Shown here: positions 1 to 38,485 of the stretch, one piece after another | Numbering within the stretch: position 1 is the first letter of the stretch | Layout of the letters: the number at the start of each line of letters is the position of its first letter | Source: a virus | IMG/VR virus record: IMGVR_UViG_3300045988_113345 | Coordinates: 1 to 38,485 of that record | Direction: 5' to 3' (one strand) | DNA: 38,485 bases | The notes under the pieces: model-generated | Told to the model about the DNA's origin: nothing | Database searches by the model: none | What the model saw: only the letters and a program-made list of their open reading frames with translations | Made by a program: the position numbers and the translations under genes

Positions 1-55
1 GGTCAGTATCTCTCTGACCAGCTGTTTTCTGTACCATTGCTTGCCGGATGATGTC
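1..55. repeat. Terminal overlap, identical to 38431-38485 (closure of a circular sequence)
   Basis: The first 55 nt and last 55 nt of the window are identical base for base. A minus-strand ORF reads in frame through the join. Confidence 0.95.
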
Positions 56-175
56 TAGATGCTCTTTTAGTATCTTGACATCATCTTTGGTGCAGGTGTT
101 TTTGCGTTGTAGCTTTAAAAAGTCCCACATCGCCTGAAGTTGCCCCTCGTCAAGCTCTTTAAGATTGTGCTTCAT
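1..175 (-). CDS. 5' part of a 98-aa hypothetical protein whose ORF crosses the circular junction (continues 38430 down to 38309)
   Basis: ATG at 175-173 preceded by GGGGAGCGGG. Translation MKHNLKELDEGQLQAMWDF...QRDTD runs off base 1 with no stop and stays in frame with the 3' part at the window end. Confidence 0.6.
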   Translation of the reverse strand, partial: MKHNLKELDEGQLQAMWDFLKLQRKNTCTKDDVKILKEHLDIIRQAMVQKTAGQRDTD

Positions 176-497
176 TTTCCCGCTCCCCTTCTGTCACCAA
201 CCGCATTGCATCCTCCGCACTCCTGCAAATTCCAGCGATTGCACCGCTTTTTTGCATCATCTCTATAAAATGCAGCTGTGCTTTGGATATCCTGCCTTTT
301 GGCGTTTTTACCTCAATAAAGACTGCTTTGCCGTCTGATTTCCGGACACCAAACAGATCGGAAAAACCTGCCGGAACACCTGACGTAATCCATCGTCCGT
401 CCAACGTGCGACCACTGCACACGTTGACACGAAAAATCACGCAATACTCCGACACCGCTGCCCGAATCTGATTTTGGATGTTATGCTCCTGCGTCAT
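159..497 (-). CDS. VRR-NUC domain nuclease
   Basis: 112 aa. PD-(D/E)xK-type core GFSDLFGV...AVFIEVKTPKGRISKAQLHFIEMM is typical of VRR-NUC. SD GGGAGGA upstream. Lies after the phage helicase, as usual for this family. Confidence 0.85.
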   Translation of the reverse strand: MTQEHNIQNQIRAAVSEYCVIFRVNVCSGRTLDGRWITSGVPAGFSDLFGVRKSDGKAVFIEVKTPKGRISKAQLHFIEMMQKSGAIAGICRSAEDAMRLVTEGERENEAQS

Positions 498-1860
498 GCT
501 TTATCCTCCCAACTGGCAAGCCCATCCGTTTTGCCATATAATACGCCCATCCTGGCTTGTATCCCTTTGCCTTGCCGTATGTTGCAAGGTCTGCAAACGT
601 CTTGCACTGCGACGGCATTGCCGGGATAACTGGCACATCTGTGACTTTTTCCAGCTTGATTTCCGTATGTACTTCTTGCTCCGTTGGCTCTGCTGGCGGT
701 CGCTCTTCTTCCGCCCGGAGTGGCTCGCCACAATTCGGGCAGTTTTTGACCAGCTTGCCGTTTTTGTCACGTTTGGGAAAGCTATAATAACAGTACGCAC
801 ATGTCTCAATCTGAAATCCTTTGTCGTCTTTTTTGCGTCCATCCAGTGACCACTCTCTATCTGCATCGGGCATACCAAACCGTTTGACATTGCCGACATG
901 ATCGAGAATCACTGCTCGTTTGTCCGGCTGATACCGCATGCATCGCATTGACTGCTGGATGTAGAGCGTTAAAGATTGTGTCGGGCGGAGTAGGATTGCA
1001 CAACCACAATCCGGAACATCAAACCCCTCCGAAATCAAATCAACGTTGCAAAGAATCTGGATTTTGCCGCTCCGAAAGTCTGCGATGATTGCATCTCGCT
1101 CTCGCTTTGGCGTTTTTGCATCCAGGTGCTGTGCAGGGATACCAGCGTCACAAAACATCTTTGCCATCATCTGTGAATATCGGATGGATACGCAATAGCA
1201 GACGGCTTTTTTCCCTTTTGCATAGGTCTGATAGTGTGCGATGACGTCCCCAAAAATATATTTGTTGGACATCATCATCTGTTCCGCCTCTGCCATGTCG
1301 TACTCGCCACGCTTTGTGTGCAAGTCCGCCGTATCCAGTATTTTTGGTGCATAGTAGTCATACGGTGCAAGACAATTGTTTTGAATCAGCCATTTTGCTG
1401 TCACGCCGACAATCAAATCATCGTTGACATCTCGCAAGCCAGACCCATCCAGCCGGATTGGCGTTGCCGTCACGCCCACCCGATACGCTGCCGGAAATGC
1501 GTCATATATTTTGCGATAGGTTGCCGCCTTACTGTGGTGGTTTTCGTCCGTAATAATCAGCGTCGGATAGGTGAGCTTCTGTAACCGTCTGGACGCTGTC
1601 TGCACCATCATGACGTTACACAAATCCATCTCCACGCCCCACCACCGAAAGGTGTTGCGGATTTGGTCGCACAACTCTTTTCGATGCACCAAAAACAGCA
1701 CATTTCCGCCATTTTCCGTGGTACGTTTCGCAATCTCTGCCACAATCACCGATTTACCACCGCCACACGGCAGCACGATGCACGGGGCTTTGTGTCCGGC
1801 TCGCCATGATTGGCTCAATCGGTTGACAAGGTCGATTTGATAGGGTCGCAACTCTCCCAT
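481..1860 (-). CDS. SF2 DEAD/DEAH-box (DExH) helicase with C-terminal zinc ribbon
   Basis: 459 aa. RPYQ, Walker A LPCGGGKS, motif II DENHH, motif III TATP, motif VI-like QQSMRCMR. C-terminal CAYC...CPNCG ribbon. SD GAGGAGG. Confidence 0.85.
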   Translation of the reverse strand: MGELRPYQIDLVNRLSQSWRAGHKAPCIVLPCGGGKSVIVAEIAKRTTENGGNVLFLVHRKELCDQIRNTFRWWGVEMDLCNVMMVQTASRRLQKLTYPTLIITDENHHSKAATYRKIYDAFPAAYRVGVTATPIRLDGSGLRDVNDDLIVGVTAKWLIQNNCLAPYDYYAPKILDTADLHTKRGEYDMAEAEQMMMSNKYIFGDVIAHYQTYAKGKKAVCYCVSIRYSQMMAKMFCDAGIPAQHLDAKTPKRERDAIIADFRSGKIQILCNVDLISEGFDVPDCGCAILLRPTQSLTLYIQQSMRCMRYQPDKRAVILDHVGNVKRFGMPDADREWSLDGRKKDDKGFQIETCAYCYYSFPKRDKNGKLVKNCPNCGEPLRAEEERPPAEPTEQEVHTEIKLEKVTDVPVIPAMPSQCKTFADLATYGKAKGYKPGWAYYMAKRMGLPVGRIKHDAGA

Positions 1861-2195
1861 TGGTGCTCCTCCTCTCTGATTGCCAGCCCACTCAGCTGAT
1901 TTGCAAGCTGTTTGCAGGTCGGACAGCCGTTTTTGCTGTAATATGCTCCACTTTTGCGGATGCTATCCAGCATCTGCCGCTCCTGCATTCCGATTTTTTG
2001 AAGCAACTCAAAGTCCCAATACTGCCGCAAAACCTGCTTTTTTTCCTGTTTTGCTTGCTCTGCAGACAATTTCCGAAACGCATACAAGGCGTATAGCGTC
2101 CGCATCGTCAAAAAGTAATAAGTTTCCGGCAGTTGCAACCCCTCTGGCAGCGGCTGCAACTCGTACGCCATCTTATCTAAATCCTCCAGTGTCAC
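1815..2195 (-). CDS. Hypothetical early protein
   Basis: 126-aa ORF with GTG start and AAGGAGG 7-8 nt upstream. Tightly packed between the primase-helicase and the helicase. No recognisable motif. Confidence 0.55.
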   Translation of the reverse strand: MTLEDLDKMAYELQPLPEGLQLPETYYFLTMRTLYALYAFRKLSAEQAKQEKKQVLRQYWDFELLQKIGMQERQMLDSIRKSGAYYSKNGCPTCKQLANQLSGLAIREEEHQWESCDPIKSTLSTD

Positions 2196-2207
2196 GCAAT
2201 CGCCTCC

Positions 2208-4019
2208 TTAAAACGGTAATTTTGTAACCTCTTTTTTAGCCGTATCCAGATTAAACGGGAATTGACAAATACCTTTATCTCCAACCTGATACAATCGCTT
2301 GGATTTACGGCTATGTCGCAGCTGGATGCGGTCGTCCTCTTGCAATAAAATACCCGTTGCACGGTTTTTTTTCACCGCAAGCAGCGTCCGTGTAATTTTT
2401 TCGCCGTCGTCTTTGGTGGTGGTATCTCTATCCAACATGATAACGGTATCTGACAGGTTGCCGATGTTGCCAGAGCCAGATATCTCGTCAACGTCTAACT
2501 CCTTAGATTTGGTTTTTTTGGGGTGGACAACCAGTAAAATGACAATTTGCAGCTTGCTTGCCAGCAGTTTCAGTTTTTTTACAAATTTGCTCTGCTCTAT
2601 GTACATGTCCGTCCCCTCGGCAATTGCCGTCATGAGGTTATCCACCAGCACAAACCGCACGTCATACGCTCTGGCAGCCGCTTCGATTTCCGGAATGATG
2701 TCCATGCTGCCTTTTTCCGCCAATGCAAGGTTGTCCACGATAAACAGGCGGTGGCGATACCAGTCCACAAGCTGTTGCTCCTGTTCCGTGTCGAGGTAAA
2801 ACCCGGCAGAATCGGTATAAACACGTTCTTTGATTGCCTTTTCGCCGGCAATTTGAAAATCCATCCAGCGTTTGACCTCGTAATCTGCCAACTCGCCAGA
2901 ATAAACCAGCACGTTCCAGTCCTGCCAGAGGGCAGCGACTGCAAACATACTGGCAAGTGTGCTCTTTCCCGTGCCGCATTTGCCAGTCAGGGCAATCAGC
3001 TGCCCCTCGTAAAATCCGCCAATGGTCTGGTCAAGCTTTGGCAGCATGGTTTTAAAGTGTGGTACGTCGTTGAGAGCAACGCCTTGCACGTTTGCCATGT
3101 CCTTGATGGTCGGCGGCTGGAACACCTCTGCTTGCTCCACCGCACGGTGTAATGCTTGCTCGCCGTAAGCCTGCAGGATGTCGTTTGCGTCTTTTTCCAG
3201 CAGATAATCTCCCGGACGGACGGAACGCACCTTGCACTTTGGAAATAACTCCCGAATCTCTTTTACAAGCGTTATGCTGCCCCGCTCGTGGTCACCAAAT
3301 ACCACGATGGTGTCAAACTGCTCCACAAAGTCCCTGCAGTGCTCAACCCAAGTAAACCCTCTTGCCCCAGTCGGCACGCTGACAGCGTTGGAAATCCCCG
3401 CACTGGCAAGGGATAAGCTGTCAATCTGCCCCTCTGTGATAACCAGCGTTTTGTTTTTGGTCGGGTCGCAGTGATCCATCCCGAATAAAATCGGTCTGCA
3501 TCCGCTCTCGCACCACTCTTTTGACTTGTGCTTTGTCTTGTCGTAGTCTATCAGGCGATACTTGACAAACTCCAACTTGTTGTAGCGGTTGCCGCTCGTG
3601 TCTGTGACCGGGCGGTAAAACGGAAAAATCAGCTGGTTGGAATCGTCTTTTGTGGTCGTGATGCCATAAGCCCGTGTGACCTCTTTCCTGATACCTCTGC
3701 GAAACAAGTATTGCTCTGCTGGTGTACTGGTAATCAACCGCACCTGCGGAAGGCTCTTAAACGTTCCTGTATCGTCCGCTTGCAGCTGGAAGTCAAAGTC
3801 CCTTGCCAACTCTACAAAATGCCCCTGACGGCCGCAGGACGCCCGTGGGCAGCGATATGCTCCGGACTCCATGTTGATACTAAACGACCAGCGGTCACCA
3901 CGGCTGGAGTGGCAGTAGGGGCACTCTTTAAACTGTAACTCATTGCCGTGTACTCTGGTTTCTATGCCTTGCCGCTCGGCAAAGGCTAGCAGGTCGGATT
4001 GTTGTAATTGATACCGCAT
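2208..4019 (-). CDS. Bifunctional primase-helicase (Zn finger + Toprim + DnaB/RecA-type ATPase)
   Basis: 603 aa from ATG 4019 (SD GAGGGAG). N-terminal CPYCH...CPRASCG, Toprim-like ITEGQIDSLSL / FGDHE, Walker A GKCGTGKST, Walker B-like FVLVDNL. Confidence 0.85.
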   Translation of the reverse strand: MRYQLQQSDLLAFAERQGIETRVHGNELQFKECPYCHSSRGDRWSFSINMESGAYRCPRASCGRQGHFVELARDFDFQLQADDTGTFKSLPQVRLITSTPAEQYLFRRGIRKEVTRAYGITTTKDDSNQLIFPFYRPVTDTSGNRYNKLEFVKYRLIDYDKTKHKSKEWCESGCRPILFGMDHCDPTKNKTLVITEGQIDSLSLASAGISNAVSVPTGARGFTWVEHCRDFVEQFDTIVVFGDHERGSITLVKEIRELFPKCKVRSVRPGDYLLEKDANDILQAYGEQALHRAVEQAEVFQPPTIKDMANVQGVALNDVPHFKTMLPKLDQTIGGFYEGQLIALTGKCGTGKSTLASMFAVAALWQDWNVLVYSGELADYEVKRWMDFQIAGEKAIKERVYTDSAGFYLDTEQEQQLVDWYRHRLFIVDNLALAEKGSMDIIPEIEAAARAYDVRFVLVDNLMTAIAEGTDMYIEQSKFVKKLKLLASKLQIVILLVVHPKKTKSKELDVDEISGSGNIGNLSDTVIMLDRDTTTKDDGEKITRTLLAVKKNRATGILLQEDDRIQLRHSRKSKRLYQVGDKGICQFPFNLDTAKKEVTKLPF

Positions 4020-4034
4020 CGTTCTCACTCCCTC

Positions 4035-4544
4035 TTATACTAAATCAAAATCGACCTCATCCCACGGTACAACATCTCCCTCTTTTGAGATAGCCGGTGG
4101 TGCTGCCCCATCGGGGGCAGTGCCGTCCGGCGGCTTATTTGTTACTGGTACTGGTACTGTTACAGTACCAGTAACAGTAGCAGTATCAGTAACAGTTATT
4201 TTTGTTATCGTTTGTTTTGGTTTGTTATCACTTGTTATAACACCGATAACATTGTTATCATTTGTTATCGTTTGCTTTGGGTTACCCCATCTGCTTTTCA
4301 TGCCTTTTTTGCCAGCTTCTGACCGCTTTTTCTTGATTGCTTCCCACTTCTCGTTGCAACTATCAATCTGCGAAGCAAAGACGCTGAACAGCACCTGCAA
4401 CACCAAGTCGTCAGATTCTAAACGTTCTCCGGTATCTGCATACCGGAGAATCGCCTTGAATAGGGCACCACACTGTGCATCGGATAACATGTCAATCTCT
4501 TTTTTGCGGTCGGTAAACAGAACGAATGATTTTTTGGTTGCCAT
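4035..4544 (-). CDS. DUF6291-like phage replication-module protein containing a DNA repeat tract
   Basis: 169 aa, SD GAGGTGA. N-terminus FVLFTDRKKEIDMLSDAQCGALFKAILRYADTGE resembles DUF6291-type proteins. The middle part (KQTIT..., TVTGTVTVPVPVT) is encoded by the 4141-4280 repeats. Confidence 0.6.
   Translation of the reverse strand: MATKKSFVLFTDRKKEIDMLSDAQCGALFKAILRYADTGERLESDDLVLQVLFSVFASQIDSCNEKWEAIKKKRSEAGKKGMKSRWGNPKQTITNDNNVIGVITSDNKPKQTITKITVTDTATVTGTVTVPVPVTNKPPDGTAPDGAAPPAISKEGDVVPWDEVDFDLV
4141..4280. repeat. Origin-like repeat cluster: 25-nt perfect palindrome plus TTGTTATC direct and inverted repeats
   Basis: Palindrome TACTGGTACTGT-T-ACAGTACCAGTA at 4149-4173. (T/A)TTGTTATC at 4201, 4221, 4251 and 4261, a variant at 4231, and an inverted GATAAC at 4245. 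The 20-mer TTTGTTATCGTTTG(T/C)TTTGG occurs at 4201 and 4261. Confidence 0.8.
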
Positions 4545-4559
4545 CCGCTTATCACCTCA

Positions 4560-5228
4560 TTAAAACGGTACGTCACCCGTCATCGGAATCTCCTCAAAGT
4601 CGCTCAGGTCGCCAATGTTGGGAACGGCTGCTGGTTGCTGCTGCTGTGCTGCTGCGGCAAAGATACCACCGGATGCAAAGACGTTATTTCCTGTTTGCTT
4701 TGGTTTTCTCGGCTCTGGAATCTCAAAATCACCCGTACGAATCTTTGCGGGGTCGCAGAGAAATGCAGCCTCGGTAAAGTGATTGCCGTTATACTCTGCC
4801 TCACGGAACAGCACACCCACGGTACAACCTTTAAAAATGTCTGGGTCATATCCTGCCTCAATATTTGGCTCTGGTTTGCCGTTTGCCCGTGCGATGGTGT
4901 TGACCTGACCTTTATAGATTGCAACGCTCTGCATATACTTTTCATTGTCGCCCGTCATGACCGGCAGAAAGATTTTGTAGATGCCCTTCCATTTCTGCCC
5001 GTATTGACTGCCGGCATCGTCCAAATACCGCCGCTGGAAGTGTCCGGCATACTCACCCTCAGACACGTCAATCTGTAGCTTGATGTATAAGCTGCCGCCA
5101 CTGGTCTTGTCCACCTTAACATTAAGGATTTTGCAGACATAACCGCCTGCCGGAAGCTTGCCAAACTTGCTGCCAAATGTAGACTCCTGCACACCATTTG
5201 CACCTTGGATACCTGCTAATATTGCCAT
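4560..5228 (-). CDS. DUF669-like single-stranded-DNA-binding protein candidate
   Basis: 222 aa from ATG 5228 (GGAGG upstream). LPAGGYVCKILNVKVDKTSGG...IDVSEGEYAGH resembles DUF669. The acidic C-terminal tip DLSDFEEIPMTGDVPF resembles the SSB D-x-P-F tail. Confidence 0.65.
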   Translation of the reverse strand: MAILAGIQGANGVQESTFGSKFGKLPAGGYVCKILNVKVDKTSGGSLYIKLQIDVSEGEYAGHFQRRYLDDAGSQYGQKWKGIYKIFLPVMTGDNEKYMQSVAIYKGQVNTIARANGKPEPNIEAGYDPDIFKGCTVGVLFREAEYNGNHFTEAAFLCDPAKIRTGDFEIPEPRKPKQTGNNVFASGGIFAAAAQQQQPAAVPNIGDLSDFEEIPMTGDVPF

Positions 5229-5282
5229 AATAAATACCTCCATAATTTTTTATTTGATTTAGTTATGATACATACAGCCAAT

Positions 5283-5906
5283 TTACTCCAGCTGATAGTA
5301 CTCTCGGATAGCCTTGTCCACGGCTTTTAGGTCGTTGTCAATCTCCTCCGGGAACAGCTCCATAGGAGATTTTGCCGTGCTGTTGCCGTTGCTTTGCGTT
5401 TGGAAATAGTGCCGCCCCGCTGCATCTGCCTGACACAGCAGAACGATGGAAAACAGCCCCTCGACCGTCAACTTTTCATCTAGCATTTTCCCGATGGTCT
5501 TTGCTTTCAGCCGCCGATTTCCGGCAGCGTCATATGAGGTTTCTGTGTGATGCAAAAAGTACACAATGCAGTTGTCTGGCGTTTTAAACTGAATGAATCG
5601 GATGAGACTGTAAAAATTCAATGCCATGTTTGTAAACTTTTCGTAGCCTTTCTCGCTTGCATGGTTAAAAAACTCAAATGCAAGCAGATACTGACTGTCA
5701 TCAATCGCATACTTTGTCTTGTTGTGCTGTGCCAGTGTCCGGACAATCAGCGGATAATCTGCCGCATTGGCACATGGCAGCTTTTTGCGAAACGGGAGCG
5801 GCTTGCTGGCAACATTAAAAATACCAATCTCGCCCGGCTCAAAATTCCGGAGGCTGGTAGACTTGCCACTTCCAGATTCTCCGATGATTAAAACAGGGAT
5901 ACCCAT
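5283..5906 (-). CDS. Sak4-like AAA/RecA-fold ATPase (recombination/annealing module)
   Basis: 207 aa. Walker A IIGESGSGKST very close to the N-terminus. Sits between Gp157 and DUF669, as in Sak4 modules. SD AAAGGTGG 9 nt before ATG 5906. Confidence 0.7.
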   Translation of the reverse strand: MGIPVLIIGESGSGKSTSLRNFEPGEIGIFNVASKPLPFRKKLPCANAADYPLIVRTLAQHNKTKYAIDDSQYLLAFEFFNHASEKGYEKFTNMALNFYSLIRFIQFKTPDNCIVYFLHHTETSYDAAGNRRLKAKTIGKMLDEKLTVEGLFSIVLLCQADAAGRHYFQTQSNGNSTAKSPMELFPEEIDNDLKAVDKAIREYYQLE

Positions 5907-5921
5907 AGTCATCACCACCTT

Positions 5922-6467
5922 TCATCGGATTTGCAAGGATTGCGTCTGCACCAGCTGGCAGCCATCCAGCTGACCGCCGTCCTGCAAATATGCCTTGATT
6001 TTGGTCTTTTGCAGCTCTGGCAGCTTGTACCGCAACAGGTCGTCATGGTCAGATGCTTGCAACTGTTTTACAAGTGTTGCCTCGTCTGCAATCTGTAGTG
6101 ATTGCGGATTGTTGCGGATGGAGATGCAAGCACGCACACCATCGACTTTTTTCAGCCGCATTTGCGTCATGCTATCCTGCAGATAGTCTTTCAGGCGTGC
6201 AGCTCGATGTTCACACGCTTTCCGGCGGTCAGACAATTTCCGCTCTTCCGTTCGCATTGCATCTGCTCTTGCAAGTAAGTCCTTGATGTACAAAGCAACA
6301 TTCTCGGCCTTGTCGTTAAACTCCGTTTCCAGAGCGTCCAGTGTGTCAAACCACGCTGTTTCTGCGTCCTCTGCGGACGCCCCTGCAGCTTCTGCTTGTT
6401 CCGTCAGGTCGTCCAGCTGGTCAAACAGTACGGCAAAATCGCCGGAAATCTCGTATAATTTACTCAT
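5922..6467 (-). CDS. Siphovirus Gp157 family protein
   Basis: 181 aa. N-terminus SKLYEISGDFAVLFDQLDD and an acidic coiled-coil body are typical of Sipho_Gp157. First gene of the recombination module. SD AAGGAG. Confidence 0.8.
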   Translation of the reverse strand: MSKLYEISGDFAVLFDQLDDLTEQAEAAGASAEDAETAWFDTLDALETEFNDKAENVALYIKDLLARADAMRTEERKLSDRRKACEHRAARLKDYLQDSMTQMRLKKVDGVRACISIRNNPQSLQIADEATLVKQLQASDHDDLLRYKLPELQKTKIKAYLQDGGQLDGCQLVQTQSLQIR

Positions 6468-6496
6468 TGACAAACACTCCTTTTTTGTGTTATATT
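6467..6496 (+). promoter_or_regulatory. Plus-strand sigma-A-type promoter (antisense to the early operon)
   Basis: TTGACA (6467-6472), 18-nt spacer, TGtTATATT (extended -10, 6488-6496). There is no plus-strand ORF downstream. Confidence 0.4.
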
Positions 6497-6499
6497 ATA

Positions 6500-6558
6500 T
6501 TGTGGTTATGTTTTTGTTCCCTCGTCACTGGTTGCCGCCGGTGCGAGGGTCTTTTTTT
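6500..6558 (+). ncRNA. Candidate ~55-nt cis-antisense small RNA
   Basis: Bounded by the 6467-6496 promoter and the 6519-6558 intrinsic terminator. Complementary to the minus-strand mRNA at the junction of the 6525 gene stop and the Gp157 leader. Confidence 0.3.
6519..6558 (+). terminator. Plus-strand intrinsic terminator
   Basis: CCCTCGTCAC / GTGCGAGGG stem (one bulge), 12-nt loop, then TCTTTTTTT. On the minus strand the hairpin is not followed by a U-run. Confidence 0.55.
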
Positions 6559-6857
6559 GCCCGTTCTTGCATCAGCTCCACGCTTAAGATGTTAATCTTT
6601 TGCTTTAGCAATCCGCTCTCCCGGTTCGCCAACCGTCGCAACGTCCGGCACGCTTTCGCCGTTTCGGTTAGTTCGTGTACCTCTGTTGTTTCCTTGATAG
6701 CGTTTTCCATTTTGCGTTTTTGGCGGCTTCTCTTGTTTGCTTGCTTCTTTTGTTCCGCTGCACATTCCGGGCAGTATTTGACGGCGTTAAACCGTCCCTG
6801 CGTATCATAGCTGGTGTCAGCAATCTCAATGCCGCAGAATAGACAATGCTTGACCAT
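6525..6857 (-). CDS. Zinc-ribbon protein (paralogue family member 1)
   Basis: 110 aa from ATG 6857 (SD GGGGGTGAG). CLFCG...(21 aa)...CPECAAEQKKQANKRSRQKRK followed by a coiled-coil-like tail. Confidence 0.6.
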   Translation of the reverse strand: MVKHCLFCGIEIADTSYDTQGRFNAVKYCPECAAEQKKQANKRSRQKRKMENAIKETTEVHELTETAKACRTLRRLANRESGLLKQKINILSVELMQERAKKDPRTGGNQ

Positions 6858-6882
6858 TTTTCTCACCCCCTTCCCCAATGAG

Positions 6883-6926
6883 AGGAAAAGCTGGCTTTTC
6901 CTACTGCTTTTCCTACTGCTTTTCCT
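6883..6926. repeat. Intergenic hairpin plus 12-bp tandem repeat
   Basis: AGGAAAAGC-TG-GCTTTTCCT inverted repeat followed by CTTTTCCTACTG x2.7 (6895-6926). Lies between the stop at 6944 and the start at 6857. Confidence 0.7.
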
Positions 6927-6943
6927 TGCCAATTCCGAAAAAA

Positions 6944-7342
6944 TCAAATTTCCGGCGGTGGGGGAGTGTTGCTGCATCGCTCTGCACAAACGTCCAGCAG
7001 CCGATGTGCAAAGTCATTGACAATCTCCGGCGGAATGTCGGTCAGTGTGGTATGTACTCGTTTCCCACCGTTGTCAAAATGAGTAATCTCAATGGGCATA
7101 CCCTCACCCGTCTTGATTGCAACAACGCTGTCATTGATTAGCTGATTGCACTGCTCGTACTGTCGGAGATTGCTCTCCATGCGGTCTGTCTGTTCCCGTG
7201 CTGCCTGATAATCAAACCCGACCGGAACGGGCTTCAATGCTCTGCCAGAATCCGCCGCTTGCTTGTCCAGTAGGTGATTGTGCCGCTGCCAGGCAACCCA
7301 GCAGATAACAGCAGCAATGCCACCAAGAATCATTTCTTGCAT
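6944..7342 (-). CDS. Hypothetical protein with N-terminal transmembrane segment
   Basis: 132 aa, SD GGGGGAG. Hydrophobic N-terminus ILGGIAAVICWVAW. Overlaps the upstream gene's stop. Confidence 0.6.
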   Translation of the reverse strand: MQEMILGGIAAVICWVAWQRHNHLLDKQAADSGRALKPVPVGFDYQAAREQTDRMESNLRQYEQCNQLINDSVVAIKTGEGMPIEITHFDNGGKRVHTTLTDIPPEIVNDFAHRLLDVCAERCSNTPPPPEI

Positions 7343-7716
7343 GATTTCTCCCCCTTTTTACGTTTCTTTACGCTTGCCTTTTGGAAATACTCCCTGCATT
7401 TTTCGCACATCCTAAAACTTTCGTTTTCACGAATGCCGCCGCAATGTGTACAAAACCCAGTCGCTCGCCATGTATCACGCTTGGTTTTTTCACGCAAGGT
7501 ATTTTTTTGTATCTCTTGCTTTTTGCGTTCAAGTGATAGGCTTTCATACCATTTCCGCTTGCTTTCCCTGTTGCTCTCTTTACATTCCGGGCAAAGCACC
7601 CCCAGCCCTTTTGTGCTTTTTTTGCCACAAAACGGACAAACGTCATGGTCTTTGCACAAGTAATAATAGGCTTTGGAGTATTCCCGTTTCTCCTGTTTCC
7701 GTTCTTCCGGTGTCAT
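7330..7716 (-). CDS. Double zinc-ribbon protein (paralogue family member 2)
   Basis: 128 aa, SD GGGAGGGGGA, ATGA overlap with the upstream gene. Two CxxCG...CxxC units (CPFCGKK..CPECKESNRESKRKWY and CTHCGG..CEKCREYF) in a lysine/arginine-rich body. Confidence 0.65.
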   Translation of the reverse strand: MTPEERKQEKREYSKAYYYLCKDHDVCPFCGKKSTKGLGVLCPECKESNRESKRKWYESLSLERKKQEIQKNTLREKTKRDTWRATGFCTHCGGIRENESFRMCEKCREYFQKASVKKRKKGEKSCKK

Positions 7717-7928
7717 TCCGTCCCCCTCCCTGCAATGTCTAAAAGTGCCTGAGCCTTTTCGATGGAATCCGCACGTTCTTCAAGCATTCCGCGGTTTTCC
7801 ATTAGTCCCATCATTCCGACAAACAACGCAAGCGACATATCTGCCGCTTGCACTGGGTCTGCGTTTTGTAGTCCGTTGATACACCAATGATGCTTATCAT
7901 CGTCGTACTCAATGGTTACTTTCCACAT
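7713..7928 (-). CDS. Hypothetical early protein
   Basis: 71 aa, SD GGAGAGG/AAAGG upstream, translationally coupled to the next gene. Confidence 0.55.
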   Translation of the reverse strand: MWKVTIEYDDDKHHWCINGLQNADPVQAADMSLALFVGMMGLMENRGMLEERADSIEKAQALLDIAGRGTE

Positions 7929-7953
7929 CCTTTACCATTCCTCTCCGTCCGGA

Positions 7954-8148
7954 TTATCTTTTTTCTATTGTCGCATCCGCCGATAGGCGGCTTGCAAACA
8001 AGGAAAAGATATCCGCCGACATACGGCTTGCAAGTAAAGCGAAAATTAGGTTTATAGTGGCTTCAAGCACCGCTTTTTCGCTTGGCGTAAAATTTTGATA
8101 CACCTGCGTAAACTGCTGCCGTTCTGCGATTTCCTTTTTTGTTGCCAT
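7954..8148 (-). CDS. Hypothetical early protein with an internal 23-nt imperfect direct repeat
   Basis: 64 aa from ATG 8148 (AAAGGA 9 nt upstream). ATCCGCCGA(T/C)A..CGGCTTGCAA at 7975-7997 and 8011-8033 (20/23 identical) encodes ASR(L/M)SAD. Confidence 0.5.
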   Translation of the reverse strand: MATKKEIAERQQFTQVYQNFTPSEKAVLEATINLIFALLASRMSADIFSLFASRLSADATIEKR

Positions 8149-8303
8149 AAAACAACATCCTTTCATAATTTATTACCCTTACGGGCAGTGGGTCGGGATA
8201 CGCTCCCGACGGGCGTTGTTAGTATCAGGCAAAGAATGAGGTATTGCCAATGACTGCGATGCTGCCACATCGTCCCCCGTCATGCCGATAGGTCAGCAGA
8301 ATT

Positions 8304-8522
8304 TTAGTCATGTCGGAATAACTGGTTTACAGAAACGTCCGAAAAGAATGTTTCTTGAATACGGATTGCTTCATCCAGCGAAAAACGCAGGTTTCCATTT
8401 AATTTTAGTGTAAATGTGTTTGCCTGCAAGCCTAAAAGCTGGTAAATATCCTTTTTTGAAATCTTCCGCAGTATGATTTCAGATTCCAGCACCGGATAAT
8501 AGGCTGTTCCATCTCTCTTCAT
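8304..8522 (-). CDS. Cro-like small HTH regulator (DUF739-like)
   Basis: 72 aa from internal ATG 8522 (SD AAAGGTGGTG 6 nt upstream). KKDIYQLLGLQANTFTLKLNGNLRFSLDEAIRI matches the ...LSLKLNGK..F..DE... pattern of DUF739/Cro-type proteins. First gene of the leftward early operon. Confidence 0.65.
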   Translation of the reverse strand: MKRDGTAYYPVLESEIILRKISKKDIYQLLGLQANTFTLKLNGNLRFSLDEAIRIQETFFSDVSVNQLFRHD

Positions 8523-8544
8523 GTCGTCACCACCTTTCAATGTT

Positions 8545-8573
8545 TTTATATGTTGTATTGACGAAATATACAA
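8545..8573 (-). promoter_or_regulatory. Early leftward promoter candidate
   Basis: On the minus strand TTGTAT-17 nt-TATAAA, about 20 nt upstream of ATG 8522. Overlaps the divergent plus-strand promoter. Confidence 0.45.
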
Positions 8574-8586
8574 ATCGTGGTACAAT
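8558..8586 (+). promoter_or_regulatory. Rightward promoter
   Basis: TTGACG (8558-8563), 17-nt spacer ending in TGG, TACAAT (8581-8586). 28 nt upstream of ATG 8614. Confidence 0.6.
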
Positions 8587-8613
8587 AAAAGATAAATAAG
8601 GGAGGTGATAAAA

Positions 8614-8859
8614 ATGGAAACGATAAGCATCACGTTCAAGGCATCTGACATTGGAGAAGTTACACTTGAAAATATTTCATGCGTGGAATATGGAACTTCC
8701 GAAAACAACTTGAAAAAGGTAGAAGGTGCTGCTTTAGCCACACACAGGTTTGAAATGGGGTATAATTTGTACCACATTATCGGCAAAGGCTTGAATGTGA
8801 CTTTTTCAAGCAGCAAAATCTTTTACATCAAAGTTCAATGCACACCTATTCCATTTTAA
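8614..8859 (+). CDS. Hypothetical 81-aa protein (orphan)
   Basis: ATG 8614 with SD GGAGGTGA 8 nt upstream and its own promoter. No motif recognised. AT-rich. Confidence 0.6.
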   Translation: METISITFKASDIGEVTLENISCVEYGTSENNLKKVEGAALATHRFEMGYNLYHIIGKGLNVTFSSSKIFYIKVQCTPIPF

Positions 8860-9023
8860 ACTTCTTTAGGCTTAAGTACATCGTCCACACTTTTCTCAAG
8901 CACCTCAGCTTTCAGGGAAACCTCTAAGCTGGGGTATCTTTTTTCAGCAAAGTTTAAGAACTTCATGAAGTCTTTCAGTTCTTCACAGGTGATTGCGTTG
9001 CAAGTTGTGATTTCGATTTTCAT
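8856..9023 (-). CDS. Hypothetical 55-aa protein (orphan)
   Basis: Internal ATG 9023 with SD AAAGGTGG. Its own consensus promoter lies ~95 nt upstream. Its stop codon overlaps that of the convergent 8614 gene within TTAA (8856-8859). Confidence 0.55.
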   Translation of the reverse strand: MKIEITTCNAITCEELKDFMKFLNFAEKRYPSLEVSLKAEVLEKSVDDVLKPKEV

Positions 9024-9122
9024 ATTCTCGCCACCTTTCTGCTTTAATTTCAGCCCGGCTTTCAGTTTTCTCCTGCGGTTTACTTCCCGTTTAAGTTTTC
9101 TGCTTTCCTCAACTGTGGTTTT

Positions 9123-9151
9123 AGTATAACACATTCGTGATATTATGTCAA
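9123..9151 (-). promoter_or_regulatory. Leftward promoter for the 55-aa gene
   Basis: Minus strand TTGACA-17 nt (ending TGTGT)-TATACT. Leaves a leader of roughly 90-100 nt before ATG 9023. Confidence 0.65.
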
Positions 9152-9211
9152 GCGTTTTTCTTATGTTCGTGATATATTTTTCTACTTTTGTAGGATTGCA
9201 CAAAAAAATAG

Positions 9212-9229
9212 ATTCACATTTGTGTGAAT
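9212..9229. promoter_or_regulatory. 18-bp palindrome ATTCACA-TTTG-TGTGAAT (operator or weak minus-strand terminator)
   Basis: Perfect 7-bp arms between the divergent promoters at 9123-9151 and 9247-9275. On the minus strand it is followed after 3 nt by T7. Confidence 0.5.
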
Positions 9230-9246
9230 TGTATACGCTACTTTTA

Positions 9247-9275
9247 TTGACAATCACACGAACGTATGATATAAT
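9247..9275 (+). promoter_or_regulatory. Consensus promoter of the first XRE regulator
   Basis: TTGACA (9247-9252), 17-nt spacer ending in TGA, TATAAT (9270-9275). Confidence 0.75.
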
Positions 9276-9298
9276 AATGGTGAAAAGAGGTGATAAAA

Positions 9299-9757
9299 TT
9301 GGAAACAAAAGATGTTTTGAAAGCTTTAAGAAAGTCGAATGGCTTTACAACTATGCAGGATTTTTGCAAAGCATCTGGCATTAGTTTTAGTACTTATCAA
9401 AACTATGAAACTGGTAAAAGAATACCAACTGCGGATATGTTAATCAAACTCGCCGACTTTTACGGTGTAACAACGGACTACTTACTCGGTAGAGAGCCAG
9501 CCCCAGACCCGTTTGCAGACCTGAATCTCAACAAGGAATCAGAAACGAATGTCATTGATAAGTATATGAGCTTGCCGCCAAATATCCGTGCTTGTCTGAT
9601 GGATGTCTTGCTCCAGCTTGCTGACGCAGCAAAGCAGCGGCAAAACAACGCACAGCCGGAAGACGATACGCAGTGCAGTAAATTGTCCATCTCAACGACG
9701 CTTGGAACGATTGAGAACGAAATTGAGAAGATGGCTATGGCAAAAGGCGGAGCATAA
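9299..9757 (+). CDS. XRE-family HTH transcriptional regulator (repressor candidate)
   Basis: 152 aa from TTG 9299 (GTG 9290 is also possible). SD AGAGGTGA. HTH FCKASGISFSTYQNYETGKRIPTADMLIKLADFYGVTTDYLLGR, plus a ~80-aa C-terminal domain of unknown type. Confidence 0.8.
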   Translation: METKDVLKALRKSNGFTTMQDFCKASGISFSTYQNYETGKRIPTADMLIKLADFYGVTTDYLLGREPAPDPFADLNLNKESETNVIDKYMSLPPNIRACLMDVLLQLADAAKQRQNNAQPEDDTQCSKLSISTTLGTIENEIEKMAMAKGGA

Positions 9758-9826
9758 TGCTCACAAAAGCCTTGAAAAAATGAGTGTGTCCGGACAGCAC
9801 TAAAAAAATCGCCGGAGCAAAAAACG

Positions 9827-9858
9827 GAGCCGTAAAAAAATCTTACGGCTCTTTTTTT
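9827..9858 (+). terminator. Intrinsic terminator
   Basis: GAGCCGTAA / TTACGGCTC 9-bp stem, 7-nt loop, T7 tail. Confidence 0.8.
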
Positions 9859-9922
9859 GTTTGTAAAATTATACAAAACGTATCTTATTTTTTGTGCATC
9901 TATACAAATTGCGTAAAAGCGA

Positions 9923-9951
9923 TTGACATTATACGCAAACTGTGTTATTAT
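9923..9951 (+). promoter_or_regulatory. Promoter of the second XRE regulator
   Basis: TTGACA (9923-9928), 17-nt spacer ending in TGTGT, TATTAT (9946-9951). Confidence 0.65.
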
Positions 9952-9975
9952 AGGATACAGAGAGGAGGTGATATT

Positions 9976-10332
9976 ATGGCATGGTTTAATGCTCTCAAAT
10001 CACTAAGACGTGACACCGGTTACACCGCCATTGAAACAGCAAAAAAGCTGGGGCTGCCGTATACAACTTATGTCAGCTACGAGCAAGGCAAACGGGAACC
10101 AAGCATCAACTGCCTGATTAAACTTGCTAACTACTTTGATGTGCCTCTGGATACATTGCTTGACCGGAACGACGAGGTAAGCGGCGATGACGAAGAAGAA
10201 CCATCATTTTCAGAAATGTATGGTCGACTGTCGGCGGAAAAAAAACGCAAAATTGACAAATCGTTAAAAAGCCTCATGGAAATGTTTGATGGGCTAAAAG
10301 ACGAAGAAGAAGAAGAAGAAGAAGAAAACTAA
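9976..10332 (+). CDS. XRE-family HTH transcriptional regulator with poly-Glu tail
   Basis: 118 aa from ATG 9976 (SD GGAGGTGA). HTH AIETAKKLGLPYTTYVSYEQGKREPSINCLIKLANYFDVPLDTLL. C-terminus DEEEEEEEEN. Confidence 0.8.
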   Translation: MAWFNALKSLRRDTGYTAIETAKKLGLPYTTYVSYEQGKREPSINCLIKLANYFDVPLDTLLDRNDEVSGDDEEEPSFSEMYGRLSAEKKRKIDKSLKSLMEMFDGLKDEEEEEEEEN

Positions 10333-10350
10333 GTAAAACAACAACCAAAA

Positions 10351-10396
10351 ACTGCCTGCGAGAACAAAAAAAACGTTCTTGCAGGCAGTTTTTTTG
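10351..10396 (+). terminator. Intrinsic terminator
   Basis: ACTGCCTGCGAGAAC / GTTCTTGCAGGCAGT 15-bp stem (1 mismatch), A-rich loop, T7 tail. Confidence 0.85.
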
Positions 10397-10401
10397 TAAA
10401 A

Positions 10402-10421
10402 AGCCCCCCAGAGGTCGAAAC
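10402..10421. terminator. Left half of a bidirectional terminator split by the IS element
   Basis: AGCCCCCCAGAGG + TCGAAAC. Its complement CCTCTGAGGGGCT + T-run lies at 11757-11776, on the far side of the IS. Confidence 0.7.
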
Positions 10422-10501
10422 TGAACTGACCCCAAAAAGTTAGACAAAGATTCAAAAGAAAATTTATGCAAAGCGACTAAGAGGAATCTTGGTCGCTTTT
10501 G

Positions 10502-11338
10502 TTATGCAGCTTCCTGTCTGAATTCTACAGGAGATAGGCCATTCAGCTTAAGTTTGATGCGTTTGTTGTTGTACCATTCTATGTATTCATGAAGTTCTTC
10601 AATGAAATGCTCGACAGAATGAAATTCCTGCAAATAGAGAAGCTCTGTTTTCAGCAAGCCGAAGAAGTTCTCGGCACAGGCATTGTCAAGACAATTCCCC
10701 TTTCGGGACATACTCTGCCGGATGCCTTTCTCTTTCAGCATTTTCAGATAGTGCTTGTGTTGATACTGCCAGCCTTGGTCTGAATGAAGAATCAGATTTG
10801 TGTTGTCCGGTATTTTTGAAAATGCTTTCTCAAGCATATCCGTTACCTGATTCAAATTCGGATGACGGCTTAAATTGTATGAAATCACTTCGCCATTATA
10901 TAGATCAATGATTGGTGACAGATACAGCTTTATTCCAAACAAAGCAAATTCAGTAACATCCGTTACCCACTTCTGATTTGGCTGATCTGCTTTGAAATTC
11001 CGTTTCAGAAGATTTGGTGCGATTCTGCCGACATTACCCTTGTATGAGTGATACTTGTGCATACGAACACGGCAAAATATGCCCATTTTACGCATCAGTT
11101 TCTGTACAGTCTTGTGATTGATCACAAACTTCTTCTTCAATTCTTTTGTAATTCTCCGATATCCGTAACGCCCTTTGCTTTCCTCATAAATGCGGCGTAT
11201 TTCAGTTTTGATTTCAGCATATCGATCTGGCTTTGGATGATCAAATTGCTTGCTGTAATAGTAATAGGTACTGCGGGGAATATCGGCAATCTCAATGAGC
11301 AGTCCTATTTTATGTTCATGCCTCAGTTCCCATATCAC
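10502..11338 (-). CDS. IS3-family transposase OrfB (DDE/rve catalytic part), expressed as an OrfAB fusion
   Basis: 278-aa ORF in the -1 frame relative to orfA. That frame is open back to the slippery site at 11392. Typical IS3 features: IGLLIEI..., WVTDVTEF, LHSDQGWQY, NACAENFF, LNGLSPVEFR. Confidence 0.9.
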   Translation of the reverse strand: MIWELRHEHKIGLLIEIADIPRSTYYYYSKQFDHPKPDRYAEIKTEIRRIYEESKGRYGYRRITKELKKKFVINHKTVQKLMRKMGIFCRVRMHKYHSYKGNVGRIAPNLLKRNFKADQPNQKWVTDVTEFALFGIKLYLSPIIDLYNGEVISYNLSRHPNLNQVTDMLEKAFSKIPDNTNLILHSDQGWQYQHKHYLKMLKEKGIRQSMSRKGNCLDNACAENFFGLLKTELLYLQEFHSVEHFIEELHEYIEWYNNKRIKLKLNGLSPVEFRQEAA

Positions 11339-11676
11339 TTGTGCTTTTTCTCTTGCCGTACCCGCTCGGCAACCAAGGCATTCAATTTTTTTAAGTATGC
11401 ATTCTCCGCACGAAGACGCTGTACTTCTGCAATCAGATCTTCTTCTTTCTTAATTTTCGGAGGTCGCCCTGTGGATTTCCTTCCTCTGCGTTCTATGTAA
11501 AGTCCCTCCGCTCCTTCTTCAAGATAGATTCGTTCCCATGCTGCTACTCTATCATGATCGCGTATGTCAAATTGACGTGCAGTTTCACGATAGCTTAACT
11601 TTTCTCTATGCATTGTTTCCACTACTTTGATTTTGAATTCCGGTGTGTATCTTTTGTTCGGCTGTCCTTTTGGCAT
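11335..11676 (-). CDS. IS3-family transposase OrfA (HTH + leucine zipper)
   Basis: 113 aa. PNKRYTPEFKIKVVE...LSYRETARQFDI... and a C-terminal heptad region AEVQRLRAENAYLKKLNALV. Confidence 0.9.
   Translation of the reverse strand: MPKGQPNKRYTPEFKIKVVETMHREKLSYRETARQFDIRDHDRVAAWERIYLEEGAEGLYIERRGRKSTGRPPKIKKEEDLIAEVQRLRAENAYLKKLNALVAERVRQEKKHK
11386..11392 (-). other. Programmed -1 ribosomal frameshift heptamer A AAA AAA
   Basis: orfA reads TTA AAA AAA TTG. Sliding back 1 nt gives AAA AAA ATT GAA..., which runs without a stop into the orfB frame. Confidence 0.75.
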
Positions 11677-11754
11677 AAAAATGCCCCCTTTCGTTAGTTT
11701 TTTATTGGTATATTTCTATTATACCACATTGTCTAACAAAAGGGGAGCATTTCA

Positions 11755-11776
11755 AACCTCTGAGGGGCTATTTTTT
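11755..11776. terminator. Right half of the IS-disrupted bidirectional terminator
   Basis: AAC (target duplication) + CTCTGAGGGGCT + A + TTTTTT. The rep stop codon is at 11775-11777. Confidence 0.7.
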
Positions 11777-12833
11777 AATATAGGTTGTATGCTGCAGGCT
11801 GGAAAGCATCGCGTTCGAGCATTTTTAAAAAATAAGCAAATCTGTTTTTTATAGGTTTGTTTTCCGCTGCAACATTAAGTGCAGCATATTTTTCACGGAG
11901 ATAAAATTGCTTACCATACAACTCGTTTTTTGTTAGCTTGTCTTTTGGTATGTCGATACGGACAAGTACACGGGCGATTTGCTCCATCTCAGCTTTGTTA
12001 AACTCATAATTGCACCCCTCGGCAAGCGTAGCAAGCCTCTCTGAGCCATAAGTGATTGTCCAGTCAATTCCATCTCGGTCTTCATAAAGCGGCTCTATGG
12101 GGCTGCCAGTGACGTTCTGGGGCGTTTTGAGTATAAATTGTATGCCGGATACTTTGCGACCACGCCGCAGGGCTACATAATCAAAATCAATGTCGGTTTT
12201 TTGGGATAACTCTTTTTGACACTTTTTTAATACCATGGTACTAAAACGCTTGTACTCACTGTATGTGTCCGCCGTGCAGCAGAGCATTTTTTTTAGTTCG
12301 CCAAGCGGTATCGTCCACGCCCCTCGAAAGCGGTTACTCTCTAAATACAAATACAAGATGTAACTGTATCTGGATGTTAAATTGACTACATTTTTAAGAC
12401 GGTATCTCAAATAGCCGATACTCTCAATATTAAAGATGTACTCCATCGCCTCTGGCGAGCATGCAAGTTTGATTGTCCAAAGCCCATCGTCCCCCTGCGT
12501 ACACTCAGCACACGAAAAAAGGGCTATTTTAGTAAATTTGTTTGGTTTGTCAGGGTCTTGGATAGTAACAACCTTAAAAAGGTTGTCAATCCGGTCAGAT
12601 AAATCCTTGTTTTTTATTTGCGTAACGCCCAGCAGCGACTCCAACTCACCCTTATCAAACGTCACACACCGCTCCTCTAGGTTGTGACTATTGATTTTTG
12701 ACAAGTACGCATCCAGTATTTTAAACTCTGCAAGCGTCATTTTAGTTTCGGATAGTGATTGCAGGGGGTTTGACTTTTGTACTAAAAAATTGCAATTGCC
12801 AGAAATTTGTGGTAGTGTTGTTCTTTTTGGCAT
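11775..12833 (-). CDS. Rep_3-type (RepB-like) theta-replication initiator protein
   Basis: 352 aa from ATG 12833 (SD GAGGTGA). Winged-helix pattern MTLAEFKILDAYLSKI..., LTSRYSYILYLYLESNRFRG..IPLGELKKML, YSEYKRFSTMVLKKCQKEL...DIDFDYVALRRGRKVSGIQFILK. Iterons lie immediately upstream. Confidence 0.85.
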   Translation of the reverse strand: MPKRTTLPQISGNCNFLVQKSNPLQSLSETKMTLAEFKILDAYLSKINSHNLEERCVTFDKGELESLLGVTQIKNKDLSDRIDNLFKVVTIQDPDKPNKFTKIALFSCAECTQGDDGLWTIKLACSPEAMEYIFNIESIGYLRYRLKNVVNLTSRYSYILYLYLESNRFRGAWTIPLGELKKMLCCTADTYSEYKRFSTMVLKKCQKELSQKTDIDFDYVALRRGRKVSGIQFILKTPQNVTGSPIEPLYEDRDGIDWTITYGSERLATLAEGCNYEFNKAEMEQIARVLVRIDIPKDKLTKNELYGKQFYLREKYAALNVAAENKPIKNRFAYFLKMLERDAFQPAAYNLY

Positions 12834-12851
12834 GATTATCACCTCATGCTT

Positions 12852-12880
12852 ATTTTAACATAAAGACGTGGTTTTGTCAA
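12852..12880 (-). promoter_or_regulatory. rep promoter abutting the iterons
   Basis: Minus strand TTGACA (12880-12875), 17 nt ending in TGT, TAAAAT (12857-12852). The -35 overlaps the degenerate fifth iteron. Confidence 0.7.
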
Positions 12881-12987
12881 TAGCAATACGCCCTTTGATG
12901 GAAAAGAATATGTCCCTTCACGGAAAAGGATACATCCCTTCACGGAAAAGGATACGTCCCTTCACGGAAAAGGATACGTCCCTAAAC
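12879..12987. repeat. Iterons: four tandem 22-bp direct repeats plus one degenerate copy
   Basis: GGAAAAG(A/G)ATA(T/C)(G/A)TCCCTTCAC at 12900, 12922, 12944 and 12966, contiguous with no spacers. A degenerate copy ...CAATACGCCCTTTGATG lies at 12879-12899. Confidence 0.9.
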
Positions 12988-13026
12988 ATCAAACCGCCCC
13001 GAAAATCCGGACTTTTTTACACCCCG

Positions 13027-13086
13027 TAATCAAGTAGATAATCAAGTTATAATCAAGTTATAATCAAGATGATTGATTGATTGATG
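13027..13086. repeat. Helically phased AT-rich repeats (AATCAAG x4, then GATT x3)
   Basis: AATCAAG starts at 13028, 13040, 13051 and 13062 (11-12 bp spacing), followed by GATTGATTGATTGATG. Confidence 0.8.
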
Positions 13087-13111
13087 TGCACAAAAAACAA
13101 AAAAATTGCTT

Positions 13112-13168
13112 TTAAAATAAAAAAAGAAGCCGCTTCCTGAGATGATCAGTTTCAGGGAACGGCTTTTT
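13112..13168. terminator. Bidirectional intrinsic terminator (end of the late/lysis transcript)
   Basis: AGCCGCTTCCTGA / TCAGGGAACGGCT stem with small bulges. A-run upstream (13112-13125) and T5 downstream, so it works on both strands. Confidence 0.8.
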
Positions 13169-13226
13169 CCACAATTAGTAGGTTGGAAAAAATAAAAAAT
13201 TTTCATCCGGTACATCCGGATTGAAT
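13112..13226 (-). ncRNA. Candidate ~100-nt RNA between a consensus promoter and the terminator, upstream of the plasmid-type origin
   Basis: Transcription from the 13233-13262 promoter would start near 13226, pass a small hairpin (AUCCGG-AUGUA-CCGGAU + U-rich tract) and end at the 13128-13163 hairpin. No ORF in this stretch. Confidence 0.35.
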
Positions 13227-13232
13227 GAATTT

Positions 13233-13262
13233 ATTATATCATGTTTTTTTACAACTTGTCAA
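13233..13262 (-). promoter_or_regulatory. Consensus promoter pointing toward the origin region
   Basis: Minus strand TTGACA (13262-13257), 18 nt ending in TGA, TATAAT (13238-13233). Both hexamers are perfect. Confidence 0.7.
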
Positions 13263-13295
13263 TAAAATCACTTGTCGAATTTTGTCGATGAAAAA

Positions 13296-14498
13296 TTATA
13301 GCTTTTCGTCTATGTTTGCCACGTGTTTCAGAATTTGTTGCAGCGTGGATTCTTCGCTATCTGGTTCAGGCGTTGGCGTTGGCTCTGGTTCAGTTGGTTG
13401 CGTTGCTTTTGTGAACCCGTTCAGACCAGCATTTTTGATGATTGTAGGGTAATCTATGTAGCATTCATCTAAATCAACGTCCCCGTTAATACCGCTGATC
13501 GTTCCGCATCCCTTTTGCCAGATGCCATAATTGCCGGAATAACCGCATTCGCTGCTATAATCCGCACACCAAACTGTATACCGATTTCGCACCGATTCAG
13601 TGACATAATTTTCAAGGTAAAAGGTAGAGCAATACAAACCGGCATAATAGCCAGCCTGCTCCAATGTGCTGCAAAACGCTTCAACCATTTCGCTACAAAC
13701 CTGTTTTCCAAGAGCAAATTGCTTCTTTTCTTCCAAATCTAAATAAATTGGATATGCAAACTGCTTACCCTGTAGAACTTGCAAGCAGACACTTGCTTCC
13801 TGCCTTGCCTCTGCTGCACTCGTGGCATAACTATACCAAAACGCACCGCAGGGGATGCCGCTTTTCTGACAACCAGCATAATTCTCTTCAAAATAATCAT
13901 CAACCTGATTCTTCAAGATCTTTCCGAATCCGGCACGAATCAGAGCAAATGAAACTTTTCCAGACGCTTTTACTTTTACCCAATCAATTTTCTGCTGGCA
14001 GTATGATACATCAATCCCATAGAGGATATTTTTTGCAGATGTCAAACCAAAATACTTGTAAAAATCCTCTGTAACTGTGCCGTTTCCCTTTGTTTCATCT
14101 CCCAACCAGCGGTATCCTGTCCGCACATCCAGATGTGTGTACTGATAGGCTGCTGTAATGTTGGCAATACCGCCAAAGCCTAAATCCTGAGCCTTGCAGC
14201 ATACCGTTTTGCTGCTGATCGGCTGCCCGTCCTGCCCGTAACAGCAGACATCCGCAGCAGTGCCTTTTGTGTGCTGACCGCTGCTTGTACCGCCTACAGC
14301 CTTGTCATGCTCTGGGCAGCGATAACCGCTTGTCACAATGATTTTGCTACAGTTCAGGGCGGTGTAAAGCCGCTCTAACTTGTCTATTAGACCGCTGTCT
14401 ATTAAAATATCGTGCGATTTACCGCACTGGCATTTAAACTCTTGCACGTTAAAATGTGCTGACAGTTGGGTTTTGTCGTCAAATTTATACGTTGACAT
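13296..14498 (-). CDS. Two-domain endolysin: M15-type peptidase + GH25 muramidase
   Basis: 400 aa. N-terminal SGYRCPEHDKAVGGTSSGQHTKGTAADV (Zn D-Ala-D-Ala peptidase H..G.A.D motif). Central YGIDVSYCQQKIDWVKVKASGKVSFALIRAG (GH25). Pro/Glu/Thr linker near the C-terminus. Confidence 0.9.
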   Translation of the reverse strand: MSTYKFDDKTQLSAHFNVQEFKCQCGKSHDILIDSGLIDKLERLYTALNCSKIIVTSGYRCPEHDKAVGGTSSGQHTKGTAADVCCYGQDGQPISSKTVCCKAQDLGFGGIANITAAYQYTHLDVRTGYRWLGDETKGNGTVTEDFYKYFGLTSAKNILYGIDVSYCQQKIDWVKVKASGKVSFALIRAGFGKILKNQVDDYFEENYAGCQKSGIPCGAFWYSYATSAAEARQEASVCLQVLQGKQFAYPIYLDLEEKKQFALGKQVCSEMVEAFCSTLEQAGYYAGLYCSTFYLENYVTESVRNRYTVWCADYSSECGYSGNYGIWQKGCGTISGINGDVDLDECYIDYPTIIKNAGLNGFTKATQPTEPEPTPTPEPDSEESTLQQILKHVANIDEKL

Positions 14499-14612
14499 AG
14501 TTGATACACTCCTTTTCTTGTTTGAAATTGGTTAAAATACACATATTGCGTATATTCGTATTGTACATTCCTACAAATTGAGTAAAAGAACAACTAAAAT
14601 GATAAAAAAGCA

Positions 14613-14641
14613 TTGACAAATGTACCAAAATGGTATATACT
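14613..14641 (+). promoter_or_regulatory. Promoter of the opposite-strand cassette
   Basis: TTGACA (14613-14618), 17 nt, TATACT (14636-14641). The spacer contains the palindrome TACCA-AAA-TGGTA (14623-14635). Confidence 0.7.
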
Positions 14642-14721
14642 ATAATTACAGTTAAGGACAAGACAAAGTCCAAACAACATAGACCGCCCCACAGAGGGCA
14701 GAAAGAACGAGGGTATTTATT

Positions 14722-14922
14722 ATGGCTAACACAGTGAACTACAACGGAGCAACCTACAACTGGGACATCGTAAGCAGCTATTTTGATTTTGTCGTATCGG
14801 ACACAATCGACTGGAACGGTGATGAAACCAACGAAGAAGTACTTGCAAAGTACATTGCAGCAGACCCAGAGTTTGCAGACCTGTTTGAGTACGACTTTGT
14901 ACCGCTTGACACAATAGCGTAA
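14722..14922 (+). CDS. Very acidic 66-aa protein (anti-defence / DNA-mimic candidate)
   Basis: ATG 14722. By my count 9 Asp + 5 Glu against 1 Lys and no Arg. No family recognised. Confidence 0.6.
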   Translation: MANTVNYNGATYNWDIVSSYFDFVVSDTIDWNGDETNEEVLAKYIAADPEFADLFEYDFVPLDTIA

Positions 14923-14960
14923 ACAAAAACCTGCTGACCCATCGGCGTGACGGGGAGAAA

Positions 14961-15179
14961 GTGAGAATCAATATGAAAAACCCGAAAAACTACTTTGAAA
15001 AGAATGGATTTATCTACGGCGATAGCTACAAGTACAGCTTTGGCGAATGGGAACACAGAGTGCAGAAGTTTGATTCCTACGAGGACGCTGAAAAGTGGTT
15101 GTATACAGAGGAATACGATTTTCGCACACGGGAACTGATTTCCAAGACCGAAGCAAGAAAGTACGGTTGCAACGAATAA
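14961..15179 (+). CDS. Hypothetical small protein (68-72 aa)
   Basis: ORF with GTG 14961 or ATG 14973 as start, GGGGAGAAAG upstream. Rich in aromatic and acidic residues (YEDAEKWLYTEEYDF). Confidence 0.55.
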   Translation: MRINMKNPKNYFEKNGFIYGDSYKYSFGEWEHRVQKFDSYEDAEKWLYTEEYDFRTRELISKTEARKYGCNE

Positions 15180-15263
15180 TCATTGTAATAAAAATCGGCA
15201 CACTGAAACGGGGAGAAATCCCCGTAAAGTGTGCATAATCTGTTATAAAAAGGAAGAATATTG

Positions 15264-15590
15264 ATGAAAAAAATTGAATTTGATATGTTTATACGCCTTT
15301 ACGGTGAAGCTAAAAGCTACAATAATCTTGATATGTACATCATGGAACGAGGCTGGCAGGAATGGATGAACGACTTAGAACCTGGCACTGTTGCGGAAGT
15401 CCTAAAAAACATCTACAGCATTGCAAAAGACGGATTTCCGGAGCTTTTAAACCATTATGAAACACTCCGGAAAGTGTCTAATAGATTTGGAATACCATAC
15501 AGCACCTTGCAGCGTTGGAAATCCGGAATAACAGATGTTCCGGAATACATATTGCTCATGATGGCATATATTACAATTATTAACCAATAA
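15264..15590 (+). CDS. 108-aa protein with C-terminal HTH-like segment (Aca-like regulator candidate)
   Basis: ATG 15264, SD AAGGAAG 7 nt upstream. C-terminal LRKVSNRFGIPYSTLQRWKSGITDVPEYILLMM resembles the IP.rT...W..G...P..Y HTH seen in Firmicutes mobile elements. Confidence 0.6.
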   Translation: MKKIEFDMFIRLYGEAKSYNNLDMYIMERGWQEWMNDLEPGTVAEVLKNIYSIAKDGFPELLNHYETLRKVSNRFGIPYSTLQRWKSGITDVPEYILLMMAYITIINQ

Positions 15591-15610
15591 TTTTGTATAT
15601 TTGCACAAAC

Positions 15611-15645
15611 CGCTTGGCAGTTTAACCGCTGCCAGGCGTTTTTTT
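15611..15645 (+). terminator. Intrinsic terminator of the plus-strand cassette
   Basis: CGCTTGGCAG / CTGCCAGGCG 10-bp stem (one G-U), 8-nt loop, T7. The T-run abuts the holin stop codon. Confidence 0.8.
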
Positions 15646-16054
15646 ATTTGTCCTTTTTTTGCAGCAAATCAATCGCTTTTCGGAGTGGTTCAGGGAACTG
15701 TACACCCATCAAACCCACGTTTTCAACCATTGAAATCAATTCATTTACCATAAATGCGATACAAACGCCATCTCTTACATATGACGTATGCAGGACAGCG
15801 TCCACCTGCACGGCAACCACAACAAGTGCAAGCGTTGCAACCTTACGGCACAAACCTTTCCAGCCGACTTTAGATTGTAAGCCGCCTGATTCTGTTTTCG
15901 GGGACTTTTTGAAAATCCCTGCACAAGCTAACCCCATCAGGTAATCAATCGCCATAAAAACCAGTAAGGCTCTGATTGCTGCATCCCAGCCGCCAAACAG
16001 CCCCGCAATCAGACCGCCGGCCGTTCCGGCTGCTGCACAAATCCATTCTTTCAT
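15644..16054 (-). CDS. Holin (Phage_holin_4_1 / LL-H type)
   Basis: 136 aa. LFGGWDAAIRALLVFMAIDYLMGLACAGIFKKS...GGLQSKVGWKGLCRKVATLALVVVAVQVD matches the family signature, with multiple transmembrane segments. Confidence 0.85.
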   Translation of the reverse strand: MKEWICAAAGTAGGLIAGLFGGWDAAIRALLVFMAIDYLMGLACAGIFKKSPKTESGGLQSKVGWKGLCRKVATLALVVVAVQVDAVLHTSYVRDGVCIAFMVNELISMVENVGLMGVQFPEPLRKAIDLLQKKDK

Positions 16055-16263
16055 TCAGCCGCCTCCTCTTCACTATCACCGTCGATGCTGACGTCCGGCT
16101 CTTCTTCTGTTTCTTCCACCGGCGGCTCTCCATCTGGCGTAATTGTGACCGGCACATCTTCCAAATCTTTGCCGCCGCCTAAAAACTCCTGCAACGACAT
16201 CAAAACGCTATCATCATCGCCAAGTTTCATGCTAGGCTGATAATCCGCATATTTTATGTACAT
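16051..16263 (-). CDS. Small acidic protein between tail fibre and holin
   Basis: 70 aa from ATG 16263 (SD AAAGGAGGG). ATGA overlap with the holin start. C-terminus is Glu/Asp/Pro-rich. Confidence 0.55.
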   Translation of the reverse strand: MYIKYADYQPSMKLGDDDSVLMSLQEFLGGGKDLEDVPVTITPDGEPPVEETEEEPDVSIDGDSEEEAAE

Positions 16264-16265
16264 AT

Positions 16266-18725
16266 TTATCCCTCCTTTGTAAGACCCGATACTGTCCAAC
16301 CGTTTGTAACCAATGTTGCAACAGCATTATCGGATGCAGCCGTTCTTTTCATTCCGGTTGCTGTAAACGTACCTGATTTGACGCCACTTGCTGCAAAATT
16401 TATCAAATTTGCGTCCATATCGGCTGACGTGACAGCCGTTTTTGACACAGAAACTGTTTTTGGATATTTTGTCCCAGAGTAAACGCCTGTAATGCTTGAA
16501 CAGCCGTTTAAGTTGAGCACGCTTGCAATCTTACCACCTAAATCGGATAAATCTCCTGTAATGTTTGTGCAGCCGCCCAAACGCAGCGTGCTTGTAATTT
16601 TACCGCCTAAATCAGACAAATCCATCTTGTTTGTAGTATCGTTTATGATTGATAAGGCTGTAATACTGTCAAAATCCATGCAAATCAGCCCGTTATCTGA
16701 TTTTACATCAAACGTGCAGTTGCTCCCTTGTGCTTTCTGCCCGCCGTACTGCCACACAACATTTGTACCAGTTGCGGTTGCAGTAAATGTTCCTTTTCCA
16801 TGTCGGAATTGGATACTGCCTGACAGTGGCAAGACCTGCCGCCCATTTACAAATACCATGCCATTATTTGCATTCGTGTAAGGGAAATTACTTTCGTTAC
16901 TCTGTGTAATCCGAACCATACTATTTGCACCAGAATAAATGCCTTTTGTAGTACTATTGGTACAGCTGTAAATTTTTGCGTCACCTTGTCCGGTTACATA
17001 AACAGCATACTGTGCATTGCCTTTAAATTCCGTACCAGAACAGCAAATGTTCGATATATCAGAGACACCAACTGCATTTTTAGAGTTGGCATTCACCACA
17101 CAATCAGAAATCCGAACCGTTCCATTATACTGTGCAAGGATTGCGGTTGTGGATGTGTTTGCAGTATCGCTGTCGGTGTTGTCAATGGTGACTTTGGACA
17201 GATGCAAAAATCCATTTTCACAGACAAAATTCCCTTGAATGGTTGTTGTCGCTGCGGCATTGCCATAAATCCGAACATCTCGACCAAGCAGGGTTAATGT
17301 TTTGTTTGGAATAAGATAAGTTCCAGCCGCCAAATAGATTATGGCTTTTTTTGCGTATTGTGTAAACCGTAAAGCCATTCCGAGTGTTTGCAGGGCTTTT
17401 GCTGTGGTGCTGCCGTCTTGTGCGTCTGATCCAGCAGTAGCATTAACGTAAACTGCTTTAGTACTGCAAGTATCATCAAAGTTGGAATGTAGCACAGTCA
17501 ACTCACCAATGACATTTTGTAAAGATTGAATGTGCTGCAAGTCGGCTGGCGAAAGGCTGTTTAAAACTGCCATGTTGTTATGAGAATGATGTGTGTTTTT
17601 GATTACGTTCCACTTTGTAGCGTCAATATCGTCAAGTACGCTCTTGTTATCGTGCGTGTGTGCAGAGGCTTTCAGTGTATCCACATCCGGTGACAAATCT
17701 GGCACAAACAACCCGTCCGGCACAATATTCAGAGCGTTGTGAGATACCGTGCTGATGGACGGCAATACCTGCCATGTTTGCTTGCCATATACAGTTACCA
17801 GTTTTGCGGTGCAATACATTGCATGTGCACTGCCGTCCCATCCGGGTGTATAATCGCCCCACAGTGTAGCCTCTGCGTTTGTGCCGTTTTTGACGGTCGC
17901 TGTGGTTGTGCCGTTTTTGTCGGTGATTGTAATGGTTGCTCCAGCGTCCGTTTCGGTAACTGTAGCAATCGGGGAATAGCCGTTCATGCCGTCTTTTCCA
18001 TTGATTCCGTTTGCTCCATCCTTACCGTTTACGCCGTCTTTGCCAGGTGTTCCAGCGTCGCCTTTTTCACCTTTTTCGCCACGTTCTCCCTTTTCACCGG
18101 GTGCTCCAGGCTCGCCCTGGTCACCTTTTTCACCTTTTGCTCCAGGCTTTCCTTGCTTTCCAGGGTCACCTTTTTCCCCAGTTTCTCCCTTGTCGCCTTT
18201 ATCTCCCTTTGCAGGCTGCTCGGAATCCTGATAAGCACCCGTTGCAGCGTCGTACAACCACCACGTGCCGTTCTGGATAATCGGAGCTTTTGCGATCAGC
18301 TGCTCCGCCTGTGCAAGAATGGACTGCATCTCACGCAGGGCTTTGTCAATTGCATCAATACCGCCGTGGTACTGCTCCAAGATAGAGCCACGAACGATCA
18401 TTGGGGTCATTTCGTACTTGATAACGACAGTGTCATCCTTTTGACCGACAATTTCTGGCAGCAACTCACCGGACACCGCTGTAAAGTCCTCTGTAATCGT
18501 CCATGTTAAGATAATCTGGCTTTCCGTGACTTCTTTTTCCAGGTTCTGCATAACGAGACCACCGCCGCTGTTGACAGCTCGCAGCGTAAACAGGCAATCA
18601 GATAAATCAGTCTGATGGTAGTATCGGTCAACGGCAATCTGGATTTTATCGGCGTTTTTTTCGCCGGCAATGAGCAGATGCTTGATGTTTGCCGTGTCGA
18701 TGTATTTTTGATTTGCTGTTAGCAT
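16266..18725 (-). CDS. Tail fibre / receptor-binding protein: BppU-like N-terminus, collagen-like stalk, beta-helix, LRR-like C-terminal repeats
   Basis: 819 aa from ATG 18725 (SD AAGGGAGA). 25 G-X-Y triplets. A Thr/Asn/Gly-rich repetitive segment (…VRISDCVVNANSKNAVGVSD…AVYVTGQGDAKIYSC…). Two 23-aa DLSDLGGKI...GC..ITG units. Confidence 0.8.
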   Translation of the reverse strand: MLTANQKYIDTANIKHLLIAGEKNADKIQIAVDRYYHQTDLSDCLFTLRAVNSGGGLVMQNLEKEVTESQIILTWTITEDFTAVSGELLPEIVGQKDDTVVIKYEMTPMIVRGSILEQYHGGIDAIDKALREMQSILAQAEQLIAKAPIIQNGTWWLYDAATGAYQDSEQPAKGDKGDKGETGEKGDPGKQGKPGAKGEKGDQGEPGAPGEKGERGEKGEKGDAGTPGKDGVNGKDGANGINGKDGMNGYSPIATVTETDAGATITITDKNGTTTATVKNGTNAEATLWGDYTPGWDGSAHAMYCTAKLVTVYGKQTWQVLPSISTVSHNALNIVPDGLFVPDLSPDVDTLKASAHTHDNKSVLDDIDATKWNVIKNTHHSHNNMAVLNSLSPADLQHIQSLQNVIGELTVLHSNFDDTCSTKAVYVNATAGSDAQDGSTTAKALQTLGMALRFTQYAKKAIIYLAAGTYLIPNKTLTLLGRDVRIYGNAAATTTIQGNFVCENGFLHLSKVTIDNTDSDTANTSTTAILAQYNGTVRISDCVVNANSKNAVGVSDISNICCSGTEFKGNAQYAVYVTGQGDAKIYSCTNSTTKGIYSGANSMVRITQSNESNFPYTNANNGMVFVNGRQVLPLSGSIQFRHGKGTFTATATGTNVVWQYGGQKAQGSNCTFDVKSDNGLICMDFDSITALSIINDTTNKMDLSDLGGKITSTLRLGGCTNITGDLSDLGGKIASVLNLNGCSSITGVYSGTKYPKTVSVSKTAVTSADMDANLINFAASGVKSGTFTATGMKRTAASDNAVATLVTNGWTVSGLTKEG
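16485..16622. repeat. Tandem 69-bp duplication encoding two 23-aa LRR-like units
   Basis: DLSDLGGKITSTLRLGGCTNITG / DLSDLGGKIASVLNLNGCSSITG. The DNA copies are clearly alignable (…ACC(A/G)CCTAAATC(G/A)GA(T/C)AAATC). Confidence 0.8.
17979..18206. repeat. Collagen-like G-X-Y coding repeat (25 triplets)
   Basis: GDKGDKGETGEKGDPGKQGKPGAKGEKGDQGEPGAPGEKGERGEKGEKGDAGTPGKDGVNGKDGANGINGKDGMNG. Confidence 0.9.
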
Positions 18726-18738
18726 GGTATCATCTCCC

Positions 18739-20274
18739 TTACAAGTTATTGATAGCATCCCAGAGGGCATTGATTGCGTTTTTAAATTCTTCGTTTTCAA
18801 CTTTGTTATCTTCTAAATTTTGTATATCTGATACATTCTTGTCAGCATAATTCCAAGCTTCGTCTGCTTTCGCTAAAGCAATTTTTTTAGCACTTGCTGC
18901 CACAATGTCCGCATGGCGTTTGGATGCATTTTCGGAGTTGAATGCCAACGACCGCTTTGCGGCCTGTGCCAGCACTCTGGTGTCTTTCCCGGTGCAGGAA
19001 AACTCCCATCCGCCACGGAACTTCCAGGTCATGTTTGTAATGGTACTTTCTGCCCATTTCCCAGGCTGATATTCGATTTCAATTCGCTGCCCCAACTTAG
19101 GGAAGTGTCCCATGTCATCAAATTTCAGATAGCATTTTAGCTGAAACGGTTTCAGCAGCACATTGTGAAACAGATAATTTGCTGCTGCTTCCACAATCGG
19201 ATATTCGTTTTTGTCGTTTGCGTCCGGAAAGTCTTCTTGATAATTCAAAACCGTTTCCATTCTTCTTCCATCAAAAAAGCAATTGCTGGACAGGTCGATT
19301 TCTACATTTCCCAGCATTGGTTTGTATTTCCTCGCATTTGTCCATCCAGTATCATCATAGGTCTTAAAATAGACCTTTTGAATATAGATGTTATACGATG
19401 CCACATCACAGCTATCTCTTGCAATGGCAGAAAACGGGACACGGATTTTGTCTTTAAAAAAGCCAAATGGGACAAGAGAAAAAGGCACTTGTGAATCATT
19501 GTTCTGATACTGGTCATTTCGCATACAAACAAAGGAACAAGCCGGCTTTGCAAGGGCAGAGATATAATCAATAGCACTGTATCGGGTATTTCTGGATTCT
19601 CCTTCTTCTGATTTTCGCATCAGTGTATAACCGCTGTAGGAATTTCCGAGTTGGGGGTTATTGTTTGGAATGGAATCGATCGGTTCATAAGCGAGCGGTT
19701 TCTCCGCAATCATATTTTGCAGAATGTCATTCGTCCATGTGACAATATCCGTTACAATATCATGTAAAGGATAAACGCCGCCACCACCGCTTTCTCCCTC
19801 ATAACCTTCCAGCTTATCCCGCAGCTTTTTGGATACTTCGCTTTCATCGTCATCAACTTTTCCAGAACCGGACGAAATGGAATTGTTATTTAGCCATACC
19901 AAGGCATCCGATGCCCGAAGCGTGTACAGCGTTTTTTTACGGGATACAGATGTCACCCAGAACATTCCACGGAAAATCCAATCTGACGGCTTAGGCTCTT
20001 TTTGATAGCAGCTGTACAGAATGATTTTTGCACCATACAAGTTATATGCATTGATGCCGTCTTGCTCTAAGTGCAGCTGAATGGACAGTTCCGCCGGGCG
20101 GACGCTGCCAAGGGAAAAGGTGCTGCTGTCACAGGCAGAGGATTTGATGGAACAGCTATTCCGGATAATATCAGAATCGGTAAAAGCAATGTCCGTTGTA
20201 TATCCGGCATAATCGCCGTCATCCAGATAACAGGGAACGGAGAGAATGCCCTTTACATGCTCGTAAATCACCAT
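18739..20274 (-). CDS. Tail-associated protein (Tal / prophage tail endopeptidase-like baseplate hub)
   Basis: 511 aa, SD GGAGGAGGTG. Second gene after the tape measure, which is the conserved Dit-Tal position in siphoviruses. Confidence 0.65.
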   Translation of the reverse strand: MVIYEHVKGILSVPCYLDDGDYAGYTTDIAFTDSDIIRNSCSIKSSACDSSTFSLGSVRPAELSIQLHLEQDGINAYNLYGAKIILYSCYQKEPKPSDWIFRGMFWVTSVSRKKTLYTLRASDALVWLNNNSISSGSGKVDDDESEVSKKLRDKLEGYEGESGGGGVYPLHDIVTDIVTWTNDILQNMIAEKPLAYEPIDSIPNNNPQLGNSYSGYTLMRKSEEGESRNTRYSAIDYISALAKPACSFVCMRNDQYQNNDSQVPFSLVPFGFFKDKIRVPFSAIARDSCDVASYNIYIQKVYFKTYDDTGWTNARKYKPMLGNVEIDLSSNCFFDGRRMETVLNYQEDFPDANDKNEYPIVEAAANYLFHNVLLKPFQLKCYLKFDDMGHFPKLGQRIEIEYQPGKWAESTITNMTWKFRGGWEFSCTGKDTRVLAQAAKRSLAFNSENASKRHADIVAASAKKIALAKADEAWNYADKNVSDIQNLEDNKVENEEFKNAINALWDAINNL

Positions 20275-20277
20275 GGT

Positions 20278-21147
20278 TTACACCTCCTCCAAACTCACCG
20301 AAAACTCATATGCTCCAGTATGCGGCTGTAATCCGTCATCCAGCGGATAAAAATAGCTAACCGAACTCTCACTTTGCATCTGGTACAAAAACGGGTTATT
20401 GTCAAATTTTGGGTTGCGGCTGACAGTTGTAATCTGTAAATCGGACGTTTTGCGGAAATATCCGCATTGCTCTTGACTATCTGATGCAGACTTGTAAAAC
20501 AACAGGATTTCCGGCTGCTGAAAAATCTCTGTCAGAATGTCCAACCCCTGCAAATCCGCCTCAACTTTATACTCTATTTTCCGTTTTCCCAGTCTGACGG
20601 GGTAAGAAATCGTTTTGCCGCTCTCGTTTTGATAGGTGTTGACATCCTCACTGTAGGTTACATCCATTTGCAGGACATTGCGAATCAAATAGTTTTGATA
20701 TACCGTTGTCCATACACGGATTTTTTTGCCGTCATCTCCCTCTGCAAACCATCGGAACTCTTTGCGAGTGCTTTGCTCTACGCAGTATCCTTTGTGGCTG
20801 CTTTTCATTACGATGCTGTCGCCGTTTTGAAACGAACCATAATTGGAATCGGTTTCATCTTCAATCAAGGTGTAAACTGCAGTACAGCCGGCTAAAATTG
20901 CATATCCGTCACGATTTGCGGGCAGTCCATCACCATCCAGCTTGATTTGTGCGTTGTCGGTAAATACGAGGATGTCGTCAGAGCCTTTTTTCAAGGCAAT
21001 TTGCGTTCCAACTCGTTCAATGGTTGCTTGCTGCAGGTTTGGTGGCGTTGCCCAGCTATCGCCATCTGTTACAACTCGCAAATAACAGTGGTCAACACTA
21101 ATAATACCCTCATCTGTCATGGTATCAATTTTTATCACACGCTCCAC
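20278..21147 (-). CDS. Distal tail protein (Dit)
   Basis: 289 aa immediately after the tape measure. Start uncertain (GTG 21147, GTG 21138 or ATG 21120). Confidence 0.65.
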   Translation of the reverse strand: MERVIKIDTMTDEGIISVDHCYLRVVTDGDSWATPPNLQQATIERVGTQIALKKGSDDILVFTDNAQIKLDGDGLPANRDGYAILAGCTAVYTLIEDETDSNYGSFQNGDSIVMKSSHKGYCVEQSTRKEFRWFAEGDDGKKIRVWTTVYQNYLIRNVLQMDVTYSEDVNTYQNESGKTISYPVRLGKRKIEYKVEADLQGLDILTEIFQQPEILLFYKSASDSQEQCGYFRKTSDLQITTVSRNPKFDNNPFLYQMQSESSVSYFYPLDDGLQPHTGAYEFSVSLEEV

Positions 21148-24100
21148 CCCCCACTGCTTGCATTGGCTCTTGTAATGGCGTTTACAACGACCGTTTCAAG
21201 CGTTTCATCGCCAATACTAACGGGGATAATAATATCACGGACGCCCTGATTGTTTTGCGTTGGAGCTGTCTGCTGCTGCATATCTGCCGTTTGTATCTGC
21301 TGATATGCTGGATTATATGCAGATACCGCAGAGCTGCCCTGATTTGACATAATGCCCAGAGTTTGTGGCACAAGAGCCTGTGCAATCTCAGCGGTAATGC
21401 CAACATTCGGCAAAACGTCAGTTGCTGCATTAACGGCAGCTGTAACGCTGTTTTTAGATGCGTCTTGCACAGCTGGCGTACTCTTTTGCAAGCCCGCTGC
21501 TGTGCCTAAGCCTAACATATAACCGACCTCGTCACGCATAATGTGTGACGGAGAATAAATCGCACCGGCTGCTTTTGCTGCATCAATTGCAGCAGTAACG
21601 CCATTGATAGCGGACGTTGCAATTGCTATTGCTGCTGCGTCAATACCATCTGCAATGCCCAATCCTAAATAATAACCTGTATCACTGCAAGTACTATACA
21701 TGTCATTTTGGACGTTTGCCATCGCACTGTTGATAATTGATTTTTCTGCCTCTTCGAGGGCAGACCCGCCTTTTTCCGCTCCAGCTGCCATGTCGGACGT
21801 AAAGTTTACGCCTAAGGAGTCGGCAATCTTTTTAAGGCTTTCGCCGTCGTTTAGACGGTTTTGAATATAAGTGTTTAAAGCAGTGATTTGGTCGTCATGG
21901 CTCATCCCAGCGGCTGCAATGGTATCAACAAAGTTTGTTCCGATTTTTGTGGCGTGCTCGCCTGTGGACGCTTCCGCCTCCACGATTGCTTGATTCCATA
22001 AATATAGTGCGTTTTGTAGTTGCTCGTCTGATACCAATTCCGGACTTTTTTTCTGCGTTTCCAGCAGCGTTTCGTATTGGCTTTGAAAGTCAGATACCTG
22101 TTGTTTCAATTCTTCTCTTGTCCCTGTGGATGCAGTGACAAAATCGGATGATAACTTTGCAAATTCCTCGCCAACCTTGTCAAAATCTCCGTTTAGCAAA
22201 TCTTCCTGCATTCCTTTATATCGGGAGATATATGCAAGAGATGTTTCCAATTCGGCGTTGTTTTTTGCCCGTGCTTCGGTGGTTTCGTCGATTTTTTGGT
22301 TGTATCCATCAAGCTGCGATTTCAATTCCTCGACTCTTTTGGCAACGCTTGCATCAACAACAATATCGCCGTTTTTATCTGTACCAAGCGAGTGGTTTTT
22401 ATAAATCTCATCCAACTCTTTTTGCACATTTTCGGCTTGTCTGCTGGTTTCTTCGAGGCTTTTTGCATACTCCGTCTCGTTATCTAAAAGCTGTTGCTGG
22501 CTGCCTAATGCCTCTTGATAACCTTGCTCTGCAACACTCAACAAATTTTGTGCATGCTGCTTTTCTATGACCTTATCGATGCTATCTGAGATTTGGTCAT
22601 AAGATGCTACAACCTCGCCGTTTTTTTGGATAACTCCGTCAGACACTGTCAACCCTGTATCTGCGTACTGGTTAAGCTGGTCGATGATGTCAGATACTTT
22701 TTGCTCTGCTCCAGCTTTGATTGTACCGTCTGCATTGATTAGCTCACCTAAGGAGTCTTTGAGTTTTACAACGCTCTCATAGTCAAATGACTCCGTTGTA
22801 AAATTGCTGTCCATGCTCTTTTTGATGTTGTCCCAAGAGTCGGCAAACTCGTTGGTTGCATCAATAGATTTTTGCAGCTCTGCAGGAATTTCGGCGGCTT
22901 TGTCTGTAATGCCTTGCAAGTATGCCTGATGTTTGCTGGACATGCTACGCAGTGCAGCCTCCAGCCCTACAAGGGCACTCACGCCGATTGCAATCCATCC
23001 AAGCGGATTGGATGCGTTTAACACCTTAAACGCTGCTTTGATTGTCTTTGCAGTCGTAACCGCAGAGCTACCAAAATCCGTGATTTTTTTCACCGCAAAC
23101 GCTGCCGCAATCGCTGCTGCAATCGGCTTTGCATGCTCTACGATTTCGTCCAGATGTTTCGACACGTAATCAATTGCCTTTTCGATTTTTGGCATGTACT
23201 TTTGCGTGATTGGGACAACAACCTCTGTCTCAATTTGGCGTTTTAATTTCTGAAATTGGCTGTCAAAATCGTTAAATTGATTATCTGCTAGGTCGTCCAT
23301 TGCATCCGATGTGGTGGAGATTTCGCCCTGCGTGTTCATCAGGGCTTGCACAGCACTTTCGCCGATATCTTCCCACTGCGTGCCCATCAATGTCTGTCCC
23401 AGCACATAGCGGTCTTGCTCGTTTTCCACCTGTGACAATGCCATCATGATTTCCTGGATTGCTTCCTGTGCATCAGAGCCGCCAGCAGCGAGTTTTCCCT
23501 TGATTTCATCCAGATTGTAGGTCGTTTCACTGGATGTTTTGTTATACGCTGCCTGTGCCTTTTCGAGGTTGATTTGTGCCTGTTCTGCTCTGTTCAAGGC
23601 TTCCTGGTATTCCGTGCTTGCACTTCCGTTTTTTGCAAGGGTATCGTTGACGTTTTGCTGTGCTTTTTGCAGTTCAACATCCGCTTTGGATACGTCCAGG
23701 GCGGCTTGCTTGAGGGCTGCTGCGTTGGTTGCGGAATCCGAAAAGCCTAATCCTAAAGCCTGTAATGCCTCGTCTGCCGTGCCGTCATTTAAGCGGATGT
23801 TCATTTCTTTGACTGCGTCGCCTAGCTTATCCACTGACCATGTACCGTTTTGCACGCCATTTGCCAGCATATTAAACATATCCTCTGCAGAGTAGCCCAG
23901 ATTGGCAAACTGCACGGAATACTCGTTTAACGTGTCCAGCATGTCGCCGTTTTGGTCAAGCCCCTTTTGTGCCCCCTGTGCAATCAACGTGTAAGCCTCA
24001 TCTGCAGTAATACCAAACGTGCTCATCAGCTGCGTGGCAGCCTGCAGGGAGTCGTTGACCTCATATCCAAATGCATTTTGCAAGGTGTATGCGTCTTCGG

Positions 24101-24689
24101 TTGCCTTTTGCAGTTCCTCGCCAACCAATCCAGTCCGCTTGTACACCTCTGCCACGCTGGCGGCTGCATCTTCCATGGATTCTCCAAAATTGTCCGCATA
24201 CACGTTGGACGCAATTCCCTGCAGGTTCTCCAGTTCCTTCCCTGCCGTACCTGTAGAGATTGCCACCTGATTCATGGCTTTTTCATAGGAAACGCCCACT
24301 TCTGTGATTTCTTTCGCTCCGTATGCCAGACCAGCGGCAGCAAGGGCATTTTGCAGCTTTCCGGACAGGTTTTCAACGGATGTCCCTGCATTCTCTGCGG
24401 CTGCTCCTACGTTTCTAAAGTTTTCGCTGGCGTTTGTGCCAAAAGCGTCTGCGTTTGCTTGCACGTCTTTCCATGCCTTTTGCATTGCCTCAGATGCATC
24501 CATCCCAGCATCTTCATAGGATTTTGCCAGGCGTTTCGCCTGCTTTTCCATGTTTTCAAAGGCTGCTTCTGCTTTTTTCTCGGATGCGGTCGCAGCGTCT
24601 GAGATTGCCTCCTCCATTTTTGATAAATCTTTATCTAAATTATCGGTGTTTATCCGCGAATCAAACGCAATTGAGCCGTCATTTGCCAT
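21135..24689 (-). CDS. Tape measure protein
   Basis: 1184 aa from ATG 24689 (SD AAGGAGGTGG). Long Ala/Gln/Glu-rich helical protein with a hydrophobic central segment, downstream of the chaperone pair. Confidence 0.9.
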   Translation of the reverse strand: MANDGSIAFDSRINTDNLDKDLSKMEEAISDAATASEKKAEAAFENMEKQAKRLAKSYEDAGMDASEAMQKAWKDVQANADAFGTNASENFRNVGAAAENAGTSVENLSGKLQNALAAAGLAYGAKEITEVGVSYEKAMNQVAISTGTAGKELENLQGIASNVYADNFGESMEDAAASVAEVYKRTGLVGEELQKATEDAYTLQNAFGYEVNDSLQAATQLMSTFGITADEAYTLIAQGAQKGLDQNGDMLDTLNEYSVQFANLGYSAEDMFNMLANGVQNGTWSVDKLGDAVKEMNIRLNDGTADEALQALGLGFSDSATNAAALKQAALDVSKADVELQKAQQNVNDTLAKNGSASTEYQEALNRAEQAQINLEKAQAAYNKTSSETTYNLDEIKGKLAAGGSDAQEAIQEIMMALSQVENEQDRYVLGQTLMGTQWEDIGESAVQALMNTQGEISTTSDAMDDLADNQFNDFDSQFQKLKRQIETEVVVPITQKYMPKIEKAIDYVSKHLDEIVEHAKPIAAAIAAAFAVKKITDFGSSAVTTAKTIKAAFKVLNASNPLGWIAIGVSALVGLEAALRSMSSKHQAYLQGITDKAAEIPAELQKSIDATNEFADSWDNIKKSMDSNFTTESFDYESVVKLKDSLGELINADGTIKAGAEQKVSDIIDQLNQYADTGLTVSDGVIQKNGEVVASYDQISDSIDKVIEKQHAQNLLSVAEQGYQEALGSQQQLLDNETEYAKSLEETSRQAENVQKELDEIYKNHSLGTDKNGDIVVDASVAKRVEELKSQLDGYNQKIDETTEARAKNNAELETSLAYISRYKGMQEDLLNGDFDKVGEEFAKLSSDFVTASTGTREELKQQVSDFQSQYETLLETQKKSPELVSDEQLQNALYLWNQAIVEAEASTGEHATKIGTNFVDTIAAAGMSHDDQITALNTYIQNRLNDGESLKKIADSLGVNFTSDMAAGAEKGGSALEEAEKSIINSAMANVQNDMYSTCSDTGYYLGLGIADGIDAAAIAIATSAINGVTAAIDAAKAAGAIYSPSHIMRDEVGYMLGLGTAAGLQKSTPAVQDASKNSVTAAVNAATDVLPNVGITAEIAQALVPQTLGIMSNQGSSAVSAYNPAYQQIQTADMQQQTAPTQNNQGVRDIIIPVSIGDETLETVVVNAITRANASSGGWSV

Positions 24690-24704
24690 TTGCTCCACCT
24701 CCTT

Positions 24705-25271
24705 TTATCCAAATAAATTTCCAACTTCCGCCGCCGTCATTGGCGGTCGCGGAATTGCAACTGCCCGTTGGATTTTTGCAAGTCTTGCCCGTTCTTTTTT
24801 GTCTTTGATTGCCCCCAGATTGACACTCCGGTATGCAATCCGCTGCTTTGTGCTGCTGTCCTCCGGCATTCCCTCAAACAGTGCATTAAATGCAAACCAA
24901 TGCAGCTGTGTAGTCTGCAAATTGATTTGATAAAACCGCAAAAAGTCCGCAAATATGTATGGACTATCGTGCAGATACGAAAAAACAGGTGCGGTTGCAC
25001 CTGCGTTTTTACCCTTTGGCTTTGGCAGTGATTGACACGCTGCAAACTCCTGCAACGCCTGATAAGCTGCAATCATATTATCCGGCGTTTCTATATACCA
25101 GTTCATAGATACATGGATTTTTTCAACATCTGTCAAATTTTTGTCCTCGTGTAACAAAAAAAACGCTATCCAATCCTTAAAATTTGTGAAAATAGGATAT
25201 TTTTTGCCGTCAACCTCTATGCTGTCTGGCAGAGCGTCCGTTAAGATGTTATACCATATCTCCTGGGGCAT
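24705..25271 (-). CDS. Gp15-family tail assembly protein
   Basis: 188 aa from ATG 25271. LTDALPDSIEVDGKKYPIFTNFKDWIAFFLL...LTDVEK matches the bacteriophage Gp15 family pattern. Sits just before the tape measure. Confidence 0.7.
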   Translation of the reverse strand: MPQEIWYNILTDALPDSIEVDGKKYPIFTNFKDWIAFFLLHEDKNLTDVEKIHVSMNWYIETPDNMIAAYQALQEFAACQSLPKPKGKNAGATAPVFSYLHDSPYIFADFLRFYQINLQTTQLHWFAFNALFEGMPEDSSTKQRIAYRSVNLGAIKDKKERARLAKIQRAVAIPRPPMTAAEVGNLFG

Positions 25272-25596
25272 ACCGCTGCACCGCCTCAACCAGTCTTAAT
25301 TTTGCAGCAACTCGCTGCTCAAACATCGCTTTTAGTAACTGCATAAATGTTTTTTCGTACTCCCGGCGATTGTCGGGGACATCTGCAAAAACGGCATCTG
25401 CTGTTCCATCACCAAAAAGCACATCAAAAAATACCCGAAACGCTTTGCAATACTGCCGGATACCATCCGCATCGTCTTTGATTGGCTGACTGGGGATAGC
25501 AGCAGCAGCGGCGGCATACCGCTGCATAAATGCTGCATCCTCTGCATCCACGTGTAAAGCAACCCCGTTTATAGCTACTGTATACATGTCTTGCAT
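25249..25596 (-). CDS. Tail assembly chaperone candidate
   Basis: 115 aa between the major tail protein and the Gp15-like gene. Assigned by position only. Confidence 0.5.
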   Translation of the reverse strand: MQDMYTVAINGVALHVDAEDAAFMQRYAAAAAAIPSQPIKDDADGIRQYCKAFRVFFDVLFGDGTADAVFADVPDNRREYEKTFMQLLKAMFEQRVAAKLRLVEAVQRYAPGDMV

Positions 25597-25612
25597 TGGT
25601 TACGCTCCTTTT

Positions 25613-26164
25613 TTACTTGCCACCAATTGGATTGCCACCAATTGAAATGGTAAGTGTTTGAAAATCGTCATCCAGAGTTACAGTACAACCCGATTTTGCC
25701 CCTCTTGCTTTAAAATCGCCAGAATAAGTCATGCAGTCGGTTGTGTCACCGTTGCTGGACGGCACGATTGCATAGCTTCGCACAGTTGCAGTGCCTGCAA
25801 ACGACGTTTTCCCTGCTTCACCTTTGACTGTCGTCATATCTACAGTAACGATTCTTCTAACTGCATCTGTTCCAGTAAGTTCGTTTTCGGAAATTTTTAC
25901 AATTTCTTCCAGTGCTTTTTGACCTACATACTGGTCAAAATTATAGTTAATGCTTTCTGCATAGCCTGTGACATCGGTTCTTTCCGTGTCTTCGTCTACA
26001 TACTGGCGACCGTATTCAGTTGCATTCGCGTTAAATGCCTGTGTCGTAAAGCCTTCCAGCCGAACAAACGTAGATTCTCCGCTCTCGGTTGTTGGCTTTA
26101 CCTCCATAAAACTCAGCTTTTCGGAACGCTTCTTAAGCTTTAAGCTATCAATACCTTTACCCAT
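25613..26164 (-). CDS. Major tail protein
   Basis: 183 aa, SD GGAGG. Position upstream of chaperones/TMP. Thr/Gly-rich composition suggesting a beta-rich fold. Confidence 0.7.
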   Translation of the reverse strand: MGKGIDSLKLKKRSEKLSFMEVKPTTESGESTFVRLEGFTTQAFNANATEYGRQYVDEDTERTDVTGYAESINYNFDQYVGQKALEEIVKISENELTGTDAVRRIVTVDMTTVKGEAGKTSFAGTATVRSYAIVPSSNGDTTDCMTYSGDFKARGAKSGCTVTLDDDFQTLTISIGGNPIGGK

Positions 26165-26615
26165 TTTTTAGATACCTCCATGATTCCAAATATGTCAACC
26201 GCATCTCAATTTGATAGCGTGCGGTTGTTTCCGTGACATCGATTGCATAGCCGCCCGATGTCAACTCAATAGACCGGACAGGGCGTAAATCGCCTAAATC
26301 CGGATAAATCCCTGCATCGTCATTGCGTCCAACCCAGTCTGCAAAATCCTCGTAAAATGCGGAGTTTTGGACACTCTGCACTACATCTCTACCGTACGCC
26401 TCCCGGCTGCTAAAAGCAAACTGAAACTGCTTAATTTTAGACCCGTCCACGTATTTTTTTAGCACCGGTTCGCTGGGGAGCACGTCAATGCTGTATTCGA
26501 TTGCATCCGCTCCAACGCGGTCAACGCCTAAAATCCTGCCGTCTTTTAACAGCGGACAGGATGCAATGTAATTGCGTACCGCCTCAATGATTGACAAATT
26601 ATCCACCTCCACCAT
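26157..26615 (-). CDS. Tail completion / tail terminator-like protein
   Basis: 152 aa. Neck-module position directly before the major tail protein. Overlapping start/stop codons with its neighbours. Confidence 0.5.
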   Translation of the reverse strand: MVEVDNLSIIEAVRNYIASCPLLKDGRILGVDRVGADAIEYSIDVLPSEPVLKKYVDGSKIKQFQFAFSSREAYGRDVVQSVQNSAFYEDFADWVGRNDDAGIYPDLGDLRPVRSIELTSGGYAIDVTETTARYQIEMRLTYLESWRYLKNG

Positions 26616-26928
26616 TTAGCTTTTTTTGTGCCCCTCTCATGATGCTCTGTCCGTGGGCGGTCATTGCCCGTTTTACCCAGTATCTGCCACGCTTGCCGGA
26701 CGACAACCCTTTGTAGTACTGTTTGCGTGCGTACGGTGCAAGCCATCGGATGCGACCGCTGCCAATCTTTGTCCCCAAAACGCCAGAATCACGCAGCATG
26801 CCCGTTTTAAATGGGATATACGGGTCACATTTCCGCAGAATCTCGCTGTCAACGTACTTTTGCACAGGTTGCAGCCGCTTTTGTAGCTGCTGCGTCTGCG
26901 GCATAGTGATTTTAAACGTCAAACTCAT
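26599..26928 (-). CDS. HK97 gp10-like head-tail joining protein
   Basis: 109 aa, SD GAGGTGA. ...YIPFKTGMLRDSG...IRWLAPYARKQYYKG resembles the gp10 / minor capsid neck family. Confidence 0.55.
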   Translation of the reverse strand: MSLTFKITMPQTQQLQKRLQPVQKYVDSEILRKCDPYIPFKTGMLRDSGVLGTKIGSGRIRWLAPYARKQYYKGLSSGKRGRYWVKRAMTAHGQSIMRGAQKKLNGGGG

Positions 26929-27311
26929 CCTGCAGTCACCTCGATGTGCTGCACGTCCGCAGAGCCGTAGCGGTAATCTTCCACCGCCATCACTCTTTTT
27001 GCAGTTTCGGGCGGTGTTACATCCTCACAGCGACCACAGACAAGCAAATCGTCCCGTTTTGGCAGATAGTCAGATAGAGATGTTGCAGGGATAACACAAA
27101 ATACTGTGTTTTGCTGCTGCATCGCCGTGCTAGACTGTGCTTGACCGGCTGCATCCTCCCAGTAAACAGACGGGATGAAATGCCGGATGTAGGTTTCCAT
27201 GCGGTTTGCTCCAGCCGTCCGCTCGTAGGCGGTACAGCCAATTTTATTTACATACAATCCTCGTTGCACCCCCTGTATAGTAGCCCTGTACGCCCCAGAT
27301 ACTGCACGCAA
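26925..27311 (-). CDS. Head closure / head-tail adaptor candidate
   Basis: ORF with TTG at 27311 and a 64-nt overlap with the upstream gene. Alternative ATG 27200 has GGAG 8 nt upstream. Start unresolved. Confidence 0.5.
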   Translation of the reverse strand: MRAVSGAYRATIQGVQRGLYVNKIGCTAYERTAGANRMETYIRHFIPSVYWEDAAGQAQSSTAMQQQNTVFCVIPATSLSDYLPKRDDLLVCGRCEDVTPPETAKRVMAVEDYRYGSADVQHIEVTAG

Positions 27312-27673
27312 ATGCGGTATAGATAACTTTGCAAGCCTGCCGTGTTGCCACCCAAAAGAGCAGCTGCAACGTCTGCTGGTGTACTGTAGCTGACGCTATA
27401 TTTCCCGATGGTTTCGGCAGTTTTTGCACCCTTGCCGCCTGCAAGCATTCCATTTTTCGCATCCAGAAATAACGTCCACGCCTCAGATAAAGCACAACAG
27501 CAATTCTTCACTTGCTCGATGTATGCGTCTGGGATACCGTTTTGCAGTCGTCCAAATGTGATACTGTCCAGGTACTCCGATGCACGGGCGGCAGCCGTGC
27601 GAAATGCTGCCGCATCCGTGATGGATGTACCACAGTAAAAATCTTGATAATACGGATAATCTGCATAAATCAT
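27248..27673 (-). CDS. gp6-like head-tail connector protein
   Basis: 141 aa. First neck gene after the capsid gene. N-terminus MIYADYPYYQDFYCGTSITDAAAFRTAAARASEYLDSITF is typical of the connector / DNA-packaging family. Confidence 0.6.
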   Translation of the reverse strand: MIYADYPYYQDFYCGTSITDAAAFRTAAARASEYLDSITFGRLQNGIPDAYIEQVKNCCCALSEAWTLFLDAKNGMLAGGKGAKTAETIGKYSVSYSTPADVAAALLGGNTAGLQSYLYRICVQYLGRTGLLYRGCNEDCM

Positions 27674-27753
27674 GCCTTTTCTCGCTCCGTTTCCGGTTTT
27701 TTAACCGGCTTTGGTTTTTGCTTTTTCTGTGGTTTCATGCCAATGGTCTTCAT
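27670..27753 (-). CDS. 27-aa lysine-rich micro-ORF (not in the ORF track)
   Basis: MKTIGMKPQKKQKPKPVKKPETEREKA. SD GAGGGAG 8 nt upstream. Its TGA overlaps the ATG of the next gene (ATGA). Confidence 0.4.
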   Translation of the reverse strand: MKTIGMKPQKKQKPKPVKKPETEREKA

Positions 27754-27766
27754 TTCATCCACTCCC

Positions 27767-28639
27767 TCAGGCGGTCTTATAGGAACAATAAATGCCCTTT
27801 GCGTGATTTTCCAGCACATCGGTCAAGCCATATGTCCGGTAATAAAACGCCCATGCATCCATAGACTGGTTGACTTCCGGAGCAATGATTTTAGATACAA
27901 CGTGCTTCTGCACCTGCAAGACTGCCGCCTTGTCAACAATCATAAAGTTTATATCGCTTGCACCGGTTGCCTTTTTAAATCCGCCTGCCTTTTCGCTGGC
28001 GGATTTGCCGTCCAGTGTATCAATTGCTGTATAAAAGCGGCTCTGCGGTACGGTCACGATGCTTGCAAATCGTTCCATCATTGCCTTGGACTTGTATGTA
28101 TCCATTGCATTAATCATCTGCAGCAATGTCGGCGTTACAAACAAATACCGACCCGTTTCGGTAACTTCCGCTTCATCGAGGGCGATGTTTGCGGTCATGA
28201 TAGCTTCGGTGATGTCCGTCACGGTTGCAAAGGTTTCCTGCTTCTTCTGGATTCCGGTTGTGCCTGCATACTGTGCAAACCGCATTGCATCCATTTCCGG
28301 CACAACCTTTGTTCGCATAAATTCGGCAGACAGCAGACCAAACGCCAGTGCAATAGATTCTTCATCGTCCATCGCATCAACCGCAAACTTTCTGCCACGG
28401 TCGTAGTTTGGCTTTTTGGTTTCCCACTCCAGCTTAACATCTCCGGCAGCGTAGCCCTCTGTACGGCTGTAATCACCCAGTCCGTCCATGTCATACTTTG
28501 GAATCTTAAATTCTCCGGTGTCCTTTGTCATTGTGACAATATCGCTGCCGCTGTCCAGCACCATAGTCTTCGAGGACTGTTTGTAGACCTCGTCCAGCAT
28601 GGTGACGCATTTTGTTGCCAATTCAATTGTATTTGCCAT
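27767..28639 (-). CDS. Major capsid protein
   Basis: 290 aa directly after the scaffolding gene. Assigned by position and size. The long plus-strand ORF opposite it (27512-28687) is treated as a shadow ORF. Confidence 0.8.
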   Translation of the reverse strand: MANTIELATKCVTMLDEVYKQSSKTMVLDSGSDIVTMTKDTGEFKIPKYDMDGLGDYSRTEGYAAGDVKLEWETKKPNYDRGRKFAVDAMDDEESIALAFGLLSAEFMRTKVVPEMDAMRFAQYAGTTGIQKKQETFATVTDITEAIMTANIALDEAEVTETGRYLFVTPTLLQMINAMDTYKSKAMMERFASIVTVPQSRFYTAIDTLDGKSASEKAGGFKKATGASDINFMIVDKAAVLQVQKHVVSKIIAPEVNQSMDAWAFYYRTYGLTDVLENHAKGIYCSYKTA

Positions 28640-28658
28640 TTATTATATCATCCTTTCG

Positions 28659-29177
28659 TTATTTGTCATCTGTCGGCAAGCCCATGATCTTACGCAGACG
28701 CTTGTCAAACGCATCGCCTGTGCTTGTAAAGCCCGGCGTACTGCCCAGAAACGGCTTCGGTGGTTCTTCTGCTGCGAATGCATCCGGACAGGTCTTTTTT
28801 AATTCCTGCACGGTTTCTGTGCCACCTGTCAGGTTGCCCTTGTCGTCAAACTGCAGCTGCTTGCTGATAATCTGGTTGGTCAGATATTCCGCGTAAACAT
28901 CATTTTTCATGCCCTGCTTTCGCACGAACGCTGCCACGTTGTCCCGATATTCCTTTGATTTGCGGTCAGCCTCTGCCTGTTCATACTTTTGTTGCCACTC
29001 TGCAGCTGATTGTTTGATGCCGTCAATATCCATCTTTTCAAAGGACGACAGCTTTTCCGCTGTTTCTTTCAGACTGGTTCTCGCTGCGTCAAGCTGTTCC
29101 TGCAGGGCAGTGTATTCCGCTGCGGAATAGGTCTTTTCCGGCTGTTCTGCCTCCTGCTGTTTGGCTTCTTCTGCCAT
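28659..29177 (-). CDS. Capsid scaffolding protein (DUF4355-like)
   Basis: 172 aa. Glu/Gln/Ala/Lys-rich coiled coil MAEEAKQQEAEQPEKTYSAAEYTALQEQLDAART... upstream of the capsid gene. Confidence 0.75.
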   Translation of the reverse strand: MAEEAKQQEAEQPEKTYSAAEYTALQEQLDAARTSLKETAEKLSSFEKMDIDGIKQSAAEWQQKYEQAEADRKSKEYRDNVAAFVRKQGMKNDVYAEYLTNQIISKQLQFDDKGNLTGGTETVQELKKTCPDAFAAEEPPKPFLGSTPGFTSTGDAFDKRLRKIMGLPTDDK

Positions 29178-29208
29178 TTTCGCAACTCCTTTCTATTTTT
29201 TTGATATC

Positions 29209-29234
29209 AAAAAAGCACCTGATTGCTCAGATGC
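29209..29234 (-). terminator. Intrinsic terminator (copy 1 of a repeated terminator)
   Basis: Minus strand GCAUCUGA-GCAA-UCAGGUGC + U6. Confidence 0.75.
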
Positions 29235-29328
29235 CGATTTGTTAATAATATAAGAACGCCGTACCCACAGGCTTGTTTGTTCTTGGTTTCCACCCTCCGC
29301 CAGTTTTTGCCCATGGTCGGGGCGGTGA

Positions 29329-29793
29329 TTACTCTACAATGTGCCAGTCCTCTGCCAGCATATCGGTCTGACTTGCAAGCCAGCCTACAACAAGCTGTTT
29401 CTGTGCTGTATACATCGCTATACTATCAAGGACTTTTGGAGTATGCTCTGCAATTCCGTCACCGTAGCACTCAGTAATTGAATTGTGAATACACTTGCCA
29501 TTGATAAGAATGAGATGCATTCCTTTGCCGTTCCAGCCTTTTCGAGCCATTTTACAGCCAAGTTTAAGCAACTCAATAGCGTGACCAAAGTTCATTTCTC
29601 CTGACTTTTTATAAGCCGCTTCAAATGTAGCTTTTGGCGACCATGATTCATAGCCGTCTGAGTATCTTACAAGATATCCCTCGTCAGTAGGGTTCTCATC
29701 AGCAGGAATAGTCCAACCTCTGTACTTGTTGTAATCGCCTCTTGTCATAGGCTCTGCATCAATTCTCTTTGTGCCGATATAGCTTTCAAACAT
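29329..29793 (-). CDS. DUF2829 (Tad2-like) domain protein with extra N-terminal domain
   Basis: 154 aa from ATG 29793 (SD AAAGGAGAAAG). C-terminal MNFGHAIELLKLGCKMARKGWNGKGMHL...VVGWLASQTDMLAEDWHIVE matches the DUF2829 signature. The N-terminal 65 aa (…AEPMTRGDYNKYRGW…EGYLVRYSDGYESWSPKATFEAAY) form a separate small phage domain. Confidence 0.75.
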   Translation of the reverse strand: MFESYIGTKRIDAEPMTRGDYNKYRGWTIPADENPTDEGYLVRYSDGYESWSPKATFEAAYKKSGEMNFGHAIELLKLGCKMARKGWNGKGMHLILINGKCIHNSITECYGDGIAEHTPKVLDSIAMYTAQKQLVVGWLASQTDMLAEDWHIVE

Positions 29794-29817
29794 ATGTTCT
29801 TTCTCCTTTCGGACATG

Positions 29818-29840
29818 AAAAAAGCACCTCATTGAGATGC
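29818..29840 (-). terminator. Intrinsic terminator (copy 2 of the repeated terminator)
   Basis: Minus strand GCAUCUC-AAU-GAGGUGC + U6. Shares GCATCT.A...GGTGCTTTTTT with 29209-29234. Confidence 0.7.
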
Positions 29841-29855
29841 TTTAGTCAACTGTTT

Positions 29856-30176
29856 TTATGAAATAAATCCCTTTGCTTCTTTTATAATCTTTGCTGCTTT
29901 CTTCATTAAAGAATTTTCCTCCAGATATTCCAGCCCTTTTATTGTGATTGTTGTTTTTGGCAACACTGTAACGGATGGAAAATCTTCGTCAACATACGTT
30001 TTTATATAAAGATTTTCGATATATCCAGCTTTATGTAATTGAATCAGCAGTTTATTTCTTCTGTTTTCTGAGATTTTCAATCGTTCTGGAGAAATTGCGG
30101 TTTCATCGAAAGTGTCTGAATCCATAGCCGCTTCTAACGCTTTTAGTATCTTGTATATGATTGTAAAATTATTCAT
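29856..30176 (-). CDS. YjcQ-family protein (winged-helix)
   Basis: 106 aa, SD AAGGAG. IIYKILKALEAAMDS...LIQLHKAGYIENL...ITIKGLEYLEENSLMKKA matches the YjcQ pattern. AT-rich. Confidence 0.7.
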   Translation of the reverse strand: MNNFTIIYKILKALEAAMDSDTFDETAISPERLKISENRRNKLLIQLHKAGYIENLYIKTYVDEDFPSVTVLPKTTITIKGLEYLEENSLMKKAAKIIKEAKGFIS

Positions 30177-30191
30177 TTCTGCTCCTTTTTA

Positions 30192-30437
30192 TCAGCAAGC
30201 GTATGTGTATGTTTTTGGAAAATTATTTTCCTTTATGAATTTTTGAATCATGGTGATGGCATTACCTGTAGAAGAACAAAAACCATTTTGCCCACTGTTT
30301 TTGTAATAGTCAAAAATTGTATTTTTGACATTTTCTATTTCAGTAGTAATCTTTCCAATCATGATTTCATCATTTCTTCCGTACTCATAACACACGAAAC
30401 CATCTTTTATATACAAAAGTCTCATAAATGTCATCAT
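30192..30437 (-). CDS. Hypothetical 81-aa protein (immunity-protein candidate for the MuF C-terminal module)
   Basis: ORF starts 10 nt after the MuF stop. Very AT-rich. No motif recognised. Confidence 0.5.
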   Translation of the reverse strand: MMTFMRLLYIKDGFVCYEYGRNDEIMIGKITTEIENVKNTIFDYYKNSGQNGFCSSTGNAITMIQKFIKENNFPKTYTYAC

Positions 30438-30447
30438 TATTTATCAC

Positions 30448-32124
30448 TCATTTCAATTCATCATAATCCACAATCGCATCTATAGCCGATTGCCAGTCGT
30501 ATTTTAATTCTGAATATGCATGTGCTGTTTCATACGCACATCCAGTTTCTTTCATATACAGAAGTTCTCTTAATTCATGATTAAGCAATAAAATATCTGT
30601 TTCACGAATGTCGGTTCCATTTATTAACCGCTGCCATGCCAAAGCTTGGTCTATCGACGGGTCAAATTTCCGAATACTTCCATCTTTAAACAGATGCTCT
30701 TCAATCATCATATGTGATTTTATGCTTTTTATTTCATCATAGGTGAAATCCGTATTTTTCGTGATAAACTCTATATCTGAATCGTTTTCGCAACATTTTT
30801 TATAGAAATTTTTAGCTTGTTCATCGTATTCAAGAGTTTTCATGAAGTTTTTATCTGTAATTTTTCCACCTGCCTTTATTATACCATCCTTGCCGCCAGA
30901 AGTCAACCCACTTTTCTTTGCAGCATGCACTGCCTTTTGTGCCGTTGACCGATTGAATCCAAGAACCTGTTCCCGGAACCGGTCACGGTCTTGCCCGGTT
31001 TGTCTGCAAAAATCTTTCAGCTTCGCTTCATTGGCTTTCAGGTAGCGTGCTGACCGGTCAAATTCTGCTTGTGCTGTCGCTCTGGTCGCTTCATCTGTGG
31101 CACTGTTCACGCCTTCCTGTGCAGTGACACAACGCCGCTTCCAGGCACGCACTCTTCGTTCCTGTGCCCGCTGCATCTGGCTGATTTCGTATTCTGTGTA
31201 TTTCTCACCGTTCCATGCAATCCGCTTTTCGTCCAGCTGTTCCAATTCTTTTTTGGTATAGTTCGGCGTGGACAGCCCCGGAAAGTATGGATGCCAGTCA
31301 TGACGGCAGTTCCAGCCCCGAAAACCATCGCCGTCACCATAGCCAATACCACGCAGTGACCAGACTTTTAACCCGTCAATCGTCTTGCCTACATCCTTAC
31401 CTGTCAAACTTACAAGCTGCCCCTGCCACTTTGCATGCTCCGGTCTTGCACCGCTGTGGGCGGTGATCTCCATCAAATAGCAGTCGTTGTCCTCTGCGTT
31501 GGTCTTGCTGATCTCTGCTGCCGTCTGCCCGACACCTGTCAACGCCGCACGGCGGATTGCAACATCCAGCTTGTCAACGTGTCCGGATGGATATGTGACT
31601 GACAAGCCGCCCTTTGCAGCTTGTTTTAGTGTGCTGCGGATTGCCTCTTGATAGCTAAACGCCCCACTTGTAATCTGCATGTAGGCGTCATTGCAAGCCT
31701 GATAAAATGCACGCTGCGTGGTCAGTGCTGTAGTCTTTGTGAGATTATCCATCACGCCCATGGTCTTTTTAAAACCAGCCTCTAGCACCTGCCGCAGGCT
31801 GTCCGATTGCCGGATGTCAACCGTTGCAATACCGGCTTGCCTGTAAGCCTGATTGTCAATCTCTACAGCCGTCGTGCCTGCATCCTCAAATAACGCCCTA
31901 ACCTGTGCCGTGCATGCGTCTGTGCGTTGTGCAATCAGTTGTAAGATGTCCTCGTACAGCAAACCAGCCTCTTGTAACATCTCTGCTTGATGTTTGGTTG
32001 CCTCGGATACAAAGCCCATTCGCAGGATGCGTTTCACCATCGCTGACAAAATCGCATCTTCCAAGCGTGCGTATACTGCAAGTACAGCGTCCGTGCATGT
32101 CTCATAGTAAATTGGCGGCAGCAT
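30448..32124 (-). CDS. MuF/SPP1 gp7-like minor head protein fused to an unassigned ~150-aa C-terminal module
   Basis: 558 aa. MuF core ...TAHSGARPEHAKWQGQ...GWNCRHDWHPY. After a Gly/Lys linker (aa ~405-420) comes an AT-rich-encoded module ...FDPSIDQALAWQRLINGTDIRETDILLLNHELRELLYMKETGCAYETAHAY... Confidence 0.8.
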   Translation of the reverse strand: MLPPIYYETCTDAVLAVYARLEDAILSAMVKRILRMGFVSEATKHQAEMLQEAGLLYEDILQLIAQRTDACTAQVRALFEDAGTTAVEIDNQAYRQAGIATVDIRQSDSLRQVLEAGFKKTMGVMDNLTKTTALTTQRAFYQACNDAYMQITSGAFSYQEAIRSTLKQAAKGGLSVTYPSGHVDKLDVAIRRAALTGVGQTAAEISKTNAEDNDCYLMEITAHSGARPEHAKWQGQLVSLTGKDVGKTIDGLKVWSLRGIGYGDGDGFRGWNCRHDWHPYFPGLSTPNYTKKELEQLDEKRIAWNGEKYTEYEISQMQRAQERRVRAWKRRCVTAQEGVNSATDEATRATAQAEFDRSARYLKANEAKLKDFCRQTGQDRDRFREQVLGFNRSTAQKAVHAAKKSGLTSGGKDGIIKAGGKITDKNFMKTLEYDEQAKNFYKKCCENDSDIEFITKNTDFTYDEIKSIKSHMMIEEHLFKDGSIRKFDPSIDQALAWQRLINGTDIRETDILLLNHELRELLYMKETGCAYETAHAYSELKYDWQSAIDAIVDYDELK

Positions 32125-33494
32125 CAGCGGTCACCTACGCCAAACAGGCTGTAATCCTCAGGGCTGCCAGCCTCCGGAATCATCTTTTTTGCTTCTTCTT
32201 CCGAGCAGCCGTAATAGCTGCTCAGAAAAATTTCCGGTTTTAAGATGCCTGCTTGTACAAACTGCAACTCTCGCTGCGTCTTTGCATTTACGTCCTCCAG
32301 CACACTGTCACCCCAATCAAAAGCAATCTCAAACTCTGTTGACGGGATAACACCATGATAAAACGCCAGCGTTGCTGCTGCTGTAATCGCTCGCCGCAGG
32401 GCGAATTCCGTCTGCTTTTGCAAGGCAGACACAAATACATAGCTGCGTTGTTTGGACGATTCAATCTCTGTTGCTGTTTTTGCGACCTCTGCAGGCTCTG
32501 ACAACGTACCATAGGCAAGTTGACAAGAAAACTCAATTCGCTGCAAAATCTTATTTAAGCCGTTAAAAAATGATGCATCCCGAATCTCCGGCGAATACGG
32601 CATGATTTTGTCAGAATCATCATCCCCGATGGACAGCATCTTTTTGTATAGCCGCTTATCATGTGCGGAAAGCCGGTCAAATCTGTTGAAAATGTCCTGT
32701 GTCGCAAAGACTGCGGTTTCTTTTGATTCGTATTCCCACAAAATTTCCGACCATAATTGATCCGCCTGAACAATCTGCGGCAGTGCATCCGCAAACACGG
32801 ACACGCCCAAAGCAGAGGTCGGGTCTTTGCTGTTGGGCTTTGGCACACGGAAAAAACCGAACAGCGGCGTTTCTGACTGCACGTTGACCAGCGGCTCTAA
32901 TCCAGCCCACGGCGTTTCTGACAACTCGCAAGGGCTGCCCAACGTGTCTGCATCGTATGCGTGGTAGGTGTAATTTTGGATAATACACTGCTTTTTGTCA
33001 CTGTCATATCCGTGGCACTCAAGCCTTGTGTACCAGTCTGCACCGCTCCGAAACGTATCTGCAAACACGGCGGATTGCATAGACTGGTCAGATGTAAACG
33101 CAATCGGAAACACACGCTGCACTGGCACCCACTCCAACGATACACCGCCGTTTGCAAAATATGGCTTTATCACCATACCACCGCTTGCAAGCCCTGCAGA
33201 AAAGCCAGTTTGCAACGCTGGCAGGTGATTGTCTATCATGGCTTGCAAATAGTTTGCCGTCTTGCTATTTCCAGAAATTTCAATTTTTGACTCTGCAAAA
33301 ATCAACCGTGTAAACTCGGTACAGATTGCTGCTGCAAGATGTAAGCCGTCTTTTTGCTCTCTGCTCTCTGAATTGCCGGAAAACAGCGTTTCCCACTGTT
33401 CAATGCATCCCCTCATTAGTGGAGATATTGCTGTTTTGATATTAAGCGCCGCCTCAATATCTGCATAATTGATTATAAAATCACCCCCAATCAT
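32124..33494 (-). CDS. Portal protein (SPP1 gp6-like)
   Basis: 456 aa from ATG 33494 (the track ORF extends to 33650 inside terL). Lies between TerL and MuF. Confidence 0.85.
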   Translation of the reverse strand: MIGGDFIINYADIEAALNIKTAISPLMRGCIEQWETLFSGNSESREQKDGLHLAAAICTEFTRLIFAESKIEISGNSKTANYLQAMIDNHLPALQTGFSAGLASGGMVIKPYFANGGVSLEWVPVQRVFPIAFTSDQSMQSAVFADTFRSGADWYTRLECHGYDSDKKQCIIQNYTYHAYDADTLGSPCELSETPWAGLEPLVNVQSETPLFGFFRVPKPNSKDPTSALGVSVFADALPQIVQADQLWSEILWEYESKETAVFATQDIFNRFDRLSAHDKRLYKKMLSIGDDDSDKIMPYSPEIRDASFFNGLNKILQRIEFSCQLAYGTLSEPAEVAKTATEIESSKQRSYVFVSALQKQTEFALRRAITAAATLAFYHGVIPSTEFEIAFDWGDSVLEDVNAKTQRELQFVQAGILKPEIFLSSYYGCSEEEAKKMIPEAGSPEDYSLFGVGDR

Positions 33495-34734
33495 CTGTTT
33501 TCCATCCCAAGTGTCGCAGGATGGTATAGCAAAAATACCGGATGTCGTCCATCGCATGATCATTTTCCTTGATAACGGTATCTTGCTGCTTTTTGTCGTC
33601 CCATCGATACAAGCCAAATTCCCGAATGGTGTCCGTGCAAGTATCTGCAATCAGAATCCGCTTTTGTTTCAGCAGGGTCATCGTGTATCGGATGCCGTCA
33701 ATCACGCTGTTATTTGCTTTGCGGACGCTGTAGGCAGCGTGGTGCTGGATACAAGCAATCAAACTTGCGGCAGACGGGTCTACTACAATCTGCTGGATGT
33801 CGTAGCCCTCTGCAAGCCTTGCAATCTCCTGATAATGCTGCTCGTCATCCTTTTGCTTGCCTGCTTTGCGTGCATCATAATAGGATTCTTTAAGTCTCAC
33901 TGCAAAATCATCCTCGACCGCCCACAGCCCGATAGACGTAGGGTTTAGCGTGCCGTAGTCAATAGACAAGTAAAAAACCGCCCTCTCGGACGGTTTATAA
34001 TCATGAACAACGCTAACAGCTGGGTCAAAATTCGGATAGACAAGCCCCTCTGCCACTCGCCACAACCCTAATACATAGCGGTCGTAAAACGCCCCAGCAG
34101 GGTATACAGACGCTGCACGCTGGATTTTTTGTGGTGTCATGATGGGGTTATCCTGCATCGTGAAATGCAGATGCAAAACATCGTTACGCTCGCCATTGTC
34201 CGCCTTTAAAATCCATTGCTGATAAAACCAGTGCTGCGGATTGTCCGGATTGCAGTTAAACCACAACCTTGCATCTCCAACAGACAGCGTTCGGGCAATT
34301 GCCTGATTGACAAACGACTCCGGCATTAAGGCAACCTCATCTAAAAGGACGCCACTCAGCGTGATGCCCTGAACAAGCTTATAAGACGCCTCATCCTTAC
34401 CGCCGAAAACGTGAAATTGGTTTTGCTTGCCGTTGCCTTTGACGGTTAAGATGTGCTTACTGCCACCGATATAGGACACGTTAAAATAATGCGTGATGTC
34501 TGCCATCTGCAACAGCTCCATGATGATGTTACGCTCTGCAGATTGTACCGTGTTGCCGCAGATGCCAAACCGTGCACGGTCAAATGTTGCCATTGCCCAC
34601 AGGATAAACGCACATGCCATGGATGCCGTCTTGCCAGACCGCACAGAACCGTCGCAAATTAAGGCGTATGCATCCGGCTTGTATGCCCATCGAAAGACGG
34701 TTTTTTGCTTTTTGGATAGCTTTGTAAACGTCAT
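33481..34734 (-). CDS. terL: Terminase large subunit
   Basis: 417 aa. Walker A-like DGSVRSGKT near the N-terminus, Walker B-like LSGVLLDEV, C-terminal nuclease-type acidic motifs (HAMDDIRY). ATGA overlap with the upstream gene. Confidence 0.9.
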   Translation of the reverse strand: MTFTKLSKKQKTVFRWAYKPDAYALICDGSVRSGKTASMACAFILWAMATFDRARFGICGNTVQSAERNIIMELLQMADITHYFNVSYIGGSKHILTVKGNGKQNQFHVFGGKDEASYKLVQGITLSGVLLDEVALMPESFVNQAIARTLSVGDARLWFNCNPDNPQHWFYQQWILKADNGERNDVLHLHFTMQDNPIMTPQKIQRAASVYPAGAFYDRYVLGLWRVAEGLVYPNFDPAVSVVHDYKPSERAVFYLSIDYGTLNPTSIGLWAVEDDFAVRLKESYYDARKAGKQKDDEQHYQEIARLAEGYDIQQIVVDPSAASLIACIQHHAAYSVRKANNSVIDGIRYTMTLLKQKRILIADTCTDTIREFGLYRWDDKKQQDTVIKENDHAMDDIRYFCYTILRHLGWKTDDWG

Positions 34735-35096
34735 TCTGCGTCATCCTCCTGCAACGCTTGCAAGAGTTGTGGCAGTTCTGCAACGCTTTTCTGTCCGTTC
34801 TGCTGGGCAAACTGCTTTTTCTTGAGGGCGAGTTCTTCTCGCTGTACCGTTTCGCCGATTAAATCCTGTAGCTTGTCAATCGCTTTTACATTGCCTTTTT
34901 CCGCCTCTTCGTAAAGGGCTTGAATCATCCGCATAGCAGCGTCATCGTTTTCTTTAAAAAATGCTTTAGCGGCTTGTTTCAAGCTCCTGTACGCCCGTCT
35001 GGACGCTCCTGACGCAATGCCGCCTTTTCTTGCAATTTCTCTTTGTTCTTCCTCTGTACGTTCATTCATCGGAATTAAGTTCTTCTCATTCGCCAT
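34731..35096 (-). CDS. Terminase small subunit candidate
   Basis: 121 aa from ATG 35096 (SD GGAGTGGAGG). EEQREIARKGGIASGASRR basic motif. Assigned mainly by position before terL. Confidence 0.55.
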   Translation of the reverse strand: MANEKNLIPMNERTEEEQREIARKGGIASGASRRAYRSLKQAAKAFFKENDDAAMRMIQALYEEAEKGNVKAIDKLQDLIGETVQREELALKKKQFAQQNGQKSVAELPQLLQALQEDDAE

Positions 35097-35116
35097 TTCC
35101 TCCACTCCGTTACTGT

Positions 35117-35152
35117 AAATAAAAAAATCCGGCAGGGGACGCCCACCGGATT
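35117..35152 (-). terminator. Intrinsic terminator in the leader of the late operon
   Basis: Minus strand AAUCCGG-(13-nt loop with internal GGG/CCC pairing)-CCGGAUU followed by U7AUUU. Lies between the late promoter and the terS SD. Confidence 0.65.
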
Positions 35153-35170
35153 TCATTTTTCTATGCTACT

Positions 35171-35199
35171 ATTATAGCACAACAAAAAGGACATTAAAA
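35171..35199 (-). promoter_or_regulatory. Late promoter candidate (extended -10, poor -35)
   Basis: Minus strand TGcTATAAT (35179-35171). The hexamer 17 nt upstream is TTTTAA. Confidence 0.5.
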
Positions 35200-35222
35200 G
35201 GCTTTTTAGGGCTTTTTTGGAC

Positions 35223-35627
35223 TTATTTTTTATCTTCCAGCATTTTTAATGCCTCACGGTGCAGGCGTTTGGATTTTGTTTCCGAAATAAATAGTTTTTC
35301 GTTGACATCCTCCCACCGCATGCCGTCAATGTACCGCAGTCGCATCAGCACCGCATGGTCGGACGGTAAAAACAAAATCGCACGCTCTACACGGATAATA
35401 CTGGTTTGCAACTCTGCTTTTTTTGCCTCGTAAAGGGCTGACAGCTCCTCCAACCGTTCTATGTAAGTCTGCACGGCTGGAATAGGTTCGCCGCGATGCT
35501 TAGGCTCGTCACTGTAACAGATTGCCTTAGTGCTGCGTGCATCTGTTCGCAGCTTGTCAATCCGGTCATCAATCTGTATCAATTCTTTTTGCTTCGAGCG
35601 GCACTGCATCAACTCTTCTTTTGTCAT
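35223..35627 (-). CDS. Late-gene transcriptional regulator (sigma-70 region-4-like; RinA/ArpU/DUF1492 type)
   Basis: 134 aa from ATG 35627. C-terminal LPSDHAVLMRLRYIDGMRWEDVNEKLFISETKSKRLHREALKML is a region-4-type HTH. Last gene before the packaging module. Confidence 0.6.
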   Translation of the reverse strand: MTKEELMQCRSKQKELIQIDDRIDKLRTDARSTKAICYSDEPKHRGEPIPAVQTYIERLEELSALYEAKKAELQTSIIRVERAILFLPSDHAVLMRLRYIDGMRWEDVNEKLFISETKSKRLHREALKMLEDKK

Positions 35628-35673
35628 GGCTTTCAACAATCCTTTCCACAAAATGTTGATAAATTGCATTCTA

Positions 35674-35702
35674 ATTATACCATATCTTGTGGTTTTGTGC
35701 AA
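35674..35702 (-). promoter_or_regulatory. Promoter of the late-regulator gene
   Basis: Minus strand TTGCAC (35702-35697), 17 nt ending in TGG, TATAAT (35679-35674). Overlaps the stop codon of the upstream gene. Confidence 0.6.
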
Positions 35703-36145
35703 GTGCTGACCCTGTACGCCCTGCGTTTATTTATACAATATTGCCGCAAATCTAACACTTGTAACGTCAAAAAGCTGTAGTAAGGGCTGAGTAAGTCGTC
35801 CTCTATCGTTTCAATGCGGTGCAGAGATTCCGGTGTGCCGTCATCCCCCTGCAATGCGTGCTCATACTCTACCATCGTTGACCGCACGATGTATGCAGCG
35901 AGATTTACATAGCAGTCGTTGACGTTGCTGTGCCGGACGCTTGGCGTTAGCTGCTTTCGTGCTGCTCCTGTCTTGTCCTGTAGATTGGATTTATGTGTTT
36001 TGTAGTACTCAGCCCGCACAACCTTTTTGCACGCTTTGCAGTAGCTATCACGCTTTTTGGTGGTGCGTCCGGTATGCTTGTTTACATAAGTCACAAGCCC
36101 ATTGTCTGGAAGTGGTTGTCCGCATCGCTTGCATACCTTGCTCAT
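35675..36145 (-). CDS. Zinc-ribbon protein (paralogue family member 3)
   Basis: 156 aa. N-terminal CKRCGQPL...(25 aa)...CKACKKVVRAEYYKTHK. The rest is unassigned. Confidence 0.6.
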   Translation of the reverse strand: MSKVCKRCGQPLPDNGLVTYVNKHTGRTTKKRDSYCKACKKVVRAEYYKTHKSNLQDKTGAARKQLTPSVRHSNVNDCYVNLAAYIVRSTMVEYEHALQGDDGTPESLHRIETIEDDLLSPYYSFLTLQVLDLRQYCINKRRAYRVSTCTKPQDMV

Positions 36146-36429
36146 CGCTCTTGCTCCATCCGCTTTTTTTGACGGTCAAGTTTAAATGTGACCATTTTGT
36201 CAAACTCATACGGGGACAACAATTTTCGCAGCTGCATCACCATGATGTAGCAATCCGCTGCCTCCTCGATAACGTGAGATTTCAACTCTTCTGCTTGCTC
36301 TGGTGTGGATGCAAGCAGAAACTTTGCAATGGCTGTTTGCAGCTCTCCGGTCTCCTCCATCGTTTTGACAAGCTGATTCTGCAACCCGTAATGGATTGCA
36401 ATCTCGTTGATTGTAAATTGACTACTCAT
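36142..36429 (-). CDS. MazG-like nucleoside triphosphate pyrophosphohydrolase
   Basis: 95 aa. EETGELQTAIAKF...HVIEEAADCYIMVMQL is the paired EExxE / EExxD helix motif of small phage MazG proteins. Confidence 0.7.
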   Translation of the reverse strand: MSSQFTINEIAIHYGLQNQLVKTMEETGELQTAIAKFLLASTPEQAEELKSHVIEEAADCYIMVMQLRKLLSPYEFDKMVTFKLDRQKKRMEQER

Positions 36430-36719
36430 TTTAACCGCTCCTTTACTTGTAATTTGATTTTTGTAAAATCAATCTGATAATCCTGCTTAAAATGTTGCAT
36501 CTGCTCCAGTATGTCGGGCGATTTTCCAAAAATCGGCGGTATCTCAGCGATGGACTGCACATTGTCAAACAGCCGCTGCAACCGTTTCTGTTTCCATCCA
36601 TAGTGCCACTCCAACGCAACGAATACCATCGCCATGCCCTGATAGATAGCCATTTTGTGACTATACTCGACCTCGTGCTTGTTGTACAGGTTTTTCCGCT
36701 GTAAAGCTGGGTTCTTCAT
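36426..36719 (-). CDS. Hypothetical early protein
   Basis: 97 aa. ATGA-type overlaps with both neighbours. Confidence 0.55.
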   Translation of the reverse strand: MKNPALQRKNLYNKHEVEYSHKMAIYQGMAMVFVALEWHYGWKQKRLQRLFDNVQSIAEIPPIFGKSPDILEQMQHFKQDYQIDFTKIKLQVKERLK

Positions 36720-37117
36720 TTGGATTCTCCCTTTTTACCGATTTCGGCTATATCCAACGCTACCAGCTGCTTTATCGCCGCAATCGCCGTGTCAATTGCT
36801 GCAATGTCTTTGGAAAAAGAGTTTTCTTCGTCCTCAAAACCTTTCCTGCAGTCTTCACGGTCGTTGCGTAAATCTTCCAGCTGTCTGACTACTCTTTGCA
36901 GCTTTTCAAGTGGTGTGTGTTCTTCCTTTTCTGATCTGGTTTCAAGCACAAGCATTGCTCCATTATTGTCAATAGAAATAGCCGTTACATCATGCTTGAG
37001 GGAAACTGCTGCAACAGTAAGGTAGACACCGCCACCAAGCCGATGTTCCAATCCAGTAGCTGTCAGGGATACACCGTCCGCATACTTGTCATCAATCTCA
37101 ACAATCAGCTTTTTCAT
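36716..37117 (-). CDS. Hypothetical early protein
   Basis: 133 aa. Overlapping start/stop codons with both neighbours. Confidence 0.55.
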   Translation of the reverse strand: MKKLIVEIDDKYADGVSLTATGLEHRLGGGVYLTVAAVSLKHDVTAISIDNNGAMLVLETRSEKEEHTPLEKLQRVVRQLEDLRNDREDCRKGFEDEENSFSKDIAAIDTAIAAIKQLVALDIAEIGKKGESK

Positions 37118-37620
37118 TTTGATTCCTCCAGTTCCTTGTTCAGAATTTCCGCTGCTTTCTGTGCGTTTTCTGGGGTGTCAAAATATGTTGCACATCGCAG
37201 TTCAAACGCCTTGTAAACTCCTATATTCCAGCGGTTTTCCGCATGATTAAAATAAACAAGAAACTTTTGTCCATAGTTTCCCCAGTCCGGCTCATAATCC
37301 GGACAGAGCATATCATGCAGCTGCTCAAGCCGTAACAGCAACCGCATTTTATCTGCGACTTGTTCGGCACGTTCCCTTGTTCGAAAAAAATTTCCGAAGT
37401 TTTTTCGTGCGATGTCGGTTCGGTGCTCTGTAAACATTTCACAAATCACTCTGCCAGATTGACTGATATAGAAATATTTCTCCCCAAACTTCCACTCTTC
37501 TTGTTTCTTTTGCATCTTCACTTCTTTCTGCAAAGCTTCCAGCTTAGTCAAAAATTCGGATTTCAGTTCTTCAATTTTCTTTTCGATGTCGTTCATTTCA
37601 ACATTTCCTTTCTCTTTCAT
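37114..37620 (-). CDS. Hypothetical early protein
   Basis: 168 aa with a coiled-coil N-terminus (IEKKIEELKSEFLTKLEALQKEVK). No family recognised. Confidence 0.55.
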   Translation of the reverse strand: MKEKGNVEMNDIEKKIEELKSEFLTKLEALQKEVKMQKKQEEWKFGEKYFYISQSGRVICEMFTEHRTDIARKNFGNFFRTRERAEQVADKMRLLLRLEQLHDMLCPDYEPDWGNYGQKFLVYFNHAENRWNIGVYKAFELRCATYFDTPENAQKAAEILNKELEESK

Positions 37621-37639
37621 TCAGATTCTTTCGCTGCGA

Positions 37640-37795
37640 TTAAAACGTAACGGTGACATTTAAAACCGCCGCAGCCAACCAATAAACCGCCCGTCTGTGG
37701 TCTTTATGCCACAAGCAAACCGCTGCTGCACCAACATCCAGCAGTATCATGGCAATTGGTAGGATTTGCGTGGCGTTGATTTTGTTCATGTTCAT
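37640..37795 (-). CDS. 51-aa hydrophobic micro-protein (not in the ORF track)
   Basis: MNMNKINATQILPIAMILLDVGAAAVCLWHKDHRRAVYWLAAAVLNVTVTF has two hydrophobic stretches. SD GGGAAGGAAG. ATGA overlap with the upstream stop. Confidence 0.4.
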   Translation of the reverse strand: MNMNKINATQILPIAMILLDVGAAAVCLWHKDHRRAVYWLAAAVLNVTVTF

Positions 37796-38316
37796 GTCTT
37801 CCTTCCCGTTTTACCAAGAACAAGCTTATGACTTCTAAAGCCGTCTTTTACTTTTTCTCTCGCAATCTCCATTGCATGTACGGAGTTACGATAGCACTCA
37901 TCACACTGCTTTTTACCATTATCAATATCCTTGCCACAGGTTACACAGTGATAGCCATCACCAAACATATATCTTGGCAAAATTCCCATTTTCCGGTTCT
38001 TTTCCATGTGCCTTTTTGCGTCTTTTTTTAGACACATCGTACACATAACTTTTCCGGATTCTGCTGGCTTTTTTCCGCAACGTACACATTTTCCGGCAGC
38101 TTTCCGCTCAGCATATTTCTTTTTAGTTCTTTCACAAGCTTTTTTTCTTTCCGCTTGCTTCCGCTCTTCCGACATGTTTGCAATGTATTTGTGGTGTCTT
38201 TCATTGCGTTTGTATAAACACTCCCAGCAATATTTTCTGTGTGGAGCCGCACTTTCTCGCCCACACTCCGCACAAATCCCATGCTGGGCATACCAATCTC
38301 TCAATTCTTTACTCAC
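37792..38316 (-). CDS. Triple zinc-ribbon protein (paralogue family member 4)
   Basis: 174 aa, GTG start. Three CxxCG...CxxC units (CAECGRE..CWECLYKRNERHHKY, CVRCGKK..CTMCLKKDAKRH, CVTCGKD..CDECYRNS) separated by Lys/Arg-rich linkers. Confidence 0.65.
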   Translation of the reverse strand: MSKELRDWYAQHGICAECGRESAAPHRKYCWECLYKRNERHHKYIANMSEERKQAERKKACERTKKKYAERKAAGKCVRCGKKPAESGKVMCTMCLKKDAKRHMEKNRKMGILPRYMFGDGYHCVTCGKDIDNGKKQCDECYRNSVHAMEIAREKVKDGFRSHKLVLGKTGRKT

Positions 38317-38485
38317 CCGGCAGCACCTCTTCCAACGCGTCTAAACCGCCATATATCCGCAATTGCAACGCCTCAATCACAACAAAGTTGATATATGTGC
38401 CAATGTCGACAAAATCAACATATGTATCTGGGTCAGTATCTCTCTGACCAGCTGTTTTCTGTACCATTGCTTGCCGGATGATGTC
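38309..38485 (-). CDS. 3' part of the junction-spanning 98-aa hypothetical protein
   Basis: In frame with 175-1 through the 55-bp overlap. Ends ...ALQLRIYGGLDALEEVLPGE-TAA at 38311-38309, overlapping the GTG start of the next gene. Confidence 0.6.
   Translation of the reverse strand, partial: DIIRQAMVQKTAGQRDTDPDTYVDFVDIGTYINFVVIEALQLRIYGGLDALEEVLPGE

Follow-up and report, generated by a model that had tools for sequence, protein, structure and literature searches.

A probable phage-plasmid of a gut Ruminococcus-type host with a Rep_3-iteron replicon and no detected integrase

The stretch of DNA that was analysed, here called the window, is the IMG/VR record IMGVR_UViG_3300045988_113345 in its full length of 38,485 nt. 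We propose, with a probability of about 0.7, that it comprises the whole circular genome of a temperate siphovirus with a gut Ruminococcus/Oscillospiraceae host, and that the lysogeny module of this phage lacks an integration function and contains instead an iteron-controlled theta replicon of small-plasmid descent. An exact direct repeat of 55 bp was found at the window ends, and the assembly was therefore considered circular. Judged from the sequence, persistence as a free plasmid in a Ruminococcus-type host, and not insertion into the chromosome, is most likely. This reading is supported by the Rep_3 protein and the anatomy of its origin, the lack of other maintenance genes, the plasmid relatives, the conservation of the cassette, the circular genomes, and the replacement of the cassette by integrase genes in sister phages. 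We regard the phage as a new, widespread member of the already known class of phage-plasmids.

As neither a megablast search with 25 kb of the window against deposited phages nor a blastn search with the ori-rep cassette against the PLSDB plasmids gave a DNA match, searches at the protein level were needed. For the Pfam and PHROG searches of the whole ORF set the 54 ORFs were joined with X-linkers and the matches were mapped back by coordinates; the whole-sequence E-values of these searches are those of the concatenates. With regard to the phage-plasmid criteria of Pfeifer et al. 2021, a plasmid-type initiator is present, the genome is integrase-free, and the temperate-phage gene set (packaging, head, tail, lysis, repressor) is complete, counting an ORF in the portal position and the two cI-like HTH genes. 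The virion and lysis genes recognized by Pfam encode the terminase large subunit, minor capsid protein 2, scaffold, tail tape measure, collagen-like fibre, holin and endolysin; the minor capsid protein has a C-terminal extension to which no Pfam family could be assigned.

The ori-rep cassette and its neighbourhood

The elements of the cassette are as follows.

11755..11774 (-), terminator hairpin of rep, proximal half, immediately behind the stop codon of the gene
11775..12833 (-), rep, 352-aa Rep_3 initiator (Pfam; ATG at 12831-12833)
12840-12845 (-), RBS of rep, GAGGTG (sequence read directly)
12852-12857 (-10) and 12875-12880 (-35) (-), rep promoter TTGACA-17-TAAAAT (promoter scan)
12863-12870, inverted partial iteron AAAGACGT in the promoter spacer (sequence)
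12886..12983 (-), iteron array, 22-bp units GGGACGTATCCTTTTCCGTGAA on the rep strand (TRF)
12984..13026 (no strand), G+C-richer spacer from the iterons to the AT-rich block, its rep strand ending ...ACGGGGTGTAAAAAAGTCCGGATTTTCGGGGCGGTTTGATGTTTA
13027..13107 (no strand), AT-rich block, probable DNA-unwinding element (TRF; AT content 72-85%)

The original prediction of a 352-aa Rep_3 protein was borne out by a profile search of 11775-12833 against the iteron-binding initiators of Pfam (PF01051/PF21205), which placed both winged-helix domains above the Pfam cut-offs. WH1 (approximately aa 18-164) matched Rep3_N with an E-value of 1.7e-19 and 71.1 bits (cut-off 22.4), and WH2 (approximately aa 179-233) matched Rep3_C with 5.7e-15 and 55.8 bits (cut-off 21.1). 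Additionally, Rep matched PHROG 4402, "replication initiation protein" (4.6e-26). A single-sequence search of the PDB gave a best E-value of only 0.69; a family profile built from 24 sequences matched R6K pi (2nra, 1.1e-5) and F RepE (1rep, 3.9e-4) over WH2. No Pfam family was found for the C-terminal extension of about 115 aa when the C-terminal 131 aa were searched. In the 10 phages examined, all rep copies are intact ORFs of 352 codons with dN/dS values of 0.04-0.26 (about 0.1) and dS reaching 1; by this measure, rep is under purifying selection in the phage family.

The predicted TTGACA-17-TAAAAT promoter was found at 12880..12852 (-), with 11 of 12 consensus matches and a TG extension (sigma-70-type), and the motif in its spacer co-varies with the iteron type across the relatives. 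Upstream of it, TRF detected the iterons with a period of 22, 4.5 copies, 88% matches and a score of 147. The copies are located at 12961-12982, 12939-12960, 12917-12938 and 12895-12916, the last being degenerate, and are followed by a half iteron (12886-12894) that lies 5 nt upstream of the rep -35 element. At up to three mismatches GGGACGTATCCTTTTCCGTGAA occurs three times, always in the array, versus no occurrence in 100 shuffles; the fourth copy has four mismatches. The array of four 22-bp repeats that had been proposed is thus present, its proposed register of 12900-12987 is off by a few bases, and what had been described as a fifth copy overlapping the -35 element is essentially the half iteron. 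The period of 22 bp is constant in all relatives; their iterons differ in sequence and in number, from 2 to more than 5 copies, and co-vary with the Rep type.

The spacer at 12984..13026 is nearly identical across the phage relatives, and a spacer of similar length is present in small plasmids. Beyond it, the predicted repeats phased 11-12 bp apart correspond to TAATCAAG, whose four copies in the whole window all lie at 13027-13068 with a spacing of 12, 11 and 11 bp; the predicted tetranucleotide run corresponds to four TGAT units at 13070-13085, after which an A/T tract extends to 13107. The layout is that of Rep_3-type origins, with tandem iterons adjoining rep and an AT-rich region. This block is near-identical in the Rep-bearing relatives, and the homology to them begins at 13107. 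The upstream edge of the conserved cassette is therefore located, on sequence comparison, at about 13107, giving a cassette of 1.35 kb (approximately 11754-13107). The upper coordinate of 13262 proposed originally was about 150 bp too generous, as 13108-13262 goes with the endolysin gene and not with the replicon. No consensus DnaA box was found inside the conserved cassette. The only near-consensus box, TTTTCCACA at 13165, was considered as a part of the origin and rejected, since it lies outside the cassette and is missing from the Rep-bearing relatives.

The genes and elements outside the cassette to which the following analysis refers are listed below.

159..6473 (-), phage-type replication/recombination module (Pfam, PHROGs, TRF), consisting of the next seven entries
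159-497 (-), VRR-NUC
481-1860 (-), SF2 helicase
2208-4028 (-), Toprim-DnaB primase-helicase
4035-4544 (-), DUF6291 protein; its gene contains arrays of GATAACAA and ACTG repeats at 4143-4274
4560-5243 (-), SSB-like protein
5283-5918 (-), Sak4-like protein
5922-6473 (-), Gp157
9290-9757 and 9784-10332 (+), two XRE/cI-like HTH_3 repressor genes (Pfam HTH_3, 5e-27 over two stretches, E-value of the concatenate)
10403..10421 (-), terminator hairpin of rep, distal half with T-run, split from the proximal half by the IS
10422..11754 (-), IS3-family insertion sequence of 1333 bp (Pfam, terminal inverted repeats, duplication AAC)
10502-11338 (-), IS3 orfB (rve/rve_2/HTH_21)
11335-11676 (-), IS3 orfA (HTH_28/HTH_Tnp_1)
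13124-13168, late-operon terminator hairpin (terminator-like inverted repeat)
13296..14498 (-), endolysin, Peptidase_M15_3 and GH25 (Pfam); last late gene and upstream neighbour of the cassette
32124-33650, ORF in the portal position, without a Pfam match

The IS3 element is inserted in the loop of the rep terminator and is flanked by a target duplication of 3 bp (AAC). It was found in the window's own phage variant only and is missing from the other relatives; the empty site was reconstructed as GCCCCTCAGAGGTTTCGACCTCTGGGGGGCTTTTT, and one IS-less allele (L081), in which position 11754 is joined to 10421, was found. From these sequences, the element is a secondary insertion outside the replicon proper. 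The two repressor genes are divergent from the early operon and go together with ori-rep as one lysogeny module, and an HTH gene follows rep in every relative looked at. Signals of a temperate cycle are the cI/cro-like genes of the window, an antirepressor in the relatives, and the IS3 insertion with its clean target duplication.

Plasmid and phage relatives

In a tblastn search, Rep matched 1021 plasmid records versus 3 phage records, and its close non-phage relatives are all plasmid maintenance replicons. The best plasmid matches are circles of 3.6-4.5 kb (HG796793 and others), which were obtained from an exonuclease-treated plasmid preparation of the rat caecum (PMC3913684). In HG796793 only a small ORF and a 413-aa ORF are annotated beside rep, and the plasmid is typed as MOBV-mobilisable in PLSDB. 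At 53-54% identity, Rep relatives form the replicon of conjugative plasmids of 40-46 kb with a type IV secretion system and ParAB. The origin of the small plasmids consists of four to five copies of CTTGATTA, a spacer, 3.5-5.5 iterons of 22 bp, a half iteron and TTGACA, followed by rep. The layout and motifs of the phage cassette thus match the sole replicon of physically circular gut plasmids of 3-5 kb, and the cassette also resembles the replicon of the conjugative plasmids of 40-46 kb. A scan of the GTDB representative genomes with Rep gave no copy above 80% identity, the only relatives being at 47-62% on small contigs.

Among phage-like sequences, the search gave about 69 Rep clusters with identities of 80-98%, many of them on contigs of 34-46 kb. 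The cassette is thereby conserved in dozens of phage contigs of about 36-45 kb, and rep was always located between the endolysin gene and a cI-like gene. The tail and early modules are mosaic around the conserved cassette, and the early module of the relatives has RecT/exonuclease/ERCC4/SSB/DnaD-like loader genes, or ERF/ERCC4/SSB genes, in place of those of the window. Several relatives of one type (L015) have a length of 38.1-38.5 kb and are circularly permuted, i.e. cut at different points of the genome. Two NCBI-listed copies that were examined (P0029 and P0042) are both on metagenome contigs, one labelled Hadza/Nepal, and neither comes from an isolate.

Sister phages that share the fibre, holin, lysin and early DNA at 84-95% have a tyrosine or a serine integrase in the same slot. 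One of them (L064) has integrase-ImmA-HTH in place of the module corresponding to 9105-13234. The contigs of phages whose tail protein is 94% identical have a length of 54-403 kb, and several of these loci show integrases and bacterial-type genes after the endolysin gene. The largest Rep-bearing contig has 64.8 kb, versus the 355-403 kb reached by integrase-bearing sisters.

A broader scheme, to which we give somewhat less than an even chance, would be that the mode of lysogeny is an exchangeable cassette in one population of mosaic gut Ruminococcus phages, with either an integrase (of the tyrosine or the serine type) or a Rep_3-iteron replicon between endolysin and repressor. The replicon would have been captured, without partition genes, from small high-copy plasmids, and would have spread worldwide and diversified into iteron/Rep types acting as prophage incompatibility groups, so that plasmid-style incompatibility together with repressor immunity may decide on co-residence.

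Maintenance, proposed mechanism and competing explanations

The domain search of all 54 ORFs gave no match to Phage_integrase, Resolvase or Recombinase, in agreement with the original prediction that the IS3 transposase is the only recombinase; the same method did find tyrosine and serine integrase domains in the sister phages. ParA/ParB and toxin-antitoxin domains, likewise predicted to be absent, were not found in the 54 ORFs, and none of the intergenic gaps is big enough to conceal an integrase or partition gene. Rfam and tRNA scans of the window found nothing, so that neither a tRNA-type att site nor a known copy-control RNA is present. It is unusual for a plasmid of 38 kb that no partition system, multimer-resolution recombinase or addiction module was found, and in the phage-plasmid screen of Pfeifer et al. 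2021 a partition system was not obligatory (PMC7969092).

The separate phage-type replisome also turned out as predicted, with a primase-helicase, an SF2 helicase, and SSB-like and Sak4-like proteins found by Pfam and PHROGs; the repeats claimed at 4141-4280 are present as arrays at 4143-4274 (TRF, sequence). The genome thus contains this module, with its repeats as a candidate lytic origin, alongside the Rep_3 replicon, and we infer that the phage is maintained as a plasmid, in which case lysogeny and lytic growth would each use a replicon of their own.

As read from the sequence, rep has its own sigma-70-type promoter and terminators on both sides. After infection, the cI-like repressors would silence the early and late operons, and Rep would still be made. 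Rep monomers would bind the 4-5 iterons of 22 bp and open the AT-rich block of 11-bp repeats next to them; by also recruiting the host replisome, they would let the 38-kb genome replicate as a plasmid. Autorepression may result from Rep bound at the half iteron 5 nt upstream of the -35 element and at the inverted partial iteron that the promoter spacer contains, and handcuffing of the iterons would cap the copy number. Upon induction, lytic replication would pass to the phage early module, possibly starting at the candidate origin within the DUF6291 gene. In the absence of partition genes, the plasmid may be inherited by random segregation of multiple copies, like the small plasmid relatives; re-infection, or released phage that kills cured cells, may contribute. 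The iteron/Rep types of co-circulating relatives are probably incompatibility groups. Lactococcal replicons of the same layout have only 2-3 copies per cell (PMC4293149), and a high copy number can therefore not be assumed for the phage replicon.

An alternative that we consider unlikely is that Rep_3 and its iterons are a lytic-cycle origin, used for early theta replication or as a back-up initiator, of a phage that is virulent, pseudolysogenic or in a carrier state and forms no stable plasmid lysogens. It would agree with the PHROGs family of Rep_3-like "replication initiation proteins" from phages, with the absence of partition and addiction functions, and with the orientation of the cassette, which is that of the late genes; in L014-type relatives it directly follows the stop codon of the endolysin gene, with no annotated gene between. 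However, the early operon of every variant already has a phage-type replication module (primase-helicase; DnaD-like loader with RecT/SSB; or ERF/SSB), whereas rep lies outside this operon, under its own promoter, next to the repressors and in the slot that the sisters use for an integrase. Moreover, cI-like, cro-like and antirepressor genes point to a temperate cycle, and the close non-phage relatives of Rep are all assigned to plasmid maintenance.

Slightly less probable still is that the phage integrates without an integrase of its own, by homologous recombination with a prophage-like fibre gene near a HAD hydrolase gene, by a host recombinase or by IS3, the Rep_3 system being accessory. This explanation draws on two contigs, L003 (20.7 kb) and L014 (51.3 kb), in which host genes (HAD hydrolase, GH9-dockerin cellulase) are joined to phage DNA inside the tail-fibre gene. 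The contigs come from different samples (at least two) and assemblers, and join the same host genes to two phage variants at a homologous point of the fibre gene, with 100% identity downstream of the join. The length of L014 (51,309 bp) is that of 12.9 kb of host DNA and a single phage genome together, and prophage-like genes are present at the HAD locus in other strains. However, the join is within an ORF, in a zone of decaying homology, which is typical of a shared receptor-binding domain and not of an att site, and a graph walk into a circular element also yields host DNA plus exactly one circle. Additionally, the Rep-bearing contigs are mostly free circles of 36-45 kb, whereas the integrase-bearing sisters reach the far greater lengths given above, and IS3 is restricted to the window's own variant. 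That the cassette is only a passenger, i.e. a small plasmid cointegrated in one phage or an assembly chimera with no role in phage biology, as the adjoining IS3 and the lower G+C of the 8-16 kb region (0.39-0.43, below the rest of the genome) might suggest, is highly improbable and was rejected in view of the comparative data: dozens of independent assemblies show this arrangement with no IS, 10/10 rep copies are intact at a dN/dS of about 0.1, the iterons co-vary with the Rep type, and no mobilisation or other plasmid gene lies beside the cassette.

Comparison with known systems

P1 is a temperate phage kept as a plasmid; its prophage state relies on an autoregulated iteron-binding initiator, and a second replicon serves lytic growth. 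It is a 94-kb enterobacterial myovirus that has ParAB-parS, dimer resolution by Cre/lox, an addiction module and the incA control locus. The analogy to P1 drawn in the original prediction holds for the lifestyle, as the phage shares with P1 an iteron-binding initiator and, probably, a plasmid existence, and does not extend to ParAB-parS, Cre/lox, the addiction module and incA, all absent here, or to the phage parts, for which no homology was found. In Cluster A mycobacteriophages, an integration cassette is found in some members, and in others its locus is taken by a plasmid-maintenance cassette, with extrachromosomal prophages. There, parABS is swapped in and replication depends on phage functions, whereas here a Rep_3-iteron replicon without partition genes occupies the slot. 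The Cluster A phages are also cited in PMC7969092.

The studied phage-plasmids are almost all from cultured Proteobacteria, Bacillus, Clostridium or Mycobacterium. The lineage described here is widespread in the human gut and uncultured, and is known from dozens of independent metagenome assemblies, some labelled Hadza/Nepal. Its direct sisters, with an integrase at the place of its replicon, offer a natural contrast for studying the switch between integrated and episomal lysogeny. The phage also bears on how a 38-kb element might be passed on without partition genes, and on prophage prediction in metagenomes, where integrase-less phages are usually scored as virulent. Furthermore, genetic tools for Ruminococcus-type anaerobes are currently few, and the 1.35-kb ori-rep cassette is a candidate for supplying them with a replicon.

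F RepE, R6K pi and pPS10 RepA belong to the same family with two winged helices, and their origins, like that of the phage, have tandem iterons by an AT-rich region and an operator-like inverted repeat at the rep promoter. The similarity to the classical initiators F RepE and R6K pi is only remote (1e-5 to 4e-4 over WH2), Rep has about 115 aa more at its C-terminus, and the conserved cassette of the phage differs from classical iteron origins in that no DnaA box was found in it. The lactococcal theta replicons pCI305/pWV02 (RepB) share the layout, with an AT-rich region, about 3.5 iterons of 22 bp and inverted repeats at the promoter (described in PMC4293149). This family differs by the PF06430 domain and orfX, both missing here (L_lactis_RepB_C, PF06430, gave no match at E up to 1 with either the whole Rep or its C-terminal 131 aa), and the present replicon is carried by a phage of a clostridial anaerobe.

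There is a close likeness to the small cryptic or mobilisable Rep_3 plasmids of gut Clostridia (pRGF00037/HG796793, HG796324 and HG796312) and to the related conjugative plasmids, whose Rep proteins are 40-63% identical over the full length, including the C-terminal extension; related proteins are also encoded on contigs in Ruminococcus, Oscillospiraceae and Lachnospiraceae MAGs. These plasmids have either 2.6-15 kb, with a relaxase and little else, or 40-46 kb in the conjugative group, and none has virion genes, unlike the phage. Their origins show the same layout, with CTTGATTA repeats of 11-12 bp, a spacer of about 40 bp and iterons of the form AAAGG(T/A)CATAGACTTTT.., whereas the iteron of the window is of type A, GGGACGTATCC..., and those of the plasmids are of another type.

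The Rep_3 initiator and its origin

The 352-aa ORF that the original prediction had assigned to the Rep_3 family was recovered as such. In Pfam, its winged-helix domains matched Rep3_N (WH1, 1.7e-19) and Rep3_C (WH2, 5.7e-15), both far over the curated cut-offs, and PHROG 4402 "replication initiation protein" matched at 4.6e-26. Additionally, a profile of 24 Rep homologues matched the solved iteron initiators R6K pi (2nra, 1.1e-5) and F RepE (1rep, 3.9e-4). Family membership is based on both domains and on the origin anatomy; the C-terminal ~115 residues matched no known family in Pfam. All ten phage rep copies compared were intact 352-codon ORFs, with pairwise dN/dS of 0.04-0.26 and dS up to ~1. 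The elements of the region are listed below.

Features of the ori-rep region
Upstream of rep, first in the gene direction: AT-rich block with an A/T tract, four TGAT repeats and four TAATCAAG units 11-12 bp apart
Between the AT-rich block and the iterons: conserved spacer, ~43 bp
12886-12983: iteron array, 4.5 tandem 22-bp units (TRF score 147; 0 matches in 100 shuffles)
5 nt upstream of the rep promoter (TTGACA-17-TAAAAT): half iteron
11775-12833, minus strand: rep, 352 aa, ATG start, ribosome-binding site GAGGTG
3' of rep: rep terminator, its own hairpin
10422-11754: intact IS3-family element, 1,333 bp, with orfA and orfB, terminal inverted repeats and a 3-bp duplication (AAC)
13124-13168: hairpin with T-runs on both strands, separating the cassette from the endolysin gene

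The only four copies of TAATCAAG in the whole window lie at 13027-13068, and the rep promoter matches at 11 of 12 positions. Together, the predicted promoter and terminators show rep to be an independent transcription unit. Of the origin layout proposed earlier, the promoter, the 22-bp iterons and the AT-rich repeats stood, and the iteron register and the cassette boundary were slightly corrected.

The IS3-family element interrupts the loop of the hairpin that terminates rep, and an allele lacking it, in which 11754 is joined directly to 10421, was observed in one relative. Several assemblies of the same phage break exactly at this element, which suggests that it is multicopy in the sample, e.g. 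also present in the host.

On the minus strand at 13110-13262, a 12/12 consensus promoter (TTGACA-18-TATAAT with TG) is followed by ~110 nt and a hairpin terminator (13168-13124). We regard this stretch, with a fold-energy z of -3.6 and no match in Rfam, as a small RNA candidate. It was also found after the endolysin gene of the integrase-bearing phage L038, so that it is part of the lysis module rather than of the replicon.

Among the Rep-bearing relatives, the AT-rich block and the spacer are nearly invariant; the iterons vary in sequence and in number, from 2 to more than 5 copies. In some scaffolds the array contains N gaps. Two iteron types can be distinguished. Type A, GGGAC(G/A)TA..CTTTTCCGT.A, was found in the window and three relatives (L042-L044), including its two closest (93% identity), and type B, AGG(T/A)CATAGACTTTTCC.., in the remaining relatives and in plasmids. 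An inverted partial iteron in the promoter spacer switches along with the iteron type. This is the pattern that would be expected of a functional, co-evolving initiator-iteron pair.

Plasmid relatives and the integrase slot

A tblastn search with Rep returned 1,021 plasmid records versus three unannotated faecal "phage" contigs. The best matches (40-49% identity, full length) were the 3.6-4.5 kb circles HG796793, HG796324 and HG796312, obtained from rat-caecum plasmid DNA treated with exonuclease (PMC3913684). HG796793, typed in PLSDB as MOBV-mobilisable, contains Rep, a small ORF and a 413-aa ORF, with no other annotated gene; in the small plasmids, Rep_3 is the sole annotated replication gene. 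Relatives with 50-63% identity were found on 2-7 kb contigs of a large protein collection, and others (47-62%) on short contigs in MAGs assigned to Ruminococcus, Oscillospiraceae and Lachnospiraceae. The relatives L111-L115 (53-54% identity) serve as replicons in conjugative plasmids from gut bacteria; these plasmids are 40-46 kb long and encode a type IV secretion system, relaxase, SSB, ParA and ParB. The plasmid origins are built in the same way as that of the window: four to five CTTGATTA repeats, a spacer, 3.5-5.5 iterons of 22 bp (AAAGG(T/A)CATAGACTTTT..), a half iteron, TTGACA and rep. Because of these relatives and the shared origin layout, the cassette can be regarded, by sequence comparison, as a bona fide plasmid replicon.

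A search of IMG/VR with the endolysin of the window returned 60 loci. Rep_3 is located downstream of the endolysin in six of the 60. Among those examined with enough flanking DNA, most of the others carry a tyrosine integrase (L032, L035, L036, L038, L053) or a 498-aa serine recombinase followed by ImmA/HTH (L049, L051, L058, L064, L071). The serine-integrase phages are 84-95% identical to the window in tail-fibre, holin, endolysin and early-region DNA. In L064, homology extends up to position 13235 of the window, is interrupted by a 3-kb integrase-ImmA-HTH segment and resumes from 9104; what has been exchanged in the window is thus the segment 9105-13234, with the origin, rep, the later-arrived IS and the two repressor-like genes. 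The rep slot is the integrase slot. A 515-aa tail protein 94% identical to that of the window occurs on contigs of 54, 78 and 355 kb, and related clusters on contigs of up to 403 kb; in several of these loci, integrases and bacterial-type genes come after the endolysin. The largest Rep-bearing contig is 64.8 kb. A partial tail protein with 99% identity is assigned in one source to a Ruminococcus sp. MAG.

The cassette is a stable part of this phage lineage and not a one-off acquisition. Approximately 69 protein clusters are 80-98% identical to Rep, many of them on 34-46 kb contigs. All retrieved loci have rep flanked by the endolysin gene on one side and a cI-like HTH gene on the other; a Dam methylase sometimes accompanies the former and a small zinc-ribbon membrane protein the latter. 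L008-L010 (~4466-6206) and L109-L110 (~15687-16425) encode such a Dam-type (MethyltransfD12) methylase, located between the endolysin and either the cassette or an HTH gene. The tail genes vary among the Rep-bearing relatives and the early module is mosaic, consisting of primase-helicase/Sak4, of RecT/exonuclease/ERCC4/SSB with a DnaD-like loader, or of ERF/ERCC4/SSB. As phage-type early modules are present in the window-, L014- and L090-type variants, each variant examined has a replication/recombination module besides Rep_3.

Probable maintenance as a phage-plasmid

The window (38,485 bp, 45.5% G+C) ends with an exact 55-bp direct repeat of its start, a signature of circular assembly. Across samples, contigs of 38,122-38,506 bp contain the same genome opened at different points, which indicates circular or circularly permuted molecules. 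The Pfam scan covered the genome with 54 ORFs (largest intergenic gap ~480 bp). It identified terminase large subunit, minor capsid protein 2, scaffold, Gp15, tape measure and collagen-like tail fibre genes (the ORF at the portal position had no Pfam match), a holin and an M15-GH25 endolysin, and two cI-like HTH_3 genes transcribed divergently from the early operon. The 54 ORFs gave no match to Phage_integrase, Resolvase or Recombinase, nor to any ParA/CbiA, ParB or toxin domain, and tRNA and Rfam scans of the window gave no match. The IS3 transposase is the sole recombinase. The absence of an integrase, of ParAB and of a toxin-antitoxin pair thus held, as did the claim of a separate phage-type replication module, which comprises Gp157, Sak4-like, SSB-like and DUF6291 proteins, a Toprim-DnaB primase-helicase, an SF2 helicase and VRR-NUC. 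Inside the DUF6291 ORF (4035-4544, minus strand), dense direct and inverted GATAACAA arrays (~6 copies), followed by (T/C)ACTG(T/G)T hexamer repeats, can be observed at 4143-4274, just upstream of the primase-helicase gene; they are a candidate phage-type origin embedded in coding sequence.

Two contigs from different samples and assemblers, L003 (20.7 kb) and L014 (51.3 kb), do not fit the plasmid reading. In both, chromosomal genes (IS605 tnpB, a GH9-CBM30-dockerin cellulase and a HAD hydrolase) are joined to a fibre-like ORF. Its first ~430 residues are foreign; the last ~350, and everything downstream at the DNA level, match the phage variant concerned at 100% identity, with a short zone of decaying similarity in between. 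The length of L014 (51,309 bp) is that of roughly one phage circle with 12.9 kb added. What comes after the HAD gene differs in other strains: a fibre-like gene of 51-68% identity, TerS/TerL, or ordinary chromosomal genes. We read this as a chromosomal prophage-like element having the receptor-binding end of the fibre in common with the phage. The contigs would either have arisen from graph walks via the shared segment or represent true Campbell-type integration by homologous recombination, neither of which would be site-specific integration. The fibre-like gene beside the HAD hydrolase (L003 4220-6568; L014 3220-5055; L063 10012-12243; also other prophage contigs) is up to 100% identical to the phage tail fibre in its C-terminal part, a beta-helix-like and presumably receptor-binding region. 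This suggests that receptor-binding domains are exchanged, and that the host is a Ruminococcus-like member of the Oscillospiraceae with a cellulosome.

For the phage-plasmid, the following mechanism is modelled on established Rep_3 replicons (F, R6K, pPS10 and pCI305/pWV02). Bound to the iterons as a monomer, Rep would unwind the AT-rich repeats and bring in the host replisome; at the promoter-proximal half-sites it would repress its own gene, and the iterons would additionally limit copy number. With the early and late operons silenced by the repressors, the 38-kb circle of a lysogen would still be replicated through rep. Upon induction, the early module would drive lytic replication, possibly from the GATAACAA and ACTG arrays. 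The weakest link is segregation, which without par genes would have to rest on copy number, and to which re-infection of cured cells may add.

The origin of pCI305/pWV02 likewise consists of an AT-rich region, 3.5 iterons of 22 bp and inverted repeats (PMC4293149), but the C-terminal domain specific to this lactococcal family was not found in Rep. By its genomic features, the element qualifies as a phage-plasmid (PMC7969092). No homologous likeness to P1 was found. In Cluster A mycobacteriophages, a parABS cassette stands in place of the integration cassette; they are the closest conceptual parallel, although in the lineage of the window it is a replicon that replaces it. The literature searched contained no paper describing this lineage, which we rate as a widespread, newly recognised member of a known phage-plasmid class. 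Whereas specialists are not expected to be astonished by the phage-plasmid, the integrase-or-replicon contrast among sister phages and the missing partition genes are good, directly testable questions.

Additional features of the genome

The lysogeny/lysis region (8001-16000) has a G+C content of 0.39-0.43, versus 0.45-0.53 in the replication and structural regions, which is consistent with modular exchange. In the head module, an ORF with a Tad2-like (Thoeris anti-defence 2) domain (29329-29832, minus strand; Pfam 1e-21) lies between the scaffold and YjcQ genes, and weak Tad2-like matches were also observed in the sister phages L103 and L109. The minus-strand region 30192-31000 holds the C-terminal end of minor capsid protein 2 (30448-32124), where an extension of ~185 aa, in a stretch of 34% G+C, has no Pfam match, and then an 81-aa ORF (30192-30437); by its position alone, this layout recalls MuF-type polymorphic toxin/immunity pairs.

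What the first reader, a model, noticed from the sequence alone, without database searches (positions are those of the whole stretch)
14613..15645. Opposite-strand three-gene cassette with acr-aca-like architecture inserted between holin and endolysin
This is a self-contained plus-strand unit inside the otherwise uniformly minus-strand late arm. It runs from a TTGACA-17-TATACT promoter, with a TACCA-AAA-TGGTA palindrome in the spacer, through three small ORFs to a strong terminator. The DNA is visibly more AT-rich than its flanks.

- ORF1 (66 aa) has 14 acidic residues and 1 basic residue.
- ORF2 (~68 aa) is unassigned.
- ORF3 (108 aa) ends in an HTH-like segment.

Established knowledge: anti-CRISPR and other anti-defence loci typically consist of a strong promoter, one or more small and often acidic DNA-mimic proteins, and a terminal HTH autorepressor (Aca) that binds inverted repeats in the promoter. 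In Firmicutes phages they often sit next to the lysis genes.

Inference: this is an anti-defence (anti-CRISPR or anti-restriction) operon, or possibly a lysogenic-conversion moron. None of the three proteins matches a family I recognise.
Basis: partly seen in the sequence, partly recalled or inferred. Interest (0 to 1): 0.75.

Follow-up and report, generated by a model that had tools for sequence, protein, structure and literature searches.

The report
HTH-regulated accessory cassette splitting lysis genes
A small self-regulated three-gene operon sits between a gut phage's holin and endolysin genes; it is built like an anti-CRISPR (acr-aca) locus, its regulator belongs to a family not among the named Aca families tested here, and its targets are unknown.

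Summary
A near-consensus sigma-70 promoter (14613-14641) has TACCA-AAA-TGGTA in its spacer. It drives three plus-strand genes (66, 68 and 108 aa) to a strong terminator, between a minus-strand endolysin and holin. The AT-richness is weak.

ORF3 has a conserved N-terminal helical domain and a C-terminal XRE-like HTH. Its family (phrog_25567) has about 370 clusters across Bacillota phages. Of 21 ORF3 lineages, 11 carry a perfect inverted repeat in the spacer of a promoter near the ORF3 gene. The repeat sequence changes with the recognition helix, so ORF3 is very probably the cassette's autorepressor.

The cargo varies under one promoter: ORF1, a pseudogenised ORF1, two other acidic proteins, with or without ORF2.

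In Streptococcus phages the ORF3 cassettes carry gene families that Song et al. 2022 tested as Acr candidates. These were negative against three Cas9s, and they include the ORF2 family. Two cassettes lie beside homologues of validated Acrs (an Aca11-like domain fused to an AcrIIA31-like or AcrIIA24-like domain).

ORF3 is unlike Aca11, Aca12, Aca13 and every solved Aca. No cargo protein matches a known inhibitor.

Verdict: an acr-aca-like anti-defence cassette with a candidate new Aca-type regulator. The architecture is supported; the function is unproven.

The parts
14613..14641 (+). Sigma-70-type promoter: TTGACA, 17-nt spacer, TATACT
   Evidence: 11/12 match. It is conserved base for base in all close relatives whatever the cargo.
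14620..14638 (.). Putative ORF3 operator. The core inverted repeat is TACCA-AAA-TGGTA (14623-14635); it extends to ATGTACCA / TGGTATAT. It occupies the spacer and abuts the -10 element.
   Evidence: The site is unique in the genome. A relative, L050, has a perfect 8-3-8 version. Analogous repeats occur in 11 of 21 ORF3 lineages.
14684..14701 (+). Small GC hairpin in the 5' leader (GCCC...GGGC), followed by the RBS GAGGG
   Evidence: leader z -2.4. The hairpin and RBS travel with ORF1 to a different promoter in L043.
14722..14922 (+). ORF1: 66 aa, net charge about -13, variable cargo gene of unknown function
   Evidence: It is replaced by other acidic proteins or pseudogenised in relatives. In L043/L044 it is the first gene of the early operon.
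14973..15179 (+). ORF2: 68 aa, small alpha/beta protein. It belongs to the phrog_34334 / PH15 ORF57 / Song 'orf7' family.
15198..15234 (+). Very stable hairpin between ORF2 and ORF3, with no U-tract after it
   Evidence: -28.6 kcal/mol, z -7.1. No Rfam family reaches threshold.
15264..15590 (+). ORF3: 108 aa. A conserved N-terminal helical domain (ERGWQEWM motif) plus a C-terminal XRE-like HTH (helices 68-75 and 79-86). It is the predicted autorepressor.
15611..15648 (+). Intrinsic terminator (11-bp stem plus T-run). The T-run overlaps the stop codon of the convergent holin gene.
   Evidence: The reverse strand forms a weaker hairpin with no U-tract.

Best explanation
This is an autonomously transcribed, self-repressed accessory operon of the acr-aca type.

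Proposed mechanism:
- Host sigma-70 RNA polymerase starts at about 14648 from a near-consensus promoter.
- It transcribes two small cargo genes, ORF1 (extremely acidic) and ORF2 (a small alpha/beta protein), and then ORF3.
- ORF3 is inferred to dimerise and use its C-terminal XRE-like HTH to bind the inverted repeat between the -35 and -10 elements. This shuts the promoter down once enough product has been made.
- The cargo proteins are most likely inhibitors of host defence systems. Their targets are unknown and are probably not type II-A Cas9.
- ORF3 belongs to a Bacillota-wide regulator family that is not Aca11-13 or any structurally solved Aca. It would therefore be a new Aca-like family.

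Shown here: the anatomy, the family relationships, the cargo swapping, and the enrichment and covariation of the operator.
Inferred: DNA binding and repression by ORF3, and an anti-defence role for the cargo.
For: 1. Real operon parts: promoter, three RBS-preceded ORFs with homologues, and a terminator.

2. ORF3 is an HTH protein.
- Pfam HTH_psq scores above its gathering threshold.
- The AF2 model has pLDDT 90, with helices 68-75 and 79-86.
- Its C-terminus resembles the P2 C repressor and XRE regulators.

3. The regulator is constant and the cargo is variable. Phages with more than 80% identical ORF3 and the same promoter carry any of these:
- ORF1+ORF2
- ORF1 alone
- pseudo-ORF1+ORF2
- an unrelated 69-aa acidic protein
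- a 127-aa acidic protein plus ORF2

4. Operator.
- Of the 21 ORF3 lineages (clustered at 70% identity), 11 have a perfect inverted repeat of at least 5 bp in the spacer of a promoter within 1.8 kb upstream to 0.6 kb downstream of the ORF3 start.
- 9 of 29 such promoter-like sites have arms of at least 6 bp. Shuffled spacers give a mean of 0.88 and a maximum of 4 in 500 shuffles; other promoter-like sites in the same loci give 2 of 32.
- The repeat sequence differs by lineage in step with the recognition helix.
- The P0014-type loci have three such promoters.
- The operator occurs once in this genome, so it does not belong to the cI regulon.

5. Link to anti-defence loci. Streptococcus ORF3 cassettes carry the orf2, orf3, orf4 and orf7 families of Song et al. 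2022, which were neighbours of Aca11 and validated Acrs. In PH15 and L025 the cassettes lie 0.4-1 kb from an Aca11-like domain fused to an AcrIIA31-like or AcrIIA24-like domain.

6. The cargo in the first slot is always strongly acidic, with net charge -13 to -16.

7. In L043/L044 ORF1 is the first early gene, under the lysogeny-switch promoter. This fits a function needed immediately on entry.

8. Published Aca systems show the same layout: an inverted repeat in the promoter, and one regulator controlling several neighbouring operons (PMC13551039, PMC12282945).
Against: - No cargo protein has detectable similarity to any known Acr, Ard, Ocr or other anti-defence protein, by sequence (ORF1, ORF2 and relatives' cargo) or by fold (ORF2 only).
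- The ORF2-family member orf7, and the orf3 and orf4 families, were negative against three Cas9 orthologues (PMC8934645).
- The window's own inverted repeat is short (5-3-5). In most close relatives it is imperfect, and several lineages have only half-site-like motifs.
- Binding was not tested.
- The host and its defence systems are unknown.
- Small acidic proteins and autoregulated HTH genes are common in phage accessory regions, whatever their function.
Confidence: 0.6

Rival explanations
1. The cassette is a prophage-borne protective or addiction module: a toxin-antitoxin, abortive-infection or superinfection-exclusion system. ORF3 would be an HTH antitoxin and autorepressor of the HigA/MqsA type, and ORF2 (or ORF1) the toxin or effector. 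It would be expressed from the resident phage-plasmid.
For: - ORF3's HTH motif (IPxxTLQxWxxG) resembles YiaG/HigA2/MqsA-type XRE domains. The best PDB sequence match is 2ppx, E 0.046.
- The gene order is small protein first, then an HTH with a C-terminal DNA-binding domain.
- There is a palindrome in the promoter.
- The cassette shares its strand with the two XRE lysogeny genes.
- An ORF2-family gene lies immediately upstream of an ORF3-family gene in at least five lineages.
Against: - ORF3 persists without ORF2 (L048, L004, L045) and ORF2 homologues occur without ORF3 (L121-L126). The pair is therefore not obligate.
- ORF1 is pseudogenised in L052/L053 with the rest intact.
- The ORF2 model has no toxin-like fold match.
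- There are no PADLOC hits.
- The partner genes change freely, which is not expected for a cognate toxin-antitoxin pair.
Confidence: 0.13
2. The cassette is a generic moron (lysogenic-conversion or host-modulation genes) whose products act on host physiology rather than on defence systems. ORF3 would simply be its local repressor.
For: - It sits in the typical moron position, at the junction of the lysis and lysogeny or replication modules.
- It has its own sigma-70 promoter and terminator.
- Its GC content is slightly lower than the genome's.
- Three gene families found in the Streptococcus ORF3 cassettes, among them the ORF2 family (orf7), were inactive against Cas9 (PMC8934645).
Against: - The first-slot cargo proteins are small and strongly acidic, and Pfam, NCBIfam, PHROGs and PADLOC find no functional family in any cargo protein.
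- The same gene families cluster with validated Acr genes and Aca11 in Streptococcus.
- In a related phage ORF1 is the very first early gene. That suits a role in infection rather than in lysogenic conversion.
Confidence: 0.17
3. The cassette is a lysis-timing switch. ORF3 would regulate endolysin or holin expression, and convergent or antisense transcription across the cassette would gate lysis.
For: - The cassette splits the holin and endolysin genes.
- The -35 element of a weak minus-strand promoter-like site (14628-14599) overlaps the left arm of the repeat.
- The terminator works poorly in the reverse direction, so late transcripts probably run antisense through the cassette.
Against: - In other lineages the ORF3 cassette lies after the lysin, beside an integrase or recombinase, or near packaging genes. 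The repeat always sits in a promoter reading along the ORF3 strand, within or just upstream of the cassette.
- The minus-strand promoter matches are only 9/12.
- The cargo genes vary while the lysis genes stay the same.
Confidence: 0.05

Closest known systems
acr-aca operons regulated by HTH Aca autorepressors (Aca1, Aca2, Aca10, Aca11, Aca12)
   Same: - A strong promoter, small and often acidic cargo genes, and a co-encoded HTH gene.
- An inverted repeat overlapping the promoter.
- A regulator that stays constant while the cargo is swapped.
- In the P0014-type relatives, several neighbouring promoters carry the same motif, as reported for Aca proteins (PMC13551039, PMC12282945).
   Different: - ORF3 shows no sequence similarity to Aca11, Aca12 or Aca13 or to any solved Aca.
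- Its HTH is C-terminal, behind a highly conserved 60-residue helical domain with no fold match.
- No validated Acr, or homologue of one, lies inside this operon.
Streptococcus acr loci of Song et al. 2022 (AcrIIA24-32 with aca11-13; PMC8934645)
   Same: - The gene pool is shared. ORF2 belongs to the orf7 family (hhalign 95%, E 4e-8).
- Relatives' cargo belongs to the orf3, orf4 and orf2 families.
- PH15 and L025 have an Aca11-like domain fused to an AcrIIA31-like or AcrIIA24-like domain next to the ORF3-type cassette.
   Different: - Those loci are organised around Aca11, Aca12 or Aca13, not ORF3.
- The shared families were the candidates that tested negative.
- The window phage is not a Streptococcus phage. 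The closest relatives found in bacterial genomes are in Ruminococcus, Oscillospiraceae and Lachnospiraceae, at 40% identity or less.
AcrIIA1 of Listeria phages (bifunctional HTH autorepressor and Cas9 inhibitor beside the lysin gene; own knowledge, not tested here)
   Same: - A two-domain HTH protein that anchors a variable anti-CRISPR locus next to the lysis genes of a Bacillota temperate phage.
   Different: - The domain order is reversed (HTH at the N-terminus in AcrIIA1).
- There is no sequence or fold similarity in the PDB searches, assuming that copy of the PDB includes the solved AcrIIA1 structure.
HigA2/MqsA/YiaG-type XRE antitoxins
   Same: - The C-terminal HTH carries an 'IP..TL..W..G' motif, and the partner gene lies upstream.
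- There is a palindromic operator.
   Different: - There is no obligate partner and no toxin-like partner fold.
- The N-terminal domain is unrelated, with no zinc ribbon.

Membership tests
acr-aca-type anti-defence operon (functional class) | Own strong promoter and terminator around small genes, transcribed independently of the neighbouring modules | tested here: met
acr-aca-type anti-defence operon (functional class) | A co-encoded DNA-binding (usually HTH) regulator gene | tested here: met
   HTH_psq scores 23.1 bits against a cut-off of 20.4. The AF2 model has a helix-turn-helix at residues 68-86. The XRE-like motif is conserved.
acr-aca-type anti-defence operon (functional class) | An inverted-repeat operator overlapping the operon promoter | tested here: met
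   The window has a 5-3-5 repeat. Of 21 lineages, 11 have a perfect repeat of at least 5 bp in a nearby promoter spacer. 9 of 29 promoter-like sites have arms of at least 6 bp, against a shuffle mean of 0.88 and a maximum of 4.
acr-aca-type anti-defence operon (functional class) | The regulator is conserved while the adjacent cargo genes vary between related elements | tested here: met
   Five cargo configurations occur under one promoter. Cargo also differs in distant lineages.
acr-aca-type anti-defence operon (functional class) | The regulator binds the repeat and represses the promoter | not testable with these tools
   This needs an EMSA or a reporter assay. The covariation of recognition helix and operator is only indirect support.
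acr-aca-type anti-defence operon (functional class) | At least one cargo gene is, or is homologous to, an experimentally validated inhibitor | tested here: not met
   ORF1 and ORF2 do not match AcrIIA4, AcrIIA5, AcrIIA24-32 or AcrIIC1, or any PDB chain. Validated-Acr homologues occur only next to the cassettes of distant relatives (PH15, L025).
Aca11 / Aca12 / Aca13 (Streptococcus) | Sequence homology to the reference proteins WP_009730540.1, WP_033585136.1 and WP_094140901.1 | tested here: not met
   A phmmer search with the three sequences against all six-frame ORFs of the window and 126 loci never hit an ORF3 homologue at E <= 1e-3.
Structurally solved Aca proteins | Sequence or fold similarity to a deposited Aca structure | tested here: not met
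   The best hit of the profile search against PDB sequences has E 0.046, to a non-Aca XRE protein. Foldseek finds Aca7 (9lx1) only at E 5.8. Aca families without structures were not tested.
Type II toxin-antitoxin (HigBA/MqsRA-like) | An obligate cognate pair, with a toxin of recognisable fold | tested here: not met
   ORF3 occurs without ORF2 and ORF2 without ORF3. ORF2 has no toxin-like fold match. There are no PADLOC hits.
DNA-mimic anti-restriction proteins (Ocr, ArdA) | Homology to Ocr or ArdA, or a structure displaying a DNA-like array of carboxylates | tested here: inconclusive
   The composition fits (14 acidic and 1 basic residues, pI 4.05). ORF1 has no Pfam match at all and no PDB match.

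The most novel reading that the evidence does not exclude
The ORF3 family (phrog_25567) is a previously unnamed, Bacillota-wide Aca-type regulator. Its invariant N-terminal domain (ERGWQEWM) does more than dimerise: it acts as an effector or sensor, as in the bifunctional AcrIIA1. Its cassettes mark a pool of inhibitors directed at defence systems other than Cas9. That pool would include the ORF1 family, the ORF2/orf7 family, and the orf3 and orf4 families that tested negative against Cas9.
Probability: 0.3. Interest if true: 0.7.

Novelty: new member of a known kind. Interest (0 to 1): 0.5.

Why it matters
Aca-type regulators are the main handle for finding anti-defence genes by guilt-by-association. 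Very few are known for phages of gut Clostridia.

If ORF3 is confirmed, it would give a marker family of about 370 clusters at 50% identity, together with a recognisable operator architecture. That would point to several uncharacterised small-protein families as candidate inhibitors: ORF1, ORF2/orf7, the 69-aa and 127-aa acidic proteins, and a 168-aa hyper-acidic protein.

It would also help explain why several Streptococcus 'Acr candidates' were inactive against Cas9. They may target other defence systems.

Tried and rejected
Searches that found nothing:
- DNA search of the region 13296-16300 (endolysin, cassette and holin) against GenBank phages: no match.
- Pfam, NCBIfam, PHROGs and PADLOC on ORF1, ORF2 and eight cargo or neighbour proteins from relatives: no functional family.
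- PDB sequence searches with ORF1 and with the ORF2 and ORF3 profiles: nothing significant.
- Foldseek against the PDB with confident models of ORF3 (pLDDT 90) and ORF2 (pLDDT 87): no whole-fold match.
- Foldseek against the viral library: both attempts failed with 'no such model'.
- Rfam on 14400-15800: nothing near the gathering score.

Ideas tested and dropped:
- ORF3 = Aca12. I suspected this because Aca12 is confined to Streptococcaceae phages and regulates several operons. The published 140-aa sequence has an N-terminal HTH and is unrelated.
- The 124-aa cargo family = AcrIIA3. Its only match in the phage collection is Javan178, a Streptococcus prophage, and no Listeria phage was hit. 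This is not a direct test, because I had no AcrIIA3 sequence.
- Javan273_0001 = AcrIIA20. The lengths differ (77 aa against 64 aa) and I had no AcrIIA20 sequence to compare.
- The 168-aa acidic protein = ArdA, and the ~260-aa 'DNPPFS' protein = a methyltransferase. Neither has Pfam or PDB support.
- The cI repressor controls the cassette. The operator occurs only once in the genome.
Full report
**Observation.**
- TTGACA (14613-14618), a 17-nt spacer and TATACT (14636-14641) form one of the best promoter matches in the region (11/12).
- The spacer contains TACCA-AAA-TGGTA (14623-14635). It extends to ATGTACCA / TGGTATAT, a 7/8 match.
- Three plus-strand ORFs follow, each with an RBS: ORF1 (14722-14922, 66 aa), ORF2 (14973-15179, 68 aa) and ORF3 (15264-15590, 108 aa).
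- An 11-bp GC-rich hairpin followed by T7 ends the unit.
- ORF1 has 14 acidic residues and 1 basic residue, pI 4.05.
- The flanks are a Peptidase_M15 + GH25 endolysin and a Phage_holin_4_1 holin, both on the minus strand.
- The claimed AT-richness is weak. The cassette is 40.6% GC against 45.5% for the genome, and 12% of equal-sized windows are as low or lower.

**Genome context.**
- The window is a complete circular assembly, with a 55-bp terminal repeat.
- Every substantial minus-strand ORF was read as a gene: a helicase, a primase-helicase, structural genes including a collagen-repeat tail fibre, the lysis genes and a Rep3 initiator. An IS3 element also lies on that strand.
- The only substantial plus-strand genes are two XRE regulators (9290-9757 and 9784-10332) and this cassette.
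- No integrase was found among the ORFs scanned. With the Rep3 gene, this looks like a phage-plasmid.

**ORF3.**
- It matches phrog_25567 (9e-30, unknown function) and passes Pfam HTH_psq.
- The AF2 model on 15 homologues is confident (pLDDT 90). It has seven helices, with a helix-turn-helix at 68-75 and 79-86.
- Only the last ~45 residues resemble known structures: the P2 C repressor, XRE regulators and Aca7. All these matches have E > 1.
- The best PDB sequence match is an XRE protein that shares the 'IP..TL..W..G' motif, E 0.046.
- The N-terminal 60 residues are the most conserved part of the family (F6, F9, L12, Y13, ERGWQ.WM) and match no fold.
- An exhaustive profile search finds 371 clusters at 50% identity (132 at E <= 1e-10). 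Most are stand-alone proteins of 105-125 aa.
- Full-length relatives occur in Streptococcus phages (PH15 ORF58, Javan242, Javan273). They also occur in genomes of Ruminococcus, Oscillospiraceae, Lachnospiraceae, Dorea, Enterococcus and Aerococcaceae.
- No genome in the species-representative set carries a close copy, so the host is not pinned down.

**Constant regulator, variable cargo.** Phages whose ORF3 is more than 80% identical to the window's keep the same promoter and most of the 5' leader; its last ~20 bases, with the RBS, change with the first gene. Their cargo differs:

| Cargo | Loci |
|---|---|
| ORF1 + ORF2 | window, L047, L050, L051, L054, L055 |
| ORF1 only (a clean deletion fusing the 3' ends of ORF1 and ORF2) | L048 |
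| ORF1 with a premature stop + ORF2 | L052, L053 |
| An unrelated 69-aa protein, net charge -14.5 | L004, L005, L045, L046 |
| A 127-aa protein, net charge -16, + ORF2 | L011 |

- ORF1 is rare, with three clusters in 5.8 billion proteins.
- In L043/L044, ORF1 with its leader hairpin and RBS is the first gene of the early operon. There it is driven by a homologous promoter whose spacer carries the lysogeny-switch operator TACGCA-N4-TGCGTA instead.
- ORF2 is more widespread (29 clusters). An ORF2-family gene lies immediately upstream of an ORF3-family gene in at least five lineages.
- ORF2 also occurs without ORF3: beside an integrase, or before an HTH_17 protein and an integrase.

**Operator.** I located the ORF3 homologue in 57 sources (the window and 56 loci) and scanned from 1.8 kb upstream to 0.6 kb downstream of its start for near-consensus promoters. 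In most lineages the spacer holds an inverted repeat that ends at the -10 element. The sequence differs by lineage:

| Lineage | Repeat |
|---|---|
| L050 (window clade) | ATACACCA-aaa-TGGTGTAT |
| L012 | CACCCA-t-TGGGTG |
| L019 | ACCACC-gaata-GGTGGT |
| L021, L030 | ACCACCT-aga-AGGTGGT |
| L029 | ACCACGC-ata-GCGTGGT |
| L068 | CCACGCA-t-TGCGTGG |
| L064 | ATACCACACA-a-TGTGTGGTAT |
| L066 (Enterococcus) | ACCACATT-a-AATGTGGT |
| PH15 | AGCACGCA-a-TGCGTGCT |
| L032, L067 (Dorea) | ATAGTGCTCA-a-TGAGCACTAT |

- Of 21 lineages (clustered at 70% identity), 11 have a perfect repeat of at least 5 bp.
- 9 of 29 such promoter-like sites have arms of at least 6 bp. Shuffled spacers give a mean of 0.88 and a maximum of 4 in 500 shuffles. 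Other promoter-like sites in the same loci give 2 of 32.
- Lineages with an 'IPYST.Q(R/K)W' recognition helix have '..CC(A)-N3-4-TGG..' sites. Those with 'IP.RT(L/V)E.W' have longer 'CCAC.CA' arms.
- The P0014-type loci have three such promoters: before a 148-aa gene, before the ORF3 homologue, and before a 168-aa protein of net charge -37.
- In the window the operator is unique, so it does not belong to the cI regulon.
- This is the layout published for Aca repressors, including control of several neighbouring operons (PMC13551039; PMC12282945).

**Link to real acr loci.** Supplementary Table S1 of Song et al. 2022 (PMC8934645) gives the sequences of Aca11, Aca12, Aca13, AcrIIA24-32 and 17 candidates that tested negative.
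- None of the three Acas resembles ORF3.
- Their orf7 (Javan169, adjacent to Aca11) belongs to the ORF2 family. The evidence is hhalign 95%, E 4e-8 against the ORF2 profile; BLASTP 7e-20 against PH15 ORF57; and phmmer 2.9e-5 directly against the window's ORF2.
- Their orf3, orf4 and orf2 families are the cargo or neighbours of the Streptococcus ORF3 cassettes. The 127-aa protein of L011 is weakly related to orf3.
- PH15 ORF60, about 0.4 kb downstream of the PH15 cassette, combines an Aca11-like domain (4e-14) with an AcrIIA31.1-like domain (9e-11).
- L025 has an Aca11-like domain (9e-8) fused to an AcrIIA24-like domain (4e-38) about 1 kb downstream of its cassette.
- ORF3-type cassettes therefore belong to the same accessory islands and gene pool as validated anti-CRISPR loci.
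- The shared families did not inhibit SpyCas9, St1Cas9 or St3Cas9 in E. coli (PMC8934645).

**Cargo function.**
- ORF2 gives a confident small alpha/beta model (pLDDT 87) with no structural neighbour.
- ORF1, ORF2 and the alternative cargo have no functional family match in Pfam, NCBIfam, PADLOC or the PDB.
- The function therefore remains inference from architecture, charge and neighbourhood.

**Other features.**
- A very stable hairpin (15198-15234, -28.6 kcal/mol, z -7.1) separates ORF2 from ORF3. It has no U-tract after it. It may lower ORF3 expression relative to the cargo.
- The terminator is effectively one-directional. Late transcripts leaving the holin gene probably read antisense through the cassette to reach the endolysin.
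- Only weak minus-strand promoters (9/12) lie upstream of the endolysin.

**Conclusion.** The best explanation is an ORF3-autorepressed anti-defence-type operon with swappable cargo (confidence about 0.6).
- That ORF3 is the operator-binding repressor I put at about 0.8.
- That the cargo is anti-defence I put at about 0.5.
- That it is specifically anti-CRISPR I put below 0.2.

The rivals are less well supported:
- A toxin-antitoxin or exclusion module (0.13) does not fit, because the pairing is not obligate.
- A moron unrelated to defence (0.17) remains possible.
- A lysis-timing device (0.05) does not fit, because the cassette's position varies between lineages.

The cassette is a new member of a known kind: a candidate new Aca-type family with an unusual domain order.

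Noticed in passing
window 1-55 and 38431-38485: There is a 55-bp exact terminal direct repeat. The window is therefore a complete, circularly assembled genome of about 38.43 kb.
   Followed up: yes
window 11775-12842 (-): A Rep3-family plasmid replication initiator (Rep3_N + Rep3_C) lies next to the endolysin. No integrase was found among the ORFs scanned. The element looks like a phage-plasmid. Relatives (L004, L043, L045, L050) have the same Rep3 gene.
   Followed up: partly
window 10502-11676 (-): An IS3-family insertion sequence (orfA with HTH_28/HTH_Tnp_1; orfB with rve) sits between the XRE lysogeny genes and Rep3. In relatives (L004, L043) the HTH_3 genes lie close to Rep3 with no transposase gene between them (L043 has one 152-aa zinc-ribbon gene there), so the IS looks like a recent insertion.
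   Followed up: partly
window 15198-15234 (+): An unusually stable hairpin lies between ORF2 and ORF3 (-28.6 kcal/mol, z -7.1). It has no U-tract and no Rfam match. It may attenuate or process the transcript and so lower regulator expression.
   Followed up: partly
L043 2780-3000 (and L044): The ORF1 homologue (91% identical) keeps its leader hairpin and RBS. It sits behind a promoter homologous to the window's, but the spacer carries TACGC-aaaata-GCGTA. A second copy, TACGCA-AAAA-TGCGTA, lies nearby in the cI-like switch region. This looks like operator swapping on a shared promoter scaffold.
   Followed up: partly
L004 4381-5178, L011 4381-5163, L050 3381-4199 (all minus strand); absent from the window: Close relatives carry an extra 260-272-aa gene (phrog_21498, unknown function) between the cassette and the holin. 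It contains a 'VVDNPPFS' motif reminiscent of N6-adenine methyltransferase motif IV. It has no Pfam or PDB support.
   Followed up: partly
L004 5593-5793 (-); compare window 16051-16299 (-): In relative L004 the small gene just upstream of the holin has a Tad2-like (anti-Thoeris) N-terminal domain match (PF11195, 4e-6, above the cut-off). The 82-aa ORF at the same position in the window has an acidic tail and no match.
   Followed up: partly
L002 (phage PH15) 4772-5140; L025 5369-6109: PH15 ORF60 is an unannotated fusion of an Aca11-like domain and an AcrIIA31-like domain. L025 encodes a fusion of an Aca11-like domain and an AcrIIA24-like domain. The PH15 gene is preceded by its own promoter containing a 9-bp inverted repeat.
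   Followed up: partly
window 13296-14720 (-) and 15591-16054 (-): It is unclear how the endolysin is transcribed. It is separated from the holin by 1.1 kb of opposite-strand genes, and only weak minus-strand promoter matches (9/12) lie upstream of it. Late read-through would produce antisense RNA to the whole cassette.
   Followed up: no
L007 4491-4997 (also L008, L009, L013, L014, L018): A 168-aa protein with 52 acidic residues (net charge -37) is driven by its own ORF3-type promoter, downstream of the ORF3 homologue. It matches no known family. It is a strong candidate DNA mimic in the P0014-type loci.
   Followed up: partly

Follow-up and report, generated by a model that had tools for sequence, protein, structure and literature searches.

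The window analysed here, a 38,485-nt stretch of a gut Ruminococcus phage (IMG/VR IMGVR_UViG_3300045988_113345), carries a gene for a Tad2-like protein which, judged from its sequence and modelled fold, is most likely a two-domain sponge with which the phage sequesters bacterial immune signals. The gene appears to occupy, at present, a slot at which Ruminococcus siphophages exchange cargo, with a conserved hairpin (T1) and ribosome-binding site (RBS) junction forming the left border and a conserved element (CE) plus a second terminator (T2) the right. Taken as a whole, an account that combines a two-domain sponge, an N-terminal domain involved in assembly, an exchange slot and expression by read-through is probably the best explanation of this locus. 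The gene alone is one more member of the Tad2 family and will not surprise specialists. The slot, in turn, would represent a natural catalogue of interchangeable counter-defence genes, held at one precisely bounded site in phages of an abundant human-gut genus. The features of the gene and its borders are as follows.

29209-29235, minus strand: T2, intrinsic-terminator hairpin GGCAUCUGA-GCAA-UCAGGUGCU followed by a U-run; closes the CE unit at its 3' end, with the scaffold RBS directly downstream
29236-29328, minus strand: CE, the spacer between gene and T2; P1 hairpin, invariant G-rich single strand (AAACUGGCGGAGGG.GGAA) and P2/P3 hairpin
29329-29793, minus strand: two-domain Tad2-like gene, 154 aa plus stop (from the ORF, start codon, PF11195 and phrog_872)
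29332-29595, minus strand: Tad2 domain (PF11195/DUF2829), aa 67-154 (from PDB sequence matches, Foldseek and conserved residues)
29596-29793, minus strand: N-terminal accessory domain (N-domain), aa 1-66; beta-rich, weak Tudor/SH3-like fold matches
29802-29809, minus strand: RBS AAAGGAGA preceding the Tad2-like gene, seen in the sequence itself
29818-29843, minus strand: T1, intrinsic-terminator hairpin AAAGCAUCUC-AAU-GAGGUGCUUUUUU; left border of the variable slot

The Tad2 domain

The protein begins MFESY; a 167-aa ORF starting at 29832 was set aside as an artefact that extends into the upstream hairpin. As a whole it matches phrog_872 among the PHROGs (E=7e-53), and an identical 154-aa protein is present on 18 contigs; a DNA-level search of GenBank phages returned no close relative of the window. 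The two-domain architecture is not unusual but very common, with thousands of homologues that include an N-domain plus DUF2829 gene in phage N4.

The same annotation had placed the C-terminal part of the protein in the DUF2829/Tad2 family, and here sequence, predicted fold and binding-pocket residues all agree with it. Residues 67-153 match Pfam PF11195 (Tad2-like) along the entire profile (E=4.8e-23, positions 1-73 of 73), and the score of 81.9 bits clearly exceeds the gathering cut-off of 25 bits; sequence matches in the PDB comprise SptTad2, SPO1 Tad2, HgmTad2 and ModTad2 (E from 3e-15 to 7e-13). When the AF2 monomer model (pLDDT 84.5) was compared with the PDB using Foldseek, the top 24 matches, which were all of the significant ones, were Tad2 structures (probability 1.0, TM-score to target 0.57-0.79), in keeping with the Tad2 fold of helix alpha1 and then an antiparallel sheet. 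In an alignment with the solved Tad2 proteins from SPO1, Hgm and Spt, residues W87, N88, G89, W138, S141, Q142, T143 and D144 are invariant, and W87, N88, W138, S141, Q142 and D144 remain so across 60 family members. The residues that contact gcADPR in SPO1 Tad2 have been reported as W25, N26, W73, S76, T78 and D79 (bioRxiv 10.1101/2023.05.01.538930), and these correspond to W87, N88, W138, S141, T143 and D144 in the window protein. SPO1 I63 and T65 are represented by M127 and T129, but the water-coordinating D67 and H71 are not kept, Q131 and V136 standing in their place.

SPO1 Tad2 (gp34.65; PDB 8SME/8SMF/8SMG) thus resembles the window protein in its PF11195 match, ~40% domain identity, predicted fold, contact residues and short beta2-beta3 insertion, but it is a single domain of 89 aa to which the window protein adds a 66-aa N-terminal domain. 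The gcADPR-binding core is also shared with SptTad2 (8WJD) and with HgmTad2, or 'AcrIIA7' (8KBI-8KBM), whose W21, N22, W87, S90, T92 and D93 are the equivalents of the six window residues listed above. HgmTad2 differs in having a long beta2-beta5 insertion of 42 aa, which makes up a second pocket for cGG/cGAMP (R31, S47, F70, N85). The insertion in the window protein is ~27 aa, short as in SPO1 Tad2, with I97 and V136 at the positions of R31 and N85, so the additional cyclic-dinucleotide pocket that makes HgmTad2 a dual sponge is not expected here. The Tad2 domain would most likely form the canonical Tad2 tetramer, with its pockets where protomers meet, which may sequester TIR-made ADP-ribose-derived signals (1''-3' and 1''-2' gcADPR, possibly also related ones, His-ADPR for instance), and a Thoeris-type effector would consequently stay off. 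We give almost no credence to the protein being an AcrIIA7-like anti-CRISPR: some GenBank phage records do label homologues 'anti-CRISPR protein', and HgmTad2 was first reported as AcrIIA7, a name that persists in its PDB entries, but when Li et al. examined HgmTad2 and other Tad2 homologues, inhibition of Cas9 could not be reproduced in vitro or in vivo, and what they showed instead was sponge activity (bioRxiv 10.1101/2023.11.15.567273).

The N-terminal domain

The N-domain matches no Pfam family, and when searched alone against PHROGs it hits families other than phrog_872. In the AF2 monomer model it has a pLDDT of ~81-94 and shows two helices as well as four strands (3-6, 10-17, 38-43 and 49-53). 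Fold searching gave weak matches only, to CarD, Mfd-RID and Tudor domains, comparison with PDB sequences gave a chance match only, and neither sequence nor fold searches connected the domain with a solved sponge. A profile search nevertheless retrieved 5802 cluster representatives, and the domain occurs in 156 records of an INPHARED-based phage collection. The partners found among the 144 top representatives were Tad2 (41), Sequestin (26), Acb4 (16) and, once, an Acb2/Tad1 hairpin; the recurrent Pfam partners in this set (Tad2, Sequestin and Acb4) are sponge domains only, and the sole other Pfam partner is one OmpA domain. Given that the recurrent partners of the representatives scanned are all domains that sponge immune signals, the N-domain offers a well-defined target for learning what sponges need besides a binding pocket.

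The most informative relative is RyR Tad (gp68) of Pectobacterium phage vB_PatP_CB1, in which a homologous N-domain likewise precedes a gcADPR sponge domain. The homology is with gp68 residues 1-65 (BLASTP E=1e-7, 30% identity over residues 2-60) and includes the common motifs PMT.G, EGYLV.YS and SWSP..F. RyR Tad's C-terminal domain is a ryanodine-receptor Repeat12-like helical domain rather than Tad2, and RyR Tad is dimeric. When studied alone, gp68_N had no activity against type I Thoeris, and in the crystal it dimerised by domain swapping through strand beta1 (bioRxiv 10.64898/2026.06.04.730250). The initial annotation had supposed that the second module may broaden ligand range or oligomerisation; the gp68_N result, the only experimental datum on a homologous N-domain, points to dimerisation. 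By analogy, the N-domain of the window protein, which stands immediately before the Tad2 helix that mediates tetramerisation, would most likely have a role in dimerisation or assembly.

A different view would be that the N-domain is an independent second anti-defence module, one that either sequesters a different signal or inhibits a defence protein directly, and that the protein blocks two steps or systems as the Tad2-Acb4, Tad2-Sequestin and Acb4-Sequestin fusions do. The pattern of fusion to Tad2, Sequestin, Acb4 and the Acb2/Tad1 hairpin, with OmpA as the one other Pfam partner, is the very pattern that revealed Sequestin (bioRxiv 10.1101/2025.07.12.664507), and the size of the family and the many conserved aromatic residues in the domain are also in keeping with this view. 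The initial annotation had described the N-terminal part as a separable module which also occurs alone, and separate ORFs do exist, which is easier to reconcile with an autonomous function than with assembly alone; at one locus (L152) such a gene lies between Acb4 and Tad2, and at another (L156) it lies beside Acb4 in the same MuF-scaffold slot. Occurrence alone needs qualifying, however, in that four of the five separate ORFs inspected adjoin, or are frameshifted from, a sponge gene (the 'stand-alone' copy in L150 resembles a frameshifted fusion), and the fifth (L154) is followed by a 111-aa gene of no assigned function. Considering also that gp68_N alone was inactive against type I Thoeris and served dimerisation in the crystal, that the N-domain reads as net acidic, and that it matches no solved sponge, we regard an independent second anti-defence module as rather unlikely and retain an assembly role as the preferred reading. 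Lockin was considered as an identity for the domain and ruled out, its description and residues being different and Lockin being absent from INPHARED, a database of complete phage genomes; the N-domain motifs were not found in the supplements of the 2025 sponge-diversity paper.

A slot with variable cargo

The content of the site just upstream of the spacer was compared across 131 related Ruminococcus-phage loci. Sequestin is present at 38 of these, single-domain Tad2 at 33, the N-domain plus Tad2 pair at three and other genes at 32, and there is nothing at the remaining 25, where T1 directly abuts CE. Content varies even among close relatives with major capsid proteins 95-99% identical, and the Tad2 core is seen without the N-domain in L036, L069 and L076. 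That the gene is exchangeable cargo, as had been proposed, is borne out by a phage whose flanks are only ~70% identical to those of the window and whose coding sequence is the same apart from one synonymous difference; identity falls off inside the loop of T1 and where CE begins. Upstream of the cargo genes in relatives, as in the window, is the junction T1-CATGCC-GAAAGGAG. The swappable cargo would comprise single-domain Tad2, Sequestin, N-domain plus Acb4, other small genes, or nothing.

The conserved borders probably act as homology arms, which would allow co-infecting or resident relatives to swap cargo. Counting against such a swap, the left border is conserved over ~25-45 nt, which is short for homologous recombination. 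The site does not resemble an integron-like cassette, given that its neighbours are portal, MuF, scaffold and capsid genes and that no integrase was present among the window ORFs scanned. Approximately 30% of occupied sites hold small genes without an assigned function, such as one for a 55-aa protein ending AITQKA, and new anti-defence proteins may readily be sought among them.

Sequestin (PF21825), which is also found fused to the N-domain, is a dimer of unrelated, all-helical fold that does not occur in the window (bioRxiv 10.1101/2025.07.12.664507). The slot has a counterpart in the anti-signalling hot spot of N4-like phages (bioRxiv 10.64898/2026.06.04.730250) and in anti-defence islands, where Tad2, Acb4, Sequestin and unknown genes alternate at a fixed position as they do here. 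Unlike the N4-like hot spot, the slot in the window lies in a late head-morphogenesis operon, between MuF and scaffold, and is bracketed by a hairpin and a structured RNA.

The flanking terminators

Two similar terminators do flank the gene as first described, with GCATCT...AGGTGCTTTTTT common to both. T1 has its stem at 29843-29821 and a T-run at 29823-29818 (-14.5 kcal/mol, z -4.1), and across most related loci the stem is conserved and the loop hypervariable. T2 has its stem at 29235-29214 and a T-run to 29209 (-16 kcal/mol, z -5.7), and all nine of its nine stem pairs covary across loci. The sequence GGTGCTTTTTT occurs in exactly two copies in the window, which is not significant alone; the stem common to T1 and T2 is conserved in dozens of related phages.

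The initial annotation took this similarity as the footprint of a cassette inserted by terminator duplication, with T1 and T2 as copies and the spacer as the 3' UTR of the cassette. The presence of GCAUCU...AGGUGCUUUUUU in both hairpins is what one would expect from such an event, and two loci (L056 and L082) have two T1 copies around a small ORF, indicating that hairpin-bounded units can be reiterated. We nevertheless consider this origin very unlikely. T1, CE and T2 are found in the same order at the empty sites (25 of the 131 loci) and around unrelated cargo, and so belong to the backbone rather than to an insertion; CE and T2 are kept behind unrelated cargo, and partly kept in a phage with a capsid protein only 61% identical. 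T1 and T2 also differ consistently in their inner stems and flanks, and in L019 and L087 there are compensatory substitutions in T2 with T1 unchanged.

A conserved element downstream of the cargo

The spacer between the stop codon and T2 had been described as a 94-nt GC-rich untranslated stretch belonging to the cassette. It is untranslated, but it is 93 nt long, its GC content of 0.495 is only modestly above the window mean of 0.455, and it is not part of the cassette but a separate element, conserved whatever the cargo. Indels of 1 nt and 2 nt among relatives break every reading frame, which rules out a coding sequence. A covariance model of CE matches 29202-29326 with 137.6 bits; no second copy exists in the window, where the remaining matches are plain terminators, and a repeated element is thereby ruled out as well.

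The helices of CE covary across loci, including P2, which was spotted by eye and is supported by covariation. A long-range stem proposed by RNAalifold (CCAUGGGC/GCCUGUGG) was dropped because its variants do not covary. Single-sequence folding of the spacer alone is unremarkable (z -0.31). Searching Rfam gave no match at gathering thresholds over the whole window and only chance-level matches (E>2.9) for 29100-29900, and a literature search with the CE motif string returned unrelated papers only. CE is absent from the distant relatives L017 and L018, and there is no antisense target for its invariant G-rich stretch within the window.

From these comparisons, the spacer and T2 behave like a structured RNA without an Rfam family, which makes them the newest item of the locus and CE a candidate new RNA motif placed before the scaffold and capsid genes. 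One could go further and propose that CE and T2 together make up a structured phage RNA of a new class, one which marks the 3' border of the sponge slot, controls or stabilises the scaffold-capsid message or acts in counter-defence, and provides together with T1 a frame for recombination, the N-domain being a general partner module that has its own function and accompanies at least five unrelated sponge families. We hold this wider proposal only tentatively and think it somewhat unlikely in its entirety.

Neighbouring genes and expression

The remaining features considered lie on either side of the slot.

28659-29177, minus strand: scaffold gene (PF06810; Pfam match)
29856-30176, minus strand: YjcQ-family gene (PF09639, E=1.1e-24), a low-GC (0.318) accessory gene upstream of T1
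30192-30437, minus strand: 81-aa ORF (orf81) with no assigned function and a GC content of 0.30; the MuF C-terminal extension immediately precedes it
30448-32124, minus strand: MuF / minor capsid protein 2 (PF06152, aa 4-373; Pfam match)
30878-30906, minus strand: promoter-like sequence of sigma70 type, near consensus (TTGACT-17-TATAAT with TG; 11/12 matches; consensus match only), located in the low-GC MuF extension

The gene is positioned between MuF and scaffold as originally described, but it is not adjacent to MuF, since the 81-aa ORF and the YjcQ gene intervene. Its reading as a self-contained moron is not supported. Morons of lambdoid phages are promoter-gene-terminator units, and the window resembles them in having an accessory gene between essential late genes with a terminator after it. 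Unlike in those units, a private promoter was not detected for the Tad2-like gene, and its flanking terminators are part of the backbone, not of the insert. Scanning for the sigma70 consensus found no promoter in the ~25-nt interval, holding the RBS, that leads from the T1 T-run (29818) to the start codon (29793), and no conserved -35/-10 pair upstream of T1 in relatives.

A private promoter does not fit into this short interval, and the gene is probably expressed on the late head-gene transcript by reading through T1. Such read-through would place the sponge just ahead of the scaffold and capsid genes, and would thereby pair it with the major capsid protein, which is a known trigger of Thoeris (PMC11312562). 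Against the sponge model, sponges are thought to require early and abundant expression (bioRxiv 10.1101/2023.05.01.538930), and this gene stands behind a strong-looking terminator in a late head operon with no recognisable promoter. CE adjoins the sponge gene just ahead of the gene for the Thoeris-triggering capsid protein, and this arrangement suggests a testable link between expression of the sponge and that of the trigger.

Two further observations concern the flanking genes. The first ~165 nt of the scaffold gene fall in a block that is ~95% identical to an otherwise divergent phage (L003). The C-terminal extension of MuF, 185 aa long and low in GC, varies from one relative to another, and the sigma70-like site within it would read toward orf81, the YjcQ gene and T1.

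The Tad2 domain and its ligand pocket

The gene lies on the minus strand between two predicted hairpin terminators, T1 on its 5' side and T2 upstream of the scaffold ribosome-binding site (RBS), and its start codon agrees with that called for the identical protein in public records.

29843-29821, minus strand: T1, predicted hairpin terminator, -14.5 kcal/mol, z -4.1
29329-29793, minus strand: Tad2-like gene, ORF of 154 aa, start MFESY behind RBS AAAGGAGA
29235-29214, minus strand: T2, predicted hairpin terminator, -16 kcal/mol, z -5.7

The assignment of the C-terminal part of this protein to Tad2 is well supported. PF11195 (Tad2-like, formerly DUF2829) matches residues 67-153 in Pfam (E=4.8e-23), bearing out the domain named in the initial annotation, and a PDB sequence search matched SptTad2, SPO1 Tad2, HgmTad2/AcrIIA7 and ModTad2 over residues 66-154 (E 3e-15 to 7e-13). 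AlphaFold2, given 60 homologues, yielded a model with a mean pLDDT of 84.5, and the structural comparison that had been proposed as a check returned Tad2 structures in all 24 of the 24 significant Foldseek matches to the PDB. In SPO1 Tad2, 1''-3' gcADPR is held by W25, N26, W73 and D79 together with T78, S76, I63 and T65 (Yirmiya et al., bioRxiv 10.1101/2023.05.01.538930), the HgmTad2 equivalents being W21, N22, W87, S90, T92 and D93 (Li et al., bioRxiv 10.1101/2023.11.15.567273). Their counterparts here, W87, N88, W138, S141, T143 and D144, are invariant relative to the solved Tad2 proteins and, across 60 family members, largely so; M127 and T129 align with SPO1 I63 and T65. HgmTad2 has a second pocket, for cyclic dinucleotides, which needs a 42-aa insertion with R31, S47, F70 and N85 (bioRxiv 10.1101/2023.11.15.567273). 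Since the insertion in our protein is only ~27 aa, and R31 and N85 are replaced by I97 and V136, its sequence places it with the SPO1 type and not with the HgmTad2 type.

An optional N-terminal module

Residues 1-66 matched no Pfam family in the Pfam scan, and AlphaFold2 predicts for them, with confidence, a small domain that is rich in beta structure and also has two helices; its fold bears only a weak likeness to those of CarD, Mfd-RID and Tudor domains. This N-domain shares homology with its counterpart in gp68, the RyR Tad of Pectobacterium phage CB1 (BLASTP E=1e-7); the gp68 N-terminal domain is reported to be a domain-swapped dimer in the crystal and to be inactive alone against type I Thoeris (bioRxiv 10.64898/2026.06.04.730250). 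The window protein has at least 7963 homologues, the best 120 being full length throughout, and matches spanning 80% or more of it occur in 91 GenBank phage records; the fused architecture is common, and the gene adds to an already known kind.

By itself the N-domain matches 156 phage records, phage N4 among them, and its profile finds 5802 cluster representatives (clusters at 50% identity). Among the best 144 representatives, its Pfam partners were Tad2 (41), Sequestin PF21825 (26), Acb4 PF13876 (16) and, more rarely, the Acb2/Tad1 hairpin domain and OmpA (1 each), the remainder carrying no second Pfam domain. The initial annotation had described the N-terminal domain as also occurring alone; separate ORFs do exist, but a sponge gene (one encoding a phage protein that sequesters immune signals) stands alongside in four of the five inspected. 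One locus has the order Acb4, N-domain, Tad2 (L152), another has the N-domain and Acb4 between MuF and scaffold (L156), and in a third the N-domain and Sequestin are split by an apparent frameshift in an A-run (L150); after the separate N-domain of L154 comes a 111-aa gene without assigned function. At L150 the two frames overlap (2634-2737) and a one-base change in the A-run would join both, so that the split may represent a sequencing error, a pseudogene or slippage yielding short and fused products.

Because the Tad2 core of the window protein also exists without the N-domain, as 95-aa alleles at three loci (L036, L069 and L076), and the N-domain is found joined to a different Tad2 core with SQAD in place of SQTD (L107, 153 aa), the N-domain is an optional, shuffled module. 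A two-domain homologue lies between the lysis genes and small terminase of the P22-like coliphage Kapi1 (L157, MT813197.1 17438-17959), which is a further late-operon accessory position.

A slot for exchangeable sponges

The window is 100% identical to a 38.4-kb human-gut metagenome contig across the compared 8 kb (26000-34000), and related elements occur in assemblies of Ruminococcus callidus, R. bromii, Ruminococcus sp. CAG:403 and Oscillospiraceae. Among close relatives, with capsid proteins 95-99% identical, the MuF-scaffold interval differs wholly from one phage to the next: some have single-domain Tad2, of which there are two kinds, some a PF21825 gene or a lipoprotein-like ORF, and some have other ORFs. 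Behind every such cargo are kept T2, the scaffold RBS and the stretch from stop codon to T2, which we term the conserved element (CE, 29236..29328); these are partly kept even in a phage with a capsid protein only 61% identical. On the 5' side of the cargo, most loci have T1, its stem constant and its loop hypervariable, with the junction UUUUUUCAUGCC then GAAAGGAG. In some loci the site is empty and T1 abuts CE directly (...GGTGCTTTTTTCATG|CCCCGACC...).

Gene directly 5' of CE in 131 loci (non-redundant; drawn from collections of viruses, genomes and metagenomes)
Sequestin: 38/131
Single-domain Tad2: 33/131
N-domain + Tad2: 3/131
Another gene: 32/131
No cargo (empty site): 25/131

A known anti-Thoeris sponge occupies 70% of the filled sites in this set; Sequestin binds 3'cADPR (Tal et al., bioRxiv 10.1101/2025.07.12.664507). 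A 55-aa protein ending ...GYAVLCSAMAE.CNAITQKA (or ...AIAQNP) sits in the slot at ~18 of the 131 loci, including L023, L026, L027, L048, L064, L097 and L204, and further slot ORFs are one of 93 aa ending ...KKFENFVVK, two of 120 and 165 aa ending ...ERIFR, and others ending ...YRLDNEE. Such small cargo ORFs without assigned function, the 55-aa protein included, are candidate new anti-defence genes; the slot and its uncharacterised cargo, the CE RNA element and the restriction of N-domain partners to sponges are worth following up. At two loci (L056 and L082), two tandem T1-type hairpins lie upstream of CE with a small gene after each, an array-like set of hairpin-bounded units.

The two flanking terminators, first described as sharing a sequence, have the outer stem and U-run in common; they had been read as the footprint of insertion by duplication of, or recombination at, a terminator. 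The empty sites contradict the duplication model, which is not needed; the idea of a cassette was right in spirit, but the terminators and spacer belong to the backbone. A phage with flanks ~70% identical to those in the window (L003, L006) carries the coding sequence of the Tad2-like gene with one synonymous difference. On one side, the T1 loop is where identity falls; on the other it drops to ~93-95% from the start of CE and is lost ~165 nt into the scaffold gene. Recombination-driven exchange within conserved borders would produce this pattern of a shared coding sequence with identity ending in the T1 loop and inside the scaffold gene. Tad2 alleles are also mosaic: the single-domain allele of L036, L069 and L076 matches the window protein exactly from GWNGKG on but has an N-terminal helix that belongs to another allele. 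Within-gene recombination at conserved motifs seems frequent.

The conserved element as a structured RNA

Initially described as a 94-nt GC-rich stretch, CE is indeed untranslated, with a length of 93 nt and a GC content of 0.495. It is single-copy and non-coding, matches no Rfam family, and folded as a single sequence it has an unremarkable energy. Four helices were supported when 46 distinct copies were aligned: P1 (GCCC/GGGC), P2 (AAGAAC/GUUCUU), P3 (GCC/GGC) and T2, with 97.6% of cells paired (29-43% in slid controls) and both-side changes in 13 pairs compared with 1.9 in shuffles. A second alignment of 72 distinct copies, which was model-fitted and so leans towards structure, gave 98.5% pairing and both-side changes in 15 of 22 pairs, including 4/6 in P2 and 9/9 in T2. 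The G.U pairs of T2 and P3 are sensible on the minus (sense) strand only. Neither P1 nor the G-rich single strand AAACUGGCGGAGGG(N)GGAA varies, which is partly ascertainment because the search patterns fixed both.

Our preferred candidate role for CE, modelled on the 5' hairpins and non-translated Shine-Dalgarno stabilisers known in Bacillus, is to direct processing of the scaffold-capsid message or to stabilise it. Insulation or attenuation jointly with T2 would be the next candidate, then a small RNA from a 3' UTR, and lastly a role merely as the right-hand homology arm in cargo exchange. Downstream of CE, two loci (L204 and L142) have in place of T2 a sigma70 promoter of perfect or almost perfect sequence (TTGACA-17-TATAAT or TATGAT), followed by a different leader. 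At four others (L146, L186, L180 and L217) CE ends after the P3 5' arm with unrelated DNA beyond, and some of these loci are part of long chromosomal contigs; they may be remnants of prophages, or the element may contain breakpoints.

Proposed action and genomic setting

We propose that the Tad2 domain would sequester ADP-ribose-derived signals from TIR enzymes and that this capture would block a Thoeris-type effector. The N-domain runs straight into helix alpha1 of the Tad2 domain, the helix that mediates tetramerisation in SPO1 Tad2 (bioRxiv 10.1101/2023.05.01.538930), and most likely dimerises, stabilising or cross-linking the Tad2 tetramer. There is no room upstream of the gene for a promoter of its own, and expression would probably occur by T1 read-through on the late transcript; a promoter-like site with a near-consensus extended -10 (30906-30878), within the low-GC MuF extension, could also send transcripts towards T1. 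Staphylococcal Thoeris is triggered by capsid protein (PMC11312562), and we infer that a position immediately before the genes for scaffold and capsid would match the sponge to a trigger of this kind.

The gene does fall in the region between MuF and scaffold, as first placed, but it is not adjacent to MuF, an 81-aa ORF and a YjcQ gene intervening. GC is low (0.30-0.43) from ~29330 to 31000, compared with ~0.50 in the head genes. Within this region is an island of 0.30-0.38, with T1 at its end:

30448-31000: MuF C-terminal extension, 185 aa, varying among relatives
30192-30437: orf81
29856-30176: YjcQ

This island resembles a MuF-fused polymorphic toxin and immunity arrangement; a family was sought for the MuF extension and for orf81, with none identified for either.

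No integrase was found among the window ORFs scanned, related CE-bearing elements lie within contigs of 100-220 kb, and the phage could be either an integrated prophage or a phage-plasmid. The phage genome carries an inserted IS3-family-type transposase (rve, HTH_21) at 10502-11338 on the minus strand, adjoining a Rep3-type replication initiator at 11775-12842.

Follow-up and report, generated by a model that had tools for sequence, protein, structure and literature searches.

A probable toxin/immunity-type cassette with a promoter-like junction at the 3' end of a MuF2 gene in a gut phage

MuF toxins are abundant in gut phages, and to our knowledge only two of their activities have been characterized, (p)ppApp synthesis and ADP-ribosylation. 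Both come from toxins that are neutralized by adjacent immunity proteins, Apk2 ((p)ppApp synthetases) and Bxa (ADP-ribosyltransferase) (PMC11699363). The locus described here lies in a 38,485-nt stretch of viral DNA, referred to as the window, and it resembles the MuF polymorphic toxins of temperate Firmicutes and Bacteroidota phages (Jamet et al. 2017) in having a MuF N-terminal domain encoded beside the portal gene, a variable C-terminal domain common to other polymorphic-toxin scaffolds, and a small ORF immediately downstream, as well as a gut Firmicutes host. It differs from them in that its C-terminal domain falls outside both Pfam and the toxin families listed for them, its partner represents a new family of ~81 aa, and its predicted junction-codon promoter and closing terminator are not described in PMC5576092 or PMC11699363. 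A further difference is the presence of a Rep3 initiator, with no integrase found among the window ORFs scanned. The kind of system is therefore already known, that of MuF toxin/immunity pairs, and what is new is an undescribed module family, a new partner family, and a predicted junction promoter. In our view, the AT-rich island at this locus is probably a toxin/immunity-type cassette that is mobile, belongs with the MuF polymorphic toxins, and has been joined to the 3' end of a MuF2 gene.

Three other described arrangements share features with the locus. In Rhs and CDI systems (CdiA-CT/CdiI), C-terminal toxin and immunity gene likewise travel as a cassette with a conserved junction motif at the boundary, orphan cassettes likewise begin by repeating the main gene's 3' end, and one member of our module family is itself a genuine Rhs C terminus. 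Unlike in those systems, a phage head protein serves as the delivery scaffold, and the junction is [VIL]DK/LT...SG-I-I-x-[TS]-G-G-K, not VENN or PxxxxDPxGL, and reads as a sigma-A promoter in the DNA. Internal promoters for immunity genes are found within the T6SS effector genes of V. cholerae (vasX/tsiV2, tseL/tsiV1, and vgrG-3/tsiV3; PMC3857813), where, as would be the case here, a promoter inside the toxin/effector ORF makes downstream immunity expression independent of the main operon promoter. Those promoters were shown experimentally, whereas ours is a prediction, and ours coincides precisely with the domain junction and has been conserved among cassettes with different toxins. Finally, Hendrix-type phage morons are also accessory blocks of deviant GC in the late region, set between a promoter-like site and a terminator-like hairpin, but here the promoter and the start of the unit lie in frame within an essential structural gene and not between genes.

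The window is a near-complete phage genome that encodes an HTH repressor-like protein along with the Rep3 initiator, and the carrier is a gut (Ruminococcus) phage. Rfam and tRNA scans of the window gave no matches, and blastn of the region against GenBank phages returned only short DUF2829 matches. The gene order is terminase (33481-34734), an ORF in the portal position (32124-33650), the MuF gene, scaffold, and major capsid protein. The ORF directly upstream of the MuF gene is a portal by position, and its equivalents in two related loci (L011 and L020) are SPP1_portal. The original prediction described the fusion ORF as a MuF head protein. Its membership in the MuF superfamily stands, as the profile match is to one of the two defining families (PF04233 for MuF1, PF06152 for MuF2); the scaffold itself, however, is Phage_min_cap2, the "MuF2" branch (Jamet et al., PMC5576092), and not Phage_Mu_F. 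A PHROG profile search also matched the ORF to phrog_581, "minor head protein," with an E-value of 4.8e-104. The Gly/Lys linker described previously, GLTSGGKDGIIKAGGK, corresponds to aa 406-421 of the protein.

Table 1. Features of the AT-rich island and the MuF-type gene, in window coordinates.
Feature	Position	Strand	Remarks
MuF-type fusion ORF, 558 aa	30448-32124	minus	all genes on minus strand
MuF-type scaffold domain, aa 4-373	31006..32115	minus	Pfam Phage_min_cap2 PF06152, E 3.6e-97
Coiled tail and Gly/Lys linker, aa 374-417	30874..31005	minus	joins scaffold to module; holds junction
Promoter-like site in junction codons	30878..30906	minus	11/12 consensus matches and extended -10 (TGn)
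C-terminal module, aa 419-558, ~140 aa	30451..30870	minus	uncharacterized domain family, GC 0.34
H-E-L-R-E motif, aa 516-520	30565..30579	minus	putative metal or catalytic site
81-aa partner gene, putative immunity protein	30192-30437	minus	10 nt after MuF stop codon
YjcQ-family gene	29856..30176	minus	PF09639, E 1.1e-24; same AT-rich block and transcription unit
Intrinsic-terminator-like hairpin and T-run, 10-bp stem	29814..29843	minus	closes island

The module and the two genes that follow it had been described as AT-rich, and quantification bears this out: the GC content of the MuF gene drops from 0.52 to 0.34 at residue 420. The MuF core has a GC of 0.523 and a GC3 of 0.542, compared with 0.344 and 0.297 for the module (Fisher p = 4.6e-11 for GC and 1.7e-7 for GC3), and the 81-aa ORF and the YjcQ gene have GC values of 0.297 and 0.318. 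The break is abrupt, falling between aa 420 and 421, where 30-codon blocks go from 0.49 to 0.26. Nowhere else in the window does GC fall so low in a sliding-window comparison: the mean is 0.455 (sd 0.040), and the 1,057-bp island has a GC of 0.324, a level reached by just 0.3% of stretches of that length, each of which overlaps the island. The difference between the island and the rest of the window is significant (Fisher p = 1.2e-18). The low GC of the cassette (0.28-0.35) is kept in every context in which it occurs.

The suggestion that the module had been horizontally swapped is borne out by two related loci. Compared with the window, the L007 phage contig is about 100% identical over 29820-30960, which covers the module, the 81-aa ORF, and the YjcQ gene, and 93 to 97% identical over 30960-31200, whereas its MuF core is divergent (72% identical overall, 55-75% along the core). 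The terminator-like hairpin marks the downstream limit of the block that is 100% identical. From this alignment, a recent cassette exchange between two divergent Ruminococcus phages is evident. In L011, the MuF1 protein bears another C terminus, and the cassette is found downstream as a displaced orphan, preceded by 182 nt that repeat the MuF 3' end at 92% identity. Judged by these comparisons, the junction, the ~140-aa module, and the 81-aa gene move as a unit between unrelated delivery scaffolds, which include three MuF families and Rhs, and also occur as stand-alone chromosomal copies. Related cassettes were found in Ruminococcus MAG contigs.

To place the module in a wider context, we collected its family from a library clustered at 50% identity, obtaining 1,766 representatives at E <= 1e-3 and 1,260 clusters at E <= 1e-10. 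In 154 of 165 occurrences, the module ends within 15 aa of the end of the protein. The scaffold domains among 129 representatives are Phage_Mu_F (31), Phage_min_cap2 (23), VG15 (12), and WXG100 (1). An RHS-repeat protein (P0117) carries the module at its C terminus (aa 1635-1764), and a protein in an ESX locus (P0043) combines WXG100_2, two copies of the module, and Gln_amidase; the C-terminal sharing with other polymorphic-toxin families seen in MuF toxins is thereby also seen here. The module occurs as well in polymorphic-toxin loci with EndoU cassettes, next to its partner in Ruminococcus chromosomes with no phage genes nearby (L001 and L006), and on a 5'-truncated MuF1 remnant (L005). The same domain thus terminates MuF1, MuF2, VG15-type, Rhs, and WXG100/ESX proteins, in agreement with its description as polymorphic-toxin-like.

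This distribution bears on whether the module could have a structural or assembly role in the head, acting in decoration, scaffolding, or portal interaction, with the 81-aa protein as its assembly chaperone and the AT-richness mirroring amino-acid composition only. The position of the gene between the portal and scaffold genes, and a phrog_581 alignment that reaches aa 465, are what such a part would show. Yet the module is also borne by Rhs and WXG100/ESX proteins and by chromosomal loci outside phages, a distribution that largely refutes this explanation; a C terminus uniform across one MuF lineage is already contradicted, and close MuF2 relatives have different C termini, with at least eight unrelated domains, known toxins among them, behind one junction. 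The module's invariant His, Glu, and Asp residues and the fall in GC3 as well as GC (0.54 to 0.30) also speak against it, and we consider a structural role extremely unlikely.

A different proposal is that the module is a host-takeover or anti-defense effector of the phage "polyvalent protein" kind, injected and acting transiently in the newly infected cell, and not an interbacterial toxin; the 81-aa protein, as an inhibitor or chaperone, would then hold the module inactive in the producer cell until packaging. MuF fusions have been proposed to carry early injected effectors (PMC5512222), and the island adjoins a Tad2-like anti-Thoeris gene in an accessory hotspot, with Tad2 homologues near the cassette in L010 and L017 as well. 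Giant multidomain actinobacterial proteins hold 2 to 4 internal copies of the module, an odd arrangement for a terminal toxin that may point to a function as an adaptor or in processing, and an embedded promoter could turn the inhibitor into an early gene. Against this, Rhs proteins, ESX/WXG100 substrates, and EndoU polymorphic-toxin loci are interbacterial delivery contexts, the chromosomal module and partner pairs stand alone in phage-free surroundings, and PADLOC and anti-defense families gave no match. We therefore judge an injected effector to be improbable. Under the toxin reading that we prefer, the MuF part would direct the fusion into the capsid, and therefore a few copies would enter the cell along with the DNA; packaging, ejection, and toxicity of the fusion are proposed by analogy with Apk2 and Bxa (PMC11699363).

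At the junction, the codons of the linker contain a predicted sigma-A-type promoter (TTGACA-16/17-TGnTATAAT). Its -35 box, TTGACT, lies at 30906-30901 in codons L407-T408 and is followed by a 17-nt spacer with TGn and by the -10 box, TATAAT, at 30883-30878 in codons G414-I415-I416. Thirteen junctions carry a near-consensus version of the predicted motif in this position. Translation passes through its -35 box in either of two frames, and the motif coincides in part with the conserved peptide G-I-I. Of the 19 strongest sites of this kind across 408 kb, nine fall at junctions, although these positional statistics overstate independence because the promoter-carrying loci are homologous. A junction promoter was rejected for the Rhs and giant proteins and for L021 and L023, where even the best site reached at most 9/12 matches and lacked the TG. 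The same junction 17-mer is found upstream of at least eight other, unrelated C-terminal types, including Gln_amidase and Tox-MPTase5, and this C-terminal variability behind a single junction, seen also in L011, is that expected of a MuF polymorphic toxin.

Downstream, the island is closed by a terminator-like hairpin whose stem is followed by TTTTCATG..., also read as ...ggtgcttttttcat. Equivalent hairpins lie directly behind the partner gene in L001, L005, L006, L008, L013, L015, and L018. At the level of sequence, the genes of deviant composition are thus flanked by their own promoter and terminator, as in a moron, and junction promoter and terminator would together form a moron-like transcription unit. 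Transcription of the partner gene could then do without the late operon, in lysogens, for instance, or right after DNA entry, which suggests how an immunity gene in a late operon comes to be expressed in lysogens or early in infection.

The same layout raises the possibility that the cassette is simply a lysogen-expressed toxin–antitoxin or abortive-infection moron whose in-frame fusion to MuF is incidental, with the embedded promoter driving an internally initiated stand-alone module together with an 81-aa antitoxin. Besides the predicted promoter and terminator that bracket the cassette, its low GC is typical of morons, and two-gene copies stand alone in Ruminococcus chromosomes. We rejected an internal start, however: no conserved start codon or ribosome-binding site was found behind the promoter, and the in-frame Met428 of the window is missing in L001, L005, L006, and L008. 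In the great majority of its occurrences (the 154 of 165 above), the module forms, in frame, the C terminus of a larger delivery protein, and upstream of the promoter the stand-alone ORFs still carry leftovers of the MuF linker or core, which is what displaced orphans should show. A moron with an incidental fusion is accordingly very unlikely in our view.

We next consider the module itself. The conserved residues of the family are H471, F487, W497, R499, D510, H516-E517-x-x-E520, and H535, and the His and both Glu residues of the HELRE motif, together with D510 and H535, are invariant in a 44-sequence alignment (A7). The motif lies where the original prediction placed it and is HExxE, not HExxH. 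The earlier statement that no family could be assigned also held, with remote-homology searches returning no match for the module in Pfam, NCBIfam, PHROG-function, PADLOC, or the PDB. Known toxin-domain families (Pfam Tox-, Ntox, ART, RelA/SpoT, and nucleases) gave no profile match, Pfam searches of 44 family members gave none for the module domain, and among 129 full-length members, Pfam matches were limited to scaffold or unrelated accessory domains. The AF2 model of the module is of good quality (pLDDT 84, pTM 0.80). Foldseek searches with it against the PDB and BFVD gave best E-values of 1.8 and 0.36, which are not meaningful, and matched no zincin at E < 1; ACE and SAMHD1 appear repeatedly in the output because the PDB is redundant.

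The nearest comparison is to Tox-MPTase1-5, zincin-like domains with HExxH that are also small, occupy the C-terminal toxin position, and have an H-E-x-x-[H/E] helix and a downstream His. Behind the same junction in related phages, moreover, is a Tox-MPTase5-scoring domain with HEELE and not HEELH. The module differs from these families in having Glu, not His, at the second ligand position and in showing no significant similarity to them; kinship with Tox-MPTase5 was dropped on an hhalign E-value of 0.17 over only 16 columns. Ntox28 (all-alpha, [DN]HxxE) was likewise dropped because of its different motif spacing and the negative Pfam result. With an invariant HExxE and no zincin fold match, the module falls outside the zincin-like metallopeptidases as defined, but a mechanistic resemblance to them is possible and the module may be a zincin-like HExxE variant. 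We propose that it would act as a metal-dependent hydrolase that harms a bacterial target; its invariant residues are D510, H516, E517, E520, and H535, plus H471 and R499. The term hydrolase is drawn solely from the conserved His/Glu/Asp pattern, because the module has no recognizable fold or family. A literature search found no papers on HExxE together with a toxin and immunity protein.

The 81-aa ORF, which begins 10 nt past the MuF stop codon as previously noted, had been put forward as the cognate partner of the module, and several observations agree with this. A homologue lies 10 to 18 nt downstream of the module in all 17 close loci, the partner family comprises 54 clusters, all of about 81 aa, and module and partner co-diverge (Mantel r = 0.91, p = 2e-4). 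All five distant members examined have an ORF of 78 to 102 aa located 1 to 11 nt downstream with weak similarity to the 81-aa family. Four of these ORFs (L018, L019, L020, and L021) rank right behind the true partner family among 378 small ORFs, at 7 to 12 bits, scores reached by only 0 to 5 of 2,000 shuffles; the L023 ORF scores 2.9 bits, and the hhalign probability for the L018 ORF is 3%. The C-terminal signature [FY]-P-x4-[YFI]-[AC]-x is common to all five. The AF2 model of the 81-aa protein (pLDDT 95.5) has a beta4-alpha-beta arrangement, and a Foldseek search of the PDB (best E 0.32) assigned no immunity fold. The ribosome-binding site of the gene is weak in the window. By analogy with Apk2 and Bxa (PMC11699363), this beta-rich protein would bind and neutralize the module.

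If the toxin reading is right, the locus defines a third MuF-toxin family, one that is large and widespread, extending over phage MuF1, MuF2, and VG15 proteins, Rhs proteins, and actinobacterial ESX substrates. Its invariant D/HExxE/H signature, confident model, and matched ~80-aa partner make module and partner directly testable, and the junction 17-mer offers a sequence handle for cataloguing MuF toxin cassettes in metagenomes. A bolder interpretation combines five points: the MuF-toxin junction peptide would, for the most part, merely mirror a sigma-A promoter in the protein; the junction would serve as the homologous-recombination boundary for swaps of toxin/immunity cassettes; the antidote gene, although placed in the late head operon, would be made constitutive or immediate-early; the virion would deliver the poison in protein form and the antidote in DNA form; and the module would be a new metal-dependent (HExxE) enzyme fold of phages, Rhs, and type VII secretion. 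Were this so, a cell that accepts the genome or carries the prophage would be rescued, and a cell that destroys the DNA would be left with an un-neutralized toxin. We hold it rather unlikely that all five points are jointly correct.

The remaining gene of the island was correctly assigned to the YjcQ family and to the same AT-rich block, but it is not a member of the conserved unit, as it follows the cassette only in the window and L007. A role as a second immunity protein was rejected on its absence from all other cassette loci, and YjcQ is a passenger gene inside the island.

A near-complete genome of siphovirus type fills the window, with most transcription from the minus strand. It has genes for a terminase, a portal-position ORF, MuF, scaffold, major capsid, tape measure, collagen-like fibre and holin, as well as an M15+GH25 endolysin, a Rep3 initiator, an IS3 transposase, an HTH repressor and a primase-helicase. 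Within the MuF protein, the scaffold domain, Phage_min_cap2, which Jamet et al. (PMC5576092) class within the MuF superfamily as its "MuF2" branch, is followed by a coiled tail, the linker GLTSGGKDGIIKAGGK, and a ~140-aa module containing HELRE. GC content breaks abruptly at residue 420/421, from 0.523 in the MuF core (GC3 0.542) to 0.344 in the module (GC3 0.297), and remains low through the 81-aa ORF (0.297) and the YjcQ gene (0.318), as the original prediction of a continuous AT-rich island had it. This 1,057-bp island is the minimum-GC stretch of its length in the window (Fisher p = 1e-18 versus the rest of the window; 5e-11 for module versus core). Across 17 related loci, the cassette of junction, module and partner gene has a GC content of 0.28-0.35 and its flanks 0.38-0.50.

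Coordinates of features in the window and in related loci
Feature	Sequence	Position	Strand	Remarks
MuF ORF, 558 aa	window	30448-32124	-	Phage_min_cap2 (Pfam) over aa 4-373, E 3.6e-97; phrog_581
Promoter-like element	window	30906-30878	coding strand	TTGACT-17 nt-TGg-TATAAT in linker codons
81-aa ORF	window	30192-30437	-	begins 10 nt past MuF stop codon
YjcQ gene	window	29856-30176	-	PF09639, E 1.1e-24; next after 81-aa ORF
Hairpin and T-run	window	29843-29814		after YjcQ
Tad2-like/DUF2829 gene, 167 aa	window	29329-29832	-	C-terminal domain PF11195, E 5.6e-23; phrog_872
Tail-region protein, 844 aa	window	16266-18800	-	collagen triple-helix repeats (PF01391, E 5.5e-16)
Rep3 initiator, plasmid-type	window	11775-12842	-	Rep3_N + Rep3_C
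IS3-family rve transposase	window	10502-11338	-	
HTH repressor-like gene	window	9784-10332	+	divergently oriented
Stand-alone module and partner	L001	8001-8870		own junction promoter-like element and terminator
Stand-alone module and partner	L006	7650-8462		own junction promoter-like element and terminator
MuF1 to orphan cassette region	L011	2757-6244		orphan cassette 1.1 kb downstream of MuF1 gene
Tandem repeats in 330-aa ORF	L011	5221-5310		five 15-nt repeats, (EKAER)n
P0043 gene	L022	4001-15037		ESX/type VII secretion locus

The module is a widespread, previously undescribed C-terminal cargo domain. The original prediction could not place it in a family, and neither could our searches: alone or as a profile, it had zero matches in Pfam, NCBIfam, PADLOC and PDB sequences, and Foldseek found nothing in PDB or BFVD for its confident AF2 model (pLDDT 84, pTM 0.80), which comprises helices and a hairpin. 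A profile search covering 1.84 billion representatives retrieved 1,766 related proteins at E ≤ 1e-3, 1,260 of them at E ≤ 1e-10. The domain ends no more than 15 residues from the C terminus in 154 of 165 occurrences, and the N-terminal parts of 129 members include Phage_Mu_F (MuF1; 31), Phage_min_cap2 (23), VG15 (12), and WXG100 (1). The module forms the C terminus of the Rhs-repeat protein P0117, and P0043, a 3,678-aa WXG100 protein from an actinobacterial ESX locus, combines two copies with a glutamine-deamidase toxin domain. Nine residues (H471, F487, W497, R499, D510, H516, E517, E520, and H535) are invariant or nearly so in 44 diverse members, a pattern suggestive of a metal-dependent enzyme. 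Four copies occur in P0025 (5,865 aa) and three in P0042 (6,656 aa); like P0043, these are giant GC-rich proteins whose 2-4 copies are internal, some with a degenerate RDALAE instead of RHELxE. The P0043 locus also encodes EccB, two WXG100 proteins and mycosin, and past P0043 lie five paralogous ~200-aa genes on the opposite strand.

The 81-aa ORF, predicted to be the immunity or partner gene, is the module's cognate partner. A homologue (46-100% identical) lies 10-18 nt past the module stop codon in 17/17 loci with a close module homologue (about 11 independent loci from IMG/VR viral contigs, Ruminococcus MAGs and metagenome contigs). No other gene recurs downstream of the cassette in these 17 loci, YjcQ following it only in the window and in the viral contig L007. 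Distances between modules track those between partners (r = 0.91, Mantel p = 2e-4), although linkage alone would give the same result. The partner family is narrow, with 54 clusters, almost all of 81 aa, and Ruminococcus as the only named taxon; its very confident model (pLDDT 95.5; beta4-alpha-beta) has no match in PDB. All five distant module genes examined (Rhs P0117, the 2,596-aa P0137, MuF2 P0029, P0034 and P0096) are likewise followed, after 1-11 nt, by an ORF of 78-102 aa sharing the C-terminal signature [FY]-P-x4-[YFI]-[AC]-x-stop. Against the 81-aa profile, four of these score 7.4-11.8 bits and rank next below true members among 378 small ORFs, scores reached by only 0-5 of 2,000 shuffles; the fifth scores only 2.9 bits.

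Horizontal swapping, also predicted, is borne out by several loci. L007 matches the window at ~100% identity from 29820 to 30960, with one mismatch, and at 93-97% on to about 31200, whereas in the MuF core identity is 55-75% (72% for the protein); past the terminator, the two have no similarity and the following genes differ. Close modules (55-78% identical) ride on MuF2, MuF1 and VG15-like scaffolds. The module could instead have a structural role, a reading we regard as very improbable. In the viral contig L011, a portal gene is followed by a MuF1 gene with another C terminus (HECGH, without a match in a Pfam search), a 330-aa ORF, and finally the module as an orphan beside its partner, which is the displaced-orphan layout known from Rhs and CDI loci. 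A 182-nt direct repeat of the MuF1 3' end (92% identical) precedes the orphan and stops at the junction. L005 keeps a 5'-truncated MuF1 stub; in L001 and L006, chromosomal loci of cellulolytic Ruminococcus, the cassette consists of two genes and has no phage genes in its vicinity. The latter two lie amid housekeeping and cellulosome genes (dockerin, GH9, CBM3), with a GC content of 0.32 against 0.38-0.43 in their flanks.

The linker codons contain a promoter-like element with 11/12 consensus matches and an extended -10. An equivalent element occupies the same position in 13 junctions, six of them with a perfect TTGACA-16/17-TGnTATAAT; it is absent at the Rhs (L018), giant-protein (L019), L021 and L023 junctions. 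Sites with at least 11/12 matches plus TG number only 19 in 408 kb (both strands), and 9 of these are junctions. The -35 hexamer is kept in two frames, as L-T-x with a 17-nt spacer or V/I-D-x with a 16-nt spacer, and the residues encoded by the spacer vary, which argues for selection on the junction DNA rather than on the peptide. Since no conserved start codon follows the element, we do not predict that the module is made as a free protein. Internal immunity-gene promoters within effector genes are known experimentally from the V. cholerae T6SS (PMC3857813).

Thirty-one IMG/VR contigs (L024-L054) carry the exact junction 17-mer GGTGARAGTGGTATAAT. In about 26 of them it is part of an in-frame junction and is preceded, 16 nt upstream, by TTGACA, TTGCAA or TTGAAA; in four matches outside this context, no -35 box is present. 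Behind this one junction, in MuF-size proteins, are at least eight unrelated C-terminal types, including Gln_amidase (E 3e-13), a Tox-MPTase5-scoring domain with HEELE for HEELH, a JAB-like HNHPRNSSYSLND domain, an HEYRH domain, an ART-like domain and the present module. It follows that MuF toxins of these phages generally share this junction as a cassette boundary, and that the C terminus varies among related MuF proteins. In some short or orphan forms (P0004, P0007, L028, L046, and L053), a (N)HDxxGRF(T/C)SG motif recurs just upstream of it.

The cassette is closed by a hairpin with a T-run, which in the window comes after YjcQ and in L001, L005, L006, L008, L013, L015 and L018 immediately follows the partner gene. 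With a promoter-like element at one end and this hairpin at the other, the island looks like a moron-type transcription unit. A toxin-antitoxin or abortive-infection moron expressed in the lysogen would share these signals; we think this reading improbable. Beyond what is observed of the cassette (its architecture, distribution and linkage, its swapping, and regulatory signals at the sequence level), we consider it probably a toxin/immunity cassette of the MuF polymorphic class. Its MuF portion would be packaged as a capsid-targeting carrier, the module would be toxic as a metal-dependent enzyme, and the 81-aa protein would neutralise it by inhibition. The junction promoter, if active, would allow the partner gene to be expressed without late transcription and so provide immunity. 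Systems of this kind were already on record (Zhang 2012; Jamet 2017), Apk2 and Bxa among them. In the literature searched, we found no description of the toxin domain family, the partner family or the dual-coding predicted junction promoter, and all three appear to be new.

Directly past the island's terminator lies the Tad2-like gene, Tad2 being a Thoeris anti-defence family; L010 and L017 also have homologues, a few kb downstream of their cassettes. The gap between MuF and scaffold is thus an accessory or anti-defence hotspot. The module might itself be an injected anti-defence or takeover effector; we hold this to be unlikely, though the strongest of the alternatives to a toxin/immunity pair. 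No integrase was found among the window ORFs scanned, and given the plasmid-type Rep3 initiator, the phage may be maintained as a phage-plasmid. Its tail region encodes the large protein with collagen triple-helix repeats.
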